The notes beneath the pieces are model-generated. The model was not told the origin of the DNA and did not search any database. It saw nothing but the letters and a program-made list of their open reading frames with translations. From Blastocatellia bacterium (GTDB lineage Bacteria > Acidobacteriota > Blastocatellia > HR10): DNA of 64,000 bases. The stretch lies in assembly GCA_025055075.1 (NCBI GenBank), contig JANWYV010000035.1, positions 11,163-75,162 of the forward strand, in the 5' to 3' direction. Numbering within the stretch: position 1 is the first letter of the stretch; every line of letters begins with the position of its first letter. Both the position numbers and the translations under genes were made by a program. Shown here piece by piece: positions 1 to 64,000 of this stretch.

Positions 1-99
1 ACGACACTTGGAGGCCGCTTCGCCCCAAGGGCCCCGTGATCTCGTGTCTCCGACGACCGTGGATTCTCCATCTTGGCATTGGGACGAGGACGAACCGTG

Positions 100-630
100 A
101 TGAAGCTCCTCACTCTCATCCTCACCCTTGGCGCTTTCGGCGCCGCCCTGTGGCTTTGCGATGATGGGCGCGCGCTCGGACAATCTGGTCGGGTCAGCGC
201 GCCAAAGACCGAGTCAAAGGAAGAGCGCTCGGAGTCCCCGGAAGTGAAAAGCTCACGACTGGTCCTGGGGCTCATGAAGCGCGAGGAGATGCACGCCTGT
301 GGGCTCACGAAGTTGTCGGAGGAGGAGCTTGACCGACTCGATCGCTGGATCCTGCAGCTCATGCTGACGATGAGTGCGTTGCCGACGGGAGAGCTTCGCC
401 CCCGTTCGCTCGCTGAGGAGGGCTCCCGCGATCTGCAGCGACAGCAGATGGAGCTTGAGCTGAACGATTTGCGACAGCGACTGACGGAGATCCGACAGGC
501 GAGCGCGCAACTGTTGCTCGATCTCTCTCGCGCGCGCCTGGCGGCGCAGCGACGCGACGCGCTGAGCGTGGAAACCTTCCTTTTCTCAGCCGAGGGCAGC
601 GCCATGCGCATTCAGCGCGCCGCACAGTGA
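100..630 (+). CDS. hypothetical secreted coiled-coil protein (ORF 73..630; likely ATG at 100 gives MKLLTLILTLGAFGAALWLC signal-like N-terminus)
   Basis: ORF track frame; hydrophobic N-terminus then charged heptad-like sequence; GAGGA upstream of ATG 100; no recognisable family. Confidence 0.35.
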   Translation: MKLLTLILTLGAFGAALWLCDDGRALGQSGRVSAPKTESKEERSESPEVKSSRLVLGLMKREEMHACGLTKLSEEELDRLDRWILQLMLTMSALPTGELRPRSLAEEGSRDLQRQQMELELNDLRQRLTEIRQASAQLLLDLSRARLAAQRRDALSVETFLFSAEGSAMRIQRAAQ

Positions 631-637
631 GCGCCGT

Positions 638-1462
638 TCAGAGCGGCATGAGCCACAGAGGAAGTCCTCGCAGCGCCGCTAGTAGAACGGCATCTTCTGG
701 CACGCGCCTCCACTCACTGAAGAGCCGCGCCAGGAGCCCACGCTTCTTGGGCGTCGCCTCGACGACGACGGGTTCGCCAACGATCCCCGCCATCTCTGCA
801 GCCAACTCGATAGCGCGCTGCACATTCCCCAACTCGTCCACGAGTCCATAAGCTTTGGCCTGTTGTCCGGTGAAGATACGACCATCGGCGAAGGTCCGCA
901 CTTGCGCCGACGTCAGCCCGCGCCCGCAAGCGACAGCTTCCACGAACTGCGCGTAGGTATCGTCAATGACCTCCTGCAGCAGCGCGCGTTCTTCTTCCGT
1001 CAACGGACGGAAGGTCGAAAGCGCGTCCTTGTACGGACCGGATTTGATGACCTCCGTTTCGACGCCGAGCTTCTGATAGAGCCCGCGCAGATTGTTCGTC
1101 TTCAGAACGACGCCGATCGAGCCAGTGATCGTCCCGGGATTGGCGACGATCTTCTCGCAGGCGACGGCGACGTAAACGCCTCCTGAAGCTGCGACGTCAC
1201 CGAGCGAAGCGACGACTGGGATCTTCCGACGCTCGCGCACTCGACGAATCGCACGATGGATCTCCTGACAAGCACCCACGGTGCCTCCTGGGCTATTGAT
1301 CCGCACGACGAGGGCGCGAGCTTTCATCGCTTCGGCGCGCTCCAAGGCTGCCAGGATCTGCTCCCGCGAGGCTCCGAAGGGCGTGTCCGTGATGATCCCC
1401 TCGATCGAGACGAGGGCGACGCGATTTTTCTTCCTCCGACGGCGGAAGGGCCACATCCTCAT
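638..1462 (-). CDS. sppA: signal peptide peptidase SppA, 36K type (start trimmed to MRMWPFRRRRKKNRVALVSIEGII)
   Basis: ClpP/crotonase-fold SppA motifs (VVASLGDVAASGGVYVAVACEKIVANPGTITGSIGV); long N-terminal extension of the track ORF is low-complexity. Confidence 0.8.
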   Translation of the reverse strand: MRMWPFRRRRKKNRVALVSIEGIITDTPFGASREQILAALERAEAMKARALVVRINSPGGTVGACQEIHRAIRRVRERRKIPVVASLGDVAASGGVYVAVACEKIVANPGTITGSIGVVLKTNNLRGLYQKLGVETEVIKSGPYKDALSTFRPLTEEERALLQEVIDDTYAQFVEAVACGRGLTSAQVRTFADGRIFTGQQAKAYGLVDELGNVQRAIELAAEMAGIVGEPVVVEATPKKRGLLARLFSEWRRVPEDAVLLAALRGLPLWLMPL

Positions 1463-2154
1463 CCTCCCCAATATCCCCAGCCGACTTTCATGTTCGGCAA
1501 AAGGGACGTTGGAAGCGAATTCGCGAGCAAGGCGCTCAGCAGCGTGTGCGAGGCCGCGAGCGCCAAGAGATTCGGCTCCCGCTGGAATGTCCGCGCCCAC
1601 ACATATCCCCCGAGGAACGTTCCCACGACGAGAACGGGATTCGGCAGATGCAAGGTCGCGAAAATCGTGGCGACCCACAACGCCGTTCGGTTCCCCTTCC
1701 CCCACAGATCCTGCAGGCGCCGATGGATGAAGCCCTGAAGCGCGTACTGTTGGACGAGCGCCCATGGAGGCAGCGTCCGCAGATGGAAGAGGAACCGTTC
1801 TCCGAGATTCACGCTCTCGAATGCGAGTCCAATGGCCAGGATCCCGAGCGCGGCGGCTCCCGTCGGCAACGCCAAGAGTTGCAGCGCGCGCCCGAGGTTA
1901 TCTACGCGCAGGCCGATCTCCCGCAGCCCATCGCCGTGGGTGACGTTGGACACGAAAGCAACCGAGAACGCGAGCACCGAGAGCCAGAAATTCGTTCGCC
2001 AAAATGTCACTCGATCCTCGATGAGCAGTGGCGTCACCCACATGATGACGAGAACAGGCAGCAACCCAAGGGCGATCTCGATCAGCGGATGAAGCCCCGA
2101 CGACCGCATCGCTCTGCTCCAAAGGTCGAACGTTCGAGGACTCTGCTTCCTCAT
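1459..2154 (-). CDS. CPBP-family (CAAX-protease-like) intramembrane metalloprotease, putative
   Basis: polytopic membrane protein with EExxxR-like and FxxxH-like motifs; stop abuts sppA start and start overlaps alr stop by 4 nt; exact start uncertain (MRKQ at 2154 or MRSS at 2109). Confidence 0.45.
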   Translation of the reverse strand: MRKQSPRTFDLWSRAMRSSGLHPLIEIALGLLPVLVIMWVTPLLIEDRVTFWRTNFWLSVLAFSVAFVSNVTHGDGLREIGLRVDNLGRALQLLALPTGAAALGILAIGLAFESVNLGERFLFHLRTLPPWALVQQYALQGFIHRRLQDLWGKGNRTALWVATIFATLHLPNPVLVVGTFLGGYVWARTFQREPNLLALAASHTLLSALLANSLPTSLLPNMKVGWGYWGG

Positions 2155-3374
2155 GGAAACGTTCGCTCGCGCGCCGATTCGGAAGCCGCGACAAGCACGC
2201 GAGGCACGCGCGCGCTGATCCCGCAGGTGATCTCGTAAGAGATCGTCCCGCACAGCTCGGCCAACTCCTCGGCCGTGATGCGCTGGTCGTTGGCCTGGCC
2301 AATCAAAATCACTTCATCCCCCACGCGCGCGTCGGAGACGTCTGTCACATCCACGAGCGTCCAATCCATGCTCACGCGCCCAACGATCGGAGCGAATCGC
2401 CCGCGCACGAGGACGCGCCCGCGATTGGAGAGCGCTCGCCGATAGCCGTCATGATACCCGATCGGCAGCGTAGCGATGCGGCTGCGACGCTGGGTGACGA
2501 ACGCGCTCCCATAGCCGAGCGGCGTCCCGGCTTCCACTTCTTTGAGGAAGACGATGCGCGTGTGGAGGGAGAGGACGGGCTGCAGCGCATCCTCTCCCGT
2601 CGGGGTCTCCACGACGATCTCCGCGCGCGATGACGATGCGGATTGGCACGGACCACTCCAGAGACCGTAGAGCAATCCGCCCGGACGCACCATGTTCCCC
2701 CACGCTTCTGGATACGCGCGCACGCCCGCGCTATTGGCCAGATGCCGATAGGTCGGGCGAAATCCCCACGCTTCGACCGTTCGCACGGCTTCGTGAAAGC
2801 GCGCGATCTGCGCGCGCGTGAATTCGGCCCGATCCGGATCATCGGCCGCTGCGAAATGCGTCATGAGTCCATCCAAGCGCACATGGTGCAATCGCTCGAA
2901 GGCCCTCAGGACGGTCTCCAATTCCCGAAGTGGGACACCGGTGCGCCCCATCCCCGTATCCACCTCCAGATGCACGTCGAGGACGCGTTGATGCGCGCGC
3001 GCGCATGCGTCGAGCCGTTCGAGCTGAGCCACATCGAAGACGACCGGCGTCAACCGATATTCGAGCACGAGGGCTTCTTGTCCCTGAGCGATGCCGAAGC
3101 AGAGGATCGGGCGCGCAATACCAGCTTCTCGCAGCGCGATTCCCTCCTCCACCACAGCGACGCCGAACCAATCCGCCCCCACCGATTCCAGAGAGCGAGC
3201 GATGGCCACGGCCCCATGTCCATATGCCTCGGCTTTGACGACGGCGCAGATCTTCACTCGCTCGCCCACGCGGGCTCGAATCACTCGGAAGTTGTGCGCG
3301 AGGCGATCCATGTGGATCTCTGCCCACGTGGGCCGAGAGGCAGTGGGAAGGCGCTCAAGCGTCGTGATCGGCAT
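2151..3374 (-). CDS. alr: alanine racemase (start at MPITTLERL)
   Basis: PLP-binding motif AVVKAEAYGHG and full-length alanine racemase fold sequence. Confidence 0.85.
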   Translation of the reverse strand: MPITTLERLPTASRPTWAEIHMDRLAHNFRVIRARVGERVKICAVVKAEAYGHGAVAIARSLESVGADWFGVAVVEEGIALREAGIARPILCFGIAQGQEALVLEYRLTPVVFDVAQLERLDACARAHQRVLDVHLEVDTGMGRTGVPLRELETVLRAFERLHHVRLDGLMTHFAAADDPDRAEFTRAQIARFHEAVRTVEAWGFRPTYRHLANSAGVRAYPEAWGNMVRPGGLLYGLWSGPCQSASSSRAEIVVETPTGEDALQPVLSLHTRIVFLKEVEAGTPLGYGSAFVTQRRSRIATLPIGYHDGYRRALSNRGRVLVRGRFAPIVGRVSMDWTLVDVTDVSDARVGDEVILIGQANDQRITAEELAELCGTISYEITCGISARVPRVLVAASESARERTFP

Positions 3375-3448
3375 ATCTCTCTTCCCCTCTTTACGCGCAT
3401 CCGCTCGCGTTCTCTCGCGAATCGTTCCCGAAGCTCGTGCAGAGGCAT

Positions 3449-4909
3449 TCACAGCGGAGGTTTGTGCGAGAACGGAAAGGCTTGCTCATAGGCGTGCGCG
3501 GCGCGCAACAGCATCTCCTCCTCGAAATGGCGCGCGTGCAGTTGCAACCCGATTGGCAAGCCCTCGCGCGAGAGCCCTATGGGAATGCTGATGGCTGGGA
3601 TCCCCGCCAGATTCGCCATGATCGTGTAGATGTCCGAGAGATACATCGCCAACGGATCCTCGGTCTTCTCCCCCAAGCGGAAAGCGACGGTCGGAGAGGT
3701 CGGCCCGATGATGAGATCGCATCGCGTGAAGGCCTCGCGGAAATCGCGCTCGATGAGCGTGCGCACCTTCAGCGCCTTGAGATAATAGGCATCGTAATAC
3801 CCGGCCGAGAGGACATACGTGCCGAGCATGATGCGCCGCTTCACCTCGGCGCCGAATCCTTCGTTGCGCGTGCGGCGATACATCTCGCGAAGCGTCCTCG
3901 CGCCTTCGGCGCGATACCCATAGCGCACGCCGTCATATCGAGCCAGATTCGAAGAGGCTTCGGCCGTCGCGATGATGTAGTAGCACGCGATGGCATACTC
4001 GGTGTGCGGCAACCGCACTTCGACGATCTCCGCGCCGAGATCAGCGAACCGATCAATCGCCTGCCCCACGGCGGCCCTCACGTCCTCAGCCAATCCCGGG
4101 CCGAAATATTCCCTCGGCACGCCAAGGCGCAAGCCCTTGATCTCCTCGCCGAGCGCGGCCAGATAATCCGGCACCGGATGATTCGAAGATGTCGAATCGC
4201 GCGGATCGCGCCCAGCGATGACCTGCAGCACGCGCGCGGCATCGGCGACGGTCTTCGTGATCGGCCCGATTTGATCGAGCGATGATCCATAGGCGACCAA
4301 GCCATAGCGCGAGACCCGCCCATAGGTCGGCTTCACTCCCACGACTCCGCAGAAAGCCGCTGGAAGACGAACCGATCCCCCCGTATCCGAGCCGAGCGCG
4401 ACGACGCAGAGATCGGCGGCCACGGCCGCGCCCGATCCTCCCGATGAACCGCCCGGCACACGTTCGGCATCCCAAGGATTTCGCACGATGCCGAACGCCG
4501 AATTCTCATTCGAAGAGCCCATGGCGAACTCATCGCAATTGGTCTTGCCGATGATGATCGCTCCGGCCTCGAGCAATCGCTCGACAGCCGTCGCATTGTA
4601 TGGGGGGATGAAGTTGTAGAGGATCTTCGACGCGCACGTCGTCCGCAGCCCTCGCGTGCAGATGTTGTCCTTGATCGCGACGGGAACGCCCGTGAGAGGC
4701 CGCAATGGTTCGCCGCGCGCGAGGTCGCGATCCAGTTCCTCCGCCCGTCGGAGTGCCTCATCGCGATTGACAGTGAGGAAAGCGCCGAGCTGTGGATCGA
4801 GCGCCTCAATGCGCTCGAGCGTCCGCCGACACACTTCAGTCACGCTCGTCGTCCGCGCCCGCAATGCCTCATGCAGCCGATCAATCGTCAATCCGACGAT
4901 CTCCATCAT
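3449..4909 (-). CDS. gatA: Glu-tRNA(Gln)/Asp-tRNA(Asn) amidotransferase subunit A
   Basis: amidase signature [13 protein letters not shown], 486 aa, 4-nt overlap with upstream gatC. Confidence 0.9.
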
Positions 4910-5208
4910 CCCTCCTCGATCACCCTGGGGACGCGGAAATAGCCCCGCGCCGGATCAGGGGCATTCGCCAACGCCAATTCCGACCCAAGTCCTTCGCCGA
5001 CGACATCGTCGCGTTGCGCGTAATCGGCGCGCTCATCTCGACCGGCGTGCGCCATCGGCGGCACATCGGTGGTATCGAGCTCATTCAGCTTCTCGACATA
5101 GGCGACGATGGCCGCCAATTGGACGGTGAACCGCTCCTTCTCTTCCTCGGTGAGTTCCAGATGAGCCAGCTCCGCGATCTTCTCGACGTCTCGTTTAGTG
5201 ATCGGCAT
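4906..5208 (-). CDS. gatC: Glu-tRNA(Gln)/Asp-tRNA(Asn) amidotransferase subunit C
   Basis: 100 aa, N-terminus [23 protein letters not shown] typical of GatC, directly upstream of gatA. Confidence 0.85.
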
Positions 5209-5331
5209 GTAAAGCCCCTCCAGCCTTGATTTGCGACGTTCAATAATAACGCGATCGTTGGGGCGCGACCAGGGCGATGCCGTTTCCTGTTCGTCCTCGC
5301 GCTCAATGAGCGAATGCGAAAAAGCGCCATC

Positions 5332-5361
5332 TTGACAGTCCGCCGCCTCCTCTGCTAAATT
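5332..5361 (+). promoter_or_regulatory. sigma70-like promoter for tRNA-Val (TTGACA, 17-18 nt spacer, TAAATT)
   Basis: TTGACA at 5332-5337 and CTAAAT/TAAATT at 5355-5361 in an AT-richer stretch about 25 nt upstream of the tRNA. Confidence 0.4.
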
Positions 5362-5384
5362 TTTCGGCGTTGAGTGACAGGGTT

Positions 5385-5459
5385 AGGCGCGTAGCTCAGG
5401 GGGAGAGCACTACCTTGACGCGGTAGGGGTCAGCGGTTCAAATCCGCTCGCGCCTACCA
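5385..5459 (+). tRNA. tRNA-Val (anticodon GAC), includes encoded 3' CCA
   Basis: cloverleaf read manually: acceptor AGGCGCG/CGCGCCU 7 bp, D arm GCUC-AGGGGGA-GAGC, anticodon stem CUACC/GGUAG with loop UUGACGC, T arm AGCGG-UUCAAAU-CCGCU, discriminator A, CCA. Confidence 0.85.
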
Positions 5460-5547
5460 TTTTTATTTGCTATCCTTGCGGGGCGAGCGGCTCTCAAGTG
5501 GGAGGAGAGCGCTCGACGAGAGGACATGGCGAGGATGTGAAGCGGAG

Positions 5548-7533
5548 ATGGGGATTTGGGTTCGTCTTCCTGGGAAGGACACCGTTGAAGTCCCCTCGGG
5601 GTTGACGGCGGGCGAGGCGATCGCTCATGCCGATGGAGAAGTGGCCAAGCGCGCGTTGGTCGCTCGCGTCAACGGGCAGCTCGTGGATCTGGCGCATCGT
5701 CCCGAGGAAGGAAGCGTCGTCGAACCCGTGTTGATCGGTACGCCGGAAGCATTGGAGGTCTATCGTCATTCGACGGCGCACCTTCTGGCAGCGGCCGTGT
5801 TGGAGCTTTTCCCGGGCACGCTGCTGGGGATCGGGCCAGCGACCGACGAGGGATTCTTCTACGATTTCCTCCGCTCGGAGCGCTTCACCCCCGAAGATCT
5901 CGAGCGCATCGAGGCGAAGATGCGCGAGCTGATCGAGCGCAATATCCCTTACGAGCGGATCGAGATCCCCAAGGAGGAAGCCCTTCGCTTCTTCGCGCAA
6001 GCTGGGGATTATCTGAAGTGCGAGCTGATCACCGACAAAGGGGGAGAGGTCGTCAGTTGCTACAAGCTCGGCGAGCACATGATCGACTTCTGCACGGGGC
6101 CGCATATCCCCTCGACCGGCTACATCAAGGCCTTCAAGCTGCTCAGCCTGGCCGGTGCGTATTGGCGCGGCGATGAGCGCGGTCCGCAAATGCAACGTAT
6201 CTACGGGACCTCGTTCTTCACCGAGGAGGAGCTGCAGGAGTTCCTCCGCCGTCGCGAGGAAGCCGAGCGGCGCGATCATCGCAAGCTCGGTCGCGAGCTG
6301 GATCTCTTCAGCATCCAGGAGGACTATGGCCCCGGACTGATCTTCTGGCATCCCAAGGGGGGGATCATCCGCAAGGAGATCGAGGATTTCCTCAAGGAGG
6401 AGCTGCTGCGACGCGGCTATGGACTCGTCTACACGCCGCATATCGCGCAATACCGACTCTGGCAGCAATCCGGCCACACGGAGTTCTATCGCGAATCCAT
6501 GTACGCGCCGATGCGCCTCGATGAGGTCGAGTACCAACTCAAACCGATGAACTGCCCGTTCCACATCGGCATCTACGCCTCGCGGCCGCGCAGCTATCGG
6601 GAGCTGCCGATGCGGTTAGCCGAATTTGGGACGGTCTATCGCTACGAGCGCAGTGGCGTGCTCCATGGGCTCTTGCGGGTGCGCGGCTTCACGCAAGATG
6701 ATGCGCACATCTTCTGCACGCCGGAGACGCTCAAGCAAGAGATCATGGGCTGCCTCGATCTGGCCCAGCTTGTCTATCGCACATTCGGCTTCGCGTACAC
6801 GGTTGAACTCTCGGTGCGCGATCCCAACGAGCCCGACAAGTATATGGGAGGCGACGAGCGATGGACCTGGGCCGAACGGACGCTCGCTGAAGCGTTAGAG
6901 GAGATGGACTTCACTTACACCGTGATCGAGGGGGAAGCGGCCTTCTATGGACCGAAGATCGACATCAAGGTCGTGGACGCCATTGGCCGCCAGTGGCAAT
7001 TGGGGACGATCCAATTGGACTTCAATCTCCCGGAGCGCTTCGACCTGGAATATGTGGGCGAGGACAACCGGCCGCATCGCCCGATCATGATTCATCGCGC
7101 CATCTTGGGGTCGCTCGAGCGATTCTTCGGCATCTTGATCGAACACTACGCCGGAGCGTTCCCCCTGTGGCTCGCTCCGGTGCAGGCGATCGTTCTGCCG
7201 ATCACGGACAAGCAGAACGACTACGCGCGAGCCGTTCAGGAGCGATTGCGGGCGGCCGGACTCCGCGTGGACGTCGACTTGCGCGGGGAGAAGATCGGCG
7301 CGAAGATTCGCCAAGCTCAATTGCAAAAAATTCCCTTCATGCTCGTCGTCGGCGCTCGTGAGGTCGAGACGGAGACCGTCTCGGTCCGCGAACGCGGTCG
7401 CGGAGACACGGGAGCCGTGCCGGTCGCGGCATTTCTGGAGCGCGCGCTCCATCTCATCCGCACGCGCGCCGTGGAGCTGGAAACGACGAGTCCGCAGATC
7501 GGCGATGTTCACCCCACACCTGCGAGGGCGTGA
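5548..7533 (+). CDS. thrS: threonine--tRNA ligase (start at [14 protein letters not shown] domain N-terminus)
   Basis: TGS domain start, class II aaRS motifs, HxxxH editing motif (HSTAHLL); track ORF starts earlier at an alternative codon. Confidence 0.9.
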
Positions 7534-7611
7534 CTCCCACATCTCCCCGAATGGGCATCTCGGGCGATCCTCGCGATCGCGCCGAGCCCCTCGGACCTTC
7601 GTCGAGAGACC

Positions 7612-8145
7612 ATGAAAGGCCCACACACTCTGCGCTATCGCGTCAACGAACGCATCCGGGCTGAGCGCGTCCGGGTCATTGATGAGAATGGGCAGCAGAT
7701 CGGCATCATGAGCGTGCGGGAGGCATTGGCGCTGGCTCGCGAGCGCGACCTGGATCTGGTCGAGGTCGCGCCGCATGCCGATCCACCGGTCTGCCGCATC
7801 ATTGACTACGGCAAGTATCTCTACGAGCAGAAGAAGAAGGCGCAAGAGGCCAAGAAGCGACAGACGATCATCACCGTCAAAGAGATCAAGCTCCGCCCGG
7901 CCACCGATGACCACGACTATGAGTTCAAGATGCGGAACGCACAACGCATTTTGAGCGAAGGCGATAAGGTGAAAGCCATCGTTCACTTTCGCGGGCGCGA
8001 GATCGTTCACAAGGACCTCGGCGAGCAGATCCTGCAGCGGCTGATCAACGATCTCACGCCGATTGCCATCGTCGAATCCCCTCCGCGCTTGGAGGGGAAT
8101 AATCTCGTGGCCGTCTTCGCGCCGAAGAAACATCATAAGTCGTGA
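7612..8145 (+). CDS. infC: translation initiation factor IF-3
   Basis: aligns along its full length with E. coli IF3 ([18 protein letters not shown]); coordinate taken from ORF track (my manual count places the ATG 1 nt later). Confidence 0.9.
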
Positions 8146-8191
8146 GGGCGCGCGTCCGAAAAGGAGACACGACGCCCGACGAGGAGGAGAC

Positions 8192-8395
8192 ATGCCGAAG
8201 TTGAAGACACATAAAGGGGCATACAAGCGATTTCGCCTCACGGCGACAGGGAAGATCAAACGCGGCCATTCGCATGCTCGTCACTTGTTGACGAAGAAAC
8301 CCCCAAAGCGCAAGATGCGACTGGATCGGGACACCTACGTGGACCCGACCGATGCCAAGCGCGTTAAGCGCTTACTCCCATACGGTCGGCCGTGA
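8192..8395 (+). CDS. rpmI: 50S ribosomal protein L35
   Basis: [36 protein letters not shown]; GAGGAGGA RBS upstream of ATG 8192. Confidence 0.9.
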
Positions 8396-8422
8396 GGTTC
8401 CGATCGAAAGGAGAGCACGATC

Positions 8423-8791
8423 ATGCCACGAGTCAAACGCGGCCATAAGCGGGTTGAACGTCGCAAGAAATATCTTCGTCTGGCGAAGGGCTACTGGGGC
8501 GCCAAAAGCCGCCTCCACCGATACGCGAAGGAGGCAGTGCAGCGCGCTTGGAAGTTCGCCTACATTGGGCGACGCTTGAAGAAGCGGGACTTTCGCCGCC
8601 TCTGGATCGTGCGCATCAATGCGGCGGCGCGCCAGAACGGCTTGAATTACACGCAATTCATGCATGGCCTGAAGCTGGCGGGCGTCGCTCTGGATCGAAA
8701 GGTGCTGGCCGATTTGGCCGTCCGCGATGCGGCGGCTTTCGCCGAATTGGCTGGCGTCGCCAAGGCAGCTCTCGCTGCCCGGACGACCTAG
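8423..8791 (+). CDS. rplT: 50S ribosomal protein L20
   Basis: [26 protein letters not shown], canonical L20. Confidence 0.9.
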
Positions 8792-8819
8792 CGCGCTGTC
8801 CGCGGTCGGGAGGCTGAGC

Positions 8820-9848
8820 ATGCGCGAACGCGTGGAGCAAGTTCGCGCTCAACTGCGCGAGGAATTGGCGCGGGTCGCTGATCTTGCAGCTCTGGGCCGC
8901 CTCCGCGATCGGTATCTCGGGCGAAAGAGTGGCCTCATCACGCAGCTCATCAAGGAGCTGGGGGCGCTCCCGCCCGAAGAGCGGCGAGAGCTTGGCCATT
9001 TGATCAATGAGCTGAAGGAAGAAGCCGAAGCGGCGCTGGAACAGCTCCGTCTTCAACTCGAAGAACGAGCTGAAGCCGAGCGCTTCGAGCGCGAACGTTT
9101 GGACATCACGCTGCCGGGATTGCGTCCCGTCTTCGGCGCTCGCCATCCGATCACCCTCATTCGCGAGCGGATCGAGGATATCTTCGTCTCGATGGGGTAT
9201 TCGGTGGAGAGCGGGCCCGAGGTCGAGACGAGCTATTACAACTTCGACGCGCTCAACATCCCGCTGGGCCATCCGGCTCGCGAAGCGCAGGACACGTTCT
9301 ATTTGAGCGAGGATCTCGCCTTGCGAACGCAGACCTCGACCGTACAAATCCGAGCTCTCGAGCGGCGACGTCCTCCTTTGCGCATCATCGCCCCGGGAAA
9401 GGTCTTCCGCCGCGATACGCCGGATCCGACGCACAATCCGATGTTCTTCCAAGTCGAGGGACTGGCCCTCGACCATGAGATCACGCTGGGTGACCTGAAG
9501 GGGACGTTGCAGGAATTCGTTCGGCGGATGTTCGGCCCGCAGGTGCGGACGCGCTTTCGCCCGAGCTATTTCCCCTTCACTGAACCGAGTGCGGAGGTGG
9601 ATTTCAGTTGCTTCGTCTGTGACGGCGCTGGCTGTCGCATCTGCAAAGGAGCGGGCTGGATCGAACTCGGTGGCTGCGGCATGGTGCATCCGCGCGTGTT
9701 GCGCGGCGCGGGCGTGGATCCGGAAGAATTCACCGGATTCGCCTTCGGCTTGGGCTTAGACCGCATGGCCGCCCTCATGTATGGCCTCGATGACATTCGG
9801 CTCCTCTATGAGAACGACGTGCGGTTCCTCGAACAATTCGGCTTCTAG
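8820..9848 (+). CDS. pheS: phenylalanine--tRNA ligase alpha subunit (start [12 protein letters not shown])
   Basis: class II aaRS core ([16 protein letters not shown]); GGGAGG RBS before ATG 8820. Confidence 0.9.
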
Positions 9849-9908
9849 CGCAGCGCGAGGCGACGACTCGCGAAGCGCGCCATCTTCATTGCGAGAGCGC
9901 ACGGGAGC

Positions 9909-11960
9909 ATGAGAGTCAGCTACCGGTGGTTGAAAGAATTGGTGGATTTCGAGCTTTCGCCGCGCGAGTTGGCTGAGAAGCTCACGATGGTGGGATTGGC
10001 GGTGGATCGCGTGGAAGAGGTGGATGGGGATGCGCTCTTGGAGCTGGATGTGACGTCGAATCGTCCCGATTGCTTGTCGCACCTTGGGGTAGCGCGCGAG
10101 ATCGCCGTCCTCTGTGGCACGAGCGCGCGATATCCGGAGACGCATCTGGAGGAGGACGAGGAGGAGACGGCACGTGTCACTTCGGTCGAAATTCGCGATC
10201 CCGATCTTTGCCCGCGATACGTCGCGCGCGTGATTCGAGGCGTGCGCGTCGGCCCATCGCCGCGCTGGGTCGTGGAACGATTGGAGCGGCTCGGCCAACG
10301 GAGCATTAATAACGTCGCGGACATCACGAATCTGGTTCTTCTGGAACTCGGGCATCCGCTTCATGCGTTCGATCTGGAGAAACTCGTCGGACGGCAGATC
10401 ATCGTGCGGCGTGCACGCGCGGGGGAACGGCTGGTGACGCTGGATGGCGTGAAGCGCACGCTTCGGGACGATATGCTGGTGATCGCAGATGCCGTGCGTC
10501 CGGTCGCGTTGGCGGGCATTATGGGAGGCGAGGAAACGGGCGTCTCGGAGACGACGCGCGATGTGCTTCTGGAGAGCGCTTACTTCCATCCCCTCTCGAT
10601 CCGACGCACGGCGCGTGCGCTCGGGATGAGCACGGAGGCTTCGTATCGCTTCGAGCGCGGCGCCGATTACGAGGCGCCACGCCGCGCGGCCGATCGCGCC
10701 GCTCGTCTCATCGTGGAAGTCGCCGGAGGACGCATCCTGCGGGGCGCCATCGATATCTACCCGAATCCGCTGTCGCGCACGACAGTACGACTGCGCCGCC
10801 AACGGCTGCGACGGATCTTGGGGGTGGACGTGCCGTGGGATGAAGCCGTGCGCCTCCTTCGAGCGCTCGGCTTTCATATCGAGCGCGCCGATGGTGAGGA
10901 AGTGTGGGTGATCCCGCCGAGCTTTCGCGTGGATATTGATGGCGAAGACGATCTCGTCGAAGAGGTCGCGCGGCACATCGGCTATGACGCGATCCCCACG
11001 ACGCTCCCCCAATGGAGAGGTTACGGAGAACTTCTACCGGGCGAAGAGAAACGGCGCGCGCTGCGCGCGATCCTCTCGGCCTTCGGCTTCAGCGAAGCCA
11101 TCACTTTCAGCTTCGTCCCCGAGTCATGGGATGCCCTCTTCCGAGAGGAGGAAGTGCGCGTTTGTCGGTTGCGAAATCCCATTGATGAGACGCGGGCGCA
11201 ATTGCGGACGAGTTTGCTGCCGGGACTCCTCGAATCGCTCCTGCACAACATCCATCACGGCGTCCGCTCGGTGCGCCTTTACGAAATCGGCACATGCTTC
11301 ATCGCGATGGAGGATGGCCAACGCCCGATTGAGCGCGAGCAGTTGGGACTGGTGGCGACTGGGCTCTTCAATGAGCGCGCATGGCAGGATCATCATCGCC
11401 CATTCGGCTTCTACGAGATGAAGGGCGTTGTGGAAGCTCTTCTCGAAAAGCTTCGGGTGCGTCGCGTCGCCTTCGAGAGGTCCCCGCGAGAGTACTTGCA
11501 TCCGGGCCAATCGGCGCGCCTCCTGGTGGACGGTGAACCCATCGGAGATTTCGGTCAGCTCCATCCGCGCGTCGCCGCCCTCTTCAAGTTCAAGCAACCG
11601 GTCTTCGTCGCCGAGCTGGATCTGGAGAAGCTCCTTCGGAAAGAGGGCGAAGCGATTCGGTATCGCTCTCTACCGCGCTTGCCGACCGTCGTTCGCGATT
11701 TCTCGCTGCTTGTCCCACGCGAGGTCGCATATGCCGAGATCGAGCGCGGCATCGCGGAGCTGGGCATTCCGGAGATCGTCGAGGTGCGCCTCTTCGACGT
11801 CTATACGGGACCGAACGTCCCGGCGGACAAGCGCTCGCTTTCGATCAGCGTTCGCTTGCGCGCGGAGGATCGAACGCTGACTGAGGAAGAGATCGCCGCC
11901 ATTCAGGCGCGGTTGCTCGCCCATTTGCGGGAGCGCTTTCGCATCGAGCTGCGGTCGTGA
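9909..11960 (+). CDS. pheT: phenylalanine--tRNA ligase beta subunit (short, 683 aa form)
   Basis: [38 protein letters not shown]-terminus, B3/4 and B5 domain sequence. Confidence 0.9.
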
Positions 11961-12043
11961 TCGGCGCTCGCGCGAGCAAAAAGGAGTTGCCAGATCGTGT
12001 CCATCGGAGTAGAATACAGCTCAGCCGTTTGTCAGGCGGAGGG

Positions 12044-12328
12044 ATGATCGTGGCGGGATTGAGCGGTCTGGAAAAGTTCGCGCACCTGGAAGATAAGATC
12101 TATCGCGCGATCGAGCAATTCAAAGCCCTGCGGCAAGAGAAGGAGGCTCTGGAGAAGGAAGTGGCGACTCTGCGCCGAGAGATGAGCGCGCTGCTGGCGG
12201 AGAAGGATCGGCTGGAAGCTCAAGTGGAACGCCTGTTGACCGAACGCGATGCCATCAAGCTCAAGATCGAAGCGATGCTGGAAGCTCTCTCGGTCTTAGA
12301 GCAGGAGATGGTGGATTCCCTGCGATGA
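12044..12328 (+). CDS. ZapB-like coiled-coil cell-division protein (start MIVAGLSGLEKFAHLEDKIYRAIEQ)
   Basis: about 95 aa all-coiled-coil protein resembling E. coli ZapB (FEKLEAKVQQAIDTI vs LEKFAHLEDKIYRAIEQ); GGAGGG RBS; 4-nt overlap with zapA. Confidence 0.5.
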   Translation: MIVAGLSGLEKFAHLEDKIYRAIEQFKALRQEKEALEKEVATLRREMSALLAEKDRLEAQVERLLTERDAIKLKIEAMLEALSVLEQEMVDSLR

Positions 12329-12702
12329 GGAGCGAACCGGAGCCTATGGAGACGACACGCACACAGACGGTGAAGGTCGAGATCTACAATCAGACCTACA
12401 ATCTGCGTGCCGACGGCAACGCCGAATACATCCAGCAATTGGCGGCGTATGTGGATCGGCACATGCGGGAGATCGCTTCGAAGACCCTCACGGTAGATTC
12501 CCTGAAGGTCGCGATCCTGGCCGCGTTGCTGATCGCCGACGAGCTGCATCAGATGAAGCAGCGCTATGAGCAGTTAGACGCGCAATTGGCACAGCGCAGC
12601 GCGGAAGCGGGTGAGTTGCTCGACCAGGTGCTCAGGAGCTATCGCTCCAGCGACCGCCGGACGGGCGACATCTCGGACGCCGCCGAACTCCGGAATCCTT
12701 GA
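12325..12702 (+). CDS. zapA: cell division protein ZapA
   Basis: VKVEIYNQTYNLRADGNAEYIQQLAAYVD motif typical of ZapA; position downstream of pheT as in Firmicutes. Confidence 0.7.
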   Translation: MRSEPEPMETTRTQTVKVEIYNQTYNLRADGNAEYIQQLAAYVDRHMREIASKTLTVDSLKVAILAALLIADELHQMKQRYEQLDAQLAQRSAEAGELLDQVLRSYRSSDRRTGDISDAAELRNP

Positions 12703-12823
12703 GCGTCCTCAAGCTCTGTGGCGATCCGTACGGCGGAGCTCGTTGGCCGATAAAGATGATCGTCTCCGCCGCTTCAGGTGTCCTCTTCACAAGGCCCCAC
12801 GCGCGCTCTCCTCAAGGCACAGG

Positions 12824-12968
12824 CTTCGAGTATAATCATGTGTTGTCATGCAGAGAGAGATTGCGATCGGAGGGTGGGCGCTCTCGTGAAGGGCATACAA
12901 GGCCACGACATTGAGAACCTCTTCGGGGTTTCTTCGAGCACGAGATGGCATGGGGAGTTCGCCCACCC
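12824..12968 (+). promoter_or_regulatory. pdxST promoter (-10 TATAAT at 12830-12835) plus structured 5' leader with 9-bp closing helix GGGUGGGCG/CGCCCACCC
   Basis: exact TATAAT hexamer; long-range pairing 12872-12880 with 12960-12968 enclosing nested helices (CUCGUG/CACGAG and others); GGAGG RBS at 12984. Confidence 0.3.
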
Positions 12969-12995
12969 GAATGCTCACTCTAGGAGGACGTCGGT

Positions 12996-13880
12996 ATGAT
13001 CATGAACGATCTCTTCCGGGTGAAAGTCGGACTGGCCGAAATGCTCAAGGGGGGTGTCATCATGGATGTGACCAACGCCGAACAGGCGCGCATCGCGGAA
13101 GAAGCGGGGGCCGTCGCCGTGATGGCGCTCGAACGCGTGCCCGCAGACATTCGCGCCGAAGGGGGCGTAGCGCGCATGGCTTCGATCAAGCGGATCCGCG
13201 AGATCATGGAAGCCGTCTCCATCCCCGTGATGGCGAAAGTGCGCATCGGCCATTTCGTCGAAGCCCAGATCCTACAGGAACTGGGCGTGGACTTCATCGA
13301 CGAGAGCGAAGTGCTGACGCCCGCCGATGAAGAGCATCACATTGACAAGCATCAATTCAAAGTCCCCTTCGTCTGCGGAGCGCGCGATTTGGGCGAAGCC
13401 TTGCGTCGCATCGGCGAAGGCGCGGCCATGATCCGGACGAAGGGGGAGGCCGGCTCGGGGAACATCGTCGAGGCCGTTCGCCATCTGCGGAGCGTGATGG
13501 ACGCGATCCGTCGCTTGACGGTCTTGCCCAAGGAAGAGTTGATGGCCGAGAGCAAACGCTTGGGCGCGCCCTATGAGTTGGTCTGTTGGGTCGCTGAGCA
13601 TGGTCGCCTGCCGGTGCCCAACTTCGCGGCCGGGGGAATCGCCACGCCGGCCGACGCCGCGCTCTGCATGCAACTGGGCGCGGAAGCTGTCTTCGTCGGC
13701 TCCGGAATCTTCAAATCGGAGGATCCAGCGCGACGGGCGCGCGCCATCGTCAAGGCGGTGACGTACTACAACGACCCCCAGAAGCTCCTGGAAGCGAGCG
13801 AAGAGCTGGGCGAGCCGATGCGCGGCCTGGATGTATCTCGCTTGGCCAAGGAAGAGCTTCTGCAAACGCGCGGATGGTGA
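12996..13880 (+). CDS. pdxS: pyridoxal 5'-phosphate synthase lyase subunit PdxS
   Basis: [35 protein letters not shown], near-identical to the PdxS consensus. Confidence 0.95.
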
Positions 13881-14470
13881 GAGCGACGATGAAGATCGGT
13901 GTCCTAGCCGTTCAAGGTGACTTCGCCGCTCATGAACGTGTCTTGGAACGGCTCGGCGCGCCTTGGTGTGAGGTCCGACATCCTGAGCAACTGCGCGAGA
14001 TCTCGGGCCTGATCCTCCCAGGGGGCGAGAGCACGACGATGTTGAAGTTCCTGCTGGAGGAAGGATTTTGGGAACCGCTTCAGGAGCTGGCTCGTCGTGG
14101 CGGCGCGTTCTTCGGCACATGCGCGGGCGCGATCCTGCTGGCGCGGGAGGTCACCAATCCGCGCCAGCCTTCACTCGGCTTCCTCGACATCTCTGTGCAG
14201 CGGAATGCCTATGGCCGCCAAATCAACAGCTTCGTGGATCGCGCGCTCAGCCCCGCCTTCGGCCCCCCTCCCCTGGAGATGGTCTATATTCGGGCACCGA
14301 TCATCACCCGCGTCGGACCAAATGTCGAGGTGCTCGCCGAACACGGCGGCCATCCTGTGCTCGTCCAGCAGGGACGTTGTCTGGCCGCTACTTTTCATCC
14401 CGAATTGACCGACGACCTGCGCATTCACCGACGATTCTTACAATTGGTCGAAGCCGCGTCCGCGCGATAA
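13874..14470 (+). CDS. pdxT: pyridoxal 5'-phosphate synthase glutaminase subunit PdxT
   Basis: class I glutamine amidotransferase with catalytic Cys ([11 protein letters not shown]) and [14 protein letters not shown]-terminus; overlaps pdxS stop. Confidence 0.9.
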
Positions 14471-14477
14471 GGGCGAC

Positions 14478-14503
14478 GCCTCCTCCCGATGGAGGTCTTT
14501 CCC
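14478..14503 (+). terminator. weak intrinsic terminator after pdxT
   Basis: GCCUCC-UCCCGAU-GGAGGU hairpin followed by UUUCCC. Confidence 0.3.
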
Positions 14504-14519
14504 TTCACCTTGACAGGCC

Positions 14520-14548
14520 AAGAGGTGATCGCGATAATACGGCTCTTC
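14520..14548 (+). promoter_or_regulatory. near-consensus sigma70 promoter (TTGACA-17-GATAAT) driving a roughly 270-nt leader before the MFS transporter
   Basis: TTGACA 14520-14525, 17-nt spacer, GATAAT 14543-14548. Confidence 0.45.
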
Positions 14549-14823
14549 GTATGCGCAGGAGCCGGTCAATAAATCCGCGACAGCAGTGCGTATGGCTGTC
14601 CGACGGCCTCTCTAATCGCCTCAAGACCGAAATCACCACGATCGCTTTGAAACTCGGACACTCTTTCTCGGAGATCGCGTTGGCTCGGCGATTCTGCGTC
14701 GGTCGTCCGCCGATCTACGGCGTCTCCCCTAGCCACATTCGGAGCGCGAACGGAAACTGTCCCTGATATGAACGGCGATCCCGCCCCTTGGTCGCGGGGG
14801 AAGCACGCGATGAAGGGCAGACG

Positions 14824-16146
14824 ATGAGGATCAACGACGAGCATCGAGAGGAAACCGCCCGAATCGTTCAATCTGCTCATGCGCTTCGGAGAGACTTCGG
14901 ACCCGCTGCCGGAATCTTCGCCTGGCTCCGACAGGCTTCGCCCGAGCAGCGTCGAGCGCTTGTGGCCGCCTGCCTCGGATGGATGCTCGACAGCATGGAC
15001 GTCATGCTCTATGCGATGGTCTTGGCACACCTCATGCGCGACCTGCAGATGACCCCTTCGCAGGCGGGCCTGCTGGGATCGCTCACCCTCCTCTCCTCGG
15101 CCGTTGGAGGAATTCTCTTCGGTCTTCTTGCGGACCGCGTCGGCCGGACGAAGGCGATGATGGCCAGCATCCTGATCTACTCCTTCTTCACGGCGGCCTG
15201 TGGCCTGGCGCAGAACATCGCGCAATTGGCCGTCTTCCGCATCTTGCTCGGATTGGGCATGGGCGGAGAATGGGCAACGGGAGCCGCACTTGTTTCCGAG
15301 ACCTGGCCGCCCGAACACCGCGGAAAGGCGTTAGGAATTGTCCAAAGCTCTTGGGCTATTGGTTACGCACTCGCTGCTGCAATCACGGCCCTCATTCTTC
15401 CTCGATACGGATGGCGCGCCGTCTTCTTCTTCGGCATCCTGCCGGCATTGCTGACTTTTTGGATTCGACGCTCCGTCGAAGAACCAGCATTGTGGAAGAG
15501 CGCGCAGCGAGAACAGGCGCTTGCGAAGGCGTCGGCTCCTCGCATCGTCGAACTCTTTCGCAAAAGGTTCCTGCGACATACCCTCACAACGACGCTCATG
15601 AACACCAGTTCGATGTTCGCCTGGTGGGGGCTGTTCACATGGATTCCAGCATATCTGGCGCTTCCCCCGGATAAAGGGGGAGCGGGCCTGAGCATCGTGC
15701 AGACTTCCACCTGGGTGATTCTCATGCAGGTCGGCATGTGGCTTGGTTATGTGACCTTCGGCTTCATCAGCGATTGGGTGGGACGGCGCCCCACGTACCT
15801 CATTTACTTTCTCACAGCAGCAGCGCTAGTCCCCATCTACGGAGGAACGCGGCATCCGCTGTCGCTGCTTTTGCTGGGTCCGGCCGTCGCGTTCTTCGGG
15901 ACGGGATACTTCAGCGGATTCGGCGCGATCACGGCTGAACTGTTCCCGACGCGGATTCGAGCTACGGCGCAAGGTTTCACGTATAACTTCGGGCGCGGAG
16001 TGAGCGCGCTCGCGCCCTTCGCCGTCGGACACTACGCTCAAGCGTATGGTCTGGGCGTCGCATTCTCGCTCACGACCATCGCGTTTCTGATCGCCGCCGC
16101 CTTCGCCTTGGTCCTTCCGGAAACGAAAGCTCGAACGCTCGAGTGA
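14824..16146 (+). CDS. MFS transporter (start MRINDEHREE)
   Basis: 12-TM major facilitator sequence; MFS signature GLLADRVGRTK. Confidence 0.8.
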   Translation: MRINDEHREETARIVQSAHALRRDFGPAAGIFAWLRQASPEQRRALVAACLGWMLDSMDVMLYAMVLAHLMRDLQMTPSQAGLLGSLTLLSSAVGGILFGLLADRVGRTKAMMASILIYSFFTAACGLAQNIAQLAVFRILLGLGMGGEWATGAALVSETWPPEHRGKALGIVQSSWAIGYALAAAITALILPRYGWRAVFFFGILPALLTFWIRRSVEEPALWKSAQREQALAKASAPRIVELFRKRFLRHTLTTTLMNTSSMFAWWGLFTWIPAYLALPPDKGGAGLSIVQTSTWVILMQVGMWLGYVTFGFISDWVGRRPTYLIYFLTAAALVPIYGGTRHPLSLLLLGPAVAFFGTGYFSGFGAITAELFPTRIRATAQGFTYNFGRGVSALAPFAVGHYAQAYGLGVAFSLTTIAFLIAAAFALVLPETKARTLE

Positions 16147-16553
16147 ACGGAGGGAACGATCCGATCGGCGAAGAGGATGCGTCGAACCCGAGTTCGGCAT
16201 CGCGAATCCGGATGGGGCAGCCTCGGCCTGCAAGTTGCGAAAGATGATCTCGCGCATTATGCTTCATGCCGAATATTGGAGAGCGTCGGGCGTGGACGTG
16301 ACCCATCGGGCAATGGGAACGCGATCCGATGGATCCGGAGGGAAGAGCGAGGCGTGAGGTTTGGTGCCTATGATGGCCAGACGTTCATCGGCGTGGCGAG
16401 CCTTTCTGCGAATACCTCCACCTTGAGCGGAGGCGCGCGAGGCGGAACGCGTCGCTCGATGAGCAGCGTGAACCTTGTAAAACGCGAGGAGGGGCGGAGG
16501 CGCGGGCGTCCCCTCGCGATCTTCTCCTGGGAGAATTGAAGCTGGAGGCGCGG

Positions 16554-18569
16554 ATGTTGCGAATCGGCGTAGATACCGGAGGGACGTTCACGGATTTCAT
16601 CCTCGTGCGCGATGGTGCGCTCGTGACCCTGAAAGTGCCTTCGACGCCGAAGCAGCCCGAACAGGCCGTGCTCCTGGGGGTACAAGAGCTGCTGGGCGAA
16701 GCGGACACGGCGGTCGAGTTGGTGCACGGGACGACCGTGGGGACCAACGCGCTGCTCGAACGCAAGGGAGCCCGCACGGCCTTGCTCACGACTGAAGGGT
16801 TCGAGGATGTCTTGGAGATCGGCCGGCAGAATCGGCCTGGACTCTATCAGCTCACGGCGTCGCGTCCGAAGCCGCTCGTCCCGCGATCGCTTCGCTTCGG
16901 GGTGCGCGAGCGGGTGACCTCATCGGGAGAAGTACTCATTCCACTTGATCGAGAGCGCGTGCGCGAACTGCGCGCACGGCTGGCGGAGGAGGGCGTGGAG
17001 TCCATCGCTGTGTGCTACCTCTTCGCCTTTCTGGAACCGAAGCACGAGCGGGAGACGGCCGAGTTATTGACCGAGCTTGGCGTGCCCATCTCGCTCTCGC
17101 ACGAGATCCTGCCGGAATTTCGCGAATACGAGCGGACTTCGACGACCGTCATCAACGCCTATTTGGCGCCACTCATGAGCCGTTACATTTCGCGTTTGGA
17201 AGAAGGAGTGGCCGAGCTGGGCAAAGCGCGCTCCACTCGCCGCTTCGCGCTTCGCATCATGCAATCGAATGGCGGCTCGATCTCAGCGCGCGCGGCGGCA
17301 CAGCAACCGGTGCGCACTGTGCTCTCCGGTCCCGCTGGAGGCGTGGTGGGCGCTTTCGCCGTCGCGCAATTGGCTGGGTTCTCGCGGATCATCACCTTCG
17401 ACATGGGGGGAACTTCGACCGACGTCAGTCTCGTGGAGGGCGCGATTCAGACGACGCATGAGGCCCGCATCGCCGAATTGCCCATCGGCATTCCGGTGAT
17501 TGACATCCACACGGTCGGCGCGGGAGGCGGATCCATCGCCCGCGTGGATGAAGGCGGAGCGTTGCGCGTCGGCCCAGAGAGCGCAGGAGCAGATCCAGGC
17601 CCGGTTTGCTACGGGCGAGGCGAAGAGCTCACCGTCACCGATGCGCATCTGCTATTGGGGCGATTGGATCCCGATCGGTTTCTCGGCGGCGCGATGCCTC
17701 TACATCTCGCGCGCACGGTTGAATACTTCCAAGCTTTTCGCCAGCGGTTCCCGCGTCCGGCTTCGGAGATCGAGATCGCCCTGGGGATCCTCGATGTCGC
17801 CAACGCCAACATGGCGCGCGCCATCAAAGTCATCTCCATTGAGCGCGGCTACGATCCGCGCGATTTCGTCCTCGTCGCTTTCGGCGGTGCTGGTGGATTG
17901 CATGCGTGCGATCTCGCCGAGATGCTCTCGATCCCGCGCGTCTTAGTGCCGCCGCATCCCGGATTGCTCTCGGCGCTCGGCGTCTTGCTCTCGGATGTGT
18001 TGAAGGATTACTCGCAAACGGTCATGCTCTCGCAAGGGGAGATCGAGCCAGAGCGATTGGAGGCGATGTTCGCACGTTTGGAAGAGCGCGCCCGCGCCGA
18101 TCTTCAGGCCGAAGGATTCCCGCCCGATCGCATCCTCCTCTCGCGCTTCGTGGACGTGCGATACGCCGGACAAGCGTTCGAGCTTTCCTTGCCATTCACG
18201 CGCGAATTCATTGCGGACTTCCATCGCGCGCACGAGCGCCGCTACGGCTACGCCGACCCGATGCGGCGCATCGAACTGGTCACCGTGCGCGTGAGGGGTT
18301 GTGGGATTACGGAGAAACCGGCCTGTCGTCCGAAAGCTCGCGACCCGAGGCCGATCGAACCCGTGGCGCGTCGCTCCGTCCATTTCCGCGAAGGAAATGC
18401 CCTGATCGCGCGAGAGACGCCGTTTTACTGGCGCGAGGCACTCACTCCAGGCGCGACGATCTTCGGACCGGCCATCATCCTGGAGTACAGCGCGACGACG
18501 GTCATCCCCCTGGGATGGCGCGCCGATGTGGACGAGTACGAGAACCTGATCCTCTCGCGGGAGGGCTGA
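16554..18569 (+). CDS. hydantoinase/oxoprolinase family subunit A (HyuA-like)
   Basis: MLRIGVDTGGTFTDFIL N-terminus and hydantoinase_A domain sequence; GGAGG RBS before ATG 16554. Confidence 0.85.
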   Translation: MLRIGVDTGGTFTDFILVRDGALVTLKVPSTPKQPEQAVLLGVQELLGEADTAVELVHGTTVGTNALLERKGARTALLTTEGFEDVLEIGRQNRPGLYQLTASRPKPLVPRSLRFGVRERVTSSGEVLIPLDRERVRELRARLAEEGVESIAVCYLFAFLEPKHERETAELLTELGVPISLSHEILPEFREYERTSTTVINAYLAPLMSRYISRLEEGVAELGKARSTRRFALRIMQSNGGSISARAAAQQPVRTVLSGPAGGVVGAFAVAQLAGFSRIITFDMGGTSTDVSLVEGAIQTTHEARIAELPIGIPVIDIHTVGAGGGSIARVDEGGALRVGPESAGADPGPVCYGRGEELTVTDAHLLLGRLDPDRFLGGAMPLHLARTVEYFQAFRQRFPRPASEIEIALGILDVANANMARAIKVISIERGYDPRDFVLVAFGGAGGLHACDLAEMLSIPRVLVPPHPGLLSALGVLLSDVLKDYSQTVMLSQGEIEPERLEAMFARLEERARADLQAEGFPPDRILLSRFVDVRYAGQAFELSLPFTREFIADFHRAHERRYGYADPMRRIELVTVRVRGCGITEKPACRPKARDPRPIEPVARRSVHFREGNALIARETPFYWREALTPGATIFGPAIILEYSATTVIPLGWRADVDEYENLILSREG

Positions 18570-18571
18570 GG

Positions 18572-20158
18572 ATGGCTTTCGATCCGATCAAGCTGGAGAT
18601 CTTCAAATCGCTCTTCATCTCGATCGCCGAGGAGATGGGGATCACGCTGCGGCGCACGGCCTTCTCGCCCAACATCAAAGAGCGGCGCGACTACTCGTGC
18701 GCCATCTTCGATGGCAAGGGACGTCTGGTCGCTCAAGGCGATCACATGCCGGTCCATCTCGGCTCCATGCCGATGTCGGTGCGCAAGGCCATCGAGGCCG
18801 TCACGCTTGAACCCGGAGATGTGGTGGCGCTCAACGACCCCTATGAAGGAGGGACGCATCTGCCTGACGTGACGCTGGTGTCGGCCGTCTATGTCGGCGA
18901 GCGACCGTTCTTTTACGTCGCGAATCGCGCGCATCACGCGGACATCGGCGGCATGTCCGCCGGCTCGATGCCGCTCTCGACCGAGATCTTTCAGGAAGGC
19001 CTGCGCATCCCACCGATCAAACTCTACGAGAGAGGGCAGCTCAACACATCGGTCATGCGCTTGATCCTCGCCAATGTGCGGACGCCAGTCGAACGCGAGG
19101 GCGATCTCACGGCGCAATTGGCCGCCAATCGCACGGGCGAGCGACGATTGCGCGAGATGATAGCGAAATACGGCGAGGAGGAAGTCGCCTTTTACATGCG
19201 CGAGTTATACGCCTACGCCGAACGCATGGTGCGCGCGCGTTTGGCGATGATCCCCGACGGCGACTACGTGGCTGAGGAATATTTGGATGACGATGGGATC
19301 ACCGACGCGCCCGTACCGATTCGCGTCAGGATCTCTATTCGGGGAGACTCGGCCCTCGTGGATTTCACCGGCTCGGCTCCGCAAACGCGCGGGAACGTGA
19401 ACGCCGTCTATGCCATCACGCTCTCGGCGGTGTACTACGTCTTCCGCGCGATCACCGGAGGTGACATTCCGGCGAATGCGGGCGTATTGGCTCCCATCAC
19501 GGTCACCGCGCCAGAAGGAACGGTTGTGAATGCGGTCTTCCCTGCTCCGGTCGCCGCCGGTAATGTCGAGACCTCGCAGCGATTGGTGGACGTGTTGTTG
19601 AAAGCGTTAGCGCCGGCCTTGCCCGAGATCATCCCAGCCGCGAGCAGCGGCACCATGAACAACCTCACTCTCGGTGGGATTGACCCACGTACCGGCGCCC
19701 CCTTCGCGTATTACGAGACGATCGCTGGCGGGATGGGCGCGAGTCCGCAAAGCGACGGCGACAGCGGCGTACACACGCACATGACGAACTCGCTGAACAC
19801 GCCCATTGAGGCGCTCGAATACGCTTTGCCCGTGCGCGTCCGCCGTTACAGTCTGCGCCCGGGTTCTGGTGGGCGCGGCCGACATCGCGGCGGGGATGGG
19901 ATCATTCGCGAGATCGAATTCCTCACCGATGCCGAAGTGGCCATCCTCTCCGAGCGAAGGCGTTTCGCTCCTTATGGGCTGCACGGCGGAGAGCCTGGCC
20001 GACCTGGAGAGAACATCCTGGTCTCCGATGGCGTCGAACACCGACTGCCTGGGAAGGTCAATCTCCGCGTGAGAAAGGGCGATGTGATCTCCATCCGAAC
20101 CCCTGGCGGCGGAGGATGGGGACCTCCCGGTGATCTCCCCGCAGAAGAAGCCTCCTGA
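18572..20158 (+). CDS. hydantoinase/oxoprolinase family subunit B (HyuB-like), start [13 protein letters not shown]
   Basis: hydantoinase_B sequence; ATG 3 nt after hyuA stop with GAGG RBS; the long upstream extension of the track ORF is an out-of-domain artefact. Confidence 0.85.
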
Positions 20159-21087
20159 AGCGAAGAGCCCGTTGGGGAGAGCGATTCATTTTGGCTCTCC
20201 AGCCATGCCGTGTACCAGAGGCTGGCGAGCATATGAGCGGCAGCGGCCAATCGCTCGGCAGCGAAGCGTCGAGCCTCCGCGTGCGTCGAGCCCGGAGCGA
20301 ATCCCCCTTCGCGATCCAGCTCATAGAGCCGTTCGACGAGCGCATGCGATTCCCGCAGGTAACGCATCGTCTCTTCCAAGAGCGGACCGAGCCGACGCGG
20401 CGGAGTGAGCAACGGCCTCACGTCGGCCTCGCGAACGGCAGCATTGACGAAATCGTTCTCGAAACGGAGATGGATTCCTCGTTCGGTCGTATATCCGCGC
20501 GGGTTCGGCGCGAAGGCTGTATTCCATCCGTCGTAATGAACCGTCGTATGATGCGGCTGCGCACCGTCGGCCACGAAGTGACCGAGCACGCCGGCGATGA
20601 AGATGATGTTCTGCTCAATCTGACGGCGCTCGACGCGCTGACGCGCTGTGCGCCGCGGAGCTTGCCGCCAGAGGCGAAATTGCCCGCGCAAGAGTTCCGT
20701 CAGCTCGACGATACGATAGGGAAGAAAGCCAATGCTCGCCGGCGTCACACCATCGCGAATGATCCCTCGTTCGACGAGCCTTTGCACGAATTGATCCCGA
20801 TCAGGAGGGAGCGTCCCTCCGGGCACGCGTTCGAGATTGATGAAGTGATCGGGAGCGTTCACGGCATTGAGCGCCGGCTCCTTCGGCGATCGCCATCGGT
20901 CGGGATCGTAGCCGAGATATTCCAGCTCCCACACGGCACGCCGAAAGAAAAGGGGCATGTCGCGAGGGAGCGATTGCGCCGCCAGCCGATTGACCATTCG
21001 ATGGCCCTTCTCCCCCCACCCCAAAGCATACGGTGCGCTCAAGAATACAATTGCCAGAGCGCTGACGATTTGACTTCCACGCATCAT
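19972..21087 (-). CDS. S1/P1-family zinc nuclease with signal peptide; Pro/Ser-rich C-terminal tail overlaps hyuB 3' end antisense
   Basis: signal peptide then WGEKGHR (Trp1/His zinc ligands of P1 nuclease), conserved His/Asp clusters (PDHFINLE, HFVADGAQPHH). Confidence 0.75.
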   Translation of the reverse strand: MMRGSQIVSALAIVFLSAPYALGWGEKGHRMVNRLAAQSLPRDMPLFFRRAVWELEYLGYDPDRWRSPKEPALNAVNAPDHFINLERVPGGTLPPDRDQFVQRLVERGIIRDGVTPASIGFLPYRIVELTELLRGQFRLWRQAPRRTARQRVERRQIEQNIIFIAGVLGHFVADGAQPHHTTVHYDGWNTAFAPNPRGYTTERGIHLRFENDFVNAAVREADVRPLLTPPRRLGPLLEETMRYLRESHALVERLYELDREGGFAPGSTHAEARRFAAERLAAAAHMLASLWYTAWLESQNESLSPTGSSLQEASSAGRSPGGPHPPPPGVRMEITSPFLTRRLTFPGSRCSTPSETRMFSPGRPGSPPCSP

Positions 21088-21222
21088 CGGTTCTCCTCCT
21101 CGCGAGGACGCGCTGCGCGCTTCCCCGCTCGCTTTTGCTCAACGGGATATCGGCTCTCCTCATGAGCGAAAGCGCTTTTCGCGCTCCAGAAGGAAGGCAC
21201 GGTCACCCCCGGATCGAATTCC

Positions 21223-22806
21223 TCAAGGGAGGGCGATGACGCGCACATCGCGGATGGCCGGAATACGACGAATCTCGGCCAGCACGTCATCCGAGACGGG
21301 AGAATCCACAGTGAGCACGCCGATGGCCATCCCTTCAGCGCCGCCACGCGCGAGCGCGAAATTTCCAATATTCACCTGTGCCTCGCCCAAGAGCGTTCCG
21401 ATGCGCCCGATGACCCCAGGCACATCCTCGTTGCGAACGAGCAGCATATGAGGCGCTAGCGGGATCTCCAAGCTCACGCCGTCAATAGAGACGAGCCGCA
21501 GATTCCCCTGGTGCAGCACCGCCCCTTCGACCCAATCCACATGTCCTTCGGCGTCGCGCAATTGCACGCTGATCAGATTCGCATAACTGCGCGCGCGATT
21601 GCTCCGCGTCTCGATGATCTCGATATCGCGCTCTTCAGCCTTCGCCCGCGCGTTGATGAGGTTCACATCTTCATCGAGCATCTGCCGCAGGACGCCGCAG
21701 AGGATGGCGTTGGAGATGGGATAGACGTTGAAGTGGGTTAGCTCGCCGTAATATCGAATGCCAACCTCGCTCGGACGCACGCGTGCGATTTGAGCGACGA
21801 AGGCGCCGAGCTTCTCCCCAAGCTCCAAGAAAGGCGCTAGCCGCTGCCGCTCTTCGGGTGAGAGCGCAGGGAAGTTCACGGCGTTCCGAATAACTCCAGA
21901 TTGCAGATACTCCCGCACTTGAAGGACGATCTCTAATCCGACCTGTTCTTGCGCCTCGATCGTCGAAGCCCCAACATGAGGCGTCGCTAGCACGCGCGGA
22001 TGCTCCAAAAGCCGACGATTCCGTGGAGGCTCCTCGGCGAAGACATCCAGGCCCGCTCCCGCGATTCGTCCCGAATCGAGGCCCTCGAGCAGTGCTTCTT
22101 CATCCACCAGCTCGCCGCGCGCCGTGTTGATGAGGATCACGCCGGGCTTCATGCGCGCGATGGTCTCGCGATGGATCATCCCCCGCGTCGCGCGCGTGAG
22201 CGAGGCGTGCAGCGAGATGACGTCGGACGTGGCAAGCAATTCTTCCAGCGGGACGAGCCGCACGTCCAGCTCCTGCGCGATTCGCTCCGCGATGAAAGGA
22301 TCGTGAGCGATCACCGTCATACCGAATGCCTTGGCGCGCTTGGCCACTTCTTGACCGACCTTCCCGAGCCCGATGAGGCCGAGCGTCTTCCCCTTGAGCT
22401 CCCGCCCGAGAAACAACCCTCGCTCCCACTCCCCGCGCTTCACCGACTCGTTGGCCTTCACGATGTGGCGCACCAGGGCGAGGATCAAGCCGAAAGTGTG
22501 CTCGGCGACGCTCACGCTGTTGCCTCCTGGCGTGTTCATCACGAGGATGCCGCGCGCCGTCGCCTCCTCCAGATCAATGTTGTCCACGCCTGCGCCCGCG
22601 CGCCCGATCACCTTCAAGCGCTTCGCCGCGCGAAGCACGCGCGCCGTCAATCGCGTCTGGCTCCGAACGATCACGGCCTCGTAGGCCCCGATGATCGCCT
22701 CCATCTCCGCTGGCGTCAGCGCCGGGCGCACGTCCACGTTCCAGCCGGTCTCTCTCAAAACCTCGATGCCGGAAGGAGCGATCGGTTCCACCACCAGAAT
22801 GTTCAC
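21223..22806 (-). CDS. serA: D-3-phosphoglycerate dehydrogenase with C-terminal ACT domain (probable GTG start at 22806 behind GGAGGG RBS; track ORF extends to TTG 22860)
   Basis: NAD-binding GLIGLGKVGQEVAKRA, catalytic RGELVDEEAL...H, ACT domain. Confidence 0.85.
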   Translation of the reverse strand: MNILVVEPIAPSGIEVLRETGWNVDVRPALTPAEMEAIIGAYEAVIVRSQTRLTARVLRAAKRLKVIGRAGAGVDNIDLEEATARGILVMNTPGGNSVSVAEHTFGLILALVRHIVKANESVKRGEWERGLFLGRELKGKTLGLIGLGKVGQEVAKRAKAFGMTVIAHDPFIAERIAQELDVRLVPLEELLATSDVISLHASLTRATRGMIHRETIARMKPGVILINTARGELVDEEALLEGLDSGRIAGAGLDVFAEEPPRNRRLLEHPRVLATPHVGASTIEAQEQVGLEIVLQVREYLQSGVIRNAVNFPALSPEERQRLAPFLELGEKLGAFVAQIARVRPSEVGIRYYGELTHFNVYPISNAILCGVLRQMLDEDVNLINARAKAEERDIEIIETRSNRARSYANLISVQLRDAEGHVDWVEGAVLHQGNLRLVSIDGVSLEIPLAPHMLLVRNEDVPGVIGRIGTLLGEAQVNIGNFALARGGAEGMAIGVLTVDSPVSDDVLAEIRRIPAIRDVRVIALP

Positions 22807-22856
22807 GCTCTCGCCCTCCGAATTGGGAGCATTATGCCGTCGGGGTGCACGAAGCG

Positions 22857-24047
22857 TCAAGGCGCTCCCCGTCGAAGTTTCACGATCGTCTCAACATGAA
22901 ACGTCTGCGGGAAGAGATCGAACACCACGATCGAGGAGATCGCGTAGCCACTGGCAAGCAAGAGCTTCAGATCGCGCGCGAGCGCCGCCGGATGGCACGA
23001 GACGTAGGTGATGCGCTCGGGCGCGACGCGCACGAGCGCGCGGATGAGCGAGCGGGAGAGCCCCGCCCGCGGAGGATCGAGCACGGCGAGATCCACCGAT
23101 CCCAGCCGCCCTCCGTTCCGCGCAAGCCACGTCTCGGCGCGCTCGCGCTCGAACCGGCAATTCGTCACGCCATTCTCACGCGCATTTCGACGCGCGAACC
23201 ACACCGCGCGGGCATCGTGCTCCACACCGATGACCTCGGCGAAGCGCCGCCCGAGCGGCAGCGTGAAGAAGCCCACGCCACAGAAGAGATCGAGCGCCCG
23301 CTCTCCCTCTTCCCCCTCCGTGACCGCATGCACGAGATCCGCGAGCAAGAATCGGTTCGCCTGAAAGAACGTTCGCGCATCGAAGGTATAGGCGAACGCG
23401 CCCACCGACCACGAGACCACCGTCCGCTCATCCGAGGGATGGATGGCCACGCGCCCGTCTTCCCCTTGAGCGAGATCGAGCGCGCGCACACCTCGGAAGC
23501 GCTCCGGCGCCTCGCTCGATAAGTTGCTCAAGGCGACGTTCAACGCCGGGCTGAGCAGCGGACATTCCGCGATCGGACACATCTCATGTGATGCTGGCCG
23601 ATAGTATCCGATCTCCACGCCCCTTTCTGAGACGCGCACCTTCAATTGCGCGCGGAGCCGATAGTGGAACTCTTCCGAAGCGATGACGGGGAGTGCCTCC
23701 GTCCAAACGACGCCGCCAATACGTTCGAGCGATTCTCGAACGAACGCCGCCTTAGCCCGCTGCTGAGCCGCGTACTGAAGATGCTGGAGCTGACAGCCCC
23801 CGCACGTCCCGTAGTACGGGCACGGCGGATCGCGCCGATCGGCTGAAGCCTCCATCAACCGCACGATTCGCGCCCGTGCGAAATCAGCGCGCTCTTCGAC
23901 GATCTCCACAAGCGCCCGATCTCCTGGTGCGGCATAGGGGATGAGCAGAACTCGCCCTTCATGGCGCGCCAACCCGACGCCGCCATACACGATGCGTTCG
24001 ACGGTGACCTCGACCACGCTTTCCCTCTCGAGCGAGAGAGCATTCAA
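22857..24047 (-). CDS. rlmD: 23S rRNA (uracil-5)-methyltransferase RlmD/RumA family (TRAM domain + [4Fe-4S] + SAM MTase); likely GTG start near 24017
   Basis: TRAM domain VEVTVERIVYGGVGLARHEG, Cys cluster CPYYGTCGGCQLQH, MTase motifs DLFCGVGFFTLPL. Confidence 0.8.
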   Translation of the reverse strand: MNALSLERESVVEVTVERIVYGGVGLARHEGRVLLIPYAAPGDRALVEIVEERADFARARIVRLMEASADRRDPPCPYYGTCGGCQLQHLQYAAQQRAKAAFVRESLERIGGVVWTEALPVIASEEFHYRLRAQLKVRVSERGVEIGYYRPASHEMCPIAECPLLSPALNVALSNLSSEAPERFRGVRALDLAQGEDGRVAIHPSDERTVVSWSVGAFAYTFDARTFFQANRFLLADLVHAVTEGEEGERALDLFCGVGFFTLPLGRRFAEVIGVEHDARAVWFARRNARENGVTNCRFERERAETWLARNGGRLGSVDLAVLDPPRAGLSRSLIRALVRVAPERITYVSCHPAALARDLKLLLASGYAISSIVVFDLFPQTFHVETIVKLRRGAP

Positions 24048-24844
24048 GCTTCAACGCCCGGACCGATGTCCTTCCGCTCGAACACCCAAACCGCCAGCAC
24101 GAGCATGACCGCGGCATAATCGGCCAAGTGAAGGAAGAGCATTCCCATCGCAGGAGCGTCCTGCGGTTGCCCGATCAGCATTCCAAAGAGGGAATCGAGT
24201 CGCTCCGTCGCCGGGAAGGGGTATCCCAAGAGCGCGCGCGTGCGCTCGGATACCTCCCCCACCACCGGACGAAGGAGAGACACAAGCAGCGCGACGAACG
24301 AATCCCCGTAGTAGACGATGAGCGCCAGTGCCGCCGCGATCCACGCCGAAGTCAAGATCGAGAAGAAGAAGGCTGTGCTGAGCAGCACGAGCGCGAGCAA
24401 CACGCGCCCCAACAAAATCCACGCGTGCGCTCGATTGATCTCTCCCCCCAAGGCGTAAGCGAGTCCGAGGAAGAGGAGGGCGAAGATCGCCCACGCGAGT
24501 AACAGGGAGAGCGCGCATCCCAGATAGCTCCCCACCACATAAGCCCATCGGGGGATGGGTTTGGAGAGCACGCTCAGGATCGTCCCATCCCGCAGATCCG
24601 CGCGCACGAGCGTCGCTCCCAGGACGAGCGCGATGAAATTCCCGAACCCGCCCGCCAGAAGAGCGAACAGCAGCATCGCGCCCTCGGCCCGGACAAGAGG
24701 CGAGGTCTCTTCTCTGAGAGCGACAGCGATCCCAACGCTCGTGAGCGCCAAAACGACGAGCCCAAGGAGGAGGACGGCGAGGATCATTTTGCTCGCCATC
24801 GCGCGCCGCACAGTCAGCCACGCTTGGACGAACAGCCCGTTCAT
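24044..24844 (-). CDS. ABC-2 family transporter permease
   Basis: 6-TM hydrophobic protein; 4-nt overlap (ATGA) with upstream ABC ATPase. Confidence 0.7.
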   Translation of the reverse strand: MNGLFVQAWLTVRRAMASKMILAVLLLGLVVLALTSVGIAVALREETSPLVRAEGAMLLFALLAGGFGNFIALVLGATLVRADLRDGTILSVLSKPIPRWAYVVGSYLGCALSLLLAWAIFALLFLGLAYALGGEINRAHAWILLGRVLLALVLLSTAFFFSILTSAWIAAALALIVYYGDSFVALLVSLLRPVVGEVSERTRALLGYPFPATERLDSLFGMLIGQPQDAPAMGMLFLHLADYAAVMLVLAVWVFERKDIGPGVEA

Positions 24845-25791
24845 GAGTCCTTCGAAGGCACGAGATGCCGACCCGTGAGCTCGAGGAAGACTTCCTCCAA
24901 TGTGTGCGTGGTCGGGAGATAGGCCTTCAGTACCCCTCCATTGCCTCTCACGAGATCCACGACCTGTTGCGCAAGCGATTCCTCGCTCACGAACGTCCGA
25001 AACTCTCCTCCAGCCAGCTCGACGTTCACGCCGAGAGCGCGCAGATGATCGAGCGTCGAAGATTCGACCTGGGCAAATCGGATCTCATACCCGCGATCTC
25101 GGCCAATGATCTCCTTCAGCGGTCCTTCCCGCACGATTCGTCCGCGATCCACAATGGCCACGCGATCGCAAATGGCTTCGACCTCCGAGAGGATATGCGA
25201 GCACAGGAATACCGTGGCGCCCCTGGCCCTGTACTGTGACAGCAGCTCGCGCACCATGCGCCGTCCGCGTGGATCGAGGCCGGAGGTCGGCTCATCGAGG
25301 ATGAGCAGCTCGGGATCGTTCAAGAGCGCTTGAACTAAGCCCAAGCATTGGCGCATGCCACGCGAATATCTGCCGATCGGCAGGACGCGCGCTGACCAGA
25401 GATCGAAGTCTTTGAGGAGCCGTTCGATGCGCGTCCGCCGCTCAGCAGTCGGGAGGCGAAAGAAACGCCCGAAGACGTCAAGAAGACGCGGAGCCGTGAA
25501 TGCGGCGTAGAGCGCATATCCCTCCGGGAGATAGCCGATCCGACGTCGCGCCGCGACGGCCCCAGCCGGATGGCCGAGGACAAAGGCGCGTCCTCTCGTC
25601 GGTTTGAGGAATCCCATCAGGAGATTGAGCGTCGTCGTCTTCCCTGCTCCGTTCGGGCCGAGGAAGGCGAAGATCTCTCCGCGCCGCACCTCGAACGTCA
25701 GATCGGCGACCGCTTCGACGCTTCGCCGACGGAGCGTCCCGGTGACGAAACGTTTTGTGAGAGCCTCCGCTCGAATGACAACGTCGCTCAT
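24841..25791 (-). CDS. ABC transporter ATP-binding protein
   Basis: Walker A GPNGAGKTT, signature/Walker B LSGGMRQ-like (YSRGMRQ), LILDEPTSGLD. Confidence 0.9.
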   Translation of the reverse strand: MSDVVIRAEALTKRFVTGTLRRRSVEAVADLTFEVRRGEIFAFLGPNGAGKTTTLNLLMGFLKPTRGRAFVLGHPAGAVAARRRIGYLPEGYALYAAFTAPRLLDVFGRFFRLPTAERRTRIERLLKDFDLWSARVLPIGRYSRGMRQCLGLVQALLNDPELLILDEPTSGLDPRGRRMVRELLSQYRARGATVFLCSHILSEVEAICDRVAIVDRGRIVREGPLKEIIGRDRGYEIRFAQVESSTLDHLRALGVNVELAGGEFRTFVSEESLAQQVVDLVRGNGGVLKAYLPTTHTLEEVFLELTGRHLVPSKDS

Positions 25792-26366
25792 CGCGCGTCT
25801 TCCTCCCGAATCTCGCGGACGATGGTCTCGATCTTCGTTCCGACGCCGCCCATGTAGCCCATCTCCTGCTTGAAGATGCGTCCTTCTGGGTCCACGACAT
25901 AAAGAGTAGGCAACACGCGAACGTGATACCGTTTGGCGACTTCCCCATCCACGTCAAGGAGCACCGGAAACGGCAGCCGCGCCTGTTCGACATAGTGGCG
26001 GACCTGCGCCGGATCCTCTTGAACGTTCACGCAGAGGATCACCAGCTCAGGAAATCGCCCGCGATTCTTCTCCCACCACGAGCGGAGGTCAGCATGTTTG
26101 GCCCGACAAGGCCCACACCATGTCGCCCAGAAATCGAGGATGACGATCTTCCCACGTAGTTCTTCGAGCGCAATGCGCGCGCCATCGAGGTCGGGGAGGG
26201 TGAAAGTGGGAGCCGGCTTTCCCTCCGAAAGCTCTTCGGGCGCTCGTTTTCCGAACTCGGAGAACTTAACGCGGTACTGCAAAAGAGCGGAGGCGACCAG
26301 GAAGAGCCCGAGCAGAAAATAGGCGACCCACTGCCGCTCGATACCGACGAGCCGTGATCGCAGCAT
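25788..26366 (-). CDS. TlpA/ResA-like thiol-disulfide oxidoreductase (membrane-anchored thioredoxin fold)
   Basis: N-terminal TM anchor plus WCGPC active site; 4-nt overlap with ABC ATPase. Confidence 0.75.
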   Translation of the reverse strand: MLRSRLVGIERQWVAYFLLGLFLVASALLQYRVKFSEFGKRAPEELSEGKPAPTFTLPDLDGARIALEELRGKIVILDFWATWCGPCRAKHADLRSWWEKNRGRFPELVILCVNVQEDPAQVRHYVEQARLPFPVLLDVDGEVAKRYHVRVLPTLYVVDPEGRIFKQEMGYMGGVGTKIETIVREIREEDAR

Positions 26367-26403
26367 GGCTCTTCTCTCCCACGCTCGCCGTGAGCTGGTC
26401 GCT

Positions 26404-27750
26404 TCACTTCGCCGTCGGGCGATAGCGAGCGGCGATATGCTCCAAGCGTTCTTGGATCTCCTTCTCCGAGAGCCACCGCCCCCGCACCATGACGCCGGCC
26501 AATTGCTTCAGGTTCTCCAGGTTCGCGAGCGGATTCCCTTTGACGAGGATCAAATCGGCGCGCGCGCCGACCTCGATCGTCCCGAAGCGATCCTTGTGGC
26601 GGAAATACTCGCCCACGTTGCGCGTCGCCGTCTGCAGGATCTCATACGGCGTCAGCCCGCACTCGAGCAGCACGGGGATCTCCCGATGGATGGAGAAACC
26701 AGGGACGCTGAACTGCTGCGGCGCATCGGTCCCGAAGAGGATGCGCACACCCCCTCGATGCAGCGCTCGCAGGATCTCCTTGCGATTCGCAGCGATTCGC
26801 TCGGCTCGCTCCCGACTGTAATTTGGATTCTCCAGTCGCGCGCGATGGGCTCGAGTCCAATTCTCGACCATTTGCGGCGGCATGTAGCGCAGTTCCGAGT
26901 AGGCGAGCAGCACCTCTAAGGGGCGCGCTCCAATCAAGACCTCCCAAAGCGCCATCGTTGGGACGACCCAAGCGCCCGCTTCCCGCGTGCGCCGGACGAT
27001 GTCTTCGAGCTTGGTGCGATCGAGCGGCCCCGTGTCCCCCTCCAGGTACTCGATGTAGCCGTCCAGATGGTCAATCGTCTCCTGGCCCATTTCGAGCGCG
27101 CGCACGAGGCCGACGGCCGCTGGGACATGCCCGACCCACCGCATGCCCACTTCGCGCGCTGTCCGCGCCATCGCCTCGTACTCCTCGAGGGTGAGCCCGG
27201 GATGGATTTTCAACAGATCCCACCCCTGCTGCTTTTGCTCGCGCACGCGCGCGATGGCCTCCTCTGGCGAATTGATCGAGGCGTCGCTGAAACTCGGTCC
27301 GGCCAGATAGAGCGTCGGCGAGAGAAGCTCCCCACGATTCGCTCGCTCGCGCAATTCCAACTGCCCAGGTGCGCCGAGCATCCCGCGCACCGTCGTGATA
27401 CCGTTGGAGAGATAGAGAAACAGGACGGCTTCGAGATATTCCGGCGGCGCTTGCGGCGGGGGGATGTGCCCGTGCATCTCTCCTAAACCCGGTAACAGAT
27501 AGTACCCGCGCCCCTCGATCCGTATGGCTCCCTCAGGGATCTTCACCCGCGCACTCGGACCGACTTCGACAATGCGATCTCCCCGAACGATGACCGTGTG
27601 GTCCTCCAAGATTCGCTCGGACGTCATCGGGATGACGTTCACATGGACAAAGGCGATCTCCGTCGCGCCTGACGATTGTCCGCCCATCGCGCCAAGAACA
27701 GGGGCGATCAAAAGACCTCCGGCGAGAACGATGGCCGTCATTCGGATCAT
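26404..27750 (-). CDS. amidohydrolase-family metal-dependent hydrolase with signal peptide (start MIRMTAIVLAGG)
   Basis: HxH metal motif (GEMHGHIPP), amidohydrolase fold; AGGAGG RBS before ATG at 27750. Confidence 0.7.
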   Translation of the reverse strand: MIRMTAIVLAGGLLIAPVLGAMGGQSSGATEIAFVHVNVIPMTSERILEDHTVIVRGDRIVEVGPSARVKIPEGAIRIEGRGYYLLPGLGEMHGHIPPPQAPPEYLEAVLFLYLSNGITTVRGMLGAPGQLELRERANRGELLSPTLYLAGPSFSDASINSPEEAIARVREQKQQGWDLLKIHPGLTLEEYEAMARTAREVGMRWVGHVPAAVGLVRALEMGQETIDHLDGYIEYLEGDTGPLDRTKLEDIVRRTREAGAWVVPTMALWEVLIGARPLEVLLAYSELRYMPPQMVENWTRAHRARLENPNYSRERAERIAANRKEILRALHRGGVRILFGTDAPQQFSVPGFSIHREIPVLLECGLTPYEILQTATRNVGEYFRHKDRFGTIEVGARADLILVKGNPLANLENLKQLAGVMVRGRWLSEKEIQERLEHIAARYRPTAK

Positions 27751-27887
27751 CGTCGTTCCCCTCCTCCTGCGAATGTACAACGCGAGGATCATAGCACGAT
27801 TCCCTCCTGGCGGGAACCTGCTTCGCGAGCGCTTCAATCACCCCCGGCGATCGCCGAAACGCCGTCTCCGCACAACGTGAGCCCACC

Positions 27888-29657
27888 TCATGATCCCGGC
27901 GGACGACGCGCGAACCACAGGCCGCGAGCGCGACCGGCATTGAGGATGAAGCCGACGATGCGCCCTTGGGCATCTCGACGAAATTGGTAATGCAAGCCCG
28001 CAAGACTCAGGAACTCATCCTCGCGAAGGTGCTGGAGTGGAGAAGCGGGAATCCCGCGCGCGTGCACGACCAAGGCCTCGCCCTCGCGCGCGATCGTGTA
28101 AACAGCATCTAGCTCCTCGCTCTCGTACCTCCCCACATACTCGAGAAGCCGCTCGGGCGAGAGCGTCACCGGAGTCACCTTCTCGTAAACCTCAGCCGGT
28201 CGGTTGGGCCGAAGTATTTGGAATCGAACGGACGAGGCCTCGCCCTCGCGCGACTCCTCGAAAGCTAATTCCGCCGAGAACGGCGCTACGAGCTGAAAGC
28301 GATCCTTCGCGATCGGCCTTAATTCCAGATTCGAGCCGAACGCTTCCAAAGAGAATGTCGAACCACGCTGGAGGAGGCGGACGATGGCGCCCGTCTTCGG
28401 ATTCCGATAGATTCCCACCCGAGCCGCCAACTCGCGCTCGGCGAGCGCCACGCGCTCGGACGACGGCGCGGGTTCGGGAAAGGCGGAGGCCAGATACAGA
28501 TCCGCGATCTGGCGCGCGAGCACCGTGGGATTGATAGTACTCAGATTGCACAAGCAGATCACCGAGAATCGCCGCTCGGGGAAGCGCAGGAATTCAGCTC
28601 GATATCCTGCCCAAGAGCCGCCGTGATGGATCATCGTTAAGCCGCGATGCGTGCCCAGGATCAATCCCGCCGCGTACCGGATCGTCTCGCCGCTTGCGAG
28701 CTGACCAGGCGTCAGCATCCGACGGATCAGTTCTGGCCCGCCGACCTTCGGCTCATAGAAATTCGCATCCCAGCGCGCCAGATCCTCCACCGTCGTCATC
28801 AGCGCGCCATCTCCGGTCTGCTCGAACTGCGACATGTTGATGCGAAATCCCCCTTCCGGAGCCGGGGCATATCCGGTCGCGCGGCGAGGAACGATCCGCG
28901 TGTGATCATCCTGAAAATGCGTGCTCCTCATCCCGAGCGGGCGGAAGATGTGCTCTTCGGCGAACTCGCGGAGCGATTTGCCGCTCGCACGCTTGACGAT
29001 GATCGAGAGCAAGAAGTAGCCGGAGTTGCTGTAAAGATACTCCTCTCCGGGAGCGAAATTGAGCCCCCTCTGCCGCGCAATCAAGCGAAGGGCATCCTCC
29101 TCGGTCGTAACCCCGGCGAAATGAACGCCGGCCAAGGCCATGAGCGTGAGATAGTCCCGCAGCCCGCTCGTGTGATGCAGCAGGTGACGAATGGTGATCG
29201 GCCGGCCATAGTCGGGGATCTCTGGCACGAACTTCCGAATGTCGTCGTCCAGCGAGAGCTTTCCCTGTTGTTCCAGCAGCACGATGCTCGCCGCCGTGAA
29301 CTGTTTTGCCGTCGAGCCGATGTCGAAGACCGTTTGAGGCGTGATGGGAATCGCATGCTCGAGATTAGCCATGCCATAGCCGCGCGCATAGATGAGCTGC
29401 CCATCCTTGATGATCCCAATGGCGCATCCTGGAGAACCCGACCGATCCCATGCGGCGAAGAGTCGATCCACGTGCGCCCGCAGTGTGCTCTCGCTTTCTG
29501 AGATTTGAACAGGAGCGCCCTGCGCCGTCGGCAAGCCCGCCTCGGGCTCTCCGCTCATGAGGGAAGGATCACCCGGCCATTTCCCGAGAAGCATCGCCAT
29601 TGCGATCACTCCCATGATCCCTCGCCATTCTCTTCGAAGGATGACTCGCCTCATCAT
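27888..29657 (-). CDS. serine hydrolase, beta-lactamase/PBP-like family (start MMRRVILRRE)
   Basis: SxxK motif STAKQFTA, YSNSG, secretion signal. Confidence 0.75.
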   Translation of the reverse strand: MMRRVILRREWRGIMGVIAMAMLLGKWPGDPSLMSGEPEAGLPTAQGAPVQISESESTLRAHVDRLFAAWDRSGSPGCAIGIIKDGQLIYARGYGMANLEHAIPITPQTVFDIGSTAKQFTAASIVLLEQQGKLSLDDDIRKFVPEIPDYGRPITIRHLLHHTSGLRDYLTLMALAGVHFAGVTTEEDALRLIARQRGLNFAPGEEYLYSNSGYFLLSIIVKRASGKSLREFAEEHIFRPLGMRSTHFQDDHTRIVPRRATGYAPAPEGGFRINMSQFEQTGDGALMTTVEDLARWDANFYEPKVGGPELIRRMLTPGQLASGETIRYAAGLILGTHRGLTMIHHGGSWAGYRAEFLRFPERRFSVICLCNLSTINPTVLARQIADLYLASAFPEPAPSSERVALAERELAARVGIYRNPKTGAIVRLLQRGSTFSLEAFGSNLELRPIAKDRFQLVAPFSAELAFEESREGEASSVRFQILRPNRPAEVYEKVTPVTLSPERLLEYVGRYESEELDAVYTIAREGEALVVHARGIPASPLQHLREDEFLSLAGLHYQFRRDAQGRIVGFILNAGRARGLWFARRPPGS

Positions 29658-29825
29658 CGCGCTCGTCTTCTCCGGCGGACAATAATCGCGAACTTCACAA
29701 AAGCAGATCTTCACGCGAGAGACATTATAGGCGCAAGGGGACGTCCGAACCAATGTCCCGCGTCTTCGCCTGCGCGGGATCGCACAATGGTTGATGACGC
29801 CGTCAGGATGTGACGAGTGAGAAAG

Positions 29826-29849
29826 CAGGGGCCTGATGATGAGGGCCCC
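29826..29849 (-). terminator. possible terminator hairpin after TonB-dependent receptor gene
   Basis: GGGGCC/GGCCCC 6-bp stem with 10-nt loop, weak CUUUCU tract on the minus strand. Confidence 0.2.
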
Positions 29850-29859
29850 CGCTTCGCTC

Positions 29860-32800
29860 TCAGAAGATGAACTTCAACCCGAATTGAATCTGCCGATTCA
29901 ACGTCGTCGTCGCATTCACTTTCCCGAAGGCCGAGGAGGCCCGATTCCGCTCCGGAATCCCAAAATTCGCGTGATTCGCTGCATTGAAGAACTCGGCCCG
30001 AAATTGAAGCCGACGTTCCTCTCCGAGGCGGAAGTTCTTGAAGAGTCCGAGGTCGAGGTTATTGATCCCATCAGCGATGAGGATGTTGCGCCCGGCGTTT
30101 CCGTAGGCATACACCCCCGGCGGCAAGGTGTCAGAAAATGCGTCCGTGTTAAACCACCGATCGGGCGTGGGCTTCTTCAGTTTGGGATTCCCCACGACGA
30201 AGGGACGGTTCTCGCCGCCTGTATTGGAGATGTCGCGAGTCGTGATCACAGTGAACGGCCGTCCAGATTGCAGCGTGAGGATACCCGTTATCTGCCATCC
30301 TCCCAGGATGTGCTCGAGAACCGGATGGGCCGTCGAGAGCCAACGCCGACCCCGCCCGATGGGTAATTCGTACACGAAGCTGGTGACGAAGCGATGTCGC
30401 GCGTCGAACTCGGAGAGACCGCGTTCGGCCCTCAGGTTCCTCGGATTTTGAACAGCAGCTTCCCCAATGCCAGAAGTCGAGGGCGGTGCTCCAAGGTCGA
30501 TGGACTTCGAGATCGTCCAAGAAGTGAGGAGCGAAAGCCCTTGGGCGAAGCGACGCTCAATCCGCAACGAAAATCCGTGATAGCTGGACGTCCCAACAGC
30601 ATCGCGCCAGAAGACGTTGCTCCACTGCGGCCAGGGACGACGCGCCTGGATCGGCCCAGGCCCCGGTTCCGGCTGGTTGATGTCGAACAGTAACGGTAAG
30701 CGCGTCCCTTTCGATCCGAGGTATGTCACCTCGACGAGAAGATCCGAGGTCACCTCGCGCTGGATCCCGAGGCTCCACTGCTGCATATAGGCGGATGGAA
30801 AGTCATAATTGATCCCGTGCGGCGTGAAGCCACCGGCGGCTACGCCCGGCGGGAAGGGCCTCTCCCACGTTGCCAGGACACGCGTCGTCGTATTGGTGAA
30901 CGTCTGACGGATGCGGAACGGAATCCCACGATACATTTGCGAGAGCCCATTGCCCGCGACAATCTGATTGTAGAAGATCCCGTAGCCGCCACGAAGCACC
31001 GTGCGGTTATCGCCGAAGATCCGATAAGCGAAACCAAACCGTGGAGCGAAGTTATTCTTATCCAAGCGCCAGAGCCGACGTCCGAACGGCGAGCGCCCCA
31101 CGGTGACGAGGTTCCCATTGGCATCCACATTGATCAAGCGTCCATCGGCGACAGGGACGAATCCGGTCTTCGGATCGAAGCTCGACATCTTGTTGACGCG
31201 CTCCAGTTCGGGAAAGTTCAGCTCATAGCGCAGGCCAATGTTCAGCGTCAGCTTGGGCGAAACCTTCCAATCATCCTGCACATAAAATCCCGCCTGCGTC
31301 GTATAGGTGTTGGAGAACGGCTCGCCTGGGGCGCGCGACGTCGAGCGCAACAATCCGAGCAGGAAGTCAGCGAACGCGTTCCCAGTGAATTGTCCGTTGA
31401 AGAAGAAATCGCCCCGACCGAACTGCGTGAAGAACGAGTTGAAGAGGAACCGTTTCACGTCGGCTCCGGCCTTCACCGTATGATCGCCCCCCGTATAAGT
31501 CACGCTATTGGCGATATGATAAGTGTTCGTTCGCCGTCCCTGGGGGAGATTGGTCGGCCCTCCGATGATGGCGAAGCCCGAGACGCGGACCTGCGGCAAG
31601 CCCGTGTTAAAGAACTCCGGCCCGGCAAGGCCATCGGGGCCGCCTTGTGGAATGCCGAGCTTCTGCACCATGTTGCCCAGCGCCATGTCCTCGTGGAAGC
31701 GGTTCGTGCGCAAGCGGTTGTACCCTATCCGGAACTCGTTCAAAAAGCGCGGCGAGAAAACATGCGTGTCCACGATGGCGATGTGCTGCGTGCGCTCGGG
31801 CTCCGTGCACCCAAATCCCGGGATGACTCGATCGCCACAGAGTGGATTCGAGGGCTCGAAGTTCTCGCGCTGCATGAATTGATAGCTCGCGAAGAAGCTG
31901 TTCGCTTCCGAGAACTTGTGATCCACGCGGACGGAGAATTGATTCTGATTCTGAGTCCGAACAGCATTGAACGCATAGTTATTGGCCAATCCCGGCTGAT
32001 TCGGCAACGGCCAGAAATCCAATAGGGCGCGGCTGATCCGATGAATACGATCCTCGGGGATCCGATTGCCAGGGAAGGGCTGCCCAGTCTGCGGATCTCG
32101 AATGGGCGTCGCGATCTCGGAGAGATCGCCCCGGCGCATCTTCTCCGTCGGGACGGTGGCCAGTCGAGCGACCCCTTCGGTCAGCCGCAGGCCCTCATAC
32201 GTCACAAAGAAGAACGCGCGATCGCGAACAATGGGACCACCCGCTGAGAAACCAAATTGATGCCGTTTGAGTTCCGGCTTCGGCCCTCGTAAGAAGAAGT
32301 TACGCGCATCGAGATTGTCATTCCGCAAGAATTCGAAAACGGTGCCGTGGAATTCGTTCGTCCCGGATTTCGTCGTGATGATGATCTGCCCTCCCGAATG
32401 CCGCCCGTATTCGGCGCTGTAGATCCCGGTGAGGACCTTGAACTCGCGAATCCCATCCACCGAGGGACGATGCGTCGGTTGCATCGTCGTCTCATCGTTA
32501 TTGTCAATGCCGTCGAGCAGGAAGTAATTGTTGACCTCCGGATTACCCGCTACGTTGAAGCCGCCGCGAAAGCCAAGGGTCGAGCCTTGAGGCGGATTGA
32601 AGACATTAGGCGCTAATTGAGCGAGTTGCCAGAACTCCCGCCCATTGAGCGGCAACTCCTTCACCTTCTGCTCATCAATGACATTCCCCACCATCGCGTT
32701 CTCCGACTGCACCAACGGTGCGCCCGCTGTCACGACAACTTGCTCCTCAAGCCCGCCAACGACTAACGTGAAATCCAAGCGCGCCTCTTGTCCGACTTGC

Positions 32801-33102
32801 AGGACGATTCCCTCGCGGATCTCGGTTTTGAATCCTGTCGCTTGAGCCGTGATGGCATACGAATCGGCGGGCAACTGCGTGATCACGTAATCCCCCGAGT
32901 TGTTCGTCACCGCCGTTCGCGTCCACCCCTTGCTTACGTTCCGAACGATGATCGTCGCGCCGGGGATCACGGCTCCCGATTGATCCCTCACTGTCCCTCG
33001 AAGCGTCGCCGTGAACCCCTGCGGGTTCGCGAAGACACACCATAGACTGGCTATGGAGAGGATGAGGAACGACATCGCGGCCTTCATCGCCATCGCCTTC
33101 AT
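29860..33102 (-). CDS. TonB-dependent receptor with N-terminal carboxypeptidase-regulatory-like domain (Oar-like), start MKAMAMKAAM
   Basis: signal peptide, CarbopepD_reg-like beta-sandwich (TLRGTVRDQSGAVIPGATIIVRN), TonB plug/barrel, C-terminal aromatic (KFIF); AGGAGG RBS. Confidence 0.85.
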   Translation of the reverse strand: MKAMAMKAAMSFLILSIASLWCVFANPQGFTATLRGTVRDQSGAVIPGATIIVRNVSKGWTRTAVTNNSGDYVITQLPADSYAITAQATGFKTEIREGIVLQVGQEARLDFTLVVGGLEEQVVVTAGAPLVQSENAMVGNVIDEQKVKELPLNGREFWQLAQLAPNVFNPPQGSTLGFRGGFNVAGNPEVNNYFLLDGIDNNDETTMQPTHRPSVDGIREFKVLTGIYSAEYGRHSGGQIIITTKSGTNEFHGTVFEFLRNDNLDARNFFLRGPKPELKRHQFGFSAGGPIVRDRAFFFVTYEGLRLTEGVARLATVPTEKMRRGDLSEIATPIRDPQTGQPFPGNRIPEDRIHRISRALLDFWPLPNQPGLANNYAFNAVRTQNQNQFSVRVDHKFSEANSFFASYQFMQRENFEPSNPLCGDRVIPGFGCTEPERTQHIAIVDTHVFSPRFLNEFRIGYNRLRTNRFHEDMALGNMVQKLGIPQGGPDGLAGPEFFNTGLPQVRVSGFAIIGGPTNLPQGRRTNTYHIANSVTYTGGDHTVKAGADVKRFLFNSFFTQFGRGDFFFNGQFTGNAFADFLLGLLRSTSRAPGEPFSNTYTTQAGFYVQDDWKVSPKLTLNIGLRYELNFPELERVNKMSSFDPKTGFVPVADGRLINVDANGNLVTVGRSPFGRRLWRLDKNNFAPRFGFAYRIFGDNRTVLRGGYGIFYNQIVAGNGLSQMYRGIPFRIRQTFTNTTTRVLATWERPFPPGVAAGGFTPHGINYDFPSAYMQQWSLGIQREVTSDLLVEVTYLGSKGTRLPLLFDINQPEPGPGPIQARRPWPQWSNVFWRDAVGTSSYHGFSLRIERRFAQGLSLLTSWTISKSIDLGAPPSTSGIGEAAVQNPRNLRAERGLSEFDARHRFVTSFVYELPIGRGRRWLSTAHPVLEHILGGWQITGILTLQSGRPFTVITTRDISNTGGENRPFVVGNPKLKKPTPDRWFNTDAFSDTLPPGVYAYGNAGRNILIADGINNLDLGLFKNFRLGEERRLQFRAEFFNAANHANFGIPERNRASSAFGKVNATTTLNRQIQFGLKFIF

Positions 33103-33352
33103 CTTCCTCGCCTCCTTAGTTTGGGATGTGACAGTAACGATGCCCACTATAGCACGCATTGAGAAAATCTGTCAACACATCCCATCAGCATCAGCGTGCT
33201 GGACGTTATGCGCGTAACGCTTACCTGAGCAAAAGCGTATTCCTTATAGCTGAGGAACAACGTGAACGGAAGGGAGAGACTTCATGCGGGCGAGGAGAAG
33301 CCGACCAAGACCTTCATGGGGAGACATTTGGACGATCGAGAGGCCTTTCCTC

Positions 33353-34552
33353 ATGGGTGCGCTCTTCATTGGGGCGACCTTGATTCTGAGCGGATGTCGA
33401 AGCGGATCTCCGGCCTCGAGCGCGCAAAACCCGATTGTGGGCGATCCGGCCTCTCCGAAGCTTGTGCGGACGGCGCGCGTCATGGTTTGGCCTTTTGAGG
33501 ATACGATATCGGTCATGGGGACGCTGGCGGCTTACGATCAAGCGACGCTGCGGGTGAAGGTTCCCGGGCGGTTGCAGATGATCACCGTGGATTTCGGCAG
33601 CGTCGTGCGCCAGGGGCAATTGATCGCCCAGATTGAACCCCGCGACTACCAATTGCGCGTGGAGCAAGCTGAAGCAGCATTGGCGCAGGCGCGTGCGCGT
33701 TTGGGATTGCCCCTGGAAGGGACGGACGATCGCGTGGATCCCGAGCAGACCGCGCTGGTCCGCCAAGCGCGTGCCGTTTTAGAAGAAGCGCGTGCCAATT
33801 ACGAACGCTCGACCCGGCTGTTTGAAGAAGGCGTCATCTCGCGCTCGCGCTTCGACGCCGACGAAGCGGCGTATAAGGTCGCGCTCGGCCGCTATCAGGA
33901 CGCTCTGGAGGAGGTGCGCAATCGTCAGGCGCTTCTCGCTCAGCGGCGCTCGGAGCTTGCGCTCGCACGGCAACAATTGGCTGATACAGCCCTTTATGCG
34001 CCTTTTGATGGCGTCGTACAAGAGCGGCACACGAGCGTCGGGGAGTTTCTCGCCGTCGGCTCCCCCGTGGTGACGATCGTGCGAATGGATCCGTTGCGGC
34101 TGCGCGCTGAGGTTCCGGAGCGCGAAGCCCACCGGGTGCGCCCCGGACAACGCGTGCGCGTGACGGTCGAAGGCGACCCCACGATCTACACCGGCCAGAT
34201 CGTGCGCCTCAGTCCGACGATCGCACTGCAAAACCGCATGCTCGTCGTCGAGGCCGAAGTGCGTAACAACGGGCAGCTTCGTCCGGGCGCCTTCGCGCGC
34301 GTGGAGATCCTCACCGGAGAAGGGCGCTCGGCGCCCGTTGTCCCCCCCAATGCCATTGTGAGCTTCGCCGGATTGGAGAAGGTCTTTGTCGTGCAACAGG
34401 GGAGAGCTGTTGAGAAGCGGGTGATGACCGGTCGCCGCACGGGGGAAAGGGTGGAGATTCTCTCCGGACTCGAACCGGGGGAGGAGGTCATCCTCGATCC
34501 AGGTAATCTGCAGCCGGGGCAAGCCGTCGTCTCCGTGCGCGAGCGATCGTGA
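33353..34552 (+). CDS. efflux RND transporter periplasmic adaptor subunit (MFP) lipoprotein; track ORF starts at 33284, lipobox LILSGC suggests start at 33353
   Basis: HlyD/AcrA-like coiled-coil and beta-barrel sequence. Confidence 0.8.
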   Translation: MGALFIGATLILSGCRSGSPASSAQNPIVGDPASPKLVRTARVMVWPFEDTISVMGTLAAYDQATLRVKVPGRLQMITVDFGSVVRQGQLIAQIEPRDYQLRVEQAEAALAQARARLGLPLEGTDDRVDPEQTALVRQARAVLEEARANYERSTRLFEEGVISRSRFDADEAAYKVALGRYQDALEEVRNRQALLAQRRSELALARQQLADTALYAPFDGVVQERHTSVGEFLAVGSPVVTIVRMDPLRLRAEVPEREAHRVRPGQRVRVTVEGDPTIYTGQIVRLSPTIALQNRMLVVEAEVRNNGQLRPGAFARVEILTGEGRSAPVVPPNAIVSFAGLEKVFVVQQGRAVEKRVMTGRRTGERVEILSGLEPGEEVILDPGNLQPGQAVVSVRERS

Positions 34553-34581
34553 CCGGCTGGTGACACCAGGAGGAGAAACCC

Positions 34582-37500
34582 ATGCAAAAACTCGCGGAGA
34601 TTTGTATTCGACGTCCCGTCTTCGCCACGAATATCATCCTCGCTCTGGTCGTCGTTGGCGCGGCGAGCTATTTTCGCCTCGGCGTGGATCGTTTCCCCTC
34701 AGTGGATCTACCGACGGTGAGCGTGCGCACGGTCTTGCCCGGCGCATCGCCTGAGGAGGTCGAGACGCAAGTCTCGCAACGCATCGAAGAGGCCGTCAAC
34801 ACGATCGAAGGCATCTACGAGCTGCGCTCCATCTCCGGCCCCGGCGTCTCGATTGTCATCGTGACCTTCAATCTGGATCGTGACATTGACGCTGCCGCTC
34901 AAGATGTCCGCGATCGCGTGGCGACGGTGCTGCGGGATCTGCCGCGCGACGCGGAACCGCCCATCATCTCCAAGTTCAACAATGACCTCTCTCCAGTGCT
35001 GACGATTGCTCTCTCAGCCGATCGGCCGCTGCGGGAGTTGACCGAATTGGCCGACAAGATCGTGAAGCGGCAACTGGAGCGCTCCGAAGGCGTCGGCGAA
35101 GTGCGCGTGGTCGGCGGCTTGGAGCGTGCCATCAATATTTGGATTGATGCCCATCGGCTGGCGGCCTACCAGATTCCGATCACGGCCGTGCGGGAAGCCA
35201 TCGCGCGTCAGAACGCGGACATCCCGGGCGGCAACGTGACGGCTGGGCCGCATGAGCAGACGCTCCGCACCATGGGGCGCCTCACCGATCCGAAGCAGTT
35301 CGACGATCTGGTCATCGCCACCATCAACGGGATGCCCATCCGCGTGCGCGACATCGGGTGGGCGGAAGATGGGACGAAAGAGCAACGCTCGTTCGCTCGA
35401 CTGAATGGCGTCCCGACGGTGACGCTCGAAATCCGACGCCAGTCCGGAGCCAACACAGTCGCGGTCATCGAAGGGGTCAAAGCCCGACTGGCGCGCGTCC
35501 AGGCGCAGCTCCCGCCCGACGTGCGGATGGAGATCATCCGGGATCAGTCGCGGTACATCTACGCGGCGCTCCATGAGATCAACATGCATCTGCTGGCCGG
35601 CAGTCTGTTGGCCTGCTTGGTCGTTCTCCTCTTCATGCGGAGCTGGCGCTCGACGTTGATCGCGAGCGTGGCGATTCCCGCCTCGGTCATCTCCACCTTC
35701 GGCATGATGCGCGCCTTGGATTTCACCCTCAACAGCGTGACGATGCTGGCCCTCGTGCTCATGGTCGGCATCGTCATTGACGACGCCATCGTCGTCCTGG
35801 AGAACATTTTCCGTTTCGTCGAAGAGAAGAAGATGCGCCCTCTTGAGGCGGCGCGCGCGGCGACGGCCGAAATCGGCCTCGCCGTCACGGCGACGACGCT
35901 CAGCCTCGCCGTCATCTTCATCCCCGTCTCCTTCATGTCCTCGATCTCGGGGCGCTTCCTCTATCAATTCGGCATCACGGCGGCGGTGGCCGTGATGGTC
36001 AGCCTCTTGGTCTCCTTTACGCTGACGCCGATGCTGAGCGCGCGCCTGTTGCGCGCTGAGGATGCTTCCGGGAATACCGGTGTCGCCAGATCGCGAACTG
36101 GCTTTTACGCCGGATTGGAACGGGGATACCTGGCCATCCTCGCCTTCGCCATGCGTCATCGGGTGCTCGTCGCCGGGGCGGCCGTCCTGGTGATGCTCTC
36201 TTCGATCCCGCTCTACCAGATCCTGCGCCAGGAATACATCCCCAGCGACGTGGATGAGGCGGAATTCGAGGTCAATGTGACGGCTCCCGAGGGCACGAGC
36301 ATCGCCGCCATGGATGAGATCATGCGAGCTATTGAGGCCGACCTGCGAGCGACGCGAGGCGTGCGTTTGGTCCTCGCCTCGGCCGGCGGGGGATTTCTCG
36401 GCAACGTCAATCAGGGGAGCGTCTACGTCCGCATCGCTCCTCACGAAGAGCGGCGATTCTCCTTGGCGCGCCTCTGGCGCGAGACGCTCAAAGGGCGCCC
36501 GCTCGATGCGTTTCGCGGAAATTACACGCAACGCGATGTCATGCAAGAGGTGCGTCGCCGTTTGCGTAAGTACTCCGATCTCCGAATTGCGGTGCGCAAT
36601 GCCCCCTCGTTCAATATCGGCGGAGGCAATTTCGACATCGATTTCGTCATCCGAGGTCCGGATCTCGAGCAGCTCGCCGCCTATGCGGAACGCCTGCGGC
36701 AGCAAGCCGATGCGCTGGGCATCGTAGATGCCGACACGACACTGAAGCTGGATAAGCCCGAATTGCGCGTCGAGATCGATCGGGATCGCGCGGCGGCACT
36801 CGGCGTTTCCACCGAGGACATCGCAACGGCGTTGCGCATCATGGTCGGCGGGGATGAGAGGGTCTCGCGGTTCCTCGATCCGACGCTCAATGAGGACTAC
36901 TATGTCCAACTTCGATTGACCGAGGGCGACCGCAACGATCCACAGACGATCTCGCGCTTGTACGTGCCGAGCCGCGGCGGGGGATTGGTGCGGTTGGACA
37001 ACGTAGTGCGGTTGGTCCCGGCGCGCATCGCCTCGCGAATCGATCGCTTGGATCGGCAACGGCAAGTCAGTTTGCGCGCGCAGGTCGCGCCAGGTTATGG
37101 TTTGGCCGATCGCCTCCAAGCGCTGCGCGCGGCCGCGGCGGAGTTGAACATGCCCCCCGCCTATACGATCAGCATCGCCGGACGCGGGCGCGAGCTGGAG
37201 CGCACCTTCCGCGAATTCGTCTGGGCATTCCTGCTGTCGGTCATCTTCATGTACATGATCTTGGCCTCGCAATTCGAGAGCTGGGTGCATCCGTTCACGA
37301 TCCTGCTCTCGCTGCCGCTCTCGGCGCCGTTCGCCTTGCTCTCGCTCTGGGCGACGGGCAACACGCTCAATCTCTACTCCGCGCTGGGATTCCTCGTGCT
37401 CTTCGGCGTGGTCAAGAAGAATGCGATCCTTCAGATCGACCACACGAACCAGCTCCGCGCGCAGGGGATGGATCGGCTTTCGGCCATCCTGCAGGCGAAT

Positions 37501-37872
37501 CGCGATCGGCTGCGTCCGATTTTGATGACGACGCTCACGCTGGTGGCTGGCATGATCCCGATGGCTATCGGGACCGGTCCGGGCGCTGAAGAGCGACGGG
37601 CCGTCGCCGTCGTCGTCATCGGTGGACAATCGCTCTGTCTGCTGTTGACGCTGATTGTCACGCCGGTGGCGTATTCGATCTTCGATGACATCGGCGCGAT
37701 GGCCTTCTGGCGAACGTTGGCGGAACGCCTGCGCGTGACGCTCGAACTGGTGCGACGGCCGCTTGGCGCTATCTTCGGAGGGCGTCAGGTCACCGCTCAT
37801 TCGCGTGCCGTCGCCCCTCTGTTCGAGCGCGAAGAGCGCGAAGTTGAAATCAGCCCCAAGAGTGGCGATTAG
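34582..37872 (+). CDS. RND efflux pump, AcrB/HAE1 family inner-membrane transporter
   Basis: 1096 aa, 12 TM, AcrB family N-terminus MQKLAEICIRRPVFATNIILAL. Confidence 0.9.
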   Translation: MQKLAEICIRRPVFATNIILALVVVGAASYFRLGVDRFPSVDLPTVSVRTVLPGASPEEVETQVSQRIEEAVNTIEGIYELRSISGPGVSIVIVTFNLDRDIDAAAQDVRDRVATVLRDLPRDAEPPIISKFNNDLSPVLTIALSADRPLRELTELADKIVKRQLERSEGVGEVRVVGGLERAINIWIDAHRLAAYQIPITAVREAIARQNADIPGGNVTAGPHEQTLRTMGRLTDPKQFDDLVIATINGMPIRVRDIGWAEDGTKEQRSFARLNGVPTVTLEIRRQSGANTVAVIEGVKARLARVQAQLPPDVRMEIIRDQSRYIYAALHEINMHLLAGSLLACLVVLLFMRSWRSTLIASVAIPASVISTFGMMRALDFTLNSVTMLALVLMVGIVIDDAIVVLENIFRFVEEKKMRPLEAARAATAEIGLAVTATTLSLAVIFIPVSFMSSISGRFLYQFGITAAVAVMVSLLVSFTLTPMLSARLLRAEDASGNTGVARSRTGFYAGLERGYLAILAFAMRHRVLVAGAAVLVMLSSIPLYQILRQEYIPSDVDEAEFEVNVTAPEGTSIAAMDEIMRAIEADLRATRGVRLVLASAGGGFLGNVNQGSVYVRIAPHEERRFSLARLWRETLKGRPLDAFRGNYTQRDVMQEVRRRLRKYSDLRIAVRNAPSFNIGGGNFDIDFVIRGPDLEQLAAYAERLRQQADALGIVDADTTLKLDKPELRVEIDRDRAAALGVSTEDIATALRIMVGGDERVSRFLDPTLNEDYYVQLRLTEGDRNDPQTISRLYVPSRGGGLVRLDNVVRLVPARIASRIDRLDRQRQVSLRAQVAPGYGLADRLQALRAAAAELNMPPAYTISIAGRGRELERTFREFVWAFLLSVIFMYMILASQFESWVHPFTILLSLPLSAPFALLSLWATGNTLNLYSALGFLVLFGVVKKNAILQIDHTNQLRAQGMDRLSAILQANRDRLRPILMTTLTLVAGMIPMAIGTGPGAEERRAVAVVVIGGQSLCLLLTLIVTPVAYSIFDDIGAMAFWRTLAERLRVTLELVRRPLGAIFGGRQVTAHSRAVAPLFEREEREVEISPKSGD

Positions 37873-38079
37873 ACATGGCGCGCGGGAGTCACGGTTCGGA
37901 CAGCGCTTGCTCTCCCACCTCCGTCTCTCGCCAGGAGAGGAGTCGTCCCTTTGCGCGCTCCTTCCGGGACTCCGAAGAGGAACGCACCATGTCGCGTCCC
38001 CATTGGGCGATCGCTTGTGTTCCCCGCTCCGCCGACGTGAGCGGGCGCACGGCGAGAACAAACTAAGGAGGGAAACGTC

Positions 38080-41000
38080 ATGAAGCATAAGAGGAGACTG
38101 CTCGGAAGAAGCCTCTCGCTTTTCCTTGCGAGTGCCCTCATCCTCGCTCCCTCAGTCTTTCCCCAAACGAAGGAGAAAGCGCGGCCCACTCCGGCCGCTC
38201 AGAAACTCGATGAGGGGTACACGGCCAAGATCCGCGAATATACGACCGAGCCATTCTTCCTGACCGAGTTGGTAGATCATCTGCCGGCTTCCGATACGGT
38301 GCCCACGCCGGAGAAAGTGCTCGGTTACATCATCGGCGCACCGAATAAGCTGACGTACACGAAGGACATCTACCGCTACATGCGCGAGTTGGAGAAAGCG
38401 ACGCCGCGGGTGAAGGTCTTCACAATGGGCTATTCGGAAGAAGGGCGAGAGATGATTTTGGTCGTCATCTCCGATGACGCGAATATGCGCCGGCTGGAGC
38501 GCTACAAAGAGATCACGGCTCGACTGGCCGATCCGCGCACGCTCACCGACGAAGAGGCCAAGCGGTTGATCGCCGAAGGACTGCCCATGTATTGGGCGAC
38601 TGGCGCGATCCATTCGCCGGAGACCGGCTCGCCCGAGATGCTCATGGAGCTGGCCTATCGGCTCGCCGTCGAGGAGACGCCCTTCATCCAGGAGATCCGA
38701 AAGAATCTGATCGTGCTCATCACGCCTGTCGTCGAGGTGGACGGACGCGACCGCCAAGTCGATCTCTACAACTATCGCAAGGCCAATCCCAATAAGCCCG
38801 CGCCGAACTTGATCTACTGGGGGAAGTACGTCGCTCACGACAACAATCGCGACATGATGTCACTCTCGCTGGCGCTCAGCCGACATATGATGCGGACTTT
38901 CTTGGAGTGGCATCCGCAGGTGTTGCACGATCTACACGAATCGGTCCCCTTCCTCTACACCTCGACGGGAACGGGGCCATATAACGCGTGGATTGACCCG
39001 ATCTTGATCAACGAATGGCACCTGTTGGCCTATCACGAGATCGAGGAGATGACCAAGCGGGGCGTGCCCGGAGTGTGGACGCATGGATTCTACGACGGAT
39101 GGGCGCCCAACTACATGTTCTATGTCGCCAATGGACACAATGCGATCGGGCGATTCTACGAGACCTTCGGTGGGCGCGGAGCGGACACAGGCGAGCGTAC
39201 TGTTCCGGCCGCGCAAACGACGCGGACATGGTACCGGCCGAATCCTCCACTGCCGCGTGTTCGCTGGTCGTTTCGCAACAATATCAATCTGCAGCAGAGC
39301 GCTTTGCTCTTCGCGATGAACTTCGTGGCGCGGAACAAGGAGCGGTTCTTGCACAATTTCTATCTCAAGAGCAAGCGCTCGGTATTGAAGGCGACCACTG
39401 AAGGCCCGGCGGCGTGGGTCATTCCGGCCGATGATCCGCGCCCGGTCGAATGCGCGGAACTCGTCAACCTCCTTCGGTTACAAGGCGTCGAAGTCCACAC
39501 GGCGGACCGCGAGATCGAAGTGACGGTGACCGACGGGCGAGAGGAGAAGAAGGTCACTTTCCCACCCGGCAGCTACATTATCCGCATGGATCAACCCTAC
39601 AGCCGCATGGCCGATATGTTGCTCGATACGCAGTATTACAATCCGAACGATCCGCGCCCCTACGATGATACGGGCTGGTCGCTCGGGGCCCTGAAGAACG
39701 TGCGGACTGTGCGCGTGACGGACACGGCGATCTTGAAAGCCCCGATGACCCTCCTGACCTCGGATGTGAAGGTTCGGGGGCGAATCATCGGACCGGCGGC
39801 GACGGCCGGATACCTCATCAATCACAACACGGACAACACCCTGGCGACATTTCGCTTCCGGTTGAGGGACGTGCGCATGCTCGCCGCTGAAGAACCATTT
39901 GAAGCGCTCGGTCGCGCGTTCAATGCTGGTTCGTTCATCATCCCGACCGAGGGGAATCCGCCGGACTTGCGCGCGCGTCTCGAACAAGCGATTGCAGACC
40001 TCGGCCTCACCGTATATGCCGTCGAGGAGTTGCCGAAAGTGCCCACCCATCCGATCGCCGTACCGCGCATCGCGCTCGTGCACACGTGGACGAACACGCA
40101 GAACGAAGGCTGGTTCCGTCTCGCCTTCGATCGCTTGCAAATCCCTTACGACTACGTCTCCGTGCACGTGCTGCGCGACACGCCGAACCTCCGCGACAAG
40201 TACGACGTGATCATCCTGGGACCGACTCCAGGCAGTGCGCAAGCGATCGTCAACGGCCTCCCGAAGCGCGGCGATCCCATCCCGTGGAAGAAGAGCGACC
40301 TGACGCCGAACATCGGCACATCCCCAGACCAAACGGATGACATCCGAGGAGGGATCGAGCTGGAAGGTATGGTCAACCTCAAGCGCTTCATCGAGCAGGG
40401 AGGACTGTTCGTCACGATCGGAAGTAATGCCGCCCTCCCCATCGACTACGGATTGATCCAAGGCGTCTCCATCGTTCAAACGCGCGAGCTGCAAGCGCGC
40501 GGCGGCGTGTATCGCGCCGTGTTCGCCGACAGGCGGAGCCCCATCGCTTACGGCTACGGGGATCACCTCGCCGTGTACTTCAATCAAGCGCCCGTGTTTC
40601 AAGTGAGCCTGACTGGCGGCCTGGGCGGAGGAAGCGGAGCTTTCGGCGCGCAACAGCAACAACCGACTGGGCGACCGAGCGGACGTGGCTCGCTCACCGA
40701 TCCCGATATCCCCCAAGGACGACCGTATGTGCCGCCGCCACCCTCTCCGCGTCCGGGAGAGGAATCGGGAATCCCGGAAGAAGTGAGCGAGTTCGTGCGC
40801 GCATTCCTCCCTCCGCCGGAGGCGCGACCGCGCATCGTCTTGCGCTTCGCCGAAGAGCGGGACCTGCTCATCGCCGGGATGCTTGCCGGAGGCCGCGAGC
40901 TGGCGAATCGTCCCGCCGTCATTGATGTCCCCGTCGGCAGAGGACACGTGCTCCTGTTCGCGAACAATCCGATGTGGCGACAGCAAACGCAAGGCAGCTT

Positions 41001-41100
41001 CTTCCTCCTCTTCAACGCCATGCTCCACTACGATCATCTTCACGTCGGACGACAACGGGCGCGCATCGAGGCCACCAGCGACGAAGAAGACTTGCAGTGA
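38080..41100 (+). CDS. secreted M14-family zinc metallopeptidase (carboxypeptidase-like) with large C-terminal extension
   Basis: signal peptide; zinc ligands HSPETGSPE (HxxE) and downstream His; strong AAGGAGGG RBS. Confidence 0.75.
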   Translation: MKHKRRLLGRSLSLFLASALILAPSVFPQTKEKARPTPAAQKLDEGYTAKIREYTTEPFFLTELVDHLPASDTVPTPEKVLGYIIGAPNKLTYTKDIYRYMRELEKATPRVKVFTMGYSEEGREMILVVISDDANMRRLERYKEITARLADPRTLTDEEAKRLIAEGLPMYWATGAIHSPETGSPEMLMELAYRLAVEETPFIQEIRKNLIVLITPVVEVDGRDRQVDLYNYRKANPNKPAPNLIYWGKYVAHDNNRDMMSLSLALSRHMMRTFLEWHPQVLHDLHESVPFLYTSTGTGPYNAWIDPILINEWHLLAYHEIEEMTKRGVPGVWTHGFYDGWAPNYMFYVANGHNAIGRFYETFGGRGADTGERTVPAAQTTRTWYRPNPPLPRVRWSFRNNINLQQSALLFAMNFVARNKERFLHNFYLKSKRSVLKATTEGPAAWVIPADDPRPVECAELVNLLRLQGVEVHTADREIEVTVTDGREEKKVTFPPGSYIIRMDQPYSRMADMLLDTQYYNPNDPRPYDDTGWSLGALKNVRTVRVTDTAILKAPMTLLTSDVKVRGRIIGPAATAGYLINHNTDNTLATFRFRLRDVRMLAAEEPFEALGRAFNAGSFIIPTEGNPPDLRARLEQAIADLGLTVYAVEELPKVPTHPIAVPRIALVHTWTNTQNEGWFRLAFDRLQIPYDYVSVHVLRDTPNLRDKYDVIILGPTPGSAQAIVNGLPKRGDPIPWKKSDLTPNIGTSPDQTDDIRGGIELEGMVNLKRFIEQGGLFVTIGSNAALPIDYGLIQGVSIVQTRELQARGGVYRAVFADRRSPIAYGYGDHLAVYFNQAPVFQVSLTGGLGGGSGAFGAQQQQPTGRPSGRGSLTDPDIPQGRPYVPPPPSPRPGEESGIPEEVSEFVRAFLPPPEARPRIVLRFAEERDLLIAGMLAGGRELANRPAVIDVPVGRGHVLLFANNPMWRQQTQGSFFLLFNAMLHYDHLHVGRQRARIEATSDEEDLQ

Positions 41101-41274
41101 ATACCGAAGCCAGCGAGCCCGCGAGGGGGAACGAAGGATTCGCTCCCCGAGAGGGCTCGCGGCGCGCGTCGTTTGAGCCCGACCGTCGTATGCGCCCGCG
41201 GGGGATTTTCGAGTATAATGCCCCCCGTATGCGGCAGCACGATCTTCGGCAGTGACCGCTTCCGGAGGGGCGAG

Positions 41275-42975
41275 ATGGGGAAAGGAAAACTCGTATGGGC
41301 GTTGACATTGGCGGTGATGCTGGAGCCACTACCGACGGGCGCGTTCGGCGGGCGGCCCGTTCGCGCTCGGCATGGTCTGGTGGCGTCCACGCATGAGATC
41401 GCTTCGCGCGTGGGCGTGGAGATTCTGCAGCGCGGAGGGAATGCTGTGGATGCGGCGGTGGCGGTTGCGCTGGCGCTCGCCGTCGTGCATCCGGCAGCGG
41501 GGAATCTGGGAGGAGGAGGCTTCATGCTCATTCGCCTGGCCGATGGGCGAACGACCGTGATTGATTATCGAGAGACGGCACCGACTCGCGCGCACCGCGA
41601 TATGTATGTGGACGAGAAGGGCGAGATCATTCCCGAAGCCTCGACCGTCGGACATCGCGCCGTCGCCGTCCCGGGAACGGTCGCCGGCATGGCGCTCGCT
41701 CTCGAAAAATATGGGACGATGTCCTGGGCGGACGTCTGCCGGCCCGCCGAACGACTCGCGCGCGAAGGCGTCGTACTCACCCATTTCGAGGCCGAGAGCT
41801 TGAAGCGAGCCGCACGACTCCTGTCTCGCTTTCCCGAAAGCCGGCGCATCTTCCTTCGCGATGGACGCTACTACGAAGAGGGCGAGGTCTTTCGCCAACC
41901 AGAGTTAGCCGACACTCTTCGACGGCTCATCGAGCACGGTCCGCGAGAGTTTTACGAGGGTGAGACGGCGCGCCGCATCGTCGCTGAGATGGAAGCCGGA
42001 GGGGGATTGATCACGCTCGAGGACCTGAAGAACTATCGCGCCGTCGAGCGCGAGCCGTTGCGCACGACCTATCGCGGATATGAGATCATCACTGTCCCCC
42101 CGCCCAGCTCTGGCGGCGTCGCCCTGATCGAAATGTTGCATATCCTGGAAGGCTTCGACTTGCGCGCGCTCGGTCATAATTCCGCTGAGTACGTGCATCT
42201 GCTCGTCGAGGCGATGCGGCGCGCGTTCGCCGATCGCGCGCGCTTCCTTGGCGATCCGGACTTCGCGCGCATTCCGGTGAAGGGACTCACCTCGCGCCGA
42301 TATGCGGAGGCGTTGCGTCGAACGATCGACCCCAAACGTGCGACTCCCAGCGCCACGCTCACCGGAGGCGACGCCTTCGCTTACGAATCCGAACAAACGA
42401 CGCATTTCACCGTCGTGGATGCGGCGGGTAATGTCGTCGCCAATACATACACGCTCAACGGCAGCTACGGAAGCGGAGTGACCGTTCGCGGAGCGGGATT
42501 CCTCTTGAACAACGAGATGGATGACTTCACGAGCAAGCCGGGCGCGCCCAACATGTTCGGACTCCTCCAGAGCGAAGCCAATCAGATCGCCCCTCGCAAG
42601 CGTCCGCTCTCGGCGATGACGCCCACGATCGTGCTCAAAGACGGTAAGCCATGGCTGGCGTTGGGTAGTCCGGGCGGCCCGACGATCATCAACACCGTCC
42701 TGCAGGTCATCCTCAACGTCATCGAGTTTGGGATGAATCTTCAGCAAGCCGTCGCAATGCCTCGCGTGCATCATCAATGGATGCCGGATCAGATCGTCTA
42801 CGAGCCCTTCGGGCTCTCACGGGATACGATCGAAGCGCTCCGAGCGCGCGGGCACACCTTGACGGAGAGGCCTCGTTACATGGGCGATGTGCAAGCCATC
42901 ATGATCGAGCCGGAGACGGGCATGCGCTTGGGGGCTTCCGATCCGCGCATGGATGGAAAGCCGGTGGGCTATTGA
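41275..42975 (+). CDS. ggt: gamma-glutamyltransferase (start MGKGKLVW)
   Basis: Ntn autoprocessing/nucleophile site QTTHFTVVD, GGxxG motif SPGGPTIIN; GGAGGGG RBS. Confidence 0.9.
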   Translation: MGKGKLVWALTLAVMLEPLPTGAFGGRPVRARHGLVASTHEIASRVGVEILQRGGNAVDAAVAVALALAVVHPAAGNLGGGGFMLIRLADGRTTVIDYRETAPTRAHRDMYVDEKGEIIPEASTVGHRAVAVPGTVAGMALALEKYGTMSWADVCRPAERLAREGVVLTHFEAESLKRAARLLSRFPESRRIFLRDGRYYEEGEVFRQPELADTLRRLIEHGPREFYEGETARRIVAEMEAGGGLITLEDLKNYRAVEREPLRTTYRGYEIITVPPPSSGGVALIEMLHILEGFDLRALGHNSAEYVHLLVEAMRRAFADRARFLGDPDFARIPVKGLTSRRYAEALRRTIDPKRATPSATLTGGDAFAYESEQTTHFTVVDAAGNVVANTYTLNGSYGSGVTVRGAGFLLNNEMDDFTSKPGAPNMFGLLQSEANQIAPRKRPLSAMTPTIVLKDGKPWLALGSPGGPTIINTVLQVILNVIEFGMNLQQAVAMPRVHHQWMPDQIVYEPFGLSRDTIEALRARGHTLTERPRYMGDVQAIMIEPETGMRLGASDPRMDGKPVGY

Positions 42976-42980
42976 GTCGT

Positions 42981-45182
42981 ATGACGCACGCTCGATGGCT
43001 CCGTTGGGCGATCCTCGGACTTCTCTTGCTTCCTCCCGTCGGAAGCGGCGCGTCCTCGCAAAGCGCGGCACGCAGGGCTTCGGCGCTCATCTACCGAGAT
43101 GATTTCGGCGTTCCTCACATCTTCGCTCCGGATGTGGAGACGGCGGCCTATGCTGTCGGCTACGCGCAAGCGGAAGACCGACTCGAAGAGTTGCTCAAGA
43201 ACTATCGCCGGGCGACGGGAACGATGGCCGAAGCCTTCGGTCCAGAATTCTTCCGACAAGATTACGAACAACGCTTGTGGCGACACGCCGAGGTGAGTCG
43301 CGCGAACTATCACCGCCTCACCCCGAAGACGCGAGCCGTGATCGAGGCCTTCATCGAAGGGGTGAAGGCGTACATGAGGGAACATCCGGAAAAAGTGCCC
43401 GCGTGGGCGCCGGAGATCCAGCCATGGCACGTCGTCGCCCTCGGACGCTTCATCATCTTCGGATGGCCTGTCGGCGAAGCCTTGGCCGATCTGCGTCGGG
43501 TCGGGATCACTCCCGATGTCCCATCGGGGCTTCCCGCCGAACTCCGGAATCTGTGGGGAAGGTCGCCGAGCAGTTTCGATCTCGCGGATCGTGGCTCGAA
43601 CGCGATGCTCATTGCCCCGTGGCGTACAGCGATGCGCGCGCCCATCGCCATCATTGATCCGCATCTCAGTTGGTACGGCGAATTCCGTTTCTATCAACTC
43701 CGCATATACGCAGGCACCTTGGCCGTCGCCGGCGTCGCGATCCTCGGCACTCCCCTCCCCGCGCTCGGACATAGCGCGCACTGTTCCATCGCAATGACCA
43801 CGGGAGGACCAGACACGGCCGATGTCTACGAGGAAGAGGTCAACCCCGAGAATCCGCGCCAATATCGCTATGACGGGGAATGGCGTCCGATGCGCGTGCG
43901 CGCGGAGCGGATCGGCGTTCGCCGAGGAGATCGCGTGGAATGGGTGACCATCGAGATCGAGGAGACGCACCACGGGCCGATCATCGCCCGCCTCGGTCAC
44001 AAAGCTTACGCGGTGGCGCTCCCCTACGCGGAGGAAGTGGAGCTGATGGACCAAATCTTCGAGATGCTGATGGCGCGCGATGTCGAGGAGATGAAACGCG
44101 CGTTGGCGCGCCTTCAACTCATGGCGCAGAACGTCTTGATCGCCTGCACCTCGGGCGACCTCTATTACGCCCGCGTCGGGCGCGTGCCGATCCGGCCTGA
44201 TGGCGTAGATCCGAGTCGTCCCATTCCCGGACACACGGCTGCCACCGAATGGCGCGGGATTCATCCGTTCTCCGATCTCGTGCAGCTTCAGAATCCCCCT
44301 TCCGGCTACATGCACAACTGCAACGTGACGCCATTCGCCATGATGCGGGAGAGTCCCCTCGTGCCGGAGCGGTACATCCCGTACATCTACAACGCGAGCC
44401 GCACGGCGCCGCGCCATCAACGCGGCGAACGCGTGACGGAACTGTTGGACGCGGCGACGCGCGTCACCGAGGAACAAGCGCTCGCCCTCGCTTTCGATAC
44501 CGGCGTTTGGCACGCTGAGCTGTGGCAAGCGCGAGTGAGAGAGGCATGGGAACGAGCGCCCGAGTCGGCGAAATCACCGGAGGTGGCCATCGTCTACGAA
44601 TTGATCCAACGCTGGAACCGGCGCAGCGATCCCGATTCCGAGGGCGCGCTCGCGTTCTACGCGTTCAAGAAAGCGCTCGGCCCGATGCTCGCTCCTCGCG
44701 TTGATCCCCCGCCGACGGTGACCGACGCTGAGCTTCTCGAGGCGCTCGCGCGCGCAGCGAAATGGCTCAGGGCGACGTTCGGATCGCTTCGCGTCCCCTA
44801 CGGGCGATATTTCCGCGTCGGCCGCGAAGGCGGGACGCGAACATGGCCTGTCGGAGGCGGCTCTCTCAATCGAGAACCGAACAATGTGGGGATGGCGACT
44901 CCGCGCGCCATCACCTTCGTCCCCGCGGGCGAGGTGATGCTCGGACGCGCCGGACAATCGGCGACGCACGTCGTCATCCTGACGAAACCGCCTCGGTCAT
45001 ATTCGGTCGTCCCCCTGGGGCACAGCGACGATCCGAAGAGCCCGCATTGGGACGACCAGGCGGAAAAGCTCTTCAGTCGGGGACGCGCTGCGCCCACGTA
45101 TTTCCTGCGCCGCGGTGAGCTACTCAAGCACGTCACGGCGCGAAAGGTGGTGAGGCGCACGATGAGAAGACCACGAGGATGA
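42981..45182 (+). CDS. penicillin acylase family (S45) Ntn-hydrolase, AHL/cephalosporin acylase-like (start MTHARWLRW)
   Basis: signal peptide; alpha subunit then beta-subunit nucleophile Ser in GSNAMLIAP; ATG 5 nt after ggt stop. Confidence 0.85.
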   Translation: MTHARWLRWAILGLLLLPPVGSGASSQSAARRASALIYRDDFGVPHIFAPDVETAAYAVGYAQAEDRLEELLKNYRRATGTMAEAFGPEFFRQDYEQRLWRHAEVSRANYHRLTPKTRAVIEAFIEGVKAYMREHPEKVPAWAPEIQPWHVVALGRFIIFGWPVGEALADLRRVGITPDVPSGLPAELRNLWGRSPSSFDLADRGSNAMLIAPWRTAMRAPIAIIDPHLSWYGEFRFYQLRIYAGTLAVAGVAILGTPLPALGHSAHCSIAMTTGGPDTADVYEEEVNPENPRQYRYDGEWRPMRVRAERIGVRRGDRVEWVTIEIEETHHGPIIARLGHKAYAVALPYAEEVELMDQIFEMLMARDVEEMKRALARLQLMAQNVLIACTSGDLYYARVGRVPIRPDGVDPSRPIPGHTAATEWRGIHPFSDLVQLQNPPSGYMHNCNVTPFAMMRESPLVPERYIPYIYNASRTAPRHQRGERVTELLDAATRVTEEQALALAFDTGVWHAELWQARVREAWERAPESAKSPEVAIVYELIQRWNRRSDPDSEGALAFYAFKKALGPMLAPRVDPPPTVTDAELLEALARAAKWLRATFGSLRVPYGRYFRVGREGGTRTWPVGGGSLNREPNNVGMATPRAITFVPAGEVMLGRAGQSATHVVILTKPPRSYSVVPLGHSDDPKSPHWDDQAEKLFSRGRAAPTYFLRRGELLKHVTARKVVRRTMRRPRG

Positions 45183-45484
45183 AACGCGGACTCTCCCGAC
45201 GGCGCTTCCCCGCCCCCACAGATTTCGAGGAGACAGAGTTTGCCCCCCATCGGCGCTCCAGCTCGTAATGAGGATGCTTCACCATGCGGGAATCGAGCTG
45301 CGCATTTCGGCCATTTCTCGCCTACCCCAAGCCAGCGGGCAACGGGAAAACGCTCATCGTCGAAGCTCTCGACACGGAGATCCCCGTCGAATGCGGATGA
45401 GGGAGCCATCGCCTCCCCTTCGGGAGAGGCTTCGTGCTATGATGAAAGGTCAACACAAGCGATGCTGGCGAGGGGTAAGCGTCT

Positions 45485-47500
45485 ATGATCCGTCGGCTTC
45501 TCGATCGTCCGATCACGCGGCGTCCGGCCACTGTGCGCTTCACGGGGAGAATCCTCTTCCTCACCGAAGACCCCGATCTCATTCGTCGGCAGTTGGCCGG
45601 GGAGGATCTCGCATGGACGCCGGAGATGAAACTGCGGGATGACATTTCGACGGACGAGATCACGCCCGCCTACGTCTGCTTCTATTTCGACGAAACGCTC
45701 GGCGAATTCCCTTACATCGGCTTGAAAGCCGGCGATCAATTCCCCATCGGCCGGGGCGACGTCAAACGCGGGGGGTTCGTCGCATCGGTCTCGGGCAAAC
45801 GACGAGGCAAGGGGAGCAGCCGCGAGCAAGCTCCGTTCGCTGAACTCTCCGCGGGCATCCGTGTCGTGATCGCGGAGAACATCGAACGCATTTACAAGCA
45901 AAATTGCCAAAACTTGGGCTTACTGACGACGACGAATTTCGATCTCATCGAGAAGATCCGACGCGGGGAAGAAATCCCGCTCTCCGCTTTCACTGAGGGT
46001 GAGGATGAGATCACGCGGCAGATCGTGGAATTCGGCGGCTTGTTTCCCTTCAACGTCGCGCGCCTCCAAGGCCAGGTCGCCATTCCCCCGATTCGGACCG
46101 AACCGCGTCCGATGACGCTCGCGGAGAAGATCCTGGCGCGTCACATGGTCGTGGATTTGCCGCAGGATCGCGTGGGCGTGCCGGCCGTACGTCCGGGCGA
46201 TGCGGGATTCGTGCGCGCTGATTGGCGCTTCAGCCACGAATATGTGACGCCAATGGCCGCTATCTTCTTCGAGCGCTACGTCGGCGAAGAGGAGCGCGTC
46301 GCCGATCCCGATTCGATCCTCCTCTTCCGCGACCACTTGACGTTCCTGGACGAAGTCATGCCGCCGGAGCGACGCGCCATGGGCCTGCTGGATTTGGCTC
46401 ACCAGCTCAAGCTCAAGCAGGAGGAGTTCGCCCGTAAGCAAGGGATTCGCTATCACGGGGAATTGAGCGATCGTAAGGGTTCCGAAGGGATCTGCCACAG
46501 CATCGTCCTCGAACGATACGCGCTGCCGGGGCAAGTGATCGTCGGCTCGGATTCCCACACGCCGCATTCGGGAGCGATCGGCGCCCTCGCCTTCGGCGTG
46601 GGCACGACCGATCTCTTCAATTCCTGGATCACGCGCGATGTGCGCGTGCGCGTGCCCGAATCGGTCAAAGTCCTCGTTCGAGGACGACTACCGGAGAACG
46701 TCACGGCGAAAGACCTCGTCTTGGCGATTCTGCGCCTTGACTACGTGAGAAGCGGCCGGGCGATCGGCAAAGTAATCGAGTATGCCGGCGATGCCATCCG
46801 CGCGCTCGATATAGATGAGCGAGCGACACTGACGAACATGGCCGCGGAGATCGGTGGCTTCACCGGGATCGTCGCTCCGGATGAGAAAACGGTGGACTTT
46901 CTGGTCGAGCGGCGCGGTCTCTCCCGCGCTGAGGCGGAACGATTGATCGAGGATCTCCAGAGCGATCCCGATGCCGAATACGCGCATGTGATCGAACTGG
47001 ATGCCTCGATGATTCGTCCCATGCTCGCGCTGCCTGGCGATCCCGGCAATGGCATCGAGATCGCGTGCCTCGATCGCGAAGTGAAGATTCACATCGCCTA
47101 CGGGGGCTCATGCACGGCGGGGAAGAAGGCCGATATGGACATGTACGCGCGCGTATTGGCCGAAGCGCTCGCCGAAGGTCGACGTGTGCATCCCGAGGTG
47201 CGTTTCTACATCCAATTCGGTTCGCAGGATGTCCGTCAATATTGCGCCGAGCGGGGGTATCTGGAATTGTTCCGACAAGCGGGAGCGATCGTGATCGAGC
47301 CCAGTTGCGGCGCCTGCATCAATGCCGGTCCAGGCGCGACGACGAGCCGCGATCAAGTGGCCATCAGCGCGCAGAATCGAAATTTCCCCGGTCGCAGCGG
47401 TCCCGGGCAGCTCTATCTCGCGAGCCCCCTCACGGTCGCGGCATCGGCCATCGCCGGAAAGATCGCCGAATACCGTCCGCGTCGTTCTTCGACCGTATGA
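45485..47500 (+). CDS. aconitase-family Fe-S hydro-lyase with N-terminal LeuD-like swivel domain fused to LeuC-like catalytic domains (AcnB-type domain order)
   Basis: N-terminal GSSREQAPFAL...VIAENIERIYKQNCQNLGLL (swivel) then MTLAEKILARH, GSDSHTPHSGAIGALAFGVGTTD, YGGSCTAGK, SCGACINAG (three Cys ligands). Confidence 0.75.
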   Translation: MIRRLLDRPITRRPATVRFTGRILFLTEDPDLIRRQLAGEDLAWTPEMKLRDDISTDEITPAYVCFYFDETLGEFPYIGLKAGDQFPIGRGDVKRGGFVASVSGKRRGKGSSREQAPFAELSAGIRVVIAENIERIYKQNCQNLGLLTTTNFDLIEKIRRGEEIPLSAFTEGEDEITRQIVEFGGLFPFNVARLQGQVAIPPIRTEPRPMTLAEKILARHMVVDLPQDRVGVPAVRPGDAGFVRADWRFSHEYVTPMAAIFFERYVGEEERVADPDSILLFRDHLTFLDEVMPPERRAMGLLDLAHQLKLKQEEFARKQGIRYHGELSDRKGSEGICHSIVLERYALPGQVIVGSDSHTPHSGAIGALAFGVGTTDLFNSWITRDVRVRVPESVKVLVRGRLPENVTAKDLVLAILRLDYVRSGRAIGKVIEYAGDAIRALDIDERATLTNMAAEIGGFTGIVAPDEKTVDFLVERRGLSRAEAERLIEDLQSDPDAEYAHVIELDASMIRPMLALPGDPGNGIEIACLDREVKIHIAYGGSCTAGKKADMDMYARVLAEALAEGRRVHPEVRFYIQFGSQDVRQYCAERGYLELFRQAGAIVIEPSCGACINAGPGATTSRDQVAISAQNRNFPGRSGPGQLYLASPLTVAASAIAGKIAEYRPRRSSTV

Positions 47501-47549
47501 TCCCGGCACGGGGTGTCGGGGAATGTCGCGCGCTCTTCCAAATACCGGA

Positions 47550-47578
47550 TTGACTTTCGCTTTCTGAGCGTGCACAAT
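47550..47578 (+). promoter_or_regulatory. candidate acs promoter TTGACT-17-CACAAT
   Basis: hexamers at 47550-47555 and 47573-47578 about 70 nt upstream of acs. Confidence 0.3.
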
Positions 47579-47646
47579 TTAGCCTCCGACAGAAGGGGGC
47601 TTCCTGGGAAGAGCCTCTCGATCACCATGGCGAGGAGAGCACGACG

Positions 47647-49638
47647 ATGGATGCGACGCGAACCGTAGATGCCTTGTTATCTCAAGTACGGGTCATCGAA
47701 CCTCCGACCGCTTTTCGCGAGCGGGCGTGGATTCGTGACGAGCATCTCTACGAGGAGGCGGCACGTGATCCCGAGGCTTTTTGGGGACGCGTGGCCGAAG
47801 AATTCGTCCATTGGTTCCACCCGTGGGAGCACGTGCTCCAATGGACGCCGCCCAAGCCGGGAACATCGCCTCCTTGGTTCCGATGGTTCATCGGCGGTCG
47901 GCTCAACGTCTGCTACAACTGCGTGGATCGGCATGTGCAAACATGGCGGCGTACGAAAGCCGCGATCATCTGGGAAGGAGAGCCGGGCGAAGAGCGCGTG
48001 TTGACGTATCAAGATCTGCATCGCGAGGTGCAGAAGTTCGCCAACGTCCTCAAATCGCTCGGCGTGCGACGCGGCGACCGCGTGACGATCTACCTCCCCA
48101 TGATTCCCGAGTTGCCCATCGCCATGCTCGCTTGCGCCCGCATCGGAGCGATTCACAGCGTCGTCTTCGGCGGCTTCTCGGCAGAAGCGCTGCGCGATCG
48201 CATCAACGATTCCGGCAGCCGAGTGCTCATCACGGCCGATGGGGGATGGCGACGTGGTCAGATCGTCCCGCTCAAGCGCAACGCCGATGAAGCCCTCACC
48301 GAGTGCCCGGGCGTAGAGCACGTCGTCGTCGTGCATCGCGGCGTCATGGACGCTACGCACGTCCCCATGCATGAAGGGCGCGATCACTGGTGGCATCGGT
48401 TGATGGAACACGCGCCGCTCGAATGCCCATGCGAGGAGATGGAGAGCGAAGATCCGCTCTATATCCTCTACACGAGCGGCACGACGGGGAAACCGAAAGG
48501 GCAGCTCCATGTCCAAGGGGGGTATCTGGTGGGCGTCGCCGCCACGCACAAGTGGATCTTCGACGTGCGCGACGAGGACATCTACTGGTGCACGGCCGAC
48601 ATCGGATGGGTGACAGGCCATAGCTACGTCGTTTACGGCCCGCTGTGCAACGGAGCGACGACGGTCATGTACGAAGGCGCACCGGATTATCCCGACCGCG
48701 ATCGGTGGTGGGCGCTCGTCGAGAAATACCGCGTCAATATCTTCTACACGGCGCCGACGGCCATCCGCTCGTTCATGAAATGGGGAGAAGAATATCCGCG
48801 ACGACATGATCTCTCTTCGCTGCGTTTGTTGGGGACGGTAGGGGAACCGATCAATCCCGAGGCGTGGATTTGGTACTGGGAACATATCGGCGGTCGGCGT
48901 TGTCCCGTCGTGGATACCTGGTGGCAAACGGAGACCGGATGCATTTTGATCTCGCCGCTTCCAGGATTGACGCCGTTGAAGCCAGGATCGGCGACACGAC
49001 CTTTGCCTGGGATCTTCGCCGATGTCGTGGATGAGGAGGGCCGATCGTGTCCGCCAGAGGTTCCCGGCTATCTGATCCTGACGCGCCCATGGCCCTCGAT
49101 GTCGCGCACGATTTGGGGAGATCCGGAGCGATACGTGCAGGTCTACTGGTCGCGCTTCCCAGGCGTCTATTTCACAGGAGATGCTGCCGTCAGAGATAAG
49201 GACGGATACTTCTGGCTGCTCGGACGCGTGGACGATGTCATCAACGTCGCCGGACATCGGTTGAGCACGATGGAGTTGGAGAGCGTGCTGGTGGAGCATC
49301 CGGCCGTCGCTGAAGCCGCCGTCATTGGAAGATCGGACGAGGTCAAGGGACAAGTCCCTGTCGCCTTCGTCACGATCCGGGAGGGAGTTCCAATAACGGC
49401 CGAACTTGGGGACGCCTTGAAGAATTATGTCGTCACCCGCATCGGCGCGCTGGCACGTCCGGCCGCTGTGTTCTTCACGGCCGAGCTTCCGAAGACGCGT
49501 TCGGGGAAGATCATGCGGCGGCTCTTGCGCGACATCTCCGAAGGACGTGTCCTGGGCGATACGACGACCCTCGCCGATCCCATGGTGGTGCAGCGCCTGA
49601 AGCAAATGTACGAGGAACAATACGGAGAAGGGAGTTAG
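47647..49638 (+). CDS. acs: acetyl-coenzyme A synthetase
   Basis: AMP-binding motif [11 protein letters not shown], full-length similarity to Acs; GAGGAG RBS. Confidence 0.95.
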
Positions 49639-49663
49639 CTCGGAAGCCCCTTGCAAGTTCAAG

Positions 49664-49691
49664 GAGGGAAGTCCTTCGGGACTTTCCTCCT
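49664..49691 (+). terminator. GC-rich hairpin with UUCG tetraloop after acs (terminator-like, weak U tract)
   Basis: GGAGGGAAGUCC-UUCG-GGACUUUCCUCC 12-bp stem (one G-U). Confidence 0.35.
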
Positions 49692-50000
49692 CTGCACGGC
49701 GTCGTGCGCTTCCGCTCCTGGAAGAGAGCGCATCGAACTTTCATTCCTCAATTTCGTGCGGCGTTTCGCGAAGGATCATTTCGGCGAGTCGTCCCGAACT
49801 TGATACACGAGCGCTCGTCCCGTTCGTTGCAAGCTCAAACAGGTGCTGGGTCCAGACGCCCGACGGTCGCGGAGCGCTCTGCTCCGTAGCCCTTTTGATC
49901 TGCAATGCTAGTAGCTGAATGAACCTCGACCGGCGTCCCGGATCATCCGACAGCGCGTATCGTGGCGAAACCGGGCCGCCTCGTGTACACTTCTCCCCCT

Positions 50001-51359
50001 ATGAAGAGGTGGCTCGTTCTCATTCTTCTGCTTTCGCTCACCAGTGTGGCCTTCGGCCAGGAAGGGCCCTCGAACGCAGAGCATCACCAGGTGGTCGCGC
50101 GCGTGCTCCTCTCATTGATCTTGATCTTGCTCGGGGCGAAACTCGGGGGCGAGATCTTCGAACGCCTCCGCCAACCAGCAGTTCTTGGGGAGTTGATCGT
50201 GGGCATGCTCCTGGGGAATCTCTCGCTTCTGGGCTTTCACGGGCTCGATTTCCTAAAGAACGAGGAGATCCTGGCGATTCTCGCCGAATTGGGGGTCATC
50301 CTGTTGCTCTTCGAGGTCGGATTGGAATCGGACATCGCGGAGATGAAAGCCGTAGGGCTCTCAGCATTCTCAGTGGCGGTCGTGGGAGTCATCACGCCCT
50401 TTCTCCTCGGATGGGGCGTTTCGTCCTGGCTCCTGCCAGGAGCGCACCGGCTCGTGCATGTCTACGTGGGCGCTGTGCTCTGCGCGACGAGCGTAGGGAT
50501 CACGGCCCGCGTGCTCCGAGATCTGGGAAAGCTGGCGACGTCGGAGGCGCGCATCATCCTCGGAGCGGCGGTGATTGATGACGTCTTAGGGCTCCTTGTG
50601 CTCGCCATCGTCAGCGGGATGATTCGCGCGGCCAATCGGGGAGCGACGGAGCTGCCGATTGGGAGTCTCCTGTGGATCGTCGCGAAATCCGTGGGCTTCC
50701 TCTTCGGCGCTATCTGGATCGGCCAACGCCTCTCTCCGAGACTCTTTCACCTGGCCTCGAAGCTGCGCGTGCATGGGATGCTTTTGGTGACGAGCCTCTC
50801 CTTCTGCTTCCTGATGGCCTATGTGGCCAGCGCCATCGGTCTGGCGACGATTGTCGGCGCATTCGCGGCTGGTTTGTTGCTCGATCGGGTGCACTACCGC
50901 GATTTCCTGGATCGGGGAGAGCATGGGTTGGAAGAGGCCTTGCGTCCTCTCACAACGGTCTTCGTCCCCGTCTTCTTTGTGCTCATGGGGATCCGCGTGG
51001 ACCTCTCCAGCTTCGGACGCACGGACATCCTTGGTTTCGCAGCGCTGGTGACCTTGGCGGCGATCCTCGGTAAGCAAGCTTGCGGATTGGCCGTGTGGGA
51101 GCGTGGGGTGAATCGGCTGGCCATCGGGCTGGGGATGATCCCTCGCGGCGAAGTCGGCTTGATCGTCGCGAGCATCGGCATGACGCTCACCGTGCAAGGG
51201 GAGCGGATCGTGACCCCCCCGATCTTCTCCGCGATCGTCATTATGGTGATGGTGACGACGCTGTTGACCCCACCTCTGTTGAAATGGGCCATCACACGCG
51301 CAGATGCTTTGACCACGGCCATCGAGAGCGCGCCCTCGGAATCGTCTGCTCGCTCGTGA
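50001..51359 (+). CDS. cation:proton antiporter, CPA2 (Kef/NapA) family, with N-terminal signal-like sequence
   Basis: Na_H_exchanger fold sequence (GEIFERLRQPAVLGELIVGMLLG); track ORF starts at GTG 49962. Confidence 0.8.
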   Translation: MKRWLVLILLLSLTSVAFGQEGPSNAEHHQVVARVLLSLILILLGAKLGGEIFERLRQPAVLGELIVGMLLGNLSLLGFHGLDFLKNEEILAILAELGVILLLFEVGLESDIAEMKAVGLSAFSVAVVGVITPFLLGWGVSSWLLPGAHRLVHVYVGAVLCATSVGITARVLRDLGKLATSEARIILGAAVIDDVLGLLVLAIVSGMIRAANRGATELPIGSLLWIVAKSVGFLFGAIWIGQRLSPRLFHLASKLRVHGMLLVTSLSFCFLMAYVASAIGLATIVGAFAAGLLLDRVHYRDFLDRGEHGLEEALRPLTTVFVPVFFVLMGIRVDLSSFGRTDILGFAALVTLAAILGKQACGLAVWERGVNRLAIGLGMIPRGEVGLIVASIGMTLTVQGERIVTPPIFSAIVIMVMVTTLLTPPLLKWAITRADALTTAIESAPSESSARS

Positions 51360-51372
51360 GCGGTGCATGCGC

Positions 51373-51401
51373 TTGAAGGAACGACTCGCCTCGGCTAAAA
51401 T
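51373..51401 (+). promoter_or_regulatory. sigma70-like promoter TTGAAG-17-TAAAAT upstream of fmdB-like gene
   Basis: hexamers at 51373-51378 and 51396-51401; AAGGAGG RBS at about 51438. Confidence 0.4.
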
Positions 51402-51451
51402 TTCGGTTTGAACGAATTTCGGCAACACCCGAGCAAGGAGGTGGAGCGAGG

Positions 51452-51697
51452 ATGCCAATCTACGAGTACGTTTGTGAGAGATGCGGCGCACACCTGGAAG
51501 TCCTTCAGAAGATGACGGACAAGCCGCTCAGGCGCTGCAAGAGCTGCGGAGGACGCTTGGAGAAGATCATCTCGCAGACCAGCTTCATCCTGAAGGGATC
51601 GGGATGGTACGTGACTGATTACGCGCGCAAGGAGCGTCGGGAGAAGGAGAGCAAGTCCTCCGAAGGAGATGGGAAGGCATCCAAGTCCGAGGAGTGA
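51452..51697 (+). CDS. FmdB-family zinc-ribbon protein
   Basis: [19 protein letters not shown]...CKSCGG (CxxC...CxxC) with Lys/Glu-rich tail. Confidence 0.7.
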
Positions 51698-51810
51698 CTC
51701 GATGCCCGGGCATCCGACGCTCGCCGATCGAATCCCTCTCGCGAATGAGGAACAGCGCATTGAGCGCTGATTCCTCGCGAGGAGAGGAACCGTTGACGCG
51801 AGGAACGGCG

Positions 51811-52776
51811 ATGCCTCAGGTCCGCGCCAAAGTTCAGTGCGCGCCCGACGCCCTGAAGGGCAGTAGGAGTCGGTGGCTGATCGGCGGGAGTGTGCTCCTG
51901 CTCATGTTGGAATCGGTCTGGGGTAGTCCGCAAGCGGGACGTCGCGAGACGATGGAGCGGATAGGAGCCTCCGTTATCCTCAACGTGATCGTAGAACCCC
52001 GAAGCGGACAGAAGGAAGTCCAACTCACTCGTGACAAGCTCGAGCTGTACGATGCGGGAATCGAACAGCAGATCGAAGCTGTGCAGCCGGATTATTCAGC
52101 GGCGCGTATCGCGCTGCTTCTGGATGTGAGCGATTCGCTGCGCGCCGAGCTGGGACAACTGCTGCAGGTTGTGAAAGCGTTCGCGGCGAACCTCTACGAG
52201 GGCGATCAGATGATGCTCATCGCGTATGGCGAAGACCCCGAGGTCCTCGAAGAGTTCACGGGAGATCGCGGGAAGCTCGAACAAGCGGGATTGCGGCTGA
52301 AACGCACCGGCTCGACGAAGGTGCGCCTCTGGGATGCTCTGCAAGCGACGCTCGATGATGCCCTGCGCCTACAGGTGGGATACTCCAAGCGCATCATCGT
52401 GCTCGTCTCCGATGGCTTCGATCGGGAGAGTCAGATGCGCCCGGAGGTCGTGTTGGCCAACTTGGCGCGCGAGAACGTCCTCGTCTACGTCCTGCAAGCT
52501 GAAGATCGAACCCGCGGAGCGACGCGCCGACGGACGCTCAAACCGGAAGAGGCGGTCGCGCGACTTGTGCAAGGGACCGGCGGCAAGGCGTATCCACTCA
52601 AAGACGCCGAGCGCGCCGCTCGAGAGATCCTGGAGGAGTTGAGCGAGCGATGGTATCAGGTGATTTACAAACCGCAAGGTGTGAATCCGCTCAATCGGCG
52701 TCGCATTCTCCTTCTGGCGAACGATCCGATGCTCATCCTGAGGACAAAGGCCGAACATCCCGGGGAGAAGAATTGA
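51811..52776 (+). CDS. VWA-domain protein with N-terminal signal anchor (track ORF begins at GTG 51694 overlapping fmdB stop)
   Basis: MIDAS motif LLLDVSDS...T...VSDG; hydrophobic segment WLIGGSVLLLML. Confidence 0.7.
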   Translation: MPQVRAKVQCAPDALKGSRSRWLIGGSVLLLMLESVWGSPQAGRRETMERIGASVILNVIVEPRSGQKEVQLTRDKLELYDAGIEQQIEAVQPDYSAARIALLLDVSDSLRAELGQLLQVVKAFAANLYEGDQMMLIAYGEDPEVLEEFTGDRGKLEQAGLRLKRTGSTKVRLWDALQATLDDALRLQVGYSKRIIVLVSDGFDRESQMRPEVVLANLARENVLVYVLQAEDRTRGATRRRTLKPEEAVARLVQGTGGKAYPLKDAERAAREILEELSERWYQVIYKPQGVNPLNRRRILLLANDPMLILRTKAEHPGEKN

Positions 52777-52874
52777 GGCCTTCGACGGTCGCGCGCCCGG
52801 CGTCGCCTTCGGCCGACGAAGGCTCAACGCACATTTCCCTTTCCATGAAGGAGCGCCCGAGTCGGAGAGAACGC

Positions 52875-54026
52875 ATGAGCAGAGGTCTTTGGCGTCGCAT
52901 GCGACACTGGTTCGTTCACGAGCTAGCCGTGGATCTGGGCACGGCCAATACGCTGATCTACGGTCGCGGGCGCGGTCTCCTAGTGCGCGAACCGTCAGTC
53001 GTCGCCGTCAACAAGTACACGGGCGCGCTCGTGGCCGCCGGACGCGACGCGTTGATGATGCTCGGGCGCGAGCCGCGCGACGTCGTCGTGCAATATCCGA
53101 TGCGCGACGGCACGGTCGCCGACGATCATCTCGCGACTCTGATGCTCGGAGCCTTTTTGAAGCGCGCTGGCGCGCAGGGCTTCGGACAGCGGATCCACGT
53201 TCTCGTGGGCGTTCCCAGTTCGGCGACCGATGTCGAACGGATGGCTGTGCGAGAGATCGTTCACCGAGCGGGTGCCGATCGCATCCAGCTCATCGAGGAA
53301 GGATTGGCCGTGGCCTTGGGCATCGAACTCCCCTTGTGGGATGGACACGCGCATATGATCGTAGACATCGGCGGCGGGACGACAGGGGTGAGCGTCGTCT
53401 CCGCTCATGGGCTGATCGTCGCGCGCGCTTTACGAATCGCTGGAAACGAGATGACCGAGGCGATCTTGGACTACGTGCAGCAGGAGCGCGGACTGCTCAT
53501 CGGGCGACACGTGGCGGAAGAGGCTAAGCTCGCGTGTGCCTCGGCGCTTCCCTTCGTCGTTGGAGGGCGAAAGCGCCTGTTGGGGAAATCGGTGGTCACG
53601 GGCGAACTGGAGGAGATCGAGGTGACGGCTGAGGAAATCGCGCGCGCCATCGAGCGCCCAATCCGGATGATCGTCAACGCGGTGCGCACGGTCATCGAAG
53701 CTGTTCCTCCGGAGGTCGCCGCTGATATTCAGCGCTTTGGAATCGTCTTGACGGGAGGCGGGTCGCTCATCCGGCACTTGGATGACCGCCTGCGCGAGGA
53801 GCTGGATCTTCCGATCTCCCGCGCGGAACGACCGCTGGAGGCCGTGATCCTGGGTATGGCGAAGCTCCTCGAACGTCCGGAGCTGTGGGAGCAATTTCGC
53901 GTCGACTCTCCTTCGCCCGCGTGGGAGGAGACGATCCTCCCAGAAGACGCGCGCCCCTCTTCGCTGATTCCGATCTCCACGCGGACACAAGAACGTCCAC
54001 GCCGTCGGCATGCGCTGCGAGGATGA
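52875..54026 (+). CDS. MreB/Mbl-family actin-like ATPase with about 50-aa C-terminal extension; no mreCD downstream
   Basis: phosphate-1 DLGTANTLIY, EPSVVAV, IVDIGGGTTGVSVVS, GIVLTGGGSLIRHLD; N-terminus aligns with E. coli MreB. Confidence 0.75.
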   Translation: MSRGLWRRMRHWFVHELAVDLGTANTLIYGRGRGLLVREPSVVAVNKYTGALVAAGRDALMMLGREPRDVVVQYPMRDGTVADDHLATLMLGAFLKRAGAQGFGQRIHVLVGVPSSATDVERMAVREIVHRAGADRIQLIEEGLAVALGIELPLWDGHAHMIVDIGGGTTGVSVVSAHGLIVARALRIAGNEMTEAILDYVQQERGLLIGRHVAEEAKLACASALPFVVGGRKRLLGKSVVTGELEEIEVTAEEIARAIERPIRMIVNAVRTVIEAVPPEVAADIQRFGIVLTGGGSLIRHLDDRLREELDLPISRAERPLEAVILGMAKLLERPELWEQFRVDSPSPAWEETILPEDARPSSLIPISTRTQERPRRRHALRG

Positions 54027-54032
54027 AGTCTC

Positions 54033-54815
54033 TCATCCCCCCAACTGCCGCATCAAAACCTCTCGAATGAGAGCAACCCCCATTTGGGCGAGCACGCCGA
54101 ATCCCCACACCGGGAGCACGATGGCCATAGCCGTCGAGCGAGAACACCGACAGAGCGCGCTGATTCCTCCAATGAGGACCGCTAGGTACCACACTTCGAA
54201 GACATTCGCCTGCTCGGCGAGCGCTGCCAGAGCCGCCTCCGAAGGGCGGACGAAGGCATCCAGTCCGATCGCCGGACGCAGCATGATCTCGCCCGTGAGG
54301 AGATAACGAAGCCAGAGGAGGAGATGGCGTAGCCCCTCCTCGAGCAACAGAACGATGTTCGCGGCGACGACCAGTGCGAAGAGCTTCTTCATCGGAGCCA
54401 GACGTACGCTCTCCCCATCGGCGCGCACCATCGGGCGAAGCACAAGCAGCCCCATGCCGAAGAGGAACGCCGCGGTGAACGCCCACTTGAGGAGTAGCGT
54501 GAGCGGGGAGAGGAGGATCTGAATCGGGCGCATGATCCGCGCCGTCTGCTCCAATTGCATCAACATGTCCGGGCTCAATCCGACCGGCGCCATCTGGGGG
54601 ACGGCCCGAAGAAAAAGCGGGAGAGCGAGAAAATCCATCGCCATGAGCGCGCCGATGATCACAACAGCCGGAAATCGCCAGTTGGCGCGTCCCTCGTCAA
54701 TGGCCGATGCCAAATCGCGTGGCGCCCAGAGCGCTCGAGCGAAAAGACGCAGGGAAATGGTGGCCGATGATTCGTTCACGTTCGATCTCCTCCGATGAGC
54801 TCTCTCCCACTTCAT
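54033..54815 (-). CDS. hypothetical polytopic membrane protein (possibly Yip1-like)
   Basis: multiple hydrophobic helices; start chosen at MKWERA; low-complexity N-terminal extension in the track ORF. Confidence 0.35.
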   Translation of the reverse strand: MKWERAHRRRSNVNESSATISLRLFARALWAPRDLASAIDEGRANWRFPAVVIIGALMAMDFLALPLFLRAVPQMAPVGLSPDMLMQLEQTARIMRPIQILLSPLTLLLKWAFTAAFLFGMGLLVLRPMVRADGESVRLAPMKKLFALVVAANIVLLLEEGLRHLLLWLRYLLTGEIMLRPAIGLDAFVRPSEAALAALAEQANVFEVWYLAVLIGGISALCRCSRSTAMAIVLPVWGFGVLAQMGVALIREVLMRQLGG

Positions 54816-55342
54816 CGCACGAATTCGCGAACGCGCGCGAGCGTATACTCCTGACTTCGCTCTCCCGCGCGCCGATCGTGAATCACCCCCCGCTCGGTGA
54901 TGAGGAACACGAGCGGAACGGCCATGAGCCAATCCCGATGCCGCTCAGCGAATGCCGGATCTGCGCTCACGGCGATCATCATGCGACGAAAGGCCCGCGT
55001 GCGCTGCCACGCATAGGTCTGTTCTTCCGAACCGAAGGAGAGGGCCACGCAATCGAGCTTCTCCACAGGGATCTCCACGCACACGCGCTCCAACCGTCCC
55101 AACTCGTTCTCGCATTGCGGGCAATCGGGTCGAAAGAGGACGAGGAGCGTCTTCCGCCCCGAGGGCACGCGCTGCAGCTCGAACGACCGATTGAGCGCGC
55201 GCACGGTGATCGAGGGGAACGTCCGGCCTGGACCGAGAGCGCGCTCTCGCTCGAGGGAATGGCGCAGGAGAACGAGGAACGCGATGAGGAGTCCCAAAGC
55301 CGTCCCGATGATGAACAGCGCTAGGAGTCGTCGTCCGCTCAT
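54812..55342 (-). CDS. thioredoxin-fold redoxin (TlpA/AhpC-TSA-like) with N-terminal TM anchor
   Basis: CPQC active-site motif in LVLFRPDCPQCENE; 4-nt overlap with neighbouring genes. Confidence 0.6.
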   Translation of the reverse strand: MSGRRLLALFIIGTALGLLIAFLVLLRHSLERERALGPGRTFPSITVRALNRSFELQRVPSGRKTLLVLFRPDCPQCENELGRLERVCVEIPVEKLDCVALSFGSEEQTYAWQRTRAFRRMMIAVSADPAFAERHRDWLMAVPLVFLITERGVIHDRRAGERSQEYTLARVREFVR

Positions 55343-55980
55343 CGCCCGGCGATCTCTTCAAAAGGCGACTCGTCGCTCGCGGCTGGTGCCGTCTCGATCG
55401 GCGCGCGGTCGCGCGGTGCCTGAGTCGCGAGCGCACGGCTTCGGTTGCTCACCGTTTGGATCACCCCGTAGGGGACCAAATGCATCGTACCATCCTCGTC
55501 GCGCAACTTCACCATGCGCATCCCCATCTCGACCACTTCGCCGGTGACGCCCGCAATGGTGACGCGATCGCCGATGGTGAACGCATCCTCAATGAGGAGG
55601 GCGATGCCCGTGAAGAAATCGCGAATCAGATTCTGCGCGCCGAAGGTCACGGCTAGCCCGGCGATCGCCCCTCCCGTGAGCAAGGATCCGGTGGAGACCC
55701 CCAACCGCCCCAGGATGATGAGGAACGCCGCGACCACAATGACGTACTTCAGCAAGCTCTGCAACATCATCAGGAGCGTGCGCGCGCGACGCTCCGCGGC
55801 CTCGCTCGTGATCATCCGCCCTTCCACCGGTCGCAGGATACGCGCCAGGATCTTTCGGCCAAGCAGCAAGGCGAGTCGCGCCAAGACCAGGATCAGGGCG
55901 ATCTCCATGAGCTTGACGATCACGCGAAGCCACAACTCGATGGAGATGAGACGCTCCCAGAAAGGCTCGATCACGTTCAT
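55339..55980 (-). CDS. mechanosensitive ion channel, MscS family (short)
   Basis: MscS TM3/beta-domain sequence [38 protein letters not shown]. Confidence 0.7.
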
Positions 55981-56564
55981 CGCTCCGATCTCGCTTCAGC
56001 TGGGGCGATGCCCGGGACAAAGCACTTTCGACAACGTGGCTCGTAGACGCCCGCGGCGCCGACGAGCACGCGCTCATCGCTTGGGACTAACCGTTGCGAA
56101 TAGTTCGCCGGATTGCCGCATCGAACGCAGATGGCGAGCGTCTTGGTCACGTATTCGGCGATGGCCATCAGTTGCGGCATCGGCTCGAACGGTTGCCCGC
56201 GATAATCCTGATCGAGTCCCGCCACGATCACCCGCTTGCCGCGATTGGCCAATTCATTGCACACGTCCACCAGCTCGAGATCGAAGAACTGTCCCTCGTC
56301 AATGCCGACGACCTCCGTATCCGCATGCACGCGTTCGAGGATCTCGCGGGCGGAATTGACGACCTCCGCCTCCAACCTCCATTGACTGTGGGAGACGATC
56401 TCATGCTCGCTATACCGGGCATCCACGCGAGGCTTGAAAACCTGAACCTTCTGCCGCGCGATCTGCGCGCGCCGCAGTCGGCGGATCAGCTCCTCGCTCT
56501 TCCCACTGAACATCCCCCCGCTGATCACTTCGATCCATCCCACATCGCCTCGGACGATGTTCAT
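55977..56564 (-). CDS. tdk: thymidine kinase (start [13 protein letters not shown])
   Basis: P-loop [14 protein letters not shown] and C-terminal zinc-binding CxxC..CxxC; GGAGG RBS. Confidence 0.85.
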
Positions 56565-56615
56565 CTCCCCTTCCCCTCCGGCGGGAAATTCTAGCACACC
56601 GCGGGCGCGCCGCTC

Positions 56616-58319
56616 TCACGGTCGAGCGCCGGACCGCTCGTAGACGATTCGTCCTCCCACGATCGTCATGTCCACTTCCGTCCGCAAGATCTCCGATGGG
56701 GGGATCGTCATGATGTCCCGAGAGAGGACGACCAGATCGGCTAACTTCCCCGGCTCCAGCGAGCCCTTCAAATGGTCCTCGAAGGCCGCATATGCCGCAT
56801 CGAGCGTGAACGAGCGCAACGCTTCTTCGCGCGTCATCCGCTGCTCGGGATACCAACCGTTCGGAGGATTCCCCCGCTCATCTTGTCGCGTGATCGCGGC
56901 GTAAAATCCGAGCAGCGGATTCAGCGGTTCGACGGGAGCGTCCGAGCCATTGGCGATGCGCGCGCCGCTCGCGAGCAATTTTCGCCACACGTAGGCGCCT
57001 TCGCGCGTTCGCGCTTCCCCAAGGCGAGCCGGTACCCATGGCATGTCCGATGTCGCGTGGATCGCTTGCATCGAGGCGATCACACCGAGCTGAGCGAATC
57101 GCGGGATGTCCGCCTCGTCTAAGATCTGCGCGTGCTCGATCCGAAAGCGGTGATCCCGCACGTTCGGGAATTCGCGGAAGGCGCGCTCGTAAGCGTTGAG
57201 GACGACGCGATTGGCTCGATCGCCGATGGCGTGCGTGTTGACTTGAAATCCGGCGGCGAGCGCCTGTCGGGCGATGCGATAAATCTCCTCCTCGGAGAGG
57301 ATGAGCAATCCCGTGTGTCCAGGTTCGTCCGCATATGGCTCCAAAAGCGCCGCGCCGCGCGATCCGAGGGCTCCGTCGGCGACGAGCTTGATCGCGCGAA
57401 TCGTCAATTGATGATCGCCGAGACCGATCTCCGGCCCGCGTTGCAAATACTCGCGCAGCAGCGCTTCATCTCGCCCGCTGATCATCACGTAGAGCCGAAG
57501 CGTCAGCTTCCCCTCCCGCAGCAATTCCTTGTACAACTCGATGGCTTCGCGGCTCGCCCCGGCATCGTGAAAGCTCGTGATTCCCGAGCGCAAGCACTCC
57601 TCGATGGCCAATAGGATCGCCCGCTTGTTCTCCTCGCGGCTGCGCGGGGGGATATGGCGCGCCACCAGATTCATCGCTCGATCTATGAGCACGCCTGTTG
57701 GACGTCCCTGGGCATCGCGAATCACGCGTCCGCCTGGCGGATCGGCCGTCTCGCGCGTGATGCCCGCTATCTCCAACGCGCGCCGATTCGCCCAGGCGGC
57801 ATGTCCATCCACGCGCGTCAGGTACACGGGATTCTGCGGCGCGACGCGATCCAATACCTCATGCGTGGGGAACTCGCGCGTCGGCCATTCGTTTTGATCC
57901 CACCCGCGACCGAGGATCCACTCCCCAGGCGACGCTTCCTTCACTTTTTGCGCAACACGTTGAGCGACCTCTTCGGCGCTTTTGGCCCCGCGGAGATCGA
58001 GGATGAGCCGGCTCTGCCCGAGCCCCAACAGATGTCCGTGCGACTCGATGAAGCCCGGCACGACGAGCCGTCCGTTCAACTCGATGACGCGCGTCCCCGG
58101 ACCGATCAGCGTTTCGACCTCGCGGGCGCTTCCGACTCGAGCGATCCGAGACCCAATGATCGCAATCGCTTCCGCCTGTGGCTGCTTCGGATTCATCGTC
58201 ACGATCTTCCCCCCGCGCAAGACGAGGTCCGCCCTCTCTTGAGCGAGCGTCCTCGCGCTCGCGAGCGCGAGGAGAAGGAACACGCCCCATTGCCATTTTC
58301 GATCCTTCATCTCCCTTTC
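56616..58319 (-). CDS. amidohydrolase 3 family (YtcJ-like) metal-dependent hydrolase with signal peptide (start MKDRKWQWGVFLLL)
   Basis: HGH metal motif (ESHGHLLGLG), amidohydrolase_3 sequence throughout; N-terminal 160 aa of the track ORF is low-complexity overrun. Confidence 0.8.
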   Translation of the reverse strand, partial: EREMKDRKWQWGVFLLLALASARTLAQERADLVLRGGKIVTMNPKQPQAEAIAIIGSRIARVGSAREVETLIGPGTRVIELNGRLVVPGFIESHGHLLGLGQSRLILDLRGAKSAEEVAQRVAQKVKEASPGEWILGRGWDQNEWPTREFPTHEVLDRVAPQNPVYLTRVDGHAAWANRRALEIAGITRETADPPGGRVIRDAQGRPTGVLIDRAMNLVARHIPPRSREENKRAILLAIEECLRSGITSFHDAGASREAIELYKELLREGKLTLRLYVMISGRDEALLREYLQRGPEIGLGDHQLTIRAIKLVADGALGSRGAALLEPYADEPGHTGLLILSEEEIYRIARQALAAGFQVNTHAIGDRANRVVLNAYERAFREFPNVRDHRFRIEHAQILDEADIPRFAQLGVIASMQAIHATSDMPWVPARLGEARTREGAYVWRKLLASGARIANGSDAPVEPLNPLLGFYAAITRQDERGNPPNGWYPEQRMTREEALRSFTLDAAYAAFEDHLKGSLEPGKLADLVVLSRDIMTIPPSEILRTEVDMTIVGGRIVYERSGARP

Positions 58320-58414
58320 CTCCTCACGAGAACGTTCGCTCCCTTTCACGCTTGGGCGAAGCGGCGAAATGTCGGCGCTCGGGCGCGCGAACGAAGCCGC
58401 ACGCGCATCGAAGA

Positions 58415-59497
58415 TCATGCGCAGCCGCCCGAAGCGTCCTCCGCCTTCCCCCAAAAGAGATCGCGATAGGTCTTCGCCGTTTTCAATCGGCTCTCGGCCA
58501 GACGATCGGCGACCACATTCGTCGGAAGGCCCTCGCGCTCGGCGAGCGCCAGGATCTCCCGCACGCGTTCGTAAATCTTCCTCACCTCGGCCTCGTTCTC
58601 TCGCTGCCCCCGCAAATAGAGATTCGCCCCGTGAATGAGGGCTCCGGCGTTGATCACGTAATCCGGGGCATACAGGATGCCGCGTTCTCGAAGCCTCCAT
58701 CCGAGCGCTTCCTCCGCGAGCACATTGTTGGCCGAACCAGCGACAATGTGAGCGCGCAATTGGGCGATCGTTCGTTCGGTGAGAACACCTCCAACAGCAC
58801 AAGGGCAGAAGACATCAGCGGGCGCATCGTAGATCTCCTGGGGAGGGACGATCCGAGCGCCAAACGCTCGCTCGGCCGCCCGCGCCCGCCGCTCATCCAC
58901 GTCGGCGATGATCAAACGCGCTCCGGCTTCATAAAGCCGCCGGGCGATCGCCCAACCAACGCTTCCCACTCCTTGCACGGCGATCGTGAGCCCAGCGAAG
59001 GGGTTTCCCGCCCGAGCTCCCATCCAATGCTCCACGCACGCGCGCATTCCTTCGATCACGCCGAGCGCCGTGTACTCGTCGGCCTCTGCGCCCTCACACC
59101 CAATGTATTGGGTCTCCTCGCGGAGGATCCGTACGTCTTCCTCCGTCAAGCCGAGATCGCGTCCCGTTTGGAACCGTCCTCCTAAACTCTCGATGAACCG
59201 TCCCAGCGCGCGCATGGCCGAAGCACGATCCCACTCCGGATGCTCGATCACCACCGCCTTCCCACCCCCGCACGGGAGATCGGCCATCGCCGCCTTATAA
59301 CTCATCGCGCGAGCGAGTCGAAGGGCGTCCTCCAAAGCCTCGACGTCGCTCGCATATGGACGAACGCGAATTCCGCCGAGCGCCGGCCCCCGCGTCGTAT
59401 CATGGATGACGATGAAGGCTCGCAGGCCAGAAGCATTATTGTTGAGGGCGATCACCTGCTCGAAATCATGCGCCCGTATCGCGTCCCAAATCGTCAT
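58415..59497 (-). CDS. Glu/Leu/Phe/Val dehydrogenase family, leucine (branched-chain amino acid) dehydrogenase-like
   Basis: aligns with Bacillus LeuDH (HDTTRGPALGGIRV, catalytic Lys region GGGKAVV, NAD-binding GVGSVG). Confidence 0.8.
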   Translation of the reverse strand: MTIWDAIRAHDFEQVIALNNNASGLRAFIVIHDTTRGPALGGIRVRPYASDVEALEDALRLARAMSYKAAMADLPCGGGKAVVIEHPEWDRASAMRALGRFIESLGGRFQTGRDLGLTEEDVRILREETQYIGCEGAEADEYTALGVIEGMRACVEHWMGARAGNPFAGLTIAVQGVGSVGWAIARRLYEAGARLIIADVDERRARAAERAFGARIVPPQEIYDAPADVFCPCAVGGVLTERTIAQLRAHIVAGSANNVLAEEALGWRLRERGILYAPDYVINAGALIHGANLYLRGQRENEAEVRKIYERVREILALAEREGLPTNVVADRLAESRLKTAKTYRDLFWGKAEDASGGCA

Positions 59498-61220
59498 GCG
59501 CATCTTCCTCCTGACCACCGCTCGCCCGCGGGCTCAACGGCTTCTGCCGTTCGAGCAGGAGAAGTCGAACGCGCGAATCAGCGCGGGGGAACACTCGGTC
59601 CGAGACAACTCTCCATCCTTCTCGCTCAACGTCAACGAGCTTCGCCACCTTGAACAACGGCGACCGATAGTCGAGCACAAGCCACACGCGGGCACTCTGC
59701 GCGCGTTGCAGATCTTCGCGAAGCGGCAAATGGGGAAGATCGCTCGGAGGGAGCGCGCGCGAAATCGGCGTCCCCCGCAACTCGTATCGCAAACACCGAT
59801 CCAAGTATTCGGGATCAACCACGATCGGCTCCCCTTTCCGCCACTCCTGCCGCAGCACCGCGGCCACAGGCCGATAATCGCTATCAAACGAAGGCGCGCG
59901 ATAATGTGCCTTCAGACCGAGGATCATCGAAAGACTCAACAGCCCAGTGGCAAGCCATCGCTTCCAAGCGGCGCGCACGCTCATGATTCCGGCCGCGAGC
60001 AGCAAAAAGTAATACGGCGTGATCAGCATCAAATAGCGCCCAAGGTCCATGTATTGCTGGATGACCAAGAGTACGCCGCAAATCAAGCCCAACGGAAGGA
60101 AGAAACAGGCTTGCAGCACTCCCGCCCCCGTCGCCCTCCGTACGCCTCTCCAGAGGAGGAAAACCCCCAATCCAATGGCAAGCGGATACAGCGAGAGCTG
60201 TTCCAAAGCGCGCAGGACCATCTCCGTGTTCCAACGGTACTCCGCGAGGTTCTTCAGGGCATAGTAGACCCCCTGAGGGTAAACGAACGAGCCGACCACC
60301 ATCTCCCCGCAAAAGAGGAAGAACTCCCCAACGAGCACGAGACCATCGAGCGGCGGACGCCACCCCTGCCGAGGACGCGAGAAGACTTGATAGACGAACG
60401 TCGTCAGCCACGGCCCATACAGAATCACTAGACCGAGTTGCCATAGCCCCCACCGGCGCAAAGAGGACCAATAGGAATGAGGAAGCACACCGCGACGGGC
60501 CCGGCGCATGACCAGACCAAGGAAATGTAGGTTCATGGCCGCGAGCACTAGCGCGCCGAAGACGTGCGTATAGAGCGCAAGTGCACCTGAGAACATGTAG
60601 CCGAAGGCCTCGCGCCAATCCGCGCGCGCCTGCTCTTCACGAGGATGGACGACTTGCACGCCTAGACCTCGCCCGACGTCGGTCGAGTCCGATTCAGATG
60701 CTCTCGGAAGCCATCCTTCCTGGCGAAGGAAACGCACGTAAGCCAAGGCTGCCCCAAGAACGAGCGCACTCACCAAGGCATACATCCGCGCTTCCTGTGC
60801 GTAGAAGATCTGATGTGGAGAGAGCGCCAGAAGAAACGCCGCCAGTAACGCAGCACGACGAGAGAGGATCTGCCGTCCCAGCCAATATGTTCCCGCGACG
60901 AGTCCGACGCTCGCCAAAAGCGAAGGAGTGCGCAGCGCTGCCGGACTATCGCCGAAAAATGTTGCCCAATACTTCAACACGATGTGCAAAAACGGCGGAT
61001 GAATATTGCTCCGCCCTTCCTCGAGGATGAAGCGAAGCGGCTGCTGCGACACGAACCAGGACCACGCTTCATCGAACCACAGGTTTCGCGCTCCCAAATG
61101 GCTCACTCGAAGGATGACCGCAAGAAGAAGGGCGAGCCAAAAGCCCAGCGTCATGAGATCGGCTCGCCGTTCCCGAACCATCCTTTCGTCCACGCGCGTC
61201 AACATGACTCTCATCATCAT
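59466..61220 (-). CDS. glycosyltransferase family 39/83-like (PMT/ArnT-type) polytopic membrane protein
   Basis: N-terminal WFDEAWSW (DE motif) and 10+ TM segments; 3' end overlaps LeuDH-like start by about 30 nt. Confidence 0.65.
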   Translation of the reverse strand: MMMRVMLTRVDERMVRERRADLMTLGFWLALLLAVILRVSHLGARNLWFDEAWSWFVSQQPLRFILEEGRSNIHPPFLHIVLKYWATFFGDSPAALRTPSLLASVGLVAGTYWLGRQILSRRAALLAAFLLALSPHQIFYAQEARMYALVSALVLGAALAYVRFLRQEGWLPRASESDSTDVGRGLGVQVVHPREEQARADWREAFGYMFSGALALYTHVFGALVLAAMNLHFLGLVMRRARRGVLPHSYWSSLRRWGLWQLGLVILYGPWLTTFVYQVFSRPRQGWRPPLDGLVLVGEFFLFCGEMVVGSFVYPQGVYYALKNLAEYRWNTEMVLRALEQLSLYPLAIGLGVFLLWRGVRRATGAGVLQACFFLPLGLICGVLLVIQQYMDLGRYLMLITPYYFLLLAAGIMSVRAAWKRWLATGLLSLSMILGLKAHYRAPSFDSDYRPVAAVLRQEWRKGEPIVVDPEYLDRCLRYELRGTPISRALPPSDLPHLPLREDLQRAQSARVWLVLDYRSPLFKVAKLVDVEREGWRVVSDRVFPRADSRVRLLLLERQKPLSPRASGGQEEDAHDDLGRDTGA

Positions 61221-61600
61221 TCCTCGCCGCCCCGCGACATGCGCACTCCCGCATTATGTCCATCTCCCCCTTTGCTTTTCAAGGCACGCCGATTGGAACG
61301 AAAAAGAGCCGATACCGCTTCCCGACATTCTGGCCTTAATGGCCTAGCGCCGTACCACTTCATCGGCTCCCATTGAGTCACACCGCAGATGAGAGGACCT
61401 TCTTGAACCACCTGGTGGCGCAGGCGCGGCTGGCCCGAGCCCTGCACGCACCGTCCTCGAGTCCTACACTCTATGCGTTCATACGTCGCATCATCGGCAC
61501 GGATCTGGAAGACGGTGAGAAGAGGCGTTCACTTGGTCGCACCGGAAGGATCACGTCCTCATGTTCATAAGGGCGATTTAGAGGGGGCTAAAAACTTTCA

Positions 61601-61629
61601 ATTTGCATTTGCGCACATTTCGTGTAAGC
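61601..61629 (+). promoter_or_regulatory. candidate promoter for the cimA leader (TTTGCA/TTGCAT - 16-17 nt - TAAGCT preceded by TG)
   Basis: AT-richer stretch about 20 nt upstream of the leader-peptide ATG; weak match to consensus. Confidence 0.25.
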
Positions 61630-61647
61630 TTTTCCCTTGCGAGTTTC

Positions 61648-61785
61648 TATGCAAGGCCAGGTCGGGACAAAGGGAGTATGGGAACGATGCCGGGCGCAAG
61701 GTCCTGGCCTTAGTGGTCCCGATCGCACGTTTCCCCTCGCCATTATCATTCGCCTCATTATACTGCCCGCGTCGGGCAGCGGGTG
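61648..61785 (+). CDS. 45-codon attenuator leader peptide MQGQVGTKGVWERCRAQGPGLSGPDRTFPLAIIIRLIILPASGSG (Ile/Leu regulatory codon run)
   Basis: ATG 61648 to TGA 61783-61785; codons 61741-61764 ATT ATC ATT CGC CTC ATT ATA CTG; below ORF-track size cutoff; no obvious SD. Confidence 0.55.
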
Positions 61786-61856
61786 ATGGCTCCAGCCATC
61801 ACGGAGGGCGCAAGGGCCATTATCCGCTGCCAACGGATAATGGCCCTTGCGATTTT
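61762..61856 (+). promoter_or_regulatory. transcription attenuator: pause/anti-antiterminator hairpins (61762-61778, 61782-61801), antiterminator (61776-61789 paired with 61815-61828) and terminator
   Basis: mutually exclusive helices verified base by base; leader stop codon lies inside the antiterminator 5' strand. Confidence 0.55.
61809..61856 (+). terminator. intrinsic terminator: perfect 17-bp stem GCAAGGGCCAUUAUCCG/CGGAUAAUGGCCCUUGC, 7-nt loop, UUUUU
   Basis: perfect inverted repeat 61809-61825 / 61833-61849 followed by TTTTT 61852-61856, 40 nt upstream of cimA ATG. Confidence 0.65.
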
Positions 61857-61897
61857 TAGGAGATCGCCTTCGCTTGGAGAAAGGAGGTCGGAAGGAC

Positions 61898-63532
61898 ATG
61901 AGGAAGATCGAGCTGTACGACACGACGTTGCGTGATGGGACGCAAGGAGAGGATGTGTGTTTCTCGGTCGAAGACAAGATGATGATCGCGCGCAAGCTCG
62001 ATGAGTTAGGGATTGACTACATCGAGGGAGGATGGCCGGGGTCGAATCCGCGCGACGCCGCGTTCTTCAAGCGCGCGCGTCATCTGCGCTTGCGTCAGGC
62101 TCGACTCGTGGCCTTTGGCAGCACCTGTCATCCGCGACATCGGGCGGAAGAAGATCCCAATCTCCGTGCGCTTCTTGAAGCGGAGACGCCGACGGTCACC
62201 ATCTTCGGGAAGAGCTGGGATCGGCACGTTATCAAAGCGCTCGGCACGACGCTTGAGCGGAATCTGGAGCTGATCCGCGACTCCGTCGCCTATTTGAAAG
62301 CAGCCGGGCGCGAGGTCATTTACGATGCCGAGCATTTCTTCGATGGATTTCGAGCGGATCCCGAATATGCATTGGCTACGCTCGTGACGGCCGAGCGAGC
62401 TGGCGCCGATGTGATCGTCCTCTGCGATACAAACGGTGGCACGCTCACTCATCATCTGGTCGAGATGATCGATGCTGTGCGGCCTCATCTTCACGTGCGA
62501 CTAGGAATCCACACGCACAACGATTCGGATTTGGCCGTGGCCAACGCCATCGCGGCCGTCGAACGTGGGATCACGCACGTGCAAGGGACGATCAACGGCT
62601 ACGGCGAACGCTGCGGGAACGCGAATTTATGCTCGATCATCCCCATTCTGGAGCTGAAGATGGGTTATCGAACGATCGGGCCGGAGCGACTCGTGCATCT
62701 GACGTCGGTCTCGCATTTCGTGAGCGAGCTGGCGAATCTGCCCCCGCGCCCCAATCAACCGTTCGTGGGGCGGAGCGCTTTCGCGCACAAGGCGGGCGTG
62801 CACGTGAGCGCTGTGCTCAAGGACGCTTCGACTTACGAACACATCCCCCCGGAGGTTGTGGGCAATGCGCGGCGAGTCTTGGTTTCCGACCTCTCGGGTA
62901 AGAGCAACCTCCTCTACAAGGCGACGGAGATGGGGATTGATCTCGGCGCTAATCCTGATCGGATCCGGGCGCTTCTTGAGCGCCTGAAGATGCTCGAGCA
63001 TGAAGGGTACCAATTCGAGGGAGCGGAGGGGTCGCTTCGATTGCTGCTCGAAGAAGCTGTGCGAGGAGACTGCACGTTCTTTCAGTTGGAGACATTTCGT
63101 GTGGTGAGCGAGCGCACGGGCGATGGGCGACTTCGTTCGGTGGCCACCGTGCAAGTGCGCGTTGGGGAGCATGTCGAGGAAGCGATCGCTCAAGGGAAAG
63201 GGCCGGTGCTCGCTTTGGATCGCGCGCTGCGGAAAGCGCTGCGCGCGTTCTTCCCGAGCGTGAACGACCTGCGGCTCACCGATTATAAGGTCCGCGTGCT
63301 CGATGCCAGGCGAGGGACGGCGGCCAAGGTGCGCGTCCTCGTTCAAACAAGCGATGGAGAGGAAGAATGGCGTACGGTTGGCGTCTCTGAGAACATTCTG
63401 GAAGCGAGCTATCAGGCACTCGTGGACGCAGTCCGGTATAAGCTGCTCAAGGAATATGGGCGACCGCAACAGCCGCCTTCGCGCGCGGATGCCCTTCCCG
63501 ACTATGAGCAGCAATATGGCTGGGGGGTATAG
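61898..63532 (+). CDS. cimA: (R)-citramalate synthase (Geobacter-type CimA, LeuA family)
   Basis: ELYDTTLRDGTQGEDVCFSVEDKMMIARKLDELGIDYIEGGWPGSNPRDAAFFK and GTINGYGERCGNANLCSIIPILELKM nearly identical to characterised Geobacter CimA; AAGGAGG RBS. Confidence 0.85.
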   Translation: MRKIELYDTTLRDGTQGEDVCFSVEDKMMIARKLDELGIDYIEGGWPGSNPRDAAFFKRARHLRLRQARLVAFGSTCHPRHRAEEDPNLRALLEAETPTVTIFGKSWDRHVIKALGTTLERNLELIRDSVAYLKAAGREVIYDAEHFFDGFRADPEYALATLVTAERAGADVIVLCDTNGGTLTHHLVEMIDAVRPHLHVRLGIHTHNDSDLAVANAIAAVERGITHVQGTINGYGERCGNANLCSIIPILELKMGYRTIGPERLVHLTSVSHFVSELANLPPRPNQPFVGRSAFAHKAGVHVSAVLKDASTYEHIPPEVVGNARRVLVSDLSGKSNLLYKATEMGIDLGANPDRIRALLERLKMLEHEGYQFEGAEGSLRLLLEEAVRGDCTFFQLETFRVVSERTGDGRLRSVATVQVRVGEHVEEAIAQGKGPVLALDRALRKALRAFFPSVNDLRLTDYKVRVLDARRGTAAKVRVLVQTSDGEEEWRTVGVSENILEASYQALVDAVRYKLLKEYGRPQQPPSRADALPDYEQQYGWGV

Positions 63533-63583
63533 TGAGGGGTGCGCGAATGGATGCGGCAGAAATTCGTCCTTGAGGAGGGGAAC

Positions 63584-64000
63584 ATGTTGCCGAAGGAATT
63601 GCTCATGAAGATGCTCTACTACCTCCGCTTGACGCGGGAGGCGGAATATCGCATCGAGCGCGTCCTGTATCGGCAGGGGAAGATCGTGGGCGGCGTTTAC
63701 GTCGGTCGCGGGCAGGAGGCCATTGGCGTCGGGAGCGCCATCCAACTGCGGCCGGACGATGTCGTCGCGCCCAGCCATCGGGATATGAGCGTCTTCCTCA
63801 TCCGCGGGATCCCGCTCAAGCAAATCTTCGCTCAATACATGGGGCGGAAGACGGGCGTGACCGGCGGCAAGGACGGGAATATGCACATGGGGGACATCCG
63901 ACGGCACGTCATCGCCTTTCCCAGCCACATGGCCGATACAGTTCCGGTCGCCGCCGGCTGCGCTCTGGCCTTCAAGCTGCGAGGGGAAGATCGCGTGGCC
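63584..64000 (+). CDS. 2-oxoacid (pyruvate/branched-chain) dehydrogenase E1 component alpha subunit, partial (runs off window)
   Basis: TPP-dependent E1 alpha N-terminus (YRQGKIVGGVYVGRGQEAIGVGS...PSHRDM); GAGGAGGGG RBS before ATG 63584. Confidence 0.75.
   Translation, partial: MLPKELLMKMLYYLRLTREAEYRIERVLYRQGKIVGGVYVGRGQEAIGVGSAIQLRPDDVVAPSHRDMSVFLIRGIPLKQIFAQYMGRKTGVTGGKDGNMHMGDIRRHVIAFPSHMADTVPVAAGCALAFKLRGEDRVA

Follow-up and report, generated by a model that had tools for sequence, protein, structure and literature searches.

Three juxtaposed expression units, one a conserved ggt–acylase pair, probably make up a five-gene efflux and hydrolase locus of Blastocatellia

Five consecutive genes of a Blastocatellia (Acidobacteriota) genome, encoding an RND efflux pair, an M14-family peptidase, a gamma-glutamyltransferase (GGT) and a penicillin-acylase-family hydrolase, probably constitute an ordinary lineage-specific neighbourhood of the core chromosome in which three independent expression units lie side by side. 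The first would be an adaptor-pump operon with its outer-membrane partner encoded elsewhere, the second a monocistronic M14 peptidase gene with its own ribosome-binding site, and the third a ggt–acylase bicistron, formerly ggt–acylase–AAA+ ATPase, whose third gene would have decayed in the window (the whole stretch of 64,000 nucleotides analysed here). Among the five genes, ggt and the acylase gene alone form a plausible operon.

A preliminary description of this DNA had claimed five co-directional plus-strand genes separated by short gaps, and had assigned a family to each product. All five genes are found in the list of open reading frames (Table 1), and the five assignments hold in Pfam and NCBIfam scans. 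The short gaps proved to be a property of two junctions only, adaptor–pump (29 nt) and ggt–acylase (5 nt), while the pump–M14 and M14–ggt junctions are loose, with 207 and 174 nt. With the start codons chosen the protein lengths equal those of database proteins: the acylase of 733 aa matches P0001 with 100% identity and coverage, and the GGT of 566 aa has the length of P0241-P0243 (100% coverage). The three enzymes belong to amide-bond-cleaving families and have signal-like N-terminal sequences, signal peptides being assessed by eye only.

Table 1. Features of the locus, with positions in the window
Feature	Position	Strand	Basis or remark
MFP adaptor lipoprotein	33353..34552	+	TIGR01730, lipobox, Pfam HlyD_3 and HlyD_D23; first gene of two-gene efflux unit
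RND inner-membrane permease, AcrB/MdtB-C-like	34582..37872	+	PF00873
Pump–M14 spacer, 207 nt	37873..38079	+	sequence read
M14-family zinc peptidase, 1006 aa, secreted (signal by eye)	38080..41100	+	PF00246, HxxE
GC-rich hairpin 3' of M14 stop codon	41109..41163	+	folding
Promoter-like block TTCGAG-TATAAT-GCCCCC	41207..41225	+	conservation in six relatives
Gamma-glutamyltransferase (GGT)	41275..42975	+	PF01019, TIGR00066
S45 penicillin-acylase-family Ntn hydrolase	42981..45182	+	PF01804
Decayed remnant of 437-aa AAA+ ATPase gene	45183..45382	+	intact gene in close relatives

The linkage between ggt and the acylase gene, which the preliminary description had singled out for its 5-nt gap, was confirmed, and the pair is conserved. 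The two genes stand next to each other in 10 loci, which fall into four flanking contexts: M14 upstream, an inverted block, a Peptidase_C25 gene upstream, and a TonB-dependent receptor gene downstream. Adjacency is therefore kept despite changes at the flanks, within one Blastocatellia subclade with acylase identities of 72% or more; the outgroups of this subclade have the two genes unlinked. The spacing from stop to start codon, of 4-5 nt, is conserved in L001-L004, and the Shine-Dalgarno-like GGTGGG of the acylase gene lies within the 3' end of ggt. Such a spacing would couple translation of the acylase cistron to that of ggt. In L003 the block of ggt, acylase and AAA+ genes is inverted and lies between those for aconitase and the M14 peptidase. 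An intact AAA+ ATPase gene follows the acylase gene in L001, L002, L003, L004, L040 and L081, overlapping it in L001; what is left in the window is about 110 nt of its 5' end and a piece of 47 nt encoding the Walker-A sequence ...GNGKT....

The gap between the M14 and ggt genes contains two elements bearing on where transcription of the third unit starts. A hairpin with a folding energy of -39.3 kcal/mol (z = -2.4) and no T-tract is located directly 3' of M14, and is possibly a terminator or a transcript-end structure. Its arms, GCGAGCC...GGCTCGC, are preserved in L001 and L002, and in L081 they are parted by an insertion of about 330 nt. The M14–ggt gap of L081 measures about 480 nt. Downstream of it, a -10 box TATAAT occupies 41214-41219 and precedes the start codon of ggt by about 55 nt. 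The sequence TATAATG and the flanking TTC and CCC are invariant in six relatives in which the rest of the spacer has diverged, one of the six being L003 with its inverted ggt unit. A generic promoter and terminator scan, whose number of sites was not above that of shuffled sequence, did not call the site at 41214-41219 because its -35 element is poor. Both the promoter and the hairpin calls are made from conservation and folding only; they suggest that ggt and the acylase gene would be transcribed from a promoter of their own.

The efflux unit resembles E. coli acrAB and mdtABC, which operate with tolC, in having a lipoprotein adaptor, a 29-nt junction, a 12-TM RND permease and no outer-membrane factor gene nearby. 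The adaptor frame spans 33284-34552, with the lipobox L-S-G-C following Met24, and its product scores 234.6 bits with TIGR01730 of NCBIfam (cut-off 94.9). The permease matches PF00873 over its full length with 871 bits; its best NCBIfam match, RND_permease_2, reaches 853 bits, under the 1250-bit cut-off of that model. In contrast to the E. coli systems, the window sequences score under all NCBIfam subfamily and equivalog cut-offs, and hence no substrate class can be assigned to the pump. That the pump comes without an outer-membrane factor, as had been claimed, was borne out, since no OEP/TolC-family gene was present among the window ORFs scanned. Adaptor, permease and outer-membrane factor are thus not encoded together in the window, and the last could be encoded elsewhere in the genome. 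Within the spacer that separates the pump from the M14 gene, a strong Shine-Dalgarno sequence, AAGGAGGG, is placed 6 nt before the M14 ATG, and the block AACAAACTAAGGAGGGAAAC is the sole part conserved among six relatives; folding of the spacer is not significant (z = -1.5), and it matches no Rfam family.

The M14 protein scores 53.2 bits with PF00246 (gathering cut-off 21.6) in a partial match restricted to aa 97-227. It contains H178-S-P-E181, and the candidate catalytic residues H178/E181, N256/R257, H286 and E361, among them the predicted zinc ligands HxxE...H and the predicted catalytic Glu, are invariant in alignment A2. We take its HxxE, NR, H and E motifs to be the equivalents of bovine carboxypeptidase A residues. 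The Pfam match and these invariant motifs relate the protein to the M14 metallocarboxypeptidases of the carboxypeptidase A/T type, from which it differs in being about 1000 aa long, with the Pfam match covering only about 130 aa. Its C-terminal portion of about 600 aa matched no known domain, none of the NCBIfam models matches the protein, and searches by sequence and by profile detected no solved relative. Across Acidobacteriota the protein shares about 70% identity with its homologues, and the genes around it differ from locus to locus.

The GGT is a canonical enzyme of the E. coli Ggt type, periplasmic in Gram-negative bacteria, with 618 bits against PF01019 and a full-length match of 608.2 bits to the equivalog model TIGR00066 (cut-off 357.85). 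QTTHF supplies its Thr nucleophile, one segment resembles the lid loop, and the motif NNEMDDF includes the equivalent of E. coli Asp433, the MDDF aspartate that holds the gamma-glutamyl moiety by its alpha-amino group (PMC8062742). Score, nucleophile and alpha-amino-binding Asp thus agree on membership of the family. Whereas ggt is solitary in E. coli and in the majority of the Blastocatellia examined, the gene in the window heads a bicistron with the S45 acylase gene.

The acylase matches PF01804 with 415.9 bits (cut-off 21.3) over profile positions 2-668 of 675. Among proteins of solved structure the glutaryl-7-ACA acylases 1keh and 3s8r are its best relatives (E = 1e-47, residues 32-701 aligned), and the Ser of its GSNAM motif aligns with Ser1beta of PDB 1keh, the nucleophile that starts the beta chain. 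With the class I/III cephalosporin acylases of Pseudomonas and Brevundimonas (1keh, 3s8r, 1fm2, 4e55-57) it shares the alpha-spacer-beta layout of the precursor, the Ser1beta nucleophile in G-S-N and a conserved His23beta. The relationship is distant, however, and the window enzyme has Phe at Tyr33beta and Ala at Arg57beta, two residues that bind the glutaryl carboxylate in the 1fm2/1keh structures. With both replaced, identity as a glutaryl-7-ACA (class I cephalosporin) acylase was rejected; this reading of the pocket derives from aligning the sequence with solved acylases that are distant relatives (E = 1e-47). PvdQ and QuiP are members of this Pfam family too, and orthologues of the window protein carry the name AHL acylase in JGI annotations. 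Identity as a PvdQ-type AHL/pyoverdine acylase was also rejected, with 111.7 bits against the equivalog NF051460 (cut-off 950) from residues 21-403 only, that is, the N-terminal half. In the PDB, PvdQ matches the window acylase less well than cephalosporin acylases and penicillin G acylases do, and no siderophore or quorum-sensing context surrounds the acylase gene. In the NCBIfam scan and the 1keh alignment the enzyme groups with none of the defined specificities.

Comparison with relatives indicates how far the order of the five genes extends. The full order was found in L001, L004 and L081 alone, and L002 has it in truncated form. The acylases of these four loci are 78-90% identical, and the unrelated downstream genes for a fused aconitase, an acetyl-CoA synthetase and a Na+/H+ exchanger are collinear there too. 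With the order limited to near relatives in which unrelated flanking genes keep their collinearity as well, the adjacency of the five genes is not beyond what lineage history gives. We examined 75 loci of more distant acylase orthologues (54-66% identity), 64 of which extend 2 kb or more upstream and were thus informative. Neither ggt or M14 nor a co-directional RND pair was found in any of the 64; a weak opposite-strand adaptor-like match (25% identity) in L067 was the only one to any of the four genes, and these acylase genes have conserved neighbours of their own, which are unrelated. Among 79 more distant M14 loci, ggt was downstream in none of the 47 informative on that side, and an RND gene was upstream in none of the 36 informative on the other. 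L088 alone carries M14 followed by a phosphoesterase gene and then the MFP-RND pair, a different order with an orthologous pair at 60% and 76% identity. GGT orthologues of 65-77% identity are flanked by the prepilin peptidase gene and tyrS, or follow an AlaX-like gene; no acylase gene is near them in these housekeeping contexts, and the five-gene order is missing from all five GGT contexts. Conservation of the M14, ggt and acylase trio beside RND pumps, which the preliminary description had named as a check, was thus not seen among the informative loci beyond collinear close relatives.

The preliminary description had also proposed that the five genes form one periplasmic module for gamma-glutamyl and acyl peptides coupled to RND export, with a hyuAB pair closing a gamma-glutamyl cycle. 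The genes are indeed co-directional and adjacent, three of them encode amide-bond-cleaving enzymes with signal-like N-termini, and L001, L004 and L081 preserve the order. Against this stand (i) the restriction of the order to close relatives in which the whole region is collinear, with its absence from all the more distant loci, so that the proposal falls by the measure of synteny in relatives that it had set for itself; (ii) the inversion in L003, which separates M14 from ggt; and (iii) the two wide gaps, the second with a hairpin and a conserved -10 box, which do not speak for a single transcript. As for the cycle, the likeness consists of a GGT and a HyuA/HyuB-type pair, of the hydantoinase/oxoprolinase family at Pfam level, in the same window. 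However, hyuAB is unlinked to ggt, from which 21 kb and about ten unrelated genes, most of them on the opposite strand, separate it. Caprolactamase is the best NCBIfam match of the pair (536 and 300 bits, below the cut-off of 1000), and neither a gamma-glutamylcyclotransferase nor a glutathione-synthesis gene was seen in the window; the completion of the cycle by hyuAB thus appears to lack genomic support. We regard the five-gene module as highly improbable. A looser arrangement, in which a secreted peptidase and the ggt–acylase pair are co-selected neighbours without co-transcription, the peptidase trimming peptides that GGT and acylase uncap, is also improbable. In its favour, a large secreted peptidase gene is directly upstream of ggt in two unrelated contexts, the 1006-aa M14 enzyme in the window and a Peptidase_C25 of about 1200 aa in L162 and L165, and the window is rich in peptide hydrolases, with D-aminopeptidase-like, Xaa-Pro-dipeptidase-like and TonB-type receptor genes just upstream. 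But M14 and C25 are different peptidase families, contig ends hide the upstream side in L169 and L172, and ggt is almost never beside M14 orthologues. Moreover, since Acidobacteriota genomes encode many secreted peptidases, such a neighbour is likely by chance.

The meaning of the ggt–acylase pair itself can be read in two ways. Limited to one subclade and unlinked in the outgroups, the pairing could be a young neutral adjacency. In its full form, this reading takes the adjacency as functionally meaningless and the acylase as an AHL-type, quorum-quenching or other N-acyl amidase acting independently of GGT. The AHL acylase label of the orthologues favours it, as do the Phe and Ala at Tyr33beta and Arg57beta, which argue against an acyl group bearing a carboxylate (glutaryl- or gamma-glutamyl-like), and the separation of the genes outside the subclade, as also in L161 and L170, which come from one metagenome. 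Yet the pair has stayed together while its surroundings were rearranged at least three times and while it was itself inverted once as a block, its spacing and internal Shine-Dalgarno-like sequence are conserved, and AHL specificity finds no support in the PvdQ equivalog score, which is far under the cut-off. We consider this reading doubtful. The converse, that ggt and the S45 acylase gene, with or without the AAA+ gene, are a selected and dedicated periplasmic system of a hot-spring-associated Blastocatellia subclade that sequentially uncaps one natural compound carrying gamma-glutamyl and N-acyl groups, is in our opinion unlikely.

Returning to the three juxtaposed units as the preferred reading, the third would supply two exported, self-processing Ntn hydrolases co-expressed in the periplasm. 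GGT would take off gamma-glutamyl groups. The acylase would cleave an N-acyl group other than glutaryl, which is probably hydrophobic or without charge, and the joint action of the two would free blocked peptides or amides as amino-acid sources. Neither the pump nor the M14 enzyme would have an obligatory part in this processing.

The outcome is that a new system which looked plausible but lacks support drops off the list of candidates. In the hydrolase-rich genomes of Acidobacteriota, hydrolase genes that run in one direction easily mimic modules; the comparison with relatives leaves the two-gene ggt–acylase unit as the one that is maintained. The M14 family of about 1000 aa emerges as strongly conserved in Acidobacteriota and without structural or functional characterisation. 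The ggt–acylase pair is a modest lead, in that the GGT partner narrows the first substrates to be considered for the cephalosporin-acylase-like S45 enzymes; a dedicated ggt–acylase system, if true, would provide the first physiological role for that branch of the family.

The five plus-strand genes of the preliminary description, and their family assignments, were borne out by an ORF listing with translation and by Pfam and NCBIfam scans (see the table). The proteins translated from the chosen start codons have the lengths of database proteins, and the acylase is 100% identical to an annotated protein of a Blastocatellia MAG. The window is core chromosome, with thrS-infC-pheST, pdxST, serA, acs and mreB also present, and its GC content is uniform (0.58-0.65 per 2-kb bin). 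The intergenic gaps are, in gene order, 29, 207, 174 and 5 nt; the short gaps described are thus found at two junctions, the 5 nt between ggt and the acylase gene being one of them, and not at the two that flank the M14 gene. The pump pair had been described as having no outer-membrane factor, and a TolC-type gene was indeed not found among the window ORFs scanned. As an observation, the earlier account is essentially right. The Rfam scan of the whole window at the gathering threshold returned one tRNA only, the intergenic gaps being without match.

Location and family evidence of the genes and elements discussed
Feature	Position (nt)	Strand	Match, motif or composition
tRNA	5385-5456		Rfam, gathering threshold
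Putative lactam or hydantoin unit	14788-20158		MFS transporter gene, 120-aa ORF, hyuA, hyuB, in that order
HyuA	16536-18569		Pfam-level match
HyuB	18566-20158		Pfam-level match; coding regions of hyuA and hyuB overlap by 4 nt
Three genes divergent from the adaptor gene	26404-33159	-	TonB-type barrel, beta-lactamase-fold protein, amidohydrolase
Promoter-like site	33175-33146		11/12 matches, best of the region
RND adaptor (MFP)	33353-34552	+	Lipobox LSGC; TIGR01730 above cut-off
RND permease	34582-37872	+	PF00873, 871 bits
M14 peptidase, 1006 aa	38080-41100	+	PF00246 at aa 97-227 only; HSPE motif
GGT	41275-42975	+	TIGR00066, 608 bits vs cut-off 358; QTTHF
S45 acylase	42981-45182	+	PF01804, 416 bits; GSNAM
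AAA+ ATPase remnant	45183-45382		~110 nt of 5' end; 47-nt Walker-A (GNGKT) fragment
Aconitase-family protein, 671 aa	45485-47500		Small-subunit (swivel, LeuD-like) domain N-terminal to large-subunit domain

The conservation of this arrangement was analyzed in homologous loci (numbered L001 to L173) fetched from other genomes and metagenomes. An alignment of 14 acylase homologues served to fetch 80 loci with 10-kb flanks from species-representative genomes, which were compared with the window proteins by tblastn. The full MFP-RND-M14-GGT-acylase order appeared only in L001 and L004, and truncated in L002, where the acylase is 78-90% identical to that of the window. The fused aconitase, acetyl-CoA synthetase and Na+/H+ exchanger genes downstream are collinear in the same three loci and, since these genes are unrelated to the five, the order mirrors close relatedness and not selection on the cluster. 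In L003 (84% identity) the GGT-acylase block is inverted and placed between the aconitase gene and the M14 gene. Another 75 acylase loci, with 54-66% identity, come from Blastocatellia, some of their bins being labelled Verrucomicrobiota or Planctomycetota; upstream sequence extends for at least 2 kb in 64 of them and at least 9.5 kb in 42. By tblastn, none of those 64 gave a GGT, M14 or RND match, and the sole match to any of the other four genes in the distant loci was a weak adaptor-like one on the opposite strand. The genes that recur beside these acylases have no relation to the five; they encode enoyl-CoA hydratase, an MFS transporter, zinc-ribbon and DUF4129 proteins, glutamate racemase and RNase PH. 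Several 'binchicken' and SRP-derived MAG records with Blastocatellia-like acylase loci (L004, L008, L014, L021, L023, L042, L049, L052, L053, L059, L060, L075 and L076) bear the titles uncultured Clostridia, Bifidobacterium or Heliobacteriaceae, which look taxonomically wrong.

The M14 gene gave a similar picture when 80 metagenome loci were fetched around its homologues. The window arrangement is repeated only in L081, whose M14 protein is 93% identical; among the other 79, ggt was absent downstream in all 47 loci with at least 2 kb of downstream sequence, and an RND gene was absent upstream in all 36 with at least 3.5 kb of upstream sequence. In one locus of the 79, L088 (2122-11500), the order is the reverse of that in the window: an M14 orthologue (67% identical) and a metallophosphoesterase gene come first, and the MFP-RND orthologues (60% and 76% identity) lie 2.7 kb downstream of M14. 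The M14 family itself is highly conserved, homologues being ~70% identical across Acidobacteriota classes, with more than 8000 database matches; in an alignment of 13 sequences the mean column identity is 76%, and the positions equated with zinc-binding and catalytic residues are invariant. The C-terminal ~600 aa contain no Pfam domain and include a Gly/Pro-rich segment at ~aa 845-900. Sequence and profile searches of the PDB found no solved relative, and an AlphaFold2 model built from the same shallow alignment was unusable (mean pLDDT 46).

Contexts of the GGT gene delimit what is conserved. At 65-69% identity ggt lies between a prepilin peptidase gene and tyrS, at 70-73% it follows an AlaX-like gene, and in L161 (77%) it stands alone; no acylase was found near ggt in any of these contexts. 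At 82-84% identity (L162 and L165) an orthologous acylase gene (72-77% identity) directly follows ggt, with a ~1200-aa Peptidase_C25 upstream of the pair and kdsB and pyrG downstream. In this sister clade (L162 4275-7934; L165 4383-7895) the genes before the pair also include a radical-SAM gene, and still further upstream the opposite strand encodes an M14 protein of 409 aa that carries a CarboxypepD_reg domain. In L169 and L172 (acylase 73% identity) ggt precedes the acylase gene and a TonB-dependent receptor follows it, and no ggt was found near the acylases of 65-70% identity (L170, L171 and L173). In total, ggt and the acylase gene are paired in 10 loci that represent four contexts of flanking genes, all within one subclade; the conserved unit includes neither the M14 gene nor the pump. 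The processing-and-export module proposed for the five genes is not supported, and the observation that was to speak against it, a lack of synteny in relatives, was made: the order is confined to close relatives, and synteny in others was looked for and not found. Full-text literature searches gave nothing relevant on a ggt/penicillin-acylase operon or on Blastocatellia GGT biology.

From the signals between the genes we infer three putative units, MFP-RND, M14 and ggt-acylase. The M14 gene has its own strong ribosome-binding site, AAGGAGGG, kept in all relatives; the fold of the RND-M14 spacer is not significant (z = -1.5). In the M14-ggt spacer a GC-rich hairpin (-39.3 kcal/mol, z = -2.4) comes right after the M14 stop codon. 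The block TTC..TATAATG(C/G)CCC precedes the ggt start by ~55 nt and is invariant in six relatives, among them L003 with its inverted ggt unit, in a spacer otherwise divergent. In L081 ~330 nt are inserted between the hairpin arms, which lengthens the spacer to ~480 nt (13018-13497). The more distant pairs of L162 and L165 lack the TATAAT box before ggt and have a different motif in common, GATTTACAAAT. A generic scan for sigma-70 promoters and terminators gave counts no higher than in shuffled sequence, and missed the promoter-like box of ggt because its -35 element is poor. Within the pair, 4-5 nt lie between the ggt stop and the acylase start in every close relative, and an SD-like GGTGGG lies inside the 3' end of ggt. 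Inverted repeats flanking the ggt unit, as a cause of the L003 inversion, were found at chance level only.

A 437-aa AAA+ ATPase gene directly follows the acylase gene in L001-L004, L040 and L081; its start overlaps the acylase stop in L001 (gene at 12186-13499), and in L003 it travels with the inverted block. Its Pfam and NCBIfam matches (Sigma54_activat, IteA, proteasome ATPase) are weak, all far below cut-off. In the window this gene is decayed and, to judge from the two fragments left, the third gene of the ggt-acylase set is lost. The aconitase-family protein encoded beyond the remnant is a fusion whose domains stand in reversed order. Its gene and the acetyl-CoA synthetase gene that comes next are collinear in close relatives.

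The closest solved relatives of the acylase are glutaryl-7-ACA acylases (E = 1e-47), and for this reason a gamma-glutamyl or glutaryl chemistry common with GGT was first suspected. Whereas those enzymes have Arg57beta and Tyr33beta (beta-chain numbering of 1keh), the window acylase aligns Ala and Phe at these positions, with Ser1beta and His23beta kept, and the common specificity was dropped as a candidate. The PvdQ equivalog model failed as well (112 bits vs a cut-off of 950), and the acyl specificity is probably not glutaryl-like. GGT is canonical, above the equivalog cut-off and with the Asp of MDDF kept; Asn in place of this Asp is reported to make a class IV cephalosporin acylase of a GGT (PMC8062742). 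As for hyuAB, which had been thought to complete a gamma-glutamyl cycle, its distance from ggt is 21 kb, with some ten unrelated genes in between, most of them on the opposite strand, and no link was seen; its best NCBIfam matches are caprolactamase CapA and CapB, below cut-off. The segment with the MFS transporter gene looks like a separate unit of lactam or hydantoin uptake and catabolism. On the minus strand, the genes divergent from the adaptor gene encode a 1099-aa TonB-type outer-membrane barrel (OMP_b-brl_4, CarboxypepD_reg and Plug), a 621-aa beta-lactamase-fold protein (best match D-aminopeptidase) and a 477-aa amidohydrolase (best match Xaa-Pro dipeptidase). The three genes may form a unit for the uptake and hydrolysis of peptides; in L081 their conservation is only partial.

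It is improbable that GGT and the acylase constitute a dedicated two-enzyme pathway of de-capping. Of the five-gene proposal there is left a putative ggt-acylase bicistron, restricted to one lineage and made of ordinary family members.

Follow-up and report, generated by a model that had tools for sequence, protein, structure and literature searches.

What does an enzyme do that carries a LeuD-like swivel domain and LeuC-like catalytic domains on one chain, with the swivel domain first? The question is raised by a gene of a Blastocatellia bacterium (Acidobacteriota) in the 64,000-nucleotide stretch of DNA analyzed here (the window; contig JANWYV010000035.1). Its product is called “aconitase family protein” by NCBI and “LeuC large subunit” by KEGG-style pipelines because no curated model exists: no NCBIfam model covers the swivel-first family, and the family has no curated name. 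The annotation of thousands of genomes is at stake.

An intact gene with the swivel domain first

The list of open reading frames contains the 671-residue frame reported by the first-pass annotation (Table 1), and its start codon position is shared by orthologues in alignments. The identical protein is recorded as MCS6817586.1 and under other accessions, with the name “aconitase family protein [Blastocatellia bacterium]”, and is present on at least seven contigs. Among the motifs quoted at first pass, VIAENIERIYKQNCQNLGLL, MTLAEKILARH, GSDSHTPHSGAIGALAFGVGTTD, GGSCTAGK, and SCGACIN occur in the translation, while GSSREQAPFAL does not, the sequence having GSSREQAPFAEL instead. The gene had been placed between amidohydrolases and acs. 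An acetyl-CoA synthetase gene (acs) is indeed its 3′ neighbor, while “amidohydrolases” only loosely describes the M14-like peptidase, gamma-glutamyltranspeptidase, and penicillin amidase on its 5′ side. An Rfam search of the whole window returned no regulatory RNA or attenuator 5′ of the gene (the sole match is a tRNA), and a promoter/terminator scan gave nothing informative on its upstream regulation.

The proposed AcnB-like order without a HEAT domain is borne out in both parts. Pfam Aconitase_C (PF00694) matches residues 103–148 (E = 7e-10; 39.8 bits against a gathering threshold of 22.8) and is followed by Pfam Aconitase (PF00330) at residues 243–658 (E = 8.5e-97; 325.4 bits against 28.7). 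Among NCBIfam models, those for the small subunit (LeuD/HacB) cover residues 49–167 and those for the large subunit (LeuC/HacA) residues 210–662, with the PRK00402 match spanning model positions 1–413 of 415; Foldseek gives the same order. Neither Pfam nor NCBIfam yields an AcnB N-terminal or HEAT match in the 671-residue protein, and with only 48 residues ahead of the swivel domain, the N-terminal extension is far too short for a HEAT domain. This extension is kept across swivel-first proteins and is missing from free LeuD in alignments.

A frameshift-fused leuD-leuC pair, with leuB/leuA context elsewhere, had been named as the alternative to a genuine single-chain enzyme. Beyond the unusual domain order nothing speaks for such a frameshift or for an assembly artefact. 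This alternative is refuted, with a negligible probability, by a continuous frame and conserved linker that are shared by thousands of independently assembled proteins, by the identical copies on at least seven contigs, and by a single compact AlphaFold fold. The leuA/leuB context itself was encountered at one orthologous locus only (see below).

Table 1. Features of the swivel-first gene and its candidate pathway partner (window coordinates)
Feature	Position	Strand	Basis
Shine-Dalgarno-like GAGGGG, 9 nt 5′ of ATG	45470..45475	+	sequence read directly
Complete CDS, acidobacterial “subfamily A”; ATG start, 671 aa plus stop	45485..47500	+	ORF list, translation, Pfam, NCBIfam
N-terminal extension, residues 1–48, including GRILFLTEDP..RQL motif	45485..45628	+	alignments; block-mean pLDDT 85–97
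Swivel domain (domain 4, LeuD-like), residues 49–167	45629..45985	+	NCBIfam LEUD_arch, HacB, leuD; PDB small subunits 3vba, 1v7l, 2pkp
Recognition region AYVCFYFD, residues 62–69; hydrophobic/aromatic, invariant Cys65, no Arg	45668..45691	+	alignments
GSSRE motif: Ser111, Ser112, Arg113 = pig aconitase Ser642, Ser643, Arg644	45812..45826	+	residues 102–153 aligned with 5acn 633–684
Conserved swivel-catalytic linker, residues 168–209, invariant GGL 184–186	45986..46111	+	alignments, structure model
Catalytic domains 1-2-3 (LeuC/HacA-like), residues 210–662	46112..47470	+	PRK00402, PDB 4kp2, 4kp1
His251-Glu252, at aconitase Gln72-Asp73 position; IPMI/HACN-type signature	46235..46240	+	alignment
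Asp356-Ser357-His358 = aconitase Asp165-Ser166-His167	46550..46558	+	alignments
Cys543 = aconitase Cys358, predicted first [4Fe-4S] ligand	47111..47113	+	alignments
Cys608-Gly-Ala-Cys611 = aconitase Cys421, Cys424, predicted second/third cluster ligands	47306..47317	+	alignments
NRNFPGR: Asn631, Arg632, Arg637 = aconitase Asn446, Arg447, Arg452, carboxylate binding	47375..47395	+	alignments
Citramalate synthase (CimA), candidate pathway partner	61847..63532	+	NCBIfam TIGR00977, 749.8 bits vs 450 cut-off

Active-site residues, predicted fold, and branch assignment

Judged by alignment, the gene encodes a complete aconitase-superfamily set of catalytic residues, including D283-H284, H338, and N451/E455 in addition to those of Table 1, together with three putative cluster cysteines. 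The latter match the cluster ligands of aconitase, as the first-pass reading of GGSCTAGK and SCGACIN had anticipated. Across an orthologue set of 160 proteins, drawn from 80 loci in GTDB genomes and 80 metagenome loci, GSSRE, SHEYVTP, DSHT, the first cluster cysteine (GG[ST]CTxGK), and NRNFPGRSG are retained without exception, and the CGACINAGPG pattern is found in 158. At the H-E position, where every orthologue reads SHEYVTP, E. coli LeuC reads VHEVT. The AYVCFYFD segment aligns with YLVY of Methanocaldococcus jannaschii isopropylmalate isomerase (IPMI) and YLRT of its homoaconitase, a region that serves as the substrate-recognition loop in these enzymes (PMC7308503). Its consensus, A[HY]xC[FY]x[FY]D, is followed by 159 of the 160 orthologues, and the remaining one has G at the first position.

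Structure prediction, one of the checks suggested at first pass, gives a single compact AlphaFold model (pLDDT 92.5, pTM 0.91) with a four-domain aconitase fold. Foldseek ranks the large subunits of homoaconitase and IPMI from M. jannaschii first (TM 0.87–0.91 on target), and matches to HACN, IPMI, AcnB, and mitochondrial aconitase all have a probability of 1.0. AcnB (1l5j) is the sole solved structure colinear with the full-length model (TM 0.71 on query, 754 columns).

All NCBIfam matches of the protein fall under their cut-offs. Among the LeuC models, PRK00402 scores 330.8 bits (cut-off 385), TIGR02083 276.7 (610), and TIGR00170 190 (560); among the LeuD models, LEUD_arch scores 55 (109) and leud 41.5 (246). 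The homoaconitase models HacA_Meth and HacB_Meth reach 246.6 (550) and 47 (230), respectively, and the aconitase model TIGR01342 reaches 283 (719). In the phylogeny against superfamily members that the first-pass annotation had called for, the catalytic domain falls beside PRK00402-type LeuC/HacA and apart from PRK07229 aconitases and AcnA; the tree is a neighbor-joining tree only, with weak deep nodes (16–36% bootstrap). The LeuC/HacA grouping, H-E in place of Q-D, and a hydrophobic loop without Arg together indicate that the protein is not a true aconitase. By PF00330 and PF00694 the protein belongs to the aconitase superfamily, but by models, tree, and signature residues its modules are of LeuD/LeuC (IPMI/homoaconitase) type rather than of aconitase proper.

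These data weigh on two readings of function. The protein could be the TCA-cycle aconitase of these bacteria, interconverting citrate and isocitrate: it is a highly conserved superfamily member that stands alone in the manner of a housekeeping gene and reaches 330 bits with PRK07229, a model for aconitate hydratase. However, the PRK07229 cut-off is 612, and the AcnA and AcnB models give 78–161 bits against 686–1287 (AcnA models 139–161 against 686–945; TIGR00117 78.6 against 1287; NF006690 110.3 against 782). Q-D rather than H-E is also seen in AcnA, in AcnB, and in a genuine PRK07229 aconitase, the loop that supplies Arg580 for the gamma-carboxylate in mitochondrial aconitase has no Arg here, and the protein groups apart from aconitases in the tree, all of which makes this role very improbable. 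A homoaconitase of alpha-aminoadipate lysine synthesis or 2-oxoadipate formation has a marginally smaller chance still. The best PDB match in both sequence and fold is the M. jannaschii large subunit 4kp2 and hacA_fam scores 319 bits, but the hacA_fam cut-off of 385.7 is missed, the loop lacks the Arg-Thr of the small subunit (AYVCFY against YLRT), and no lysW/lysX-type neighbors were seen in the window, in close relatives, or at the 80 GTDB loci.

Distribution, gene contexts, and candidate reactions

Subfamily A, to which the window protein belongs, has at least 579 matches in GTDB species-representative genomes, and the 80 listed are almost all from Acidobacteriota; it is also found in the 80 best metagenome loci. 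Very large, and conserved among soil Acidobacteria, the family ranks with the most abundant proteins of the aconitase superfamily in metagenomes of soil. A sister form occurs in Pyrinomonadaceae, Polyangia-type Myxococcota, and some Planctomycetes. Phylum-wide spread and an identity of 72–74% between classes are as expected for a core enzyme.

The genome contexts of relatives, likewise listed for checking at first pass, differ between subfamily A, which stands alone, and its more distant relatives. A neighbor census of the 80 GTDB and 80 metagenome loci uncovered no conserved operon partners for subfamily A, and the recurrent neighbors (inositol monophosphatase, DUF1684, Hfq, RecO, and GlyQS) reflect lineage synteny alone. 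Neither the window gene nor its counterparts at 159 of the 160 subfamily-A loci lie in a leu/ilv operon. In about 1.97 Mb of flanking sequence searched by tblastn with E. coli Ilv/Leu proteins, the only hits were leuA and leuB at one locus (L114), cimA in the window, and an IlvA-like gene at another locus (L009). By our estimate, branched-chain amino acid genes are no commoner in these flanks than chance. At L114, an orthologue of 72% identity lies directly 3′ of a bona fide leuA-leuB pair, and no canonical leuC or leuD is found among the called ORFs of that stretch. Given the flank estimate and the 159 loci without an operon, L114 is an anecdote. The window cimA, a putative pathway partner, is 14.3 kb from the swivel-first gene and shares no operon with it. 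Chloracidobacterium thermophilum, a branched-chain amino acid auxotroph, is reported to be without genes for the synthesis of these amino acids bar aminotransferases (PMC4376005); it does not appear among the named top matches of the swivel-first protein.

More distant swivel-first relatives (46–54% identity) adjoin LeuA-like synthases and LeuB-like dehydrogenases, and HphA-like synthase and HphB-like dehydrogenase neighbors are seen at 46–51% identity. The order is Iso_dh, swivel-first enzyme, LeuA-like synthase at L091 and swivel-first enzyme, LeuA-like synthase, then Iso_dh further on at L098/L099. In two proteins (P0171, P0314), an IPMDH-like Iso_dh is fused to the swivel and catalytic modules beside a LeuA-like synthase. 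Such neighbors and fusions point to a 2-alkylmalate to 3-alkylmalate isomerase. The first-pass description of a poorly characterized clade with unknown substrate holds insofar as no curated family exists, while these contexts narrow the choice of substrate. The settings of the nearest outgroups are markedly different: at L096 an operon of CoA-transferase/HMG-CoA-lyase-like type, and at L097 a cluster that resembles those for natural products.

The intact gene encodes a predicted single-chain hydro-lyase of the IPMI/homoaconitase branch, and the preferred reading, at a rough probability of 0.45, is that it most likely serves as an isopropylmalate/(R)-citramalate isomerase. The best guess of isopropylmalate/citramalate derives from the citramalate synthase in the window and the one orthologue that follows leuA-leuB. 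The phylum-wide, strongly conserved occurrence of subfamily A and the observation on C. thermophilum also favor a role in leucine and isoleucine synthesis. The lack of a leu/ilv operon, the wide margin by which the LeuC and LeuD cut-offs are missed, the departure of the loop from canonical LeuD, paralogy as at L092 (see below), and the outgroup settings speak against it. Architecture, residues, fold, family membership, and the gene contexts of relatives are shown, whereas the binding of a cluster, the reaction, and most of all the substrate in the cell are inferred; a hydroxyl shift on a malate-like acid is the most likely reaction. On the model of aconitase and IPMI, Cys543, Cys608, and Cys611 would hold a [4Fe-4S] cluster, the fourth iron of which would bind the hydroxyl and carboxylate of the substrate. 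Ser642 of aconitase is the catalytic base (PMC8184944), and its predicted counterpart Ser111, in the GSSRE motif of the swivel, would abstract the proton. Dehydration of a 2-substituted malate would give a cis-alkene, which would flip and be rehydrated to the 3-substituted malate, while the swivel domain would shut over the site and the hydrophobic AYVCFYFD loop would pick the non-polar substituent. The product may then feed a LeuB-type dehydrogenase for leucine synthesis and for isoleucine synthesis by the citramalate route, which would make the enzyme the fused equivalent of LeuCD in this lineage.

The same chemistry may instead serve another substrate or pathway conserved in Acidobacteriota, with the protein a paralogue alongside ordinary LeuCD; this is a real possibility, though we hold it with less conviction. 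Distant swivel-first relatives serve specialized clusters with LeuA-like and LeuB-like partners, some members are named 3-benzylmalate isomerase in source annotations, and a low-GC genome (L092) carries canonical leuC and leuD plus a swivel-first enzyme, so paralogy is common in the wider family. A loop with an invariant Cys and aromatics, unlike that of canonical LeuD, and the 159 loci without leu operon context also favor a paralogue. Against it, members of subfamilies A and B, L114 apart, have no synthase or dehydrogenase partner beside them, and phylum-wide presence with very strong conservation fits core biosynthesis better than a specialized role. A more doubtful proposal is that subfamily A, rather than replacing LeuCD, is a core, phylum-wide enzyme for an unrecognized 2-hydroxy-dicarboxylic acid; its pathway, central or lipid/cofactor-related, would be an undescribed one, and the partner synthase and dehydrogenase would be encoded elsewhere in the genome.

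A catabolic role, as a hydratase/isomerase for a di- or tricarboxylic acid that the cell takes up and then subjects to CoA activation and lyase cleavage, is improbable. This reading draws on a sister-group protein (P0165, 54% identity) in an apparent operon between a CoA-transferase and an HMG-CoA-lyase-like gene, near which lie genes for a TctC binding protein, a citryl-CoA-lyase-like protein, a LysR regulator, and an acs-like protein, as well as on acs directly 3′ of the window gene. However, the P0165 context was seen once, at a locus of 63% GC whose gene content suggests a proteobacterium, and P0165 carries Y-E in place of H-E. Genes for transporters, CoA-transferases, or lyases do not adjoin subfamily A; the acs adjacency is confined to close relatives of the window gene, and the scan places a promoter-like site between the two genes.

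If the swivel-first enzyme is the isopropylmalate/citramalate isomerase of its lineage, automated reconstructions will misjudge Acidobacteria as leucine auxotrophs or as LeuD-less; otherwise, the phylum harbors a very conserved Fe-S enzyme without a known role. A leuA/leuB context for the orthologues would make the enzyme more ordinary, though real. The compact fused enzymes in LeuA/LeuB-like clusters are ready parts for the engineering of 2-oxoacid chain extension. The family marks a gap in annotation and not a novel type of enzyme.

Comparison with known systems

Literature searches turned up neither a swivel-first LeuD-LeuC enzyme nor an acidobacterial LeuCD. A characterized relative probably exists, as two proteins (P0091, P0510) are labeled “3-benzylmalate isomerase”, the function of HphCD, in source annotations from JGI and an NCBI submitter. 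HphCD of Nostoc punctiforme is a single-gene 3-benzylmalate isomerase that acts in homophenylalanine synthesis with the synthase HphA and the dehydrogenase HphB (PMC12961565; 10.64898/2026.06.15.732371). A homologue search with P0183 returned subfamily B and actinobacterial relatives only, with no cyanobacterial HphCD. As a LeuC+LeuD-type isomerase encoded by one gene in a LeuA/LeuB-like homologation pathway, HphCD matches the contexts of swivel-first relatives, but hphA/hphB-like neighbors are absent for the window gene and in subfamilies A and B.

In the fused Leu1 and homoaconitase of fungi, the catalytic domains precede the swivel domain. Fungal IPMI has been listed among the domain-4-first types (PMC8184944), which is at odds with that order. 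Bacterial IPMI-type fusions (P0253, P0284, P0307) also join the same modules in a single chain, large then small and thus in the opposite order; their catalytic domains pass the PRK00402 cut-off (409–571 bits) and belong to the LeuC/HacA clade outside the swivel-first group.

The 4-1-2-3 order has already been recognized for AcnB and AcnX type I (PMC8184944). AcnX type I, a single chain with that order (PMC8184944), is colinear with the predicted fold, though the match is weak (TM 0.47), and differs in its 11–13% identity, its [2Fe-2S] cluster, and its Pfam families. E. coli AcnB (1l5j) shares the domain order with the window protein but has a HEAT-like domain, Q-D in place of H-E, and 20% identity, and the swivel of the window protein matches Pfam Aconitase_C (LeuD type) and no AcnB-specific model.

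The archaeal-type isopropylmalate/citramalate isomerase and homoaconitase (MJ0499/MJ1277, MJ1003/MJ1271; 4kp1, 3vba, 4kp2, 2pkp) are the best matches for both modules, with 30–34% identity to the M. jannaschii proteins and a large-subunit TM of 0.87–0.91. They share the catalytic residues and the H-[DE] signature with the window protein. The recognition loop of the latter is hydrophobic and aligns with YLVY of the IPMI small subunit, but its motif is another than that of canonical LeuD loops. The window protein falls under the cut-offs of the archaeal-type models (PRK00402, hacA_fam, LEUD_arch). Canonical LeuC/LeuD is a heterodimer of separate subunits, whereas the window protein is one chain with the small module first. 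Unlike the archaeal enzymes, it has the 48-residue N-terminal extension, the conserved linker, and a recognition loop with an invariant Cys, with GKGSSRE for the archaeal-type GCGSSRE and DSHTPH for DSHTCT.

Domain architecture and active-site residues

The window gene is an uninterrupted reading frame with a GAGGGG motif 9 nt upstream of its ATG. Translation bears out the motifs quoted for it in the first-pass annotation, bar one string, for which the actual sequence is GSSREQAPFAEL. That annotation had also placed the swivel (the LeuD-like small module, domain 4) ahead of the catalytic module (LeuC/HacA-like domains 1-2-3), and Pfam agrees, with Aconitase_C at residues 103-148 and Aconitase at 243-658, both far over threshold. 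The NCBIfam small-subunit models LEUD_arch, HacB, and leuD align to residues 49-167, and the large-subunit models PRK00402, hacA_fam, IPMI_arch, and LEU2 cover residues 210-662 end to end. The HEAT domain is absent, as had been claimed: no HEAT or AcnB N-terminal model of Pfam or NCBIfam matches. Two further elements are conserved and structured, namely (i) a 48-residue N-terminal extension (GRILFLTEDP...RQL), common to swivel-first proteins and not present in free LeuD, and (ii) the linker (residues 168-209), which carries an invariant GGL. An identical protein is on record in the Blastocatellia metagenome-assembled genome GCA_033579395.1, where its sole label is "aconitase family protein". 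A frameshift or assembly artefact is excluded.

Residue equivalences were taken from alignment to pig mitochondrial aconitase and the M. jannaschii enzymes. The cysteines proposed as cluster ligands are in place, and every tabulated residue is invariant in a 46-sequence alignment (45-89% identity). GSSRE, SHEYVTP, DSHT, the first cluster Cys, and NRNFPGRSG occur in all 160 orthologues whose genes were translated from retrieved loci, and 158 of these match the CGACINAGPG pattern.

Predicted active-site residues of the window protein, by alignment
Window protein	Pig aconitase	Predicted role
Cys543, Cys608, Cys611	Cys358, Cys421, Cys424	cluster ligands
Ser111, Ser112, Arg113 (GSSRE)	Ser642, Ser643, Arg644	catalytic base and substrate binding
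Asp283-His284	Asp100-His101	active site
His338	His147	active site
Asp356-Ser357-His358	Asp165-Ser166-His167	active site
Asn451, Glu455	Asn258, Glu262	active site
Asn631-Arg632, Arg637	Asn446-Arg447, Arg452	carboxylate binding

By homology, the three cysteines would coordinate a [4Fe-4S] cluster, and its unique iron would bind the hydroxyl and carboxylate of the substrate. Ser111 would take a proton, and water would be lost to give a cis-unsaturated acid that may flip in the site before rehydration at the adjacent carbon. The swivel domain would shut the pocket and provide the specificity loop as well as Ser111 and Arg113; its fusion ahead of domain 1, as in AcnB, would put a 40-residue tether in place of a subunit interface.

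Predicted fold and place in the aconitase superfamily

AlphaFold2, run with the 46-sequence alignment as input, yields a single compact model (mean pLDDT 92.5, pTM 0.91). Block-mean pLDDT is mostly 85-98 but falls to the 70s in a few C-terminal blocks, and the tail (668-671) is predicted to be disordered. The best local Foldseek matches in the PDB are M. jannaschii homoaconitase and IPMI (isopropylmalate isomerase) large subunits (TM 0.87-0.91 on target, 30-34% identity). Only E. coli AcnB is colinear over both modules (TM 0.71 on query, 754 columns); the match to AcnX type I, another 4-1-2-3 protein, is colinear but weak, and the mitochondrial aconitase match is limited to the catalytic part (~470 columns). 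Fungal Leu1 is usually described with its catalytic part first. A published superfamily classification (PMC8184944, Introduction) instead puts fungal IPMI among enzymes with an N-terminal domain 4, which conflicts both with that description and with the Leu1 order stated in the first-pass annotation. The domain order of the window protein is not unprecedented, because the same classification already assigns AcnB and AcnX type I to a 4-linker-1-2-3 class; its eight subfamilies include no LeuD-LeuC-type member (PMC8184944).

A neighbour-joining tree of catalytic domains (63 sequences, 425 columns, 200 bootstraps) was built with references labelled by NCBIfam plus E. coli LeuC, AcnA, and AcnB. 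Subfamily A, the acidobacterial group that includes the window protein, is recovered at 100% bootstrap, subfamily A with the homologues P0165, P0166, P0167, P0169, and P0170 at 82%, and a clade of 23 core swivel-first sequences (A, the stand-alone subfamily B, and cluster-embedded members) at 74%. The swivel-first group adjoins PRK00402-type LeuC/HacA, apart from PRK07229 aconitases and AcnA, through weak deep nodes (16-36% bootstrap). At the aconitase Gln72-Asp73 site, Q-D is found in AcnA (MQDFT), AcnB (SQDTT), and a bona fide PRK07229 aconitase (AQDLT), while the window protein aligns there with SHEYVT, resembling E. coli LeuC VHEVT. A passage of PMC7308503 (citing Yasutake 2004, Jeyakanthan 2010, and Lee 2012) ascribes IPMI/homoaconitase specificity to the substrate-recognition region of the small subunit. 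The corresponding loop of the window protein, AYVCFYFD, is matched in the alignments by YLVY (M. jannaschii IPMI) and YLRT (homoaconitase); its character is hydrophobic/aromatic, its Cys is invariant, and it contains no Arg. Both this loop and the SHEYVT signature agree with the placement beside LeuC/HacA.

A TCA aconitase is very unlikely in view of the H-E signature, the missing Arg, the tree, and model scores far under cut-off. A homoaconitase, contradicted by the recognition loop, is less probable still. Judged by its sequence, the window protein is an IPMI/homoaconitase-type isomerase in permuted, fused form, neither AcnB nor a true aconitase, and putatively a LeuCD (IPMI large plus small subunit) counterpart.

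Family extent and genomic contexts

The first search returned at least 8000 homologues, of which the best 120 share the Pfam architecture (664-747 aa); among these, identity to the window protein is 94-76% in Blastocatellia-like sequences and uniformly 72-74% in Terriglobales, Sulfotelmatobacter, and Korobacteraceae. At least 579 relatives are confirmed in GTDB species genomes. In a metagenome scan that started from other clades, all 80 loci listed belong to subfamily A (on average 71% identical to the window protein), whose hallmarks are SGKRRGKGSSRE and DSHTPH. Subfamily B (SKGCGSSRE and DSHTCMAG, 55-59% identical to the window protein) is a stand-alone gene of Pyrinomonas/Pyrinomonadaceae, Sandaracinus, Chondromyces, Polyangiaceae, and some Planctomycetes. 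An exhaustive search of 50%-identity representatives adds dozens more swivel-first clusters, with identity down to 31%. No NCBIfam model covers any swivel-first cluster or the full length of the window protein, whose top score (PRK00402, 330.8 bits) is under cut-off. The family is very abundant, very conserved, and unnamed, and its assignment would alter the pathways predicted in a major phylum of soil bacteria.

Window features and loci carrying swivel-first homologues
Sequence	Coordinates	Strand	Homologue, identity to window protein	Content
Window	5385..5459	+		tRNA-Val (GAC)
Window	33284..37872	+		RND efflux pair: HlyD-family membrane-fusion protein, AcrB-family pump
Window	38080..45182	+		M14-carboxypeptidase-like (1006 aa), gamma-glutamyltranspeptidase, penicillin-amidase family
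Window	45485..47500	+		window gene (671 aa)
Window	47677..49662	-		661-aa antisense ORF opposite acs
Window	61847..63532	+		citramalate synthase
Window	~63590..64000			start of 2-oxoacid dehydrogenase E1-alpha-like gene
L008	10001-12967		P0171, 47%	triple fusion Iso_dh + swivel + catalytic
L092	7647-10622		P0314 (79% identical to P0171)	triple fusion Iso_dh + swivel + catalytic
L091			P0172, 46%	in gene order: Iso_dh, swivel-first enzyme, LeuA-like synthase
L098/L099 (69% GC)			P0169, 51%	swivel-first enzyme, LeuA-like synthase, hydrolase, P450; Iso_dh on opposite strand
L097 (69% GC)	363-9639		P0166, 54%	PLP enzyme, Amidohydro_2, O-methyltransferase, PrpB/PEP-mutase-family, aldehyde dehydrogenase, NRPS condensation domain
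L096	6608-10895		P0165, 54%	family III CoA-transferase, swivel-first enzyme, HMG-CoA-lyase-like
L114 (acidobacterial)	1812-9986		72%	LeuA-like synthase (410 aa), LysR (-), leuA (445 aa), leuB, DUF1684, subfamily-A gene

The window gene is flanked by a penicillin-amidase-family gene and acs, with a promoter-like site in the 146-nt gap before acs. This arrangement is kept only in near-identical genomes; orthologues in bacterium HR11 and Terriglobales neighbour unrelated housekeeping genes, and subfamily B genes are likewise isolated. The three hydrolases upstream form a row of large genes; the gamma-glutamyltranspeptidase and penicillin-amidase ORFs have overlapping long starts in the ORF list, and the source-contig gene calls are shorter (566 and 733 aa). 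The tRNA is the sole RNA gene in the window by Rfam/ARAGORN. The ORF opposite acs is not a gene, nor is a 1024-aa ORF opposite the AcrB gene, another of the many long antisense ORFs typical of 62% GC DNA.

Distant swivel-first relatives occupy five context types. The triple fusions (988-991 aa), on low-GC contigs, carry an Iso_dh part closest to IPMDH (358 bits) and tartrate dehydrogenase rather than isocitrate dehydrogenase. Nearby are a 635-aa LeuA-like synthase, a TPP enzyme, ETF, and several acyl-CoA dehydrogenases, and L092 additionally encodes separate canonical leuC and leuD; the triple-fusion setting looks like an uncharacterised 2-oxoacid elongation/decarboxylation cluster. L097 looks like a natural-product cluster. 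The L096 genes, whose start and stop codons overlap, are apparently one operon. Upstream of them lie genes for a TctC binding protein and a citryl-CoA-lyase-like protein, LysR, and an acs-like gene, and the locus may encode the catabolism of an organic acid. This context thinly suggests a catabolic hydratase, an improbable role for the window enzyme.

LeuA-like synthase and LeuB-type dehydrogenase partners recur in three of the five context types, and in a fourth (L096) the partner is an HMG-CoA-lyase-like protein with the same HMGL-like fold. Such shared partners are the signature of a 2-oxoacid chain-elongation module, whose aconitase-type component would isomerise a 2-substituted to a 3-substituted malate. 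These contexts support a serious, if tentative, alternative for the window protein, a paralogous alkylmalate isomerase acting on another substrate.

Physiological role and known systems

The citramalate synthase in the window is bona fide (TIGR00977, 749.8 bits against a cut-off of 450); the organism thus uses the pyruvate/citramalate route to 2-oxobutyrate and needs a citramalate isomerase for isoleucine synthesis. The E1-alpha-like gene that follows runs off the window. On the metagenome contig L114, the orthologue lies downstream of LeuA (NF002086, 624 bits against 532), LeuB (TIGR00169, 489 against 353), and DUF1684 on the same strand, and canonical leuC/leuD are not among the ORFs called in that stretch. 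This leuA lacks the C-terminal regulatory domain, and DUF1684 is also the usual upstream neighbour of the subfamily-A gene in Terriglobales (L005, L006). Chloracidobacterium thermophilum, an acidobacterial branched-chain auxotroph that reportedly retains only aminotransferases of the branched-chain amino acid synthesis genes (PMC4376005), was not found among the named close matches to the window protein. Pyrinomonadaceae have form B and no form A member among close matches; the two seem to be alternatives for one function.

These leads, none of them strong, are consistent with the window enzyme being the LeuCD equivalent of its lineage, to which we give a probability of about 0.45. The leuA-leuB neighbourhood occurs in one of the 160 loci (L114), and branched-chain amino acid genes appear in the flanks (1.97 Mb in total) at about the frequency expected by chance, assuming ~10 such genes per 5-Mb genome. 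Swiss-Prot probably has canonical LeuC/LeuD entries for some Acidobacteria; if so, these would favour the paralogous isomerase.

The nearest solved and characterised enzymes to the window protein are the IPMI and homoaconitase pairs of M. jannaschii. Among characterised enzymes encoded by a single gene, the closest is probably HphCD, which acts as 3-benzylmalate isomerase in cyanobacterial homophenylalanine synthesis (PMC12961565). The likeness is one of annotation name and serves as a lead: P0091 and P0510, which belong to subfamilies A and B, bear the HphCD name 3-benzylmalate isomerase in two independent source annotations.

Follow-up and report, generated by a model that had tools for sequence, protein, structure and literature searches.

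A predicted isoleucine-codon attenuator in the leader of the citramalate synthase gene cimA of a Blastocatellia bacterium

In the textbook case of the ilvGMEDA operon of E. coli and Salmonella, the ilvL leader, 32 codons long, combines clustered isoleucine codons with mutually exclusive antiterminator and terminator structures and a U tract. This leader is multivalent for Ile, Val and Leu, and the ilv operon that it controls includes ilvA, which makes 2-oxobutyrate for isoleucine. The thrL leader (Rfam Thr_leader) and the trp attenuator of E. coli, also textbook systems, follow a four-segment logic in which the leader stop masks segment 2, with the regulatory codons about 7-8 codons before the stop and a single 1:2 hairpin. 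The thrL peptide ends in GNGAG, a Gly-rich C-terminus dictated by a G-rich stem strand. Outside the Proteobacteria, leader peptides with runs of branched-chain codons, mixing Ile, Val and Leu, have been predicted together with a terminator at ilvB in Actinobacteria (Seliverstov et al., 2005, PMC1262725). The predicted ilvB and leuA leader peptides of S. coelicolor failed mutational tests, changes of the regulatory codons being without effect (PMC1262725). In Bacillota, T-box riboswitches at leuA/ilv let transcription pass a terminator in response to uncharged cognate tRNA, which they bind directly and without any need for translation (PMC12452182). In Acidobacteria, hardly any functional attenuators have been annotated (PMC2965389).

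The present analysis concerns the leader of cimA in a 64,000-nucleotide stretch of DNA from a Blastocatellia bacterium, hereafter the window. Judging from its sequence, this leader is probably a classical ribosome-mediated transcription attenuator sensing charged tRNA-Ile. The mechanism itself is textbook, whereas for the gene (cimA) and the phylum no description was found in the searchable literature. A first, sequence-only reading of the window had held attenuation to be undescribed for cimA. Indeed, no attenuator or leader peptide of cimA or citramalate synthase was found in the searchable literature, a search that left comparative genomics in subscription journals uncovered. Like ilvL, the cimA leader joins clustered Ile codons, exclusive antiterminator and terminator structures and a U tract, and the gene that it would control is the functional analogue of ilvA, both making 2-oxobutyrate for isoleucine. 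In contrast to ilvL, it is essentially Ile-only, with few Leu codons and no Val codon; it has 45 codons, no clear Shine-Dalgarno sequence, an Acidobacteriota (Blastocatellia) host and no sequence similarity to ilvL. With thrL and trp it shares the four-segment logic, the stop that would mask segment 2 and the distance of the regulatory codons from the stop, and with thrL the Gly-rich C-terminus dictated by a G-rich stem strand. It differs from them in its two short hairpins, which flank or overlap segment 2 in place of a single 1:2 hairpin, in its amino-acid specificity and in an untranslated state that is not clearly terminating by the energy model; the Rfam Thr, Trp, Leu and His models were unmatched even at E <= 10. 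Compared with the actinobacterial ilvB leaders, likewise predicted, it adds a clear antiterminator that overlaps the stop. Read-through upon scarcity of the charged cognate tRNA would be common to this leader and to T-boxes, none of which was detected here or at 20 cimA loci. The features of the locus are as follows.

61597..61630, + strand, putative sigma-70-type promoter: TTCAATTTGC motif at 61597-61606, -35 TTTGCA at 61602-61607, 17-nt spacer, -10 TAAGCT at 61625-61630
61649..61786, + strand, leader-peptide ORF: ATG at 61649, TGA at 61784-61786, 45 codons encoding MQGQVGTKGVWERCRAQGPGLSGPDRTFPLAIIIRLIILPASGSG
61742..61762, + strand, regulatory codon run ATT ATC ATT CGC CTC ATT ATA: five Ile in seven codons, Leu-flanked
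61763..61779, + strand, hairpin 1: CUGCCCG-CGU-CGGGCAG, 61763-61769 with 61773-61779, 7 bp
61776..61792, + strand, antiterminator 5' strand (segment 2): holds the leader UGA and forms 17 bp with 61814-61830
61783..61802, + strand, hairpin 2: GUGAUGGC-UCCA-GCCAUCAC, 61783-61790 with 61795-61802, 8 bp; competes locally for the 3' half of segment 2
61809..61857, + strand, intrinsic terminator: 18-bp stem 61809-61826 with 61834-61851, 7-nt loop, AUUUUU at 61852-61857
61880..61887, + strand, cimA Shine-Dalgarno sequence AAAGGAGG, read from the sequence, 10 nt before the ATG
61898..63532, + strand, cimA, citramalate synthase, 544 aa, TIGR00977 citramalate_synth equivalog
63584..64000, + strand, 5' part of a gene for a TPP-dependent E1-alpha-like dehydrogenase, 51 nt downstream of cimA and cut by the window end

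The leader ORF lies 111 nt upstream of cimA on the same strand. The sequence-only reading had recognized a 45-codon ORF with an Ile run at this place, with coordinates about 1 nt low (61648-61785 instead of 61649-61786). It had also let the ORF end with the block IIIRLIIL, which is in fact followed by six more codons (PASGSG) before the stop. The Ile codons are ATT 61742, ATC 61745, ATT 61748, ATT 61757 and ATA 61760, and the last of them is 24 nt from the leader stop. No other stretch in the six frames of the 64-kb window has at least five Ile codons in eight. Per 1000 codons, the genome uses 37 ATC, 11 ATT and 4.6 ATA, and four of the five Ile codons of the leader run are minor ones. The same bias is seen when the leaders of seven relatives are pooled (24 ATT : 9 ATC : 3 ATA), while the genome favours ATC 3.4:1 over ATT. 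From its sequence, the ORF would be translated, with ribosomes stalling at the Ile codons. Speaking against translation, the leader ATG is only about 10 nt from the predicted transcription start and is preceded by a weak GAG only, 6-8 nt upstream, no strong Shine-Dalgarno sequence being found before it. As for other starts, no in-frame ATG, GTG or TTG occurs downstream of 61649. An ATG at 61687 that is preceded by a Shine-Dalgarno sequence is out of frame in the window; its homologue is in frame in two relatives (L163 and L165) and does not constitute a conserved start.

Close relatives were found through a protein database and then through the contigs encoding the matched proteins. Scans of genome and metagenome contig collections with cimA reached no close relative, the top matches being at 67% and 65%, respectively. 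The resulting close family comprises seven distinct sequences, namely the window and six relatives with cimA 75-92% identical. The leader sequence of the window itself is the same in independent assemblies (NCBI MAG and Logan SRA assembly). The promoter motif, the 5' ATG, an open frame of 41-56 codons, the position of the stop and the terminator are kept in all seven members. The TTCAATTTGC motif is invariant (7/7), and the -10 element reads TA[AC][AG]CT at equal spacing in five of the seven. These elements point to a promoter with a transcription start at about 61636-61638. A generic promoter scan made no call at this conserved site because its -10 matches at 3/6 positions only, the promoter being weak by the E. 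coli consensus. The scan called a promoter at 61737-61764, inside the Ile run, which was set aside because it lies within the conserved ORF.

Downstream of the ORF, the terminator has a folding energy of -33.9 kcal/mol and is also called by a terminator scan. It cannot be the terminator of the upstream gene, which is divergent. Its U run ends 40 nt before the cimA ATG, as had been noted previously, the stem being of 18 bp (61809-61851) rather than 17 bp and the run reading AUUUUU. The 3' strand of the antiterminator (segment 3, 61814-61830) covers most of the terminator 5' arm plus loop bases. Its pairing with segment 2 had been described as 14 bp long with the leader stop inside; the pairing is real and contains the stop, and it extends to 17 bp with three G-U pairs. 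Both local hairpins exist as well, at 61763-61779 and 61783-61802 and not at 61762-61778 and 61782-61801. The 3' arm of hairpin 1 overlaps the first 4 nt of segment 2. Together, hairpins 1 and 2 would modulate the switch, making the antiterminator less favourable in the absence of a stalled ribosome. A repeated motif, GGGCGCAAGG (61692 and 61806), had been considered as an additional pairing element. Its second copy lies 2 nt away from the place first given, its first copy is not conserved in L163-L168, and the repeat is probably irrelevant.

Folding of the leader gave two mutually exclusive states, with segments 2:3 or 3:4 paired. The strongest duplex that 61740-61808 can form with the 5' arm and loop of the terminator reaches -39.4 kcal/mol, compared with -19.9 +/- 3.1 kcal/mol for 2000 dinucleotide shuffles, none of which was as strong, and the whole-leader fold has a z of -4.0. 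In every transcript that ends at 61830, whether or not part of it is masked by a ribosome, the antiterminator is the minimum free energy structure. For the complete leader, the terminator state is the more stable one (-60.6 vs. -45.5 kcal/mol for the antiterminator state). The direct-path barriers are about 20 kcal/mol from antiterminator to terminator and about 6 kcal/mol from hairpin 2 to antiterminator. Before the terminator 3' arm is made, the thermodynamic model of the untranslated leader gives -25.2 kcal/mol for hairpins 1 and 2 vs. -29.1 kcal/mol for the antiterminator. The advantage of the antiterminator is thus 3.9 kcal/mol with hairpin 1 intact, and it rises to 15.5 kcal/mol with hairpin 1 melted. 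Because the balance in the untranslated leader tips slightly towards the antiterminator until segment 4 appears, termination without translation, which the sequence-only reading had derived from hairpins 1 and 2, is not assured. Both hairpins are present and overlap segment 2, their joint stability falling 3.9 kcal/mol short of that of the antiterminator. Besides, GCCAUUAUC occurs both in the Ile-codon stretch (61739-61747) and at the start of segment 3 (61816-61824), and the copy in the Ile-codon stretch can itself pair with segment 2 at -16.6 kcal/mol.

Under the proposed mechanism, transcription would start at about 61637, and a ribosome would load on the 45-codon leader from AUG 61649 as RNA polymerase proceeds. 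With plentiful Ile-tRNA, the ribosome would reach the UGA at 61784. Because this stop codon lies inside segment 2, a ribosome at the stop would cover that segment, and segment 3 would be left with segment 4. The 18-bp 3:4 terminator would then form, and transcription would stop at the U tract at about 61857, before cimA. When Ile-tRNA is scarce, the ribosome would stall on the five Ile codons (61742-61762), hairpin 1 would be opened or blocked, and segment 2 would be free. The 17-bp 2:3 antiterminator would form once segment 3 emerges and would be kinetically trapped, resulting in read-through into cimA and probably into the E1-alpha-like gene. Here, the kinetic outcome of the choice between 2:3 and 3:4 is what the folding model suggests. 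This attenuation logic had been proposed in the sequence-only reading and is well matched by the locus, as the sequence-level features are present and most of them recur in relatives whose leaders have otherwise diverged.

This recurrence is illustrated by the close-family peptides, which end in ILP[AG][SP]GSG and carry 4-9 Ile codons each, clustered at the position of the run in the window. Their N-terminal residues vary, while the Ile run and the C-terminus are conserved. The leader frame is open in all seven members, whereas 11 of the 14 alternative frames contain stops, which together with the conserved 5' ATG speaks for translation of the ORF. Hairpin 1 is kept in all seven (with six of seven pairs in L163), nearly invariant and hence without covariation. 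Hairpin 2 is found in six, and L172 has another local hairpin at the site (GGUUG-AAAAA-CAACC). In L172-L175, the terminator is separated from cimA by 210-280 nt. A more remote, Blastocatellia-like sequence (L176, cimA 69% identical) is without leader, its cimA following directly after gltB. Four distant leaders of the Acidobacteriota type (L081, L003, L004 and L005) encode peptides of 20-23 codons with Ile runs and [SA]PGG ends, and they have only hairpin 1 of the two local hairpins. The greater length of the window leader (45 codons) relative to these was counted against the attenuator reading. In all five type-A subfamily representatives, the stop lies 23-25 nt before the terminator 5' arm and is taken in by the minimum free energy antiterminator. 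Between the last Ile codon in the main run and the stop there are 24 nt in three of these representatives, 27 nt in L004 and 15 nt in L005.

Alignment of the cimA upstream regions, which the sequence-only reading had suggested as a check, recovered the Ile run and covariation in the terminator; that of the antiterminator was not significant. Across 11 leaders, 98.6% of the terminator cells are paired, four pairs are changed on both sides, and none of 500 shuffles was as good; slid controls gave 27-54% of paired cells. For the antiterminator, 87.6% of cells pair vs. 27-58% in slid controls, the covariation measures not exceeding those of the shuffles, and two A.C mismatches occur in the four distant leaders. 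As far as the aligned sequences go, the terminator is backed by covariation and the antiterminator by conserved pairing potential and energetics only. Beyond the close family, an Ile-rich leader ORF with a terminator was found at 17 of about 155 other cimA loci. Thirteen of the 17 belong to sequence-unrelated leader families, five in Desulfobacterota genomes and the rest on metagenome contigs. In 12/12 folded leaders of other families, the region around the stop codon pairs with the 5' arm of the terminator, and the stop codon is in or beside the antiterminator strand in each of the 17 leaders folded.

This last observation bears on other explanations of the locus. The premature terminator could be governed by a protein, a small RNA, temperature or a metabolite, the Ile-rich ORF being a by-product of AU-rich pairing segments (GCCAUUAUC-type repeats). 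Since GCCAUUAUC repeats the start of segment 3 and pairs with segment 2, RNA pairing could indeed be what limits change at these bases. A strong Shine-Dalgarno sequence is missing from the leader ORF, and, as the case of S. coelicolor illustrates, a leader peptide with a terminator need not amount to a classical attenuator (PMC1262725). However, mimicry of segment 3 cannot explain the Ile runs of four leader families with differing terminators, and the position of the stop in or beside the antiterminator strand (17/17) matters only if a ribosome reads the stop. Moreover, indels and the divergence of the N-terminal sequence have left the frame open in 7/7 relatives. Rfam matched no riboswitch, T-box or protein-binding leader here or at 20 other cimA loci: gathering-level searches of 20 loci, seven of them leader-bearing, gave no match to a T-box, a riboswitch or a known leader, and at E <= 10 the region 61000-62100 gave spurious microRNA-like hairpins only, far below gathering, and these explanations were dropped. 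A signal other than the ribosome is therefore considered unlikely.

Slightly less credit can be given to the promoter-to-terminator unit (about 61637-61857, about 220 nt) being an independent small gene for a hydrophobic micro-protein or a small RNA, with cimA expressed from its own promoter or by leaky read-through and without Ile sensing. The unit is complete, its promoter motif being conserved and its terminator strong, and the 210-280 nt between terminator and cimA in L172-L175 leave room for a promoter. In the window, however, the 40 nt between the U tract and the cimA ATG hold the Shine-Dalgarno sequence and no promoter-like site. The peptide is unconserved beyond its Ile run and structure-dictated C-terminus, and wherever the unit occurs, across several phyla and unrelated leader families, it precedes cimA in the same orientation. 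Besides, an alternative pairing that overlaps the stop would be purposeless in a free-standing gene. A chance co-occurrence of hairpin and ORF, for which it may be said that stop-free stretches of 45 codons are common at 62% GC (estimated at about 0.26 per frame), or an assembly artefact, is effectively refuted. Indeed, independent assemblies agree, six other distinct relatives show the same arrangement, no second Ile run of this density occurs in the window, and none of the 2000 shuffles reaches the duplex energy. Ribosome-mediated attenuation by Ile codons is hence the preferred reading of the cimA leader.

The gene downstream of the leader is assigned to cimA by its score of 750 bits against TIGR00977 (cutoff 450), the best leuA model reaching 292 bits (cutoff 517). 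The Blastocatellia/Acidobacteriota MAG GCA_033579395.1 encodes an identical protein, which carries the annotation citramalate synthase. Several sources name such TIGR00977 enzymes 2-isopropylmalate synthase. The E1-alpha-like gene has as its top NCBIfam match the PDH E1 alpha family (300 bits, under the cutoff of 411). It is called in L161/L162, and its synteny with cimA is found in all close relatives. From this arrangement, it is probably co-transcribed with cimA and would hence be under the same attenuator.

The citramalate pathway is the main isoleucine route in many anaerobes and soil bacteria. To our knowledge, its regulation is known mostly as enzyme feedback, and an Ile-specific attenuator before cimA would fill part of this gap. 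The leader would also provide independent regulatory evidence for the isoleucine role of TIGR00977 enzymes. With a length of about 220 nt, it would make a compact RNA part responsive to Ile and open to a cell-free coupled assay although the host is uncultured. The understanding of attenuation itself is unchanged by the cimA leader; the presence of one design before cimA in unrelated leader families of at least two phyla would represent a clean convergence of ribosome-mediated attenuation. We lean slightly towards the view that Ile-only attenuators of cimA are widespread and uncatalogued, with at least three independent origins, and could serve to mark true cimA vs. leuA-like paralogues. These origins may correspond to the Acidobacteriota leaders with peptides ending in SPGG or SGSG, to the Desulfobacterota leaders ending in PGLIMT and to at least one further family ending in GPA. 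Within this range, the lineage of the window displays a variant with a long leader (41-56 codons) and two decoy hairpins.

The intergenic space upstream of cimA holds a leader that is quite probably a functional isoleucine-responsive leader-peptide attenuator. All the elements listed by the sequence-only reading, which had proposed an Ile-codon attenuator at this place, were found, although most of its positions need a shift of +1 nt.

Features of the leader and of the neighbouring genes
59466-61220, minus strand: PMT_2/Agl23-like membrane glycosyltransferase gene, left neighbour, transcribed leftwards
61221-61897: divergent intergenic space of 677 nt, holding the leader
61649 (ATG) to 61784-61786 (TGA), plus strand: leader ORF of 45 codons, MQGQVGTKGVWERCRAQGPGLSGPDRTFPLAIIIRLIILPASGSG, then stop
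61742-61750 (ATT ATC ATT) and 61757-61762 (ATT ATA), plus strand: Ile codons of the leader ORF
61763-61769 with 61773-61779, plus strand: hairpin 1, in the minimum free energy (MFE) fold of the whole leader
61783-61790 with 61795-61802, plus strand: hairpin 2, in the same fold
61776-61792 with 61814-61830, plus strand: antiterminator, 17 bp with three G-U pairs
61809-61851, plus strand: terminator (terminator scan), 18-bp stem and 7-nt loop, then ATTTTT
61898-63532, plus strand: cimA, right of the intergenic space, TIGR00977 match
63584-64000, continuing at 3187-4158 of the compared contigs L161/L162, plus strand: E1-alpha-like TPP-dependent dehydrogenase gene, 323 aa

The cimA product scored 750 bits against the citramalate synthase model TIGR00977 (cutoff 450) and far under cutoff against every leuA model, and its gene is preceded by a strong Shine-Dalgarno sequence, AAAGGAGG. 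Protein and DNA identical to this locus were found in the MAG GCA_033579395.1 (Acidobacteriota/Blastocatellia), as the guess of an Acidobacteria-like host had anticipated, and in an independent SRA assembly; an assembly artefact is therefore ruled out.

The Ile-rich ORF of 45 codons had been placed 1 nt too low, and six codons follow its IIIRLIIL block. This run is the sole place in the 64-kb window (six frames, 62% GC) where at least five Ile codons occur in eight, and four in eight are reached at seven places only. Translation would start at ATG 61649, where a weak GAG is the only ribosome-binding signal. An SD-like AAGGGAG followed by ATG 61678 and ATG 61687 (61672-61713, plus strand) lies out of the Ile-ORF frame and gives a mini-ORF, MPGARSWP, with its stop at 61711-61713. 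In the relatives L163 and L165 the leader ORF shares its frame with the homologous ATG, which is absent from L167 and L168; in the window this ATG appears to have been shifted out of frame by a 2-nt indel.

The terminator predicted before cimA is present (dG = -33.9 kcal/mol), with its U run ending 40 nt from the cimA ATG, its stem being of 18 rather than 17 bp. Likewise, the 14-bp pairing claimed for the stop region is real but extends to 17 bp, with three G-U pairs rather than two and the UGA mid-way along the 5' strand; antiterminator and terminator are mutually exclusive. Between 61740-61808 and the 5' arm and loop of the terminator, the most stable duplex reached -39.4 kcal/mol, a value attained by 0 of 2000 dinucleotide-preserving shuffles (mean -19.9 +/- 3.1 kcal/mol). 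Both expected local hairpins appear in the whole-leader MFE fold (z = -4.0 vs shuffles), and Rfam gave no meaningful match to the window leader at E <= 10. A GCCAU[UC]A[UC]C-type segment occurs three times, in the Ile codons (61739-61747), the hairpin 2 3' arm (61795-61802) and the terminator 5' arm (61816-61824), and the complementary G[GA]U[GA]AUGGC twice, in the antiterminator 5' strand (segment 2) and the terminator 3' arm. Segment 2 might also bind the copy in the Ile codons (-16.6 kcal/mol), which would make a classical 1:2 helix.

Folding was then considered according to transcript length and ribosome position. When the transcript ends past the antiterminator 3' strand (61830) and before the terminator 3' arm, the MFE structure is the antiterminator, with or without the part under a stalled ribosome. 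Once the terminator 3' arm is present, the MFE structure becomes the terminator with hairpins 1 and 2 (-60.6 vs -45.5 for the antiterminator conformer). The barrier between the two is about 20 kcal/mol (heuristic direct path), and therefore an antiterminator formed first should outlast the passage of polymerase through the U tract. When hairpin 1 is melted, as it would be by a ribosome halted at the final Ile codons, passage from hairpin 2 to the antiterminator faces a barrier of about 6 kcal/mol and gains 15.5 kcal/mol; if hairpin 1 stays formed, only 3.9 kcal/mol are gained. A ribosome at the stop codon masks about 61772-61799, that is, the entire segment 2, leaving the terminator as sole option. 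Hence, the proposed logic fits the stalled and at-stop states, while for the untranslated leader, also expected to terminate, termination is not clear-cut in the energy model. Stalling within the ORF would set a kinetic outcome, which hairpins 1 and 2 may modulate.

Scans based on cimA in two sequence collections gave a nearest relative of 67% identity; a protein database yielded homologues at 92, 87, 86, 85, 76 and 75%, whose contigs were compared. Six further distinct leaders from these relatives share one common design.

Leader peptide ends in the close relatives, each followed by the stop codon
L163: ..LAIIIRPASGSG
L165: ..LIIRLIILPAPGSG
L167: ..LAILIIILPASGSG
L168: ..LAILIHLTIIILPASGSG
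L172: ..LIAIIISIIVIILPGSGSG
L174: ..ILATQISGLIILPGSGSG

The motif TTCAATTTGC, invariant across the seven leaders, contains a -35-like TTTGCR, followed 17 nt on by a -10-like TA[AC][AG]CT in five of them; transcription would start from this putative promoter. Each leader then has an ATG 17-32 nt further along, which opens a frame of 41-56 codons, with 4-9 Ile codons grouped immediately ahead of the conserved end ..ILP[AG][SP]GSG (..IIIRPASGSG in L163). Hairpin 1, the stop codon within segment 2 and the terminator are retained by all six additional leaders, and RNAalifold recovered hairpin 1, hairpin 2 and the terminator. In the comparison of relatives that the sequence-only reading had suggested, Ile run, open frame, stop and terminator are kept in 7/7. 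The N-terminal two-thirds of the peptide is unconserved and differs in length by whole codons, while the frame stays open in all seven leaders (11 of 14 alternative frames contain stops), a pattern expected if translation is required and its product irrelevant. Leader Ile codons are 24 ATT, 9 ATC and 3 ATA, contrary to the window's long open frames, where ATC is 3.4 times commoner than ATT. The leader is absent from L176 (cimA 69% identical), and therefore the element is not universal.

A shorter version was found in the Acidobacteriota genomes L003, L004 and L005 and the metagenome contig L081 (cimA 61-65% identical), with peptides of 20-23 codons (MKTPASRIIVISRTIIAGPSPGG, MAQHTRPYINIAIIISSGASPGG, MNTMLAGIAIISITGISPGG and MIRAANISIAIIIARSAPGG, each before a stop). 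Their stop codon aligns with that of the window leader (CGGCGGAUAGAGGC against CAGCGGGUGAUGGC), and the stop lies 23-25 nt before the start of the terminator 5' arm in 5/5 representatives. From the end of the main Ile run to the stop there are 24 nt in three of the five, against 27 in L004 and 15 in L005. In each distant leader, a transcript ending at the terminator loop has as its MFE structure an antiterminator containing the stop codon. In an 11-sequence alignment, 98.6% of terminator cells are paired and four pairs changed on both sides (0 of 500 shuffles as good, slid controls 27-54% only), so that the terminator, whose stem such an alignment was meant to test for covariation, is well supported. 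For the antiterminator, pairing potential is high (87.6% of cells vs 27-58% in slid controls) but covariation is not significant and the distant subfamily has two A.C positions; its support therefore comes from energetics and conserved geometry, not covariation.

About 155 other cimA loci were screened for a terminator with an Ile-rich upstream ORF; 17 were positive, four being the shorter leaders just described and 13 of unrelated sequence. One unrelated family, of Desulfobacterota type (example MRNVINNSIVIISATGILVSLLLLLVLELKPPGLIMT before the stop) comprises five Desulfobacterota genomes (L028, L034, L040, L050, L074) and five metagenome contigs (L083, L110, L131, L149, L155). These leaders lie about 80-220 nt upstream of cimA. 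Their ORF of 25-41 codons has its Ile run early, folds into a hairpin over a Leu-rich middle part and ends mostly in ..PGL[IVM]MT; the final codons (CCUGAUAAUGA) base-pair with the CCGUUAUCAGG arm of the terminator. Metagenome contigs provided a second type about 110-170 nt upstream of cimA (L126 and L130; MLLLHSGILITVAISGPA and MILLIQDGIIISVAITGPA, terminator GGCCACCGGCAGG) and a singleton, L145, ending in ..SPAITTSITIAIRNRST. In 12/12 unrelated leaders folded, the partial-transcript MFE structure pairs the stop-codon region with the terminator 5' arm over 4-15 bp. A gathering-level Rfam scan of 20 cimA loci, seven of them leader-bearing, recognised no leader. In many Desulfobacterota/Geobacter-type loci, cimA directly follows an aspartokinase gene (C-terminal ACT domain ..ISTSEIKISCVID..), and none of 14 such loci (L031, L036, L042, L046, L070, L071, L079, L106, L108, L115, L122, L125, L135, L136) has an Ile leader, which points to another operon context with regulation of another kind.

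The rival readings are a terminator under non-ribosomal control, a small gene standing by itself and a chance arrangement. Each of them leaves one or more of three findings unexplained: that the frame is kept open in relatives, that the stop falls within the antiterminator strand, and that Ile runs recur convergently. The reading as an Ile-codon attenuator is supported and gives the best explanation; the leader would act through ribosome-mediated sensing of Ile-tRNA charging. What argues most strongly for the Ile codons as sensor is that unrelated leaders share this logic and this specificity ahead of one enzyme. A real caveat comes from Streptomyces coelicolor, in which the predicted ilvB and leuA leader peptides, when mutated, did not behave as classical attenuators (PMC1262725).

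At the sequence level, the leader has the features of the classical class, and its mode of action would match that established for the enterobacterial attenuators of ilvGMEDA, thr and trp. Unlike these, it is essentially Ile-only, precedes citramalate synthase and has two short decoy hairpins in place of one 1:2 helix. It is unrelated in sequence to all curated leaders, and it is not a T-box either, by which Bacillota control leuA and ilv genes (PMC12452182). No description of an attenuator for cimA or citramalate synthase was found in the full texts searched, which cover few subscription-journal papers; an earlier mention under the name "leuA" may exist. The mechanism is a textbook one and holds no surprise for a specialist; what makes a worthwhile comparative-genomics result is the target gene together with the phylum and the convergent recurrence over at least two phyla.

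In every close relative, cimA is followed after 51 nt by the E1-alpha-like gene, which is probably co-regulated with it. Its top match is the PDH E1 alpha family (300 bits, under the cutoff of 411); no E1-beta gene directly follows, the next gene being a convergent acetolactate-synthase-type TPP enzyme. Among relatives, the attenuator-cimA unit is conserved and synteny is lost on its left flank. A DDE_Tnp_1 transposase fragment (L170/L171, 193-546) directly precedes the leader promoter in two relatives of 86% identity. The 75-76% relatives carry an insert of 210-280 nt that separates the attenuator terminator from cimA (L172/L173, ~720-1000; L174/L175, ~790-1000). The L172 insert contains ATTCGTG three times as well as a long inverted repeat (CACCACAGAGACACGGA...UCCGUGUCCUCAGUGUCUCCGUGGUG), and may be a REP-like insertion or a second regulatory element.
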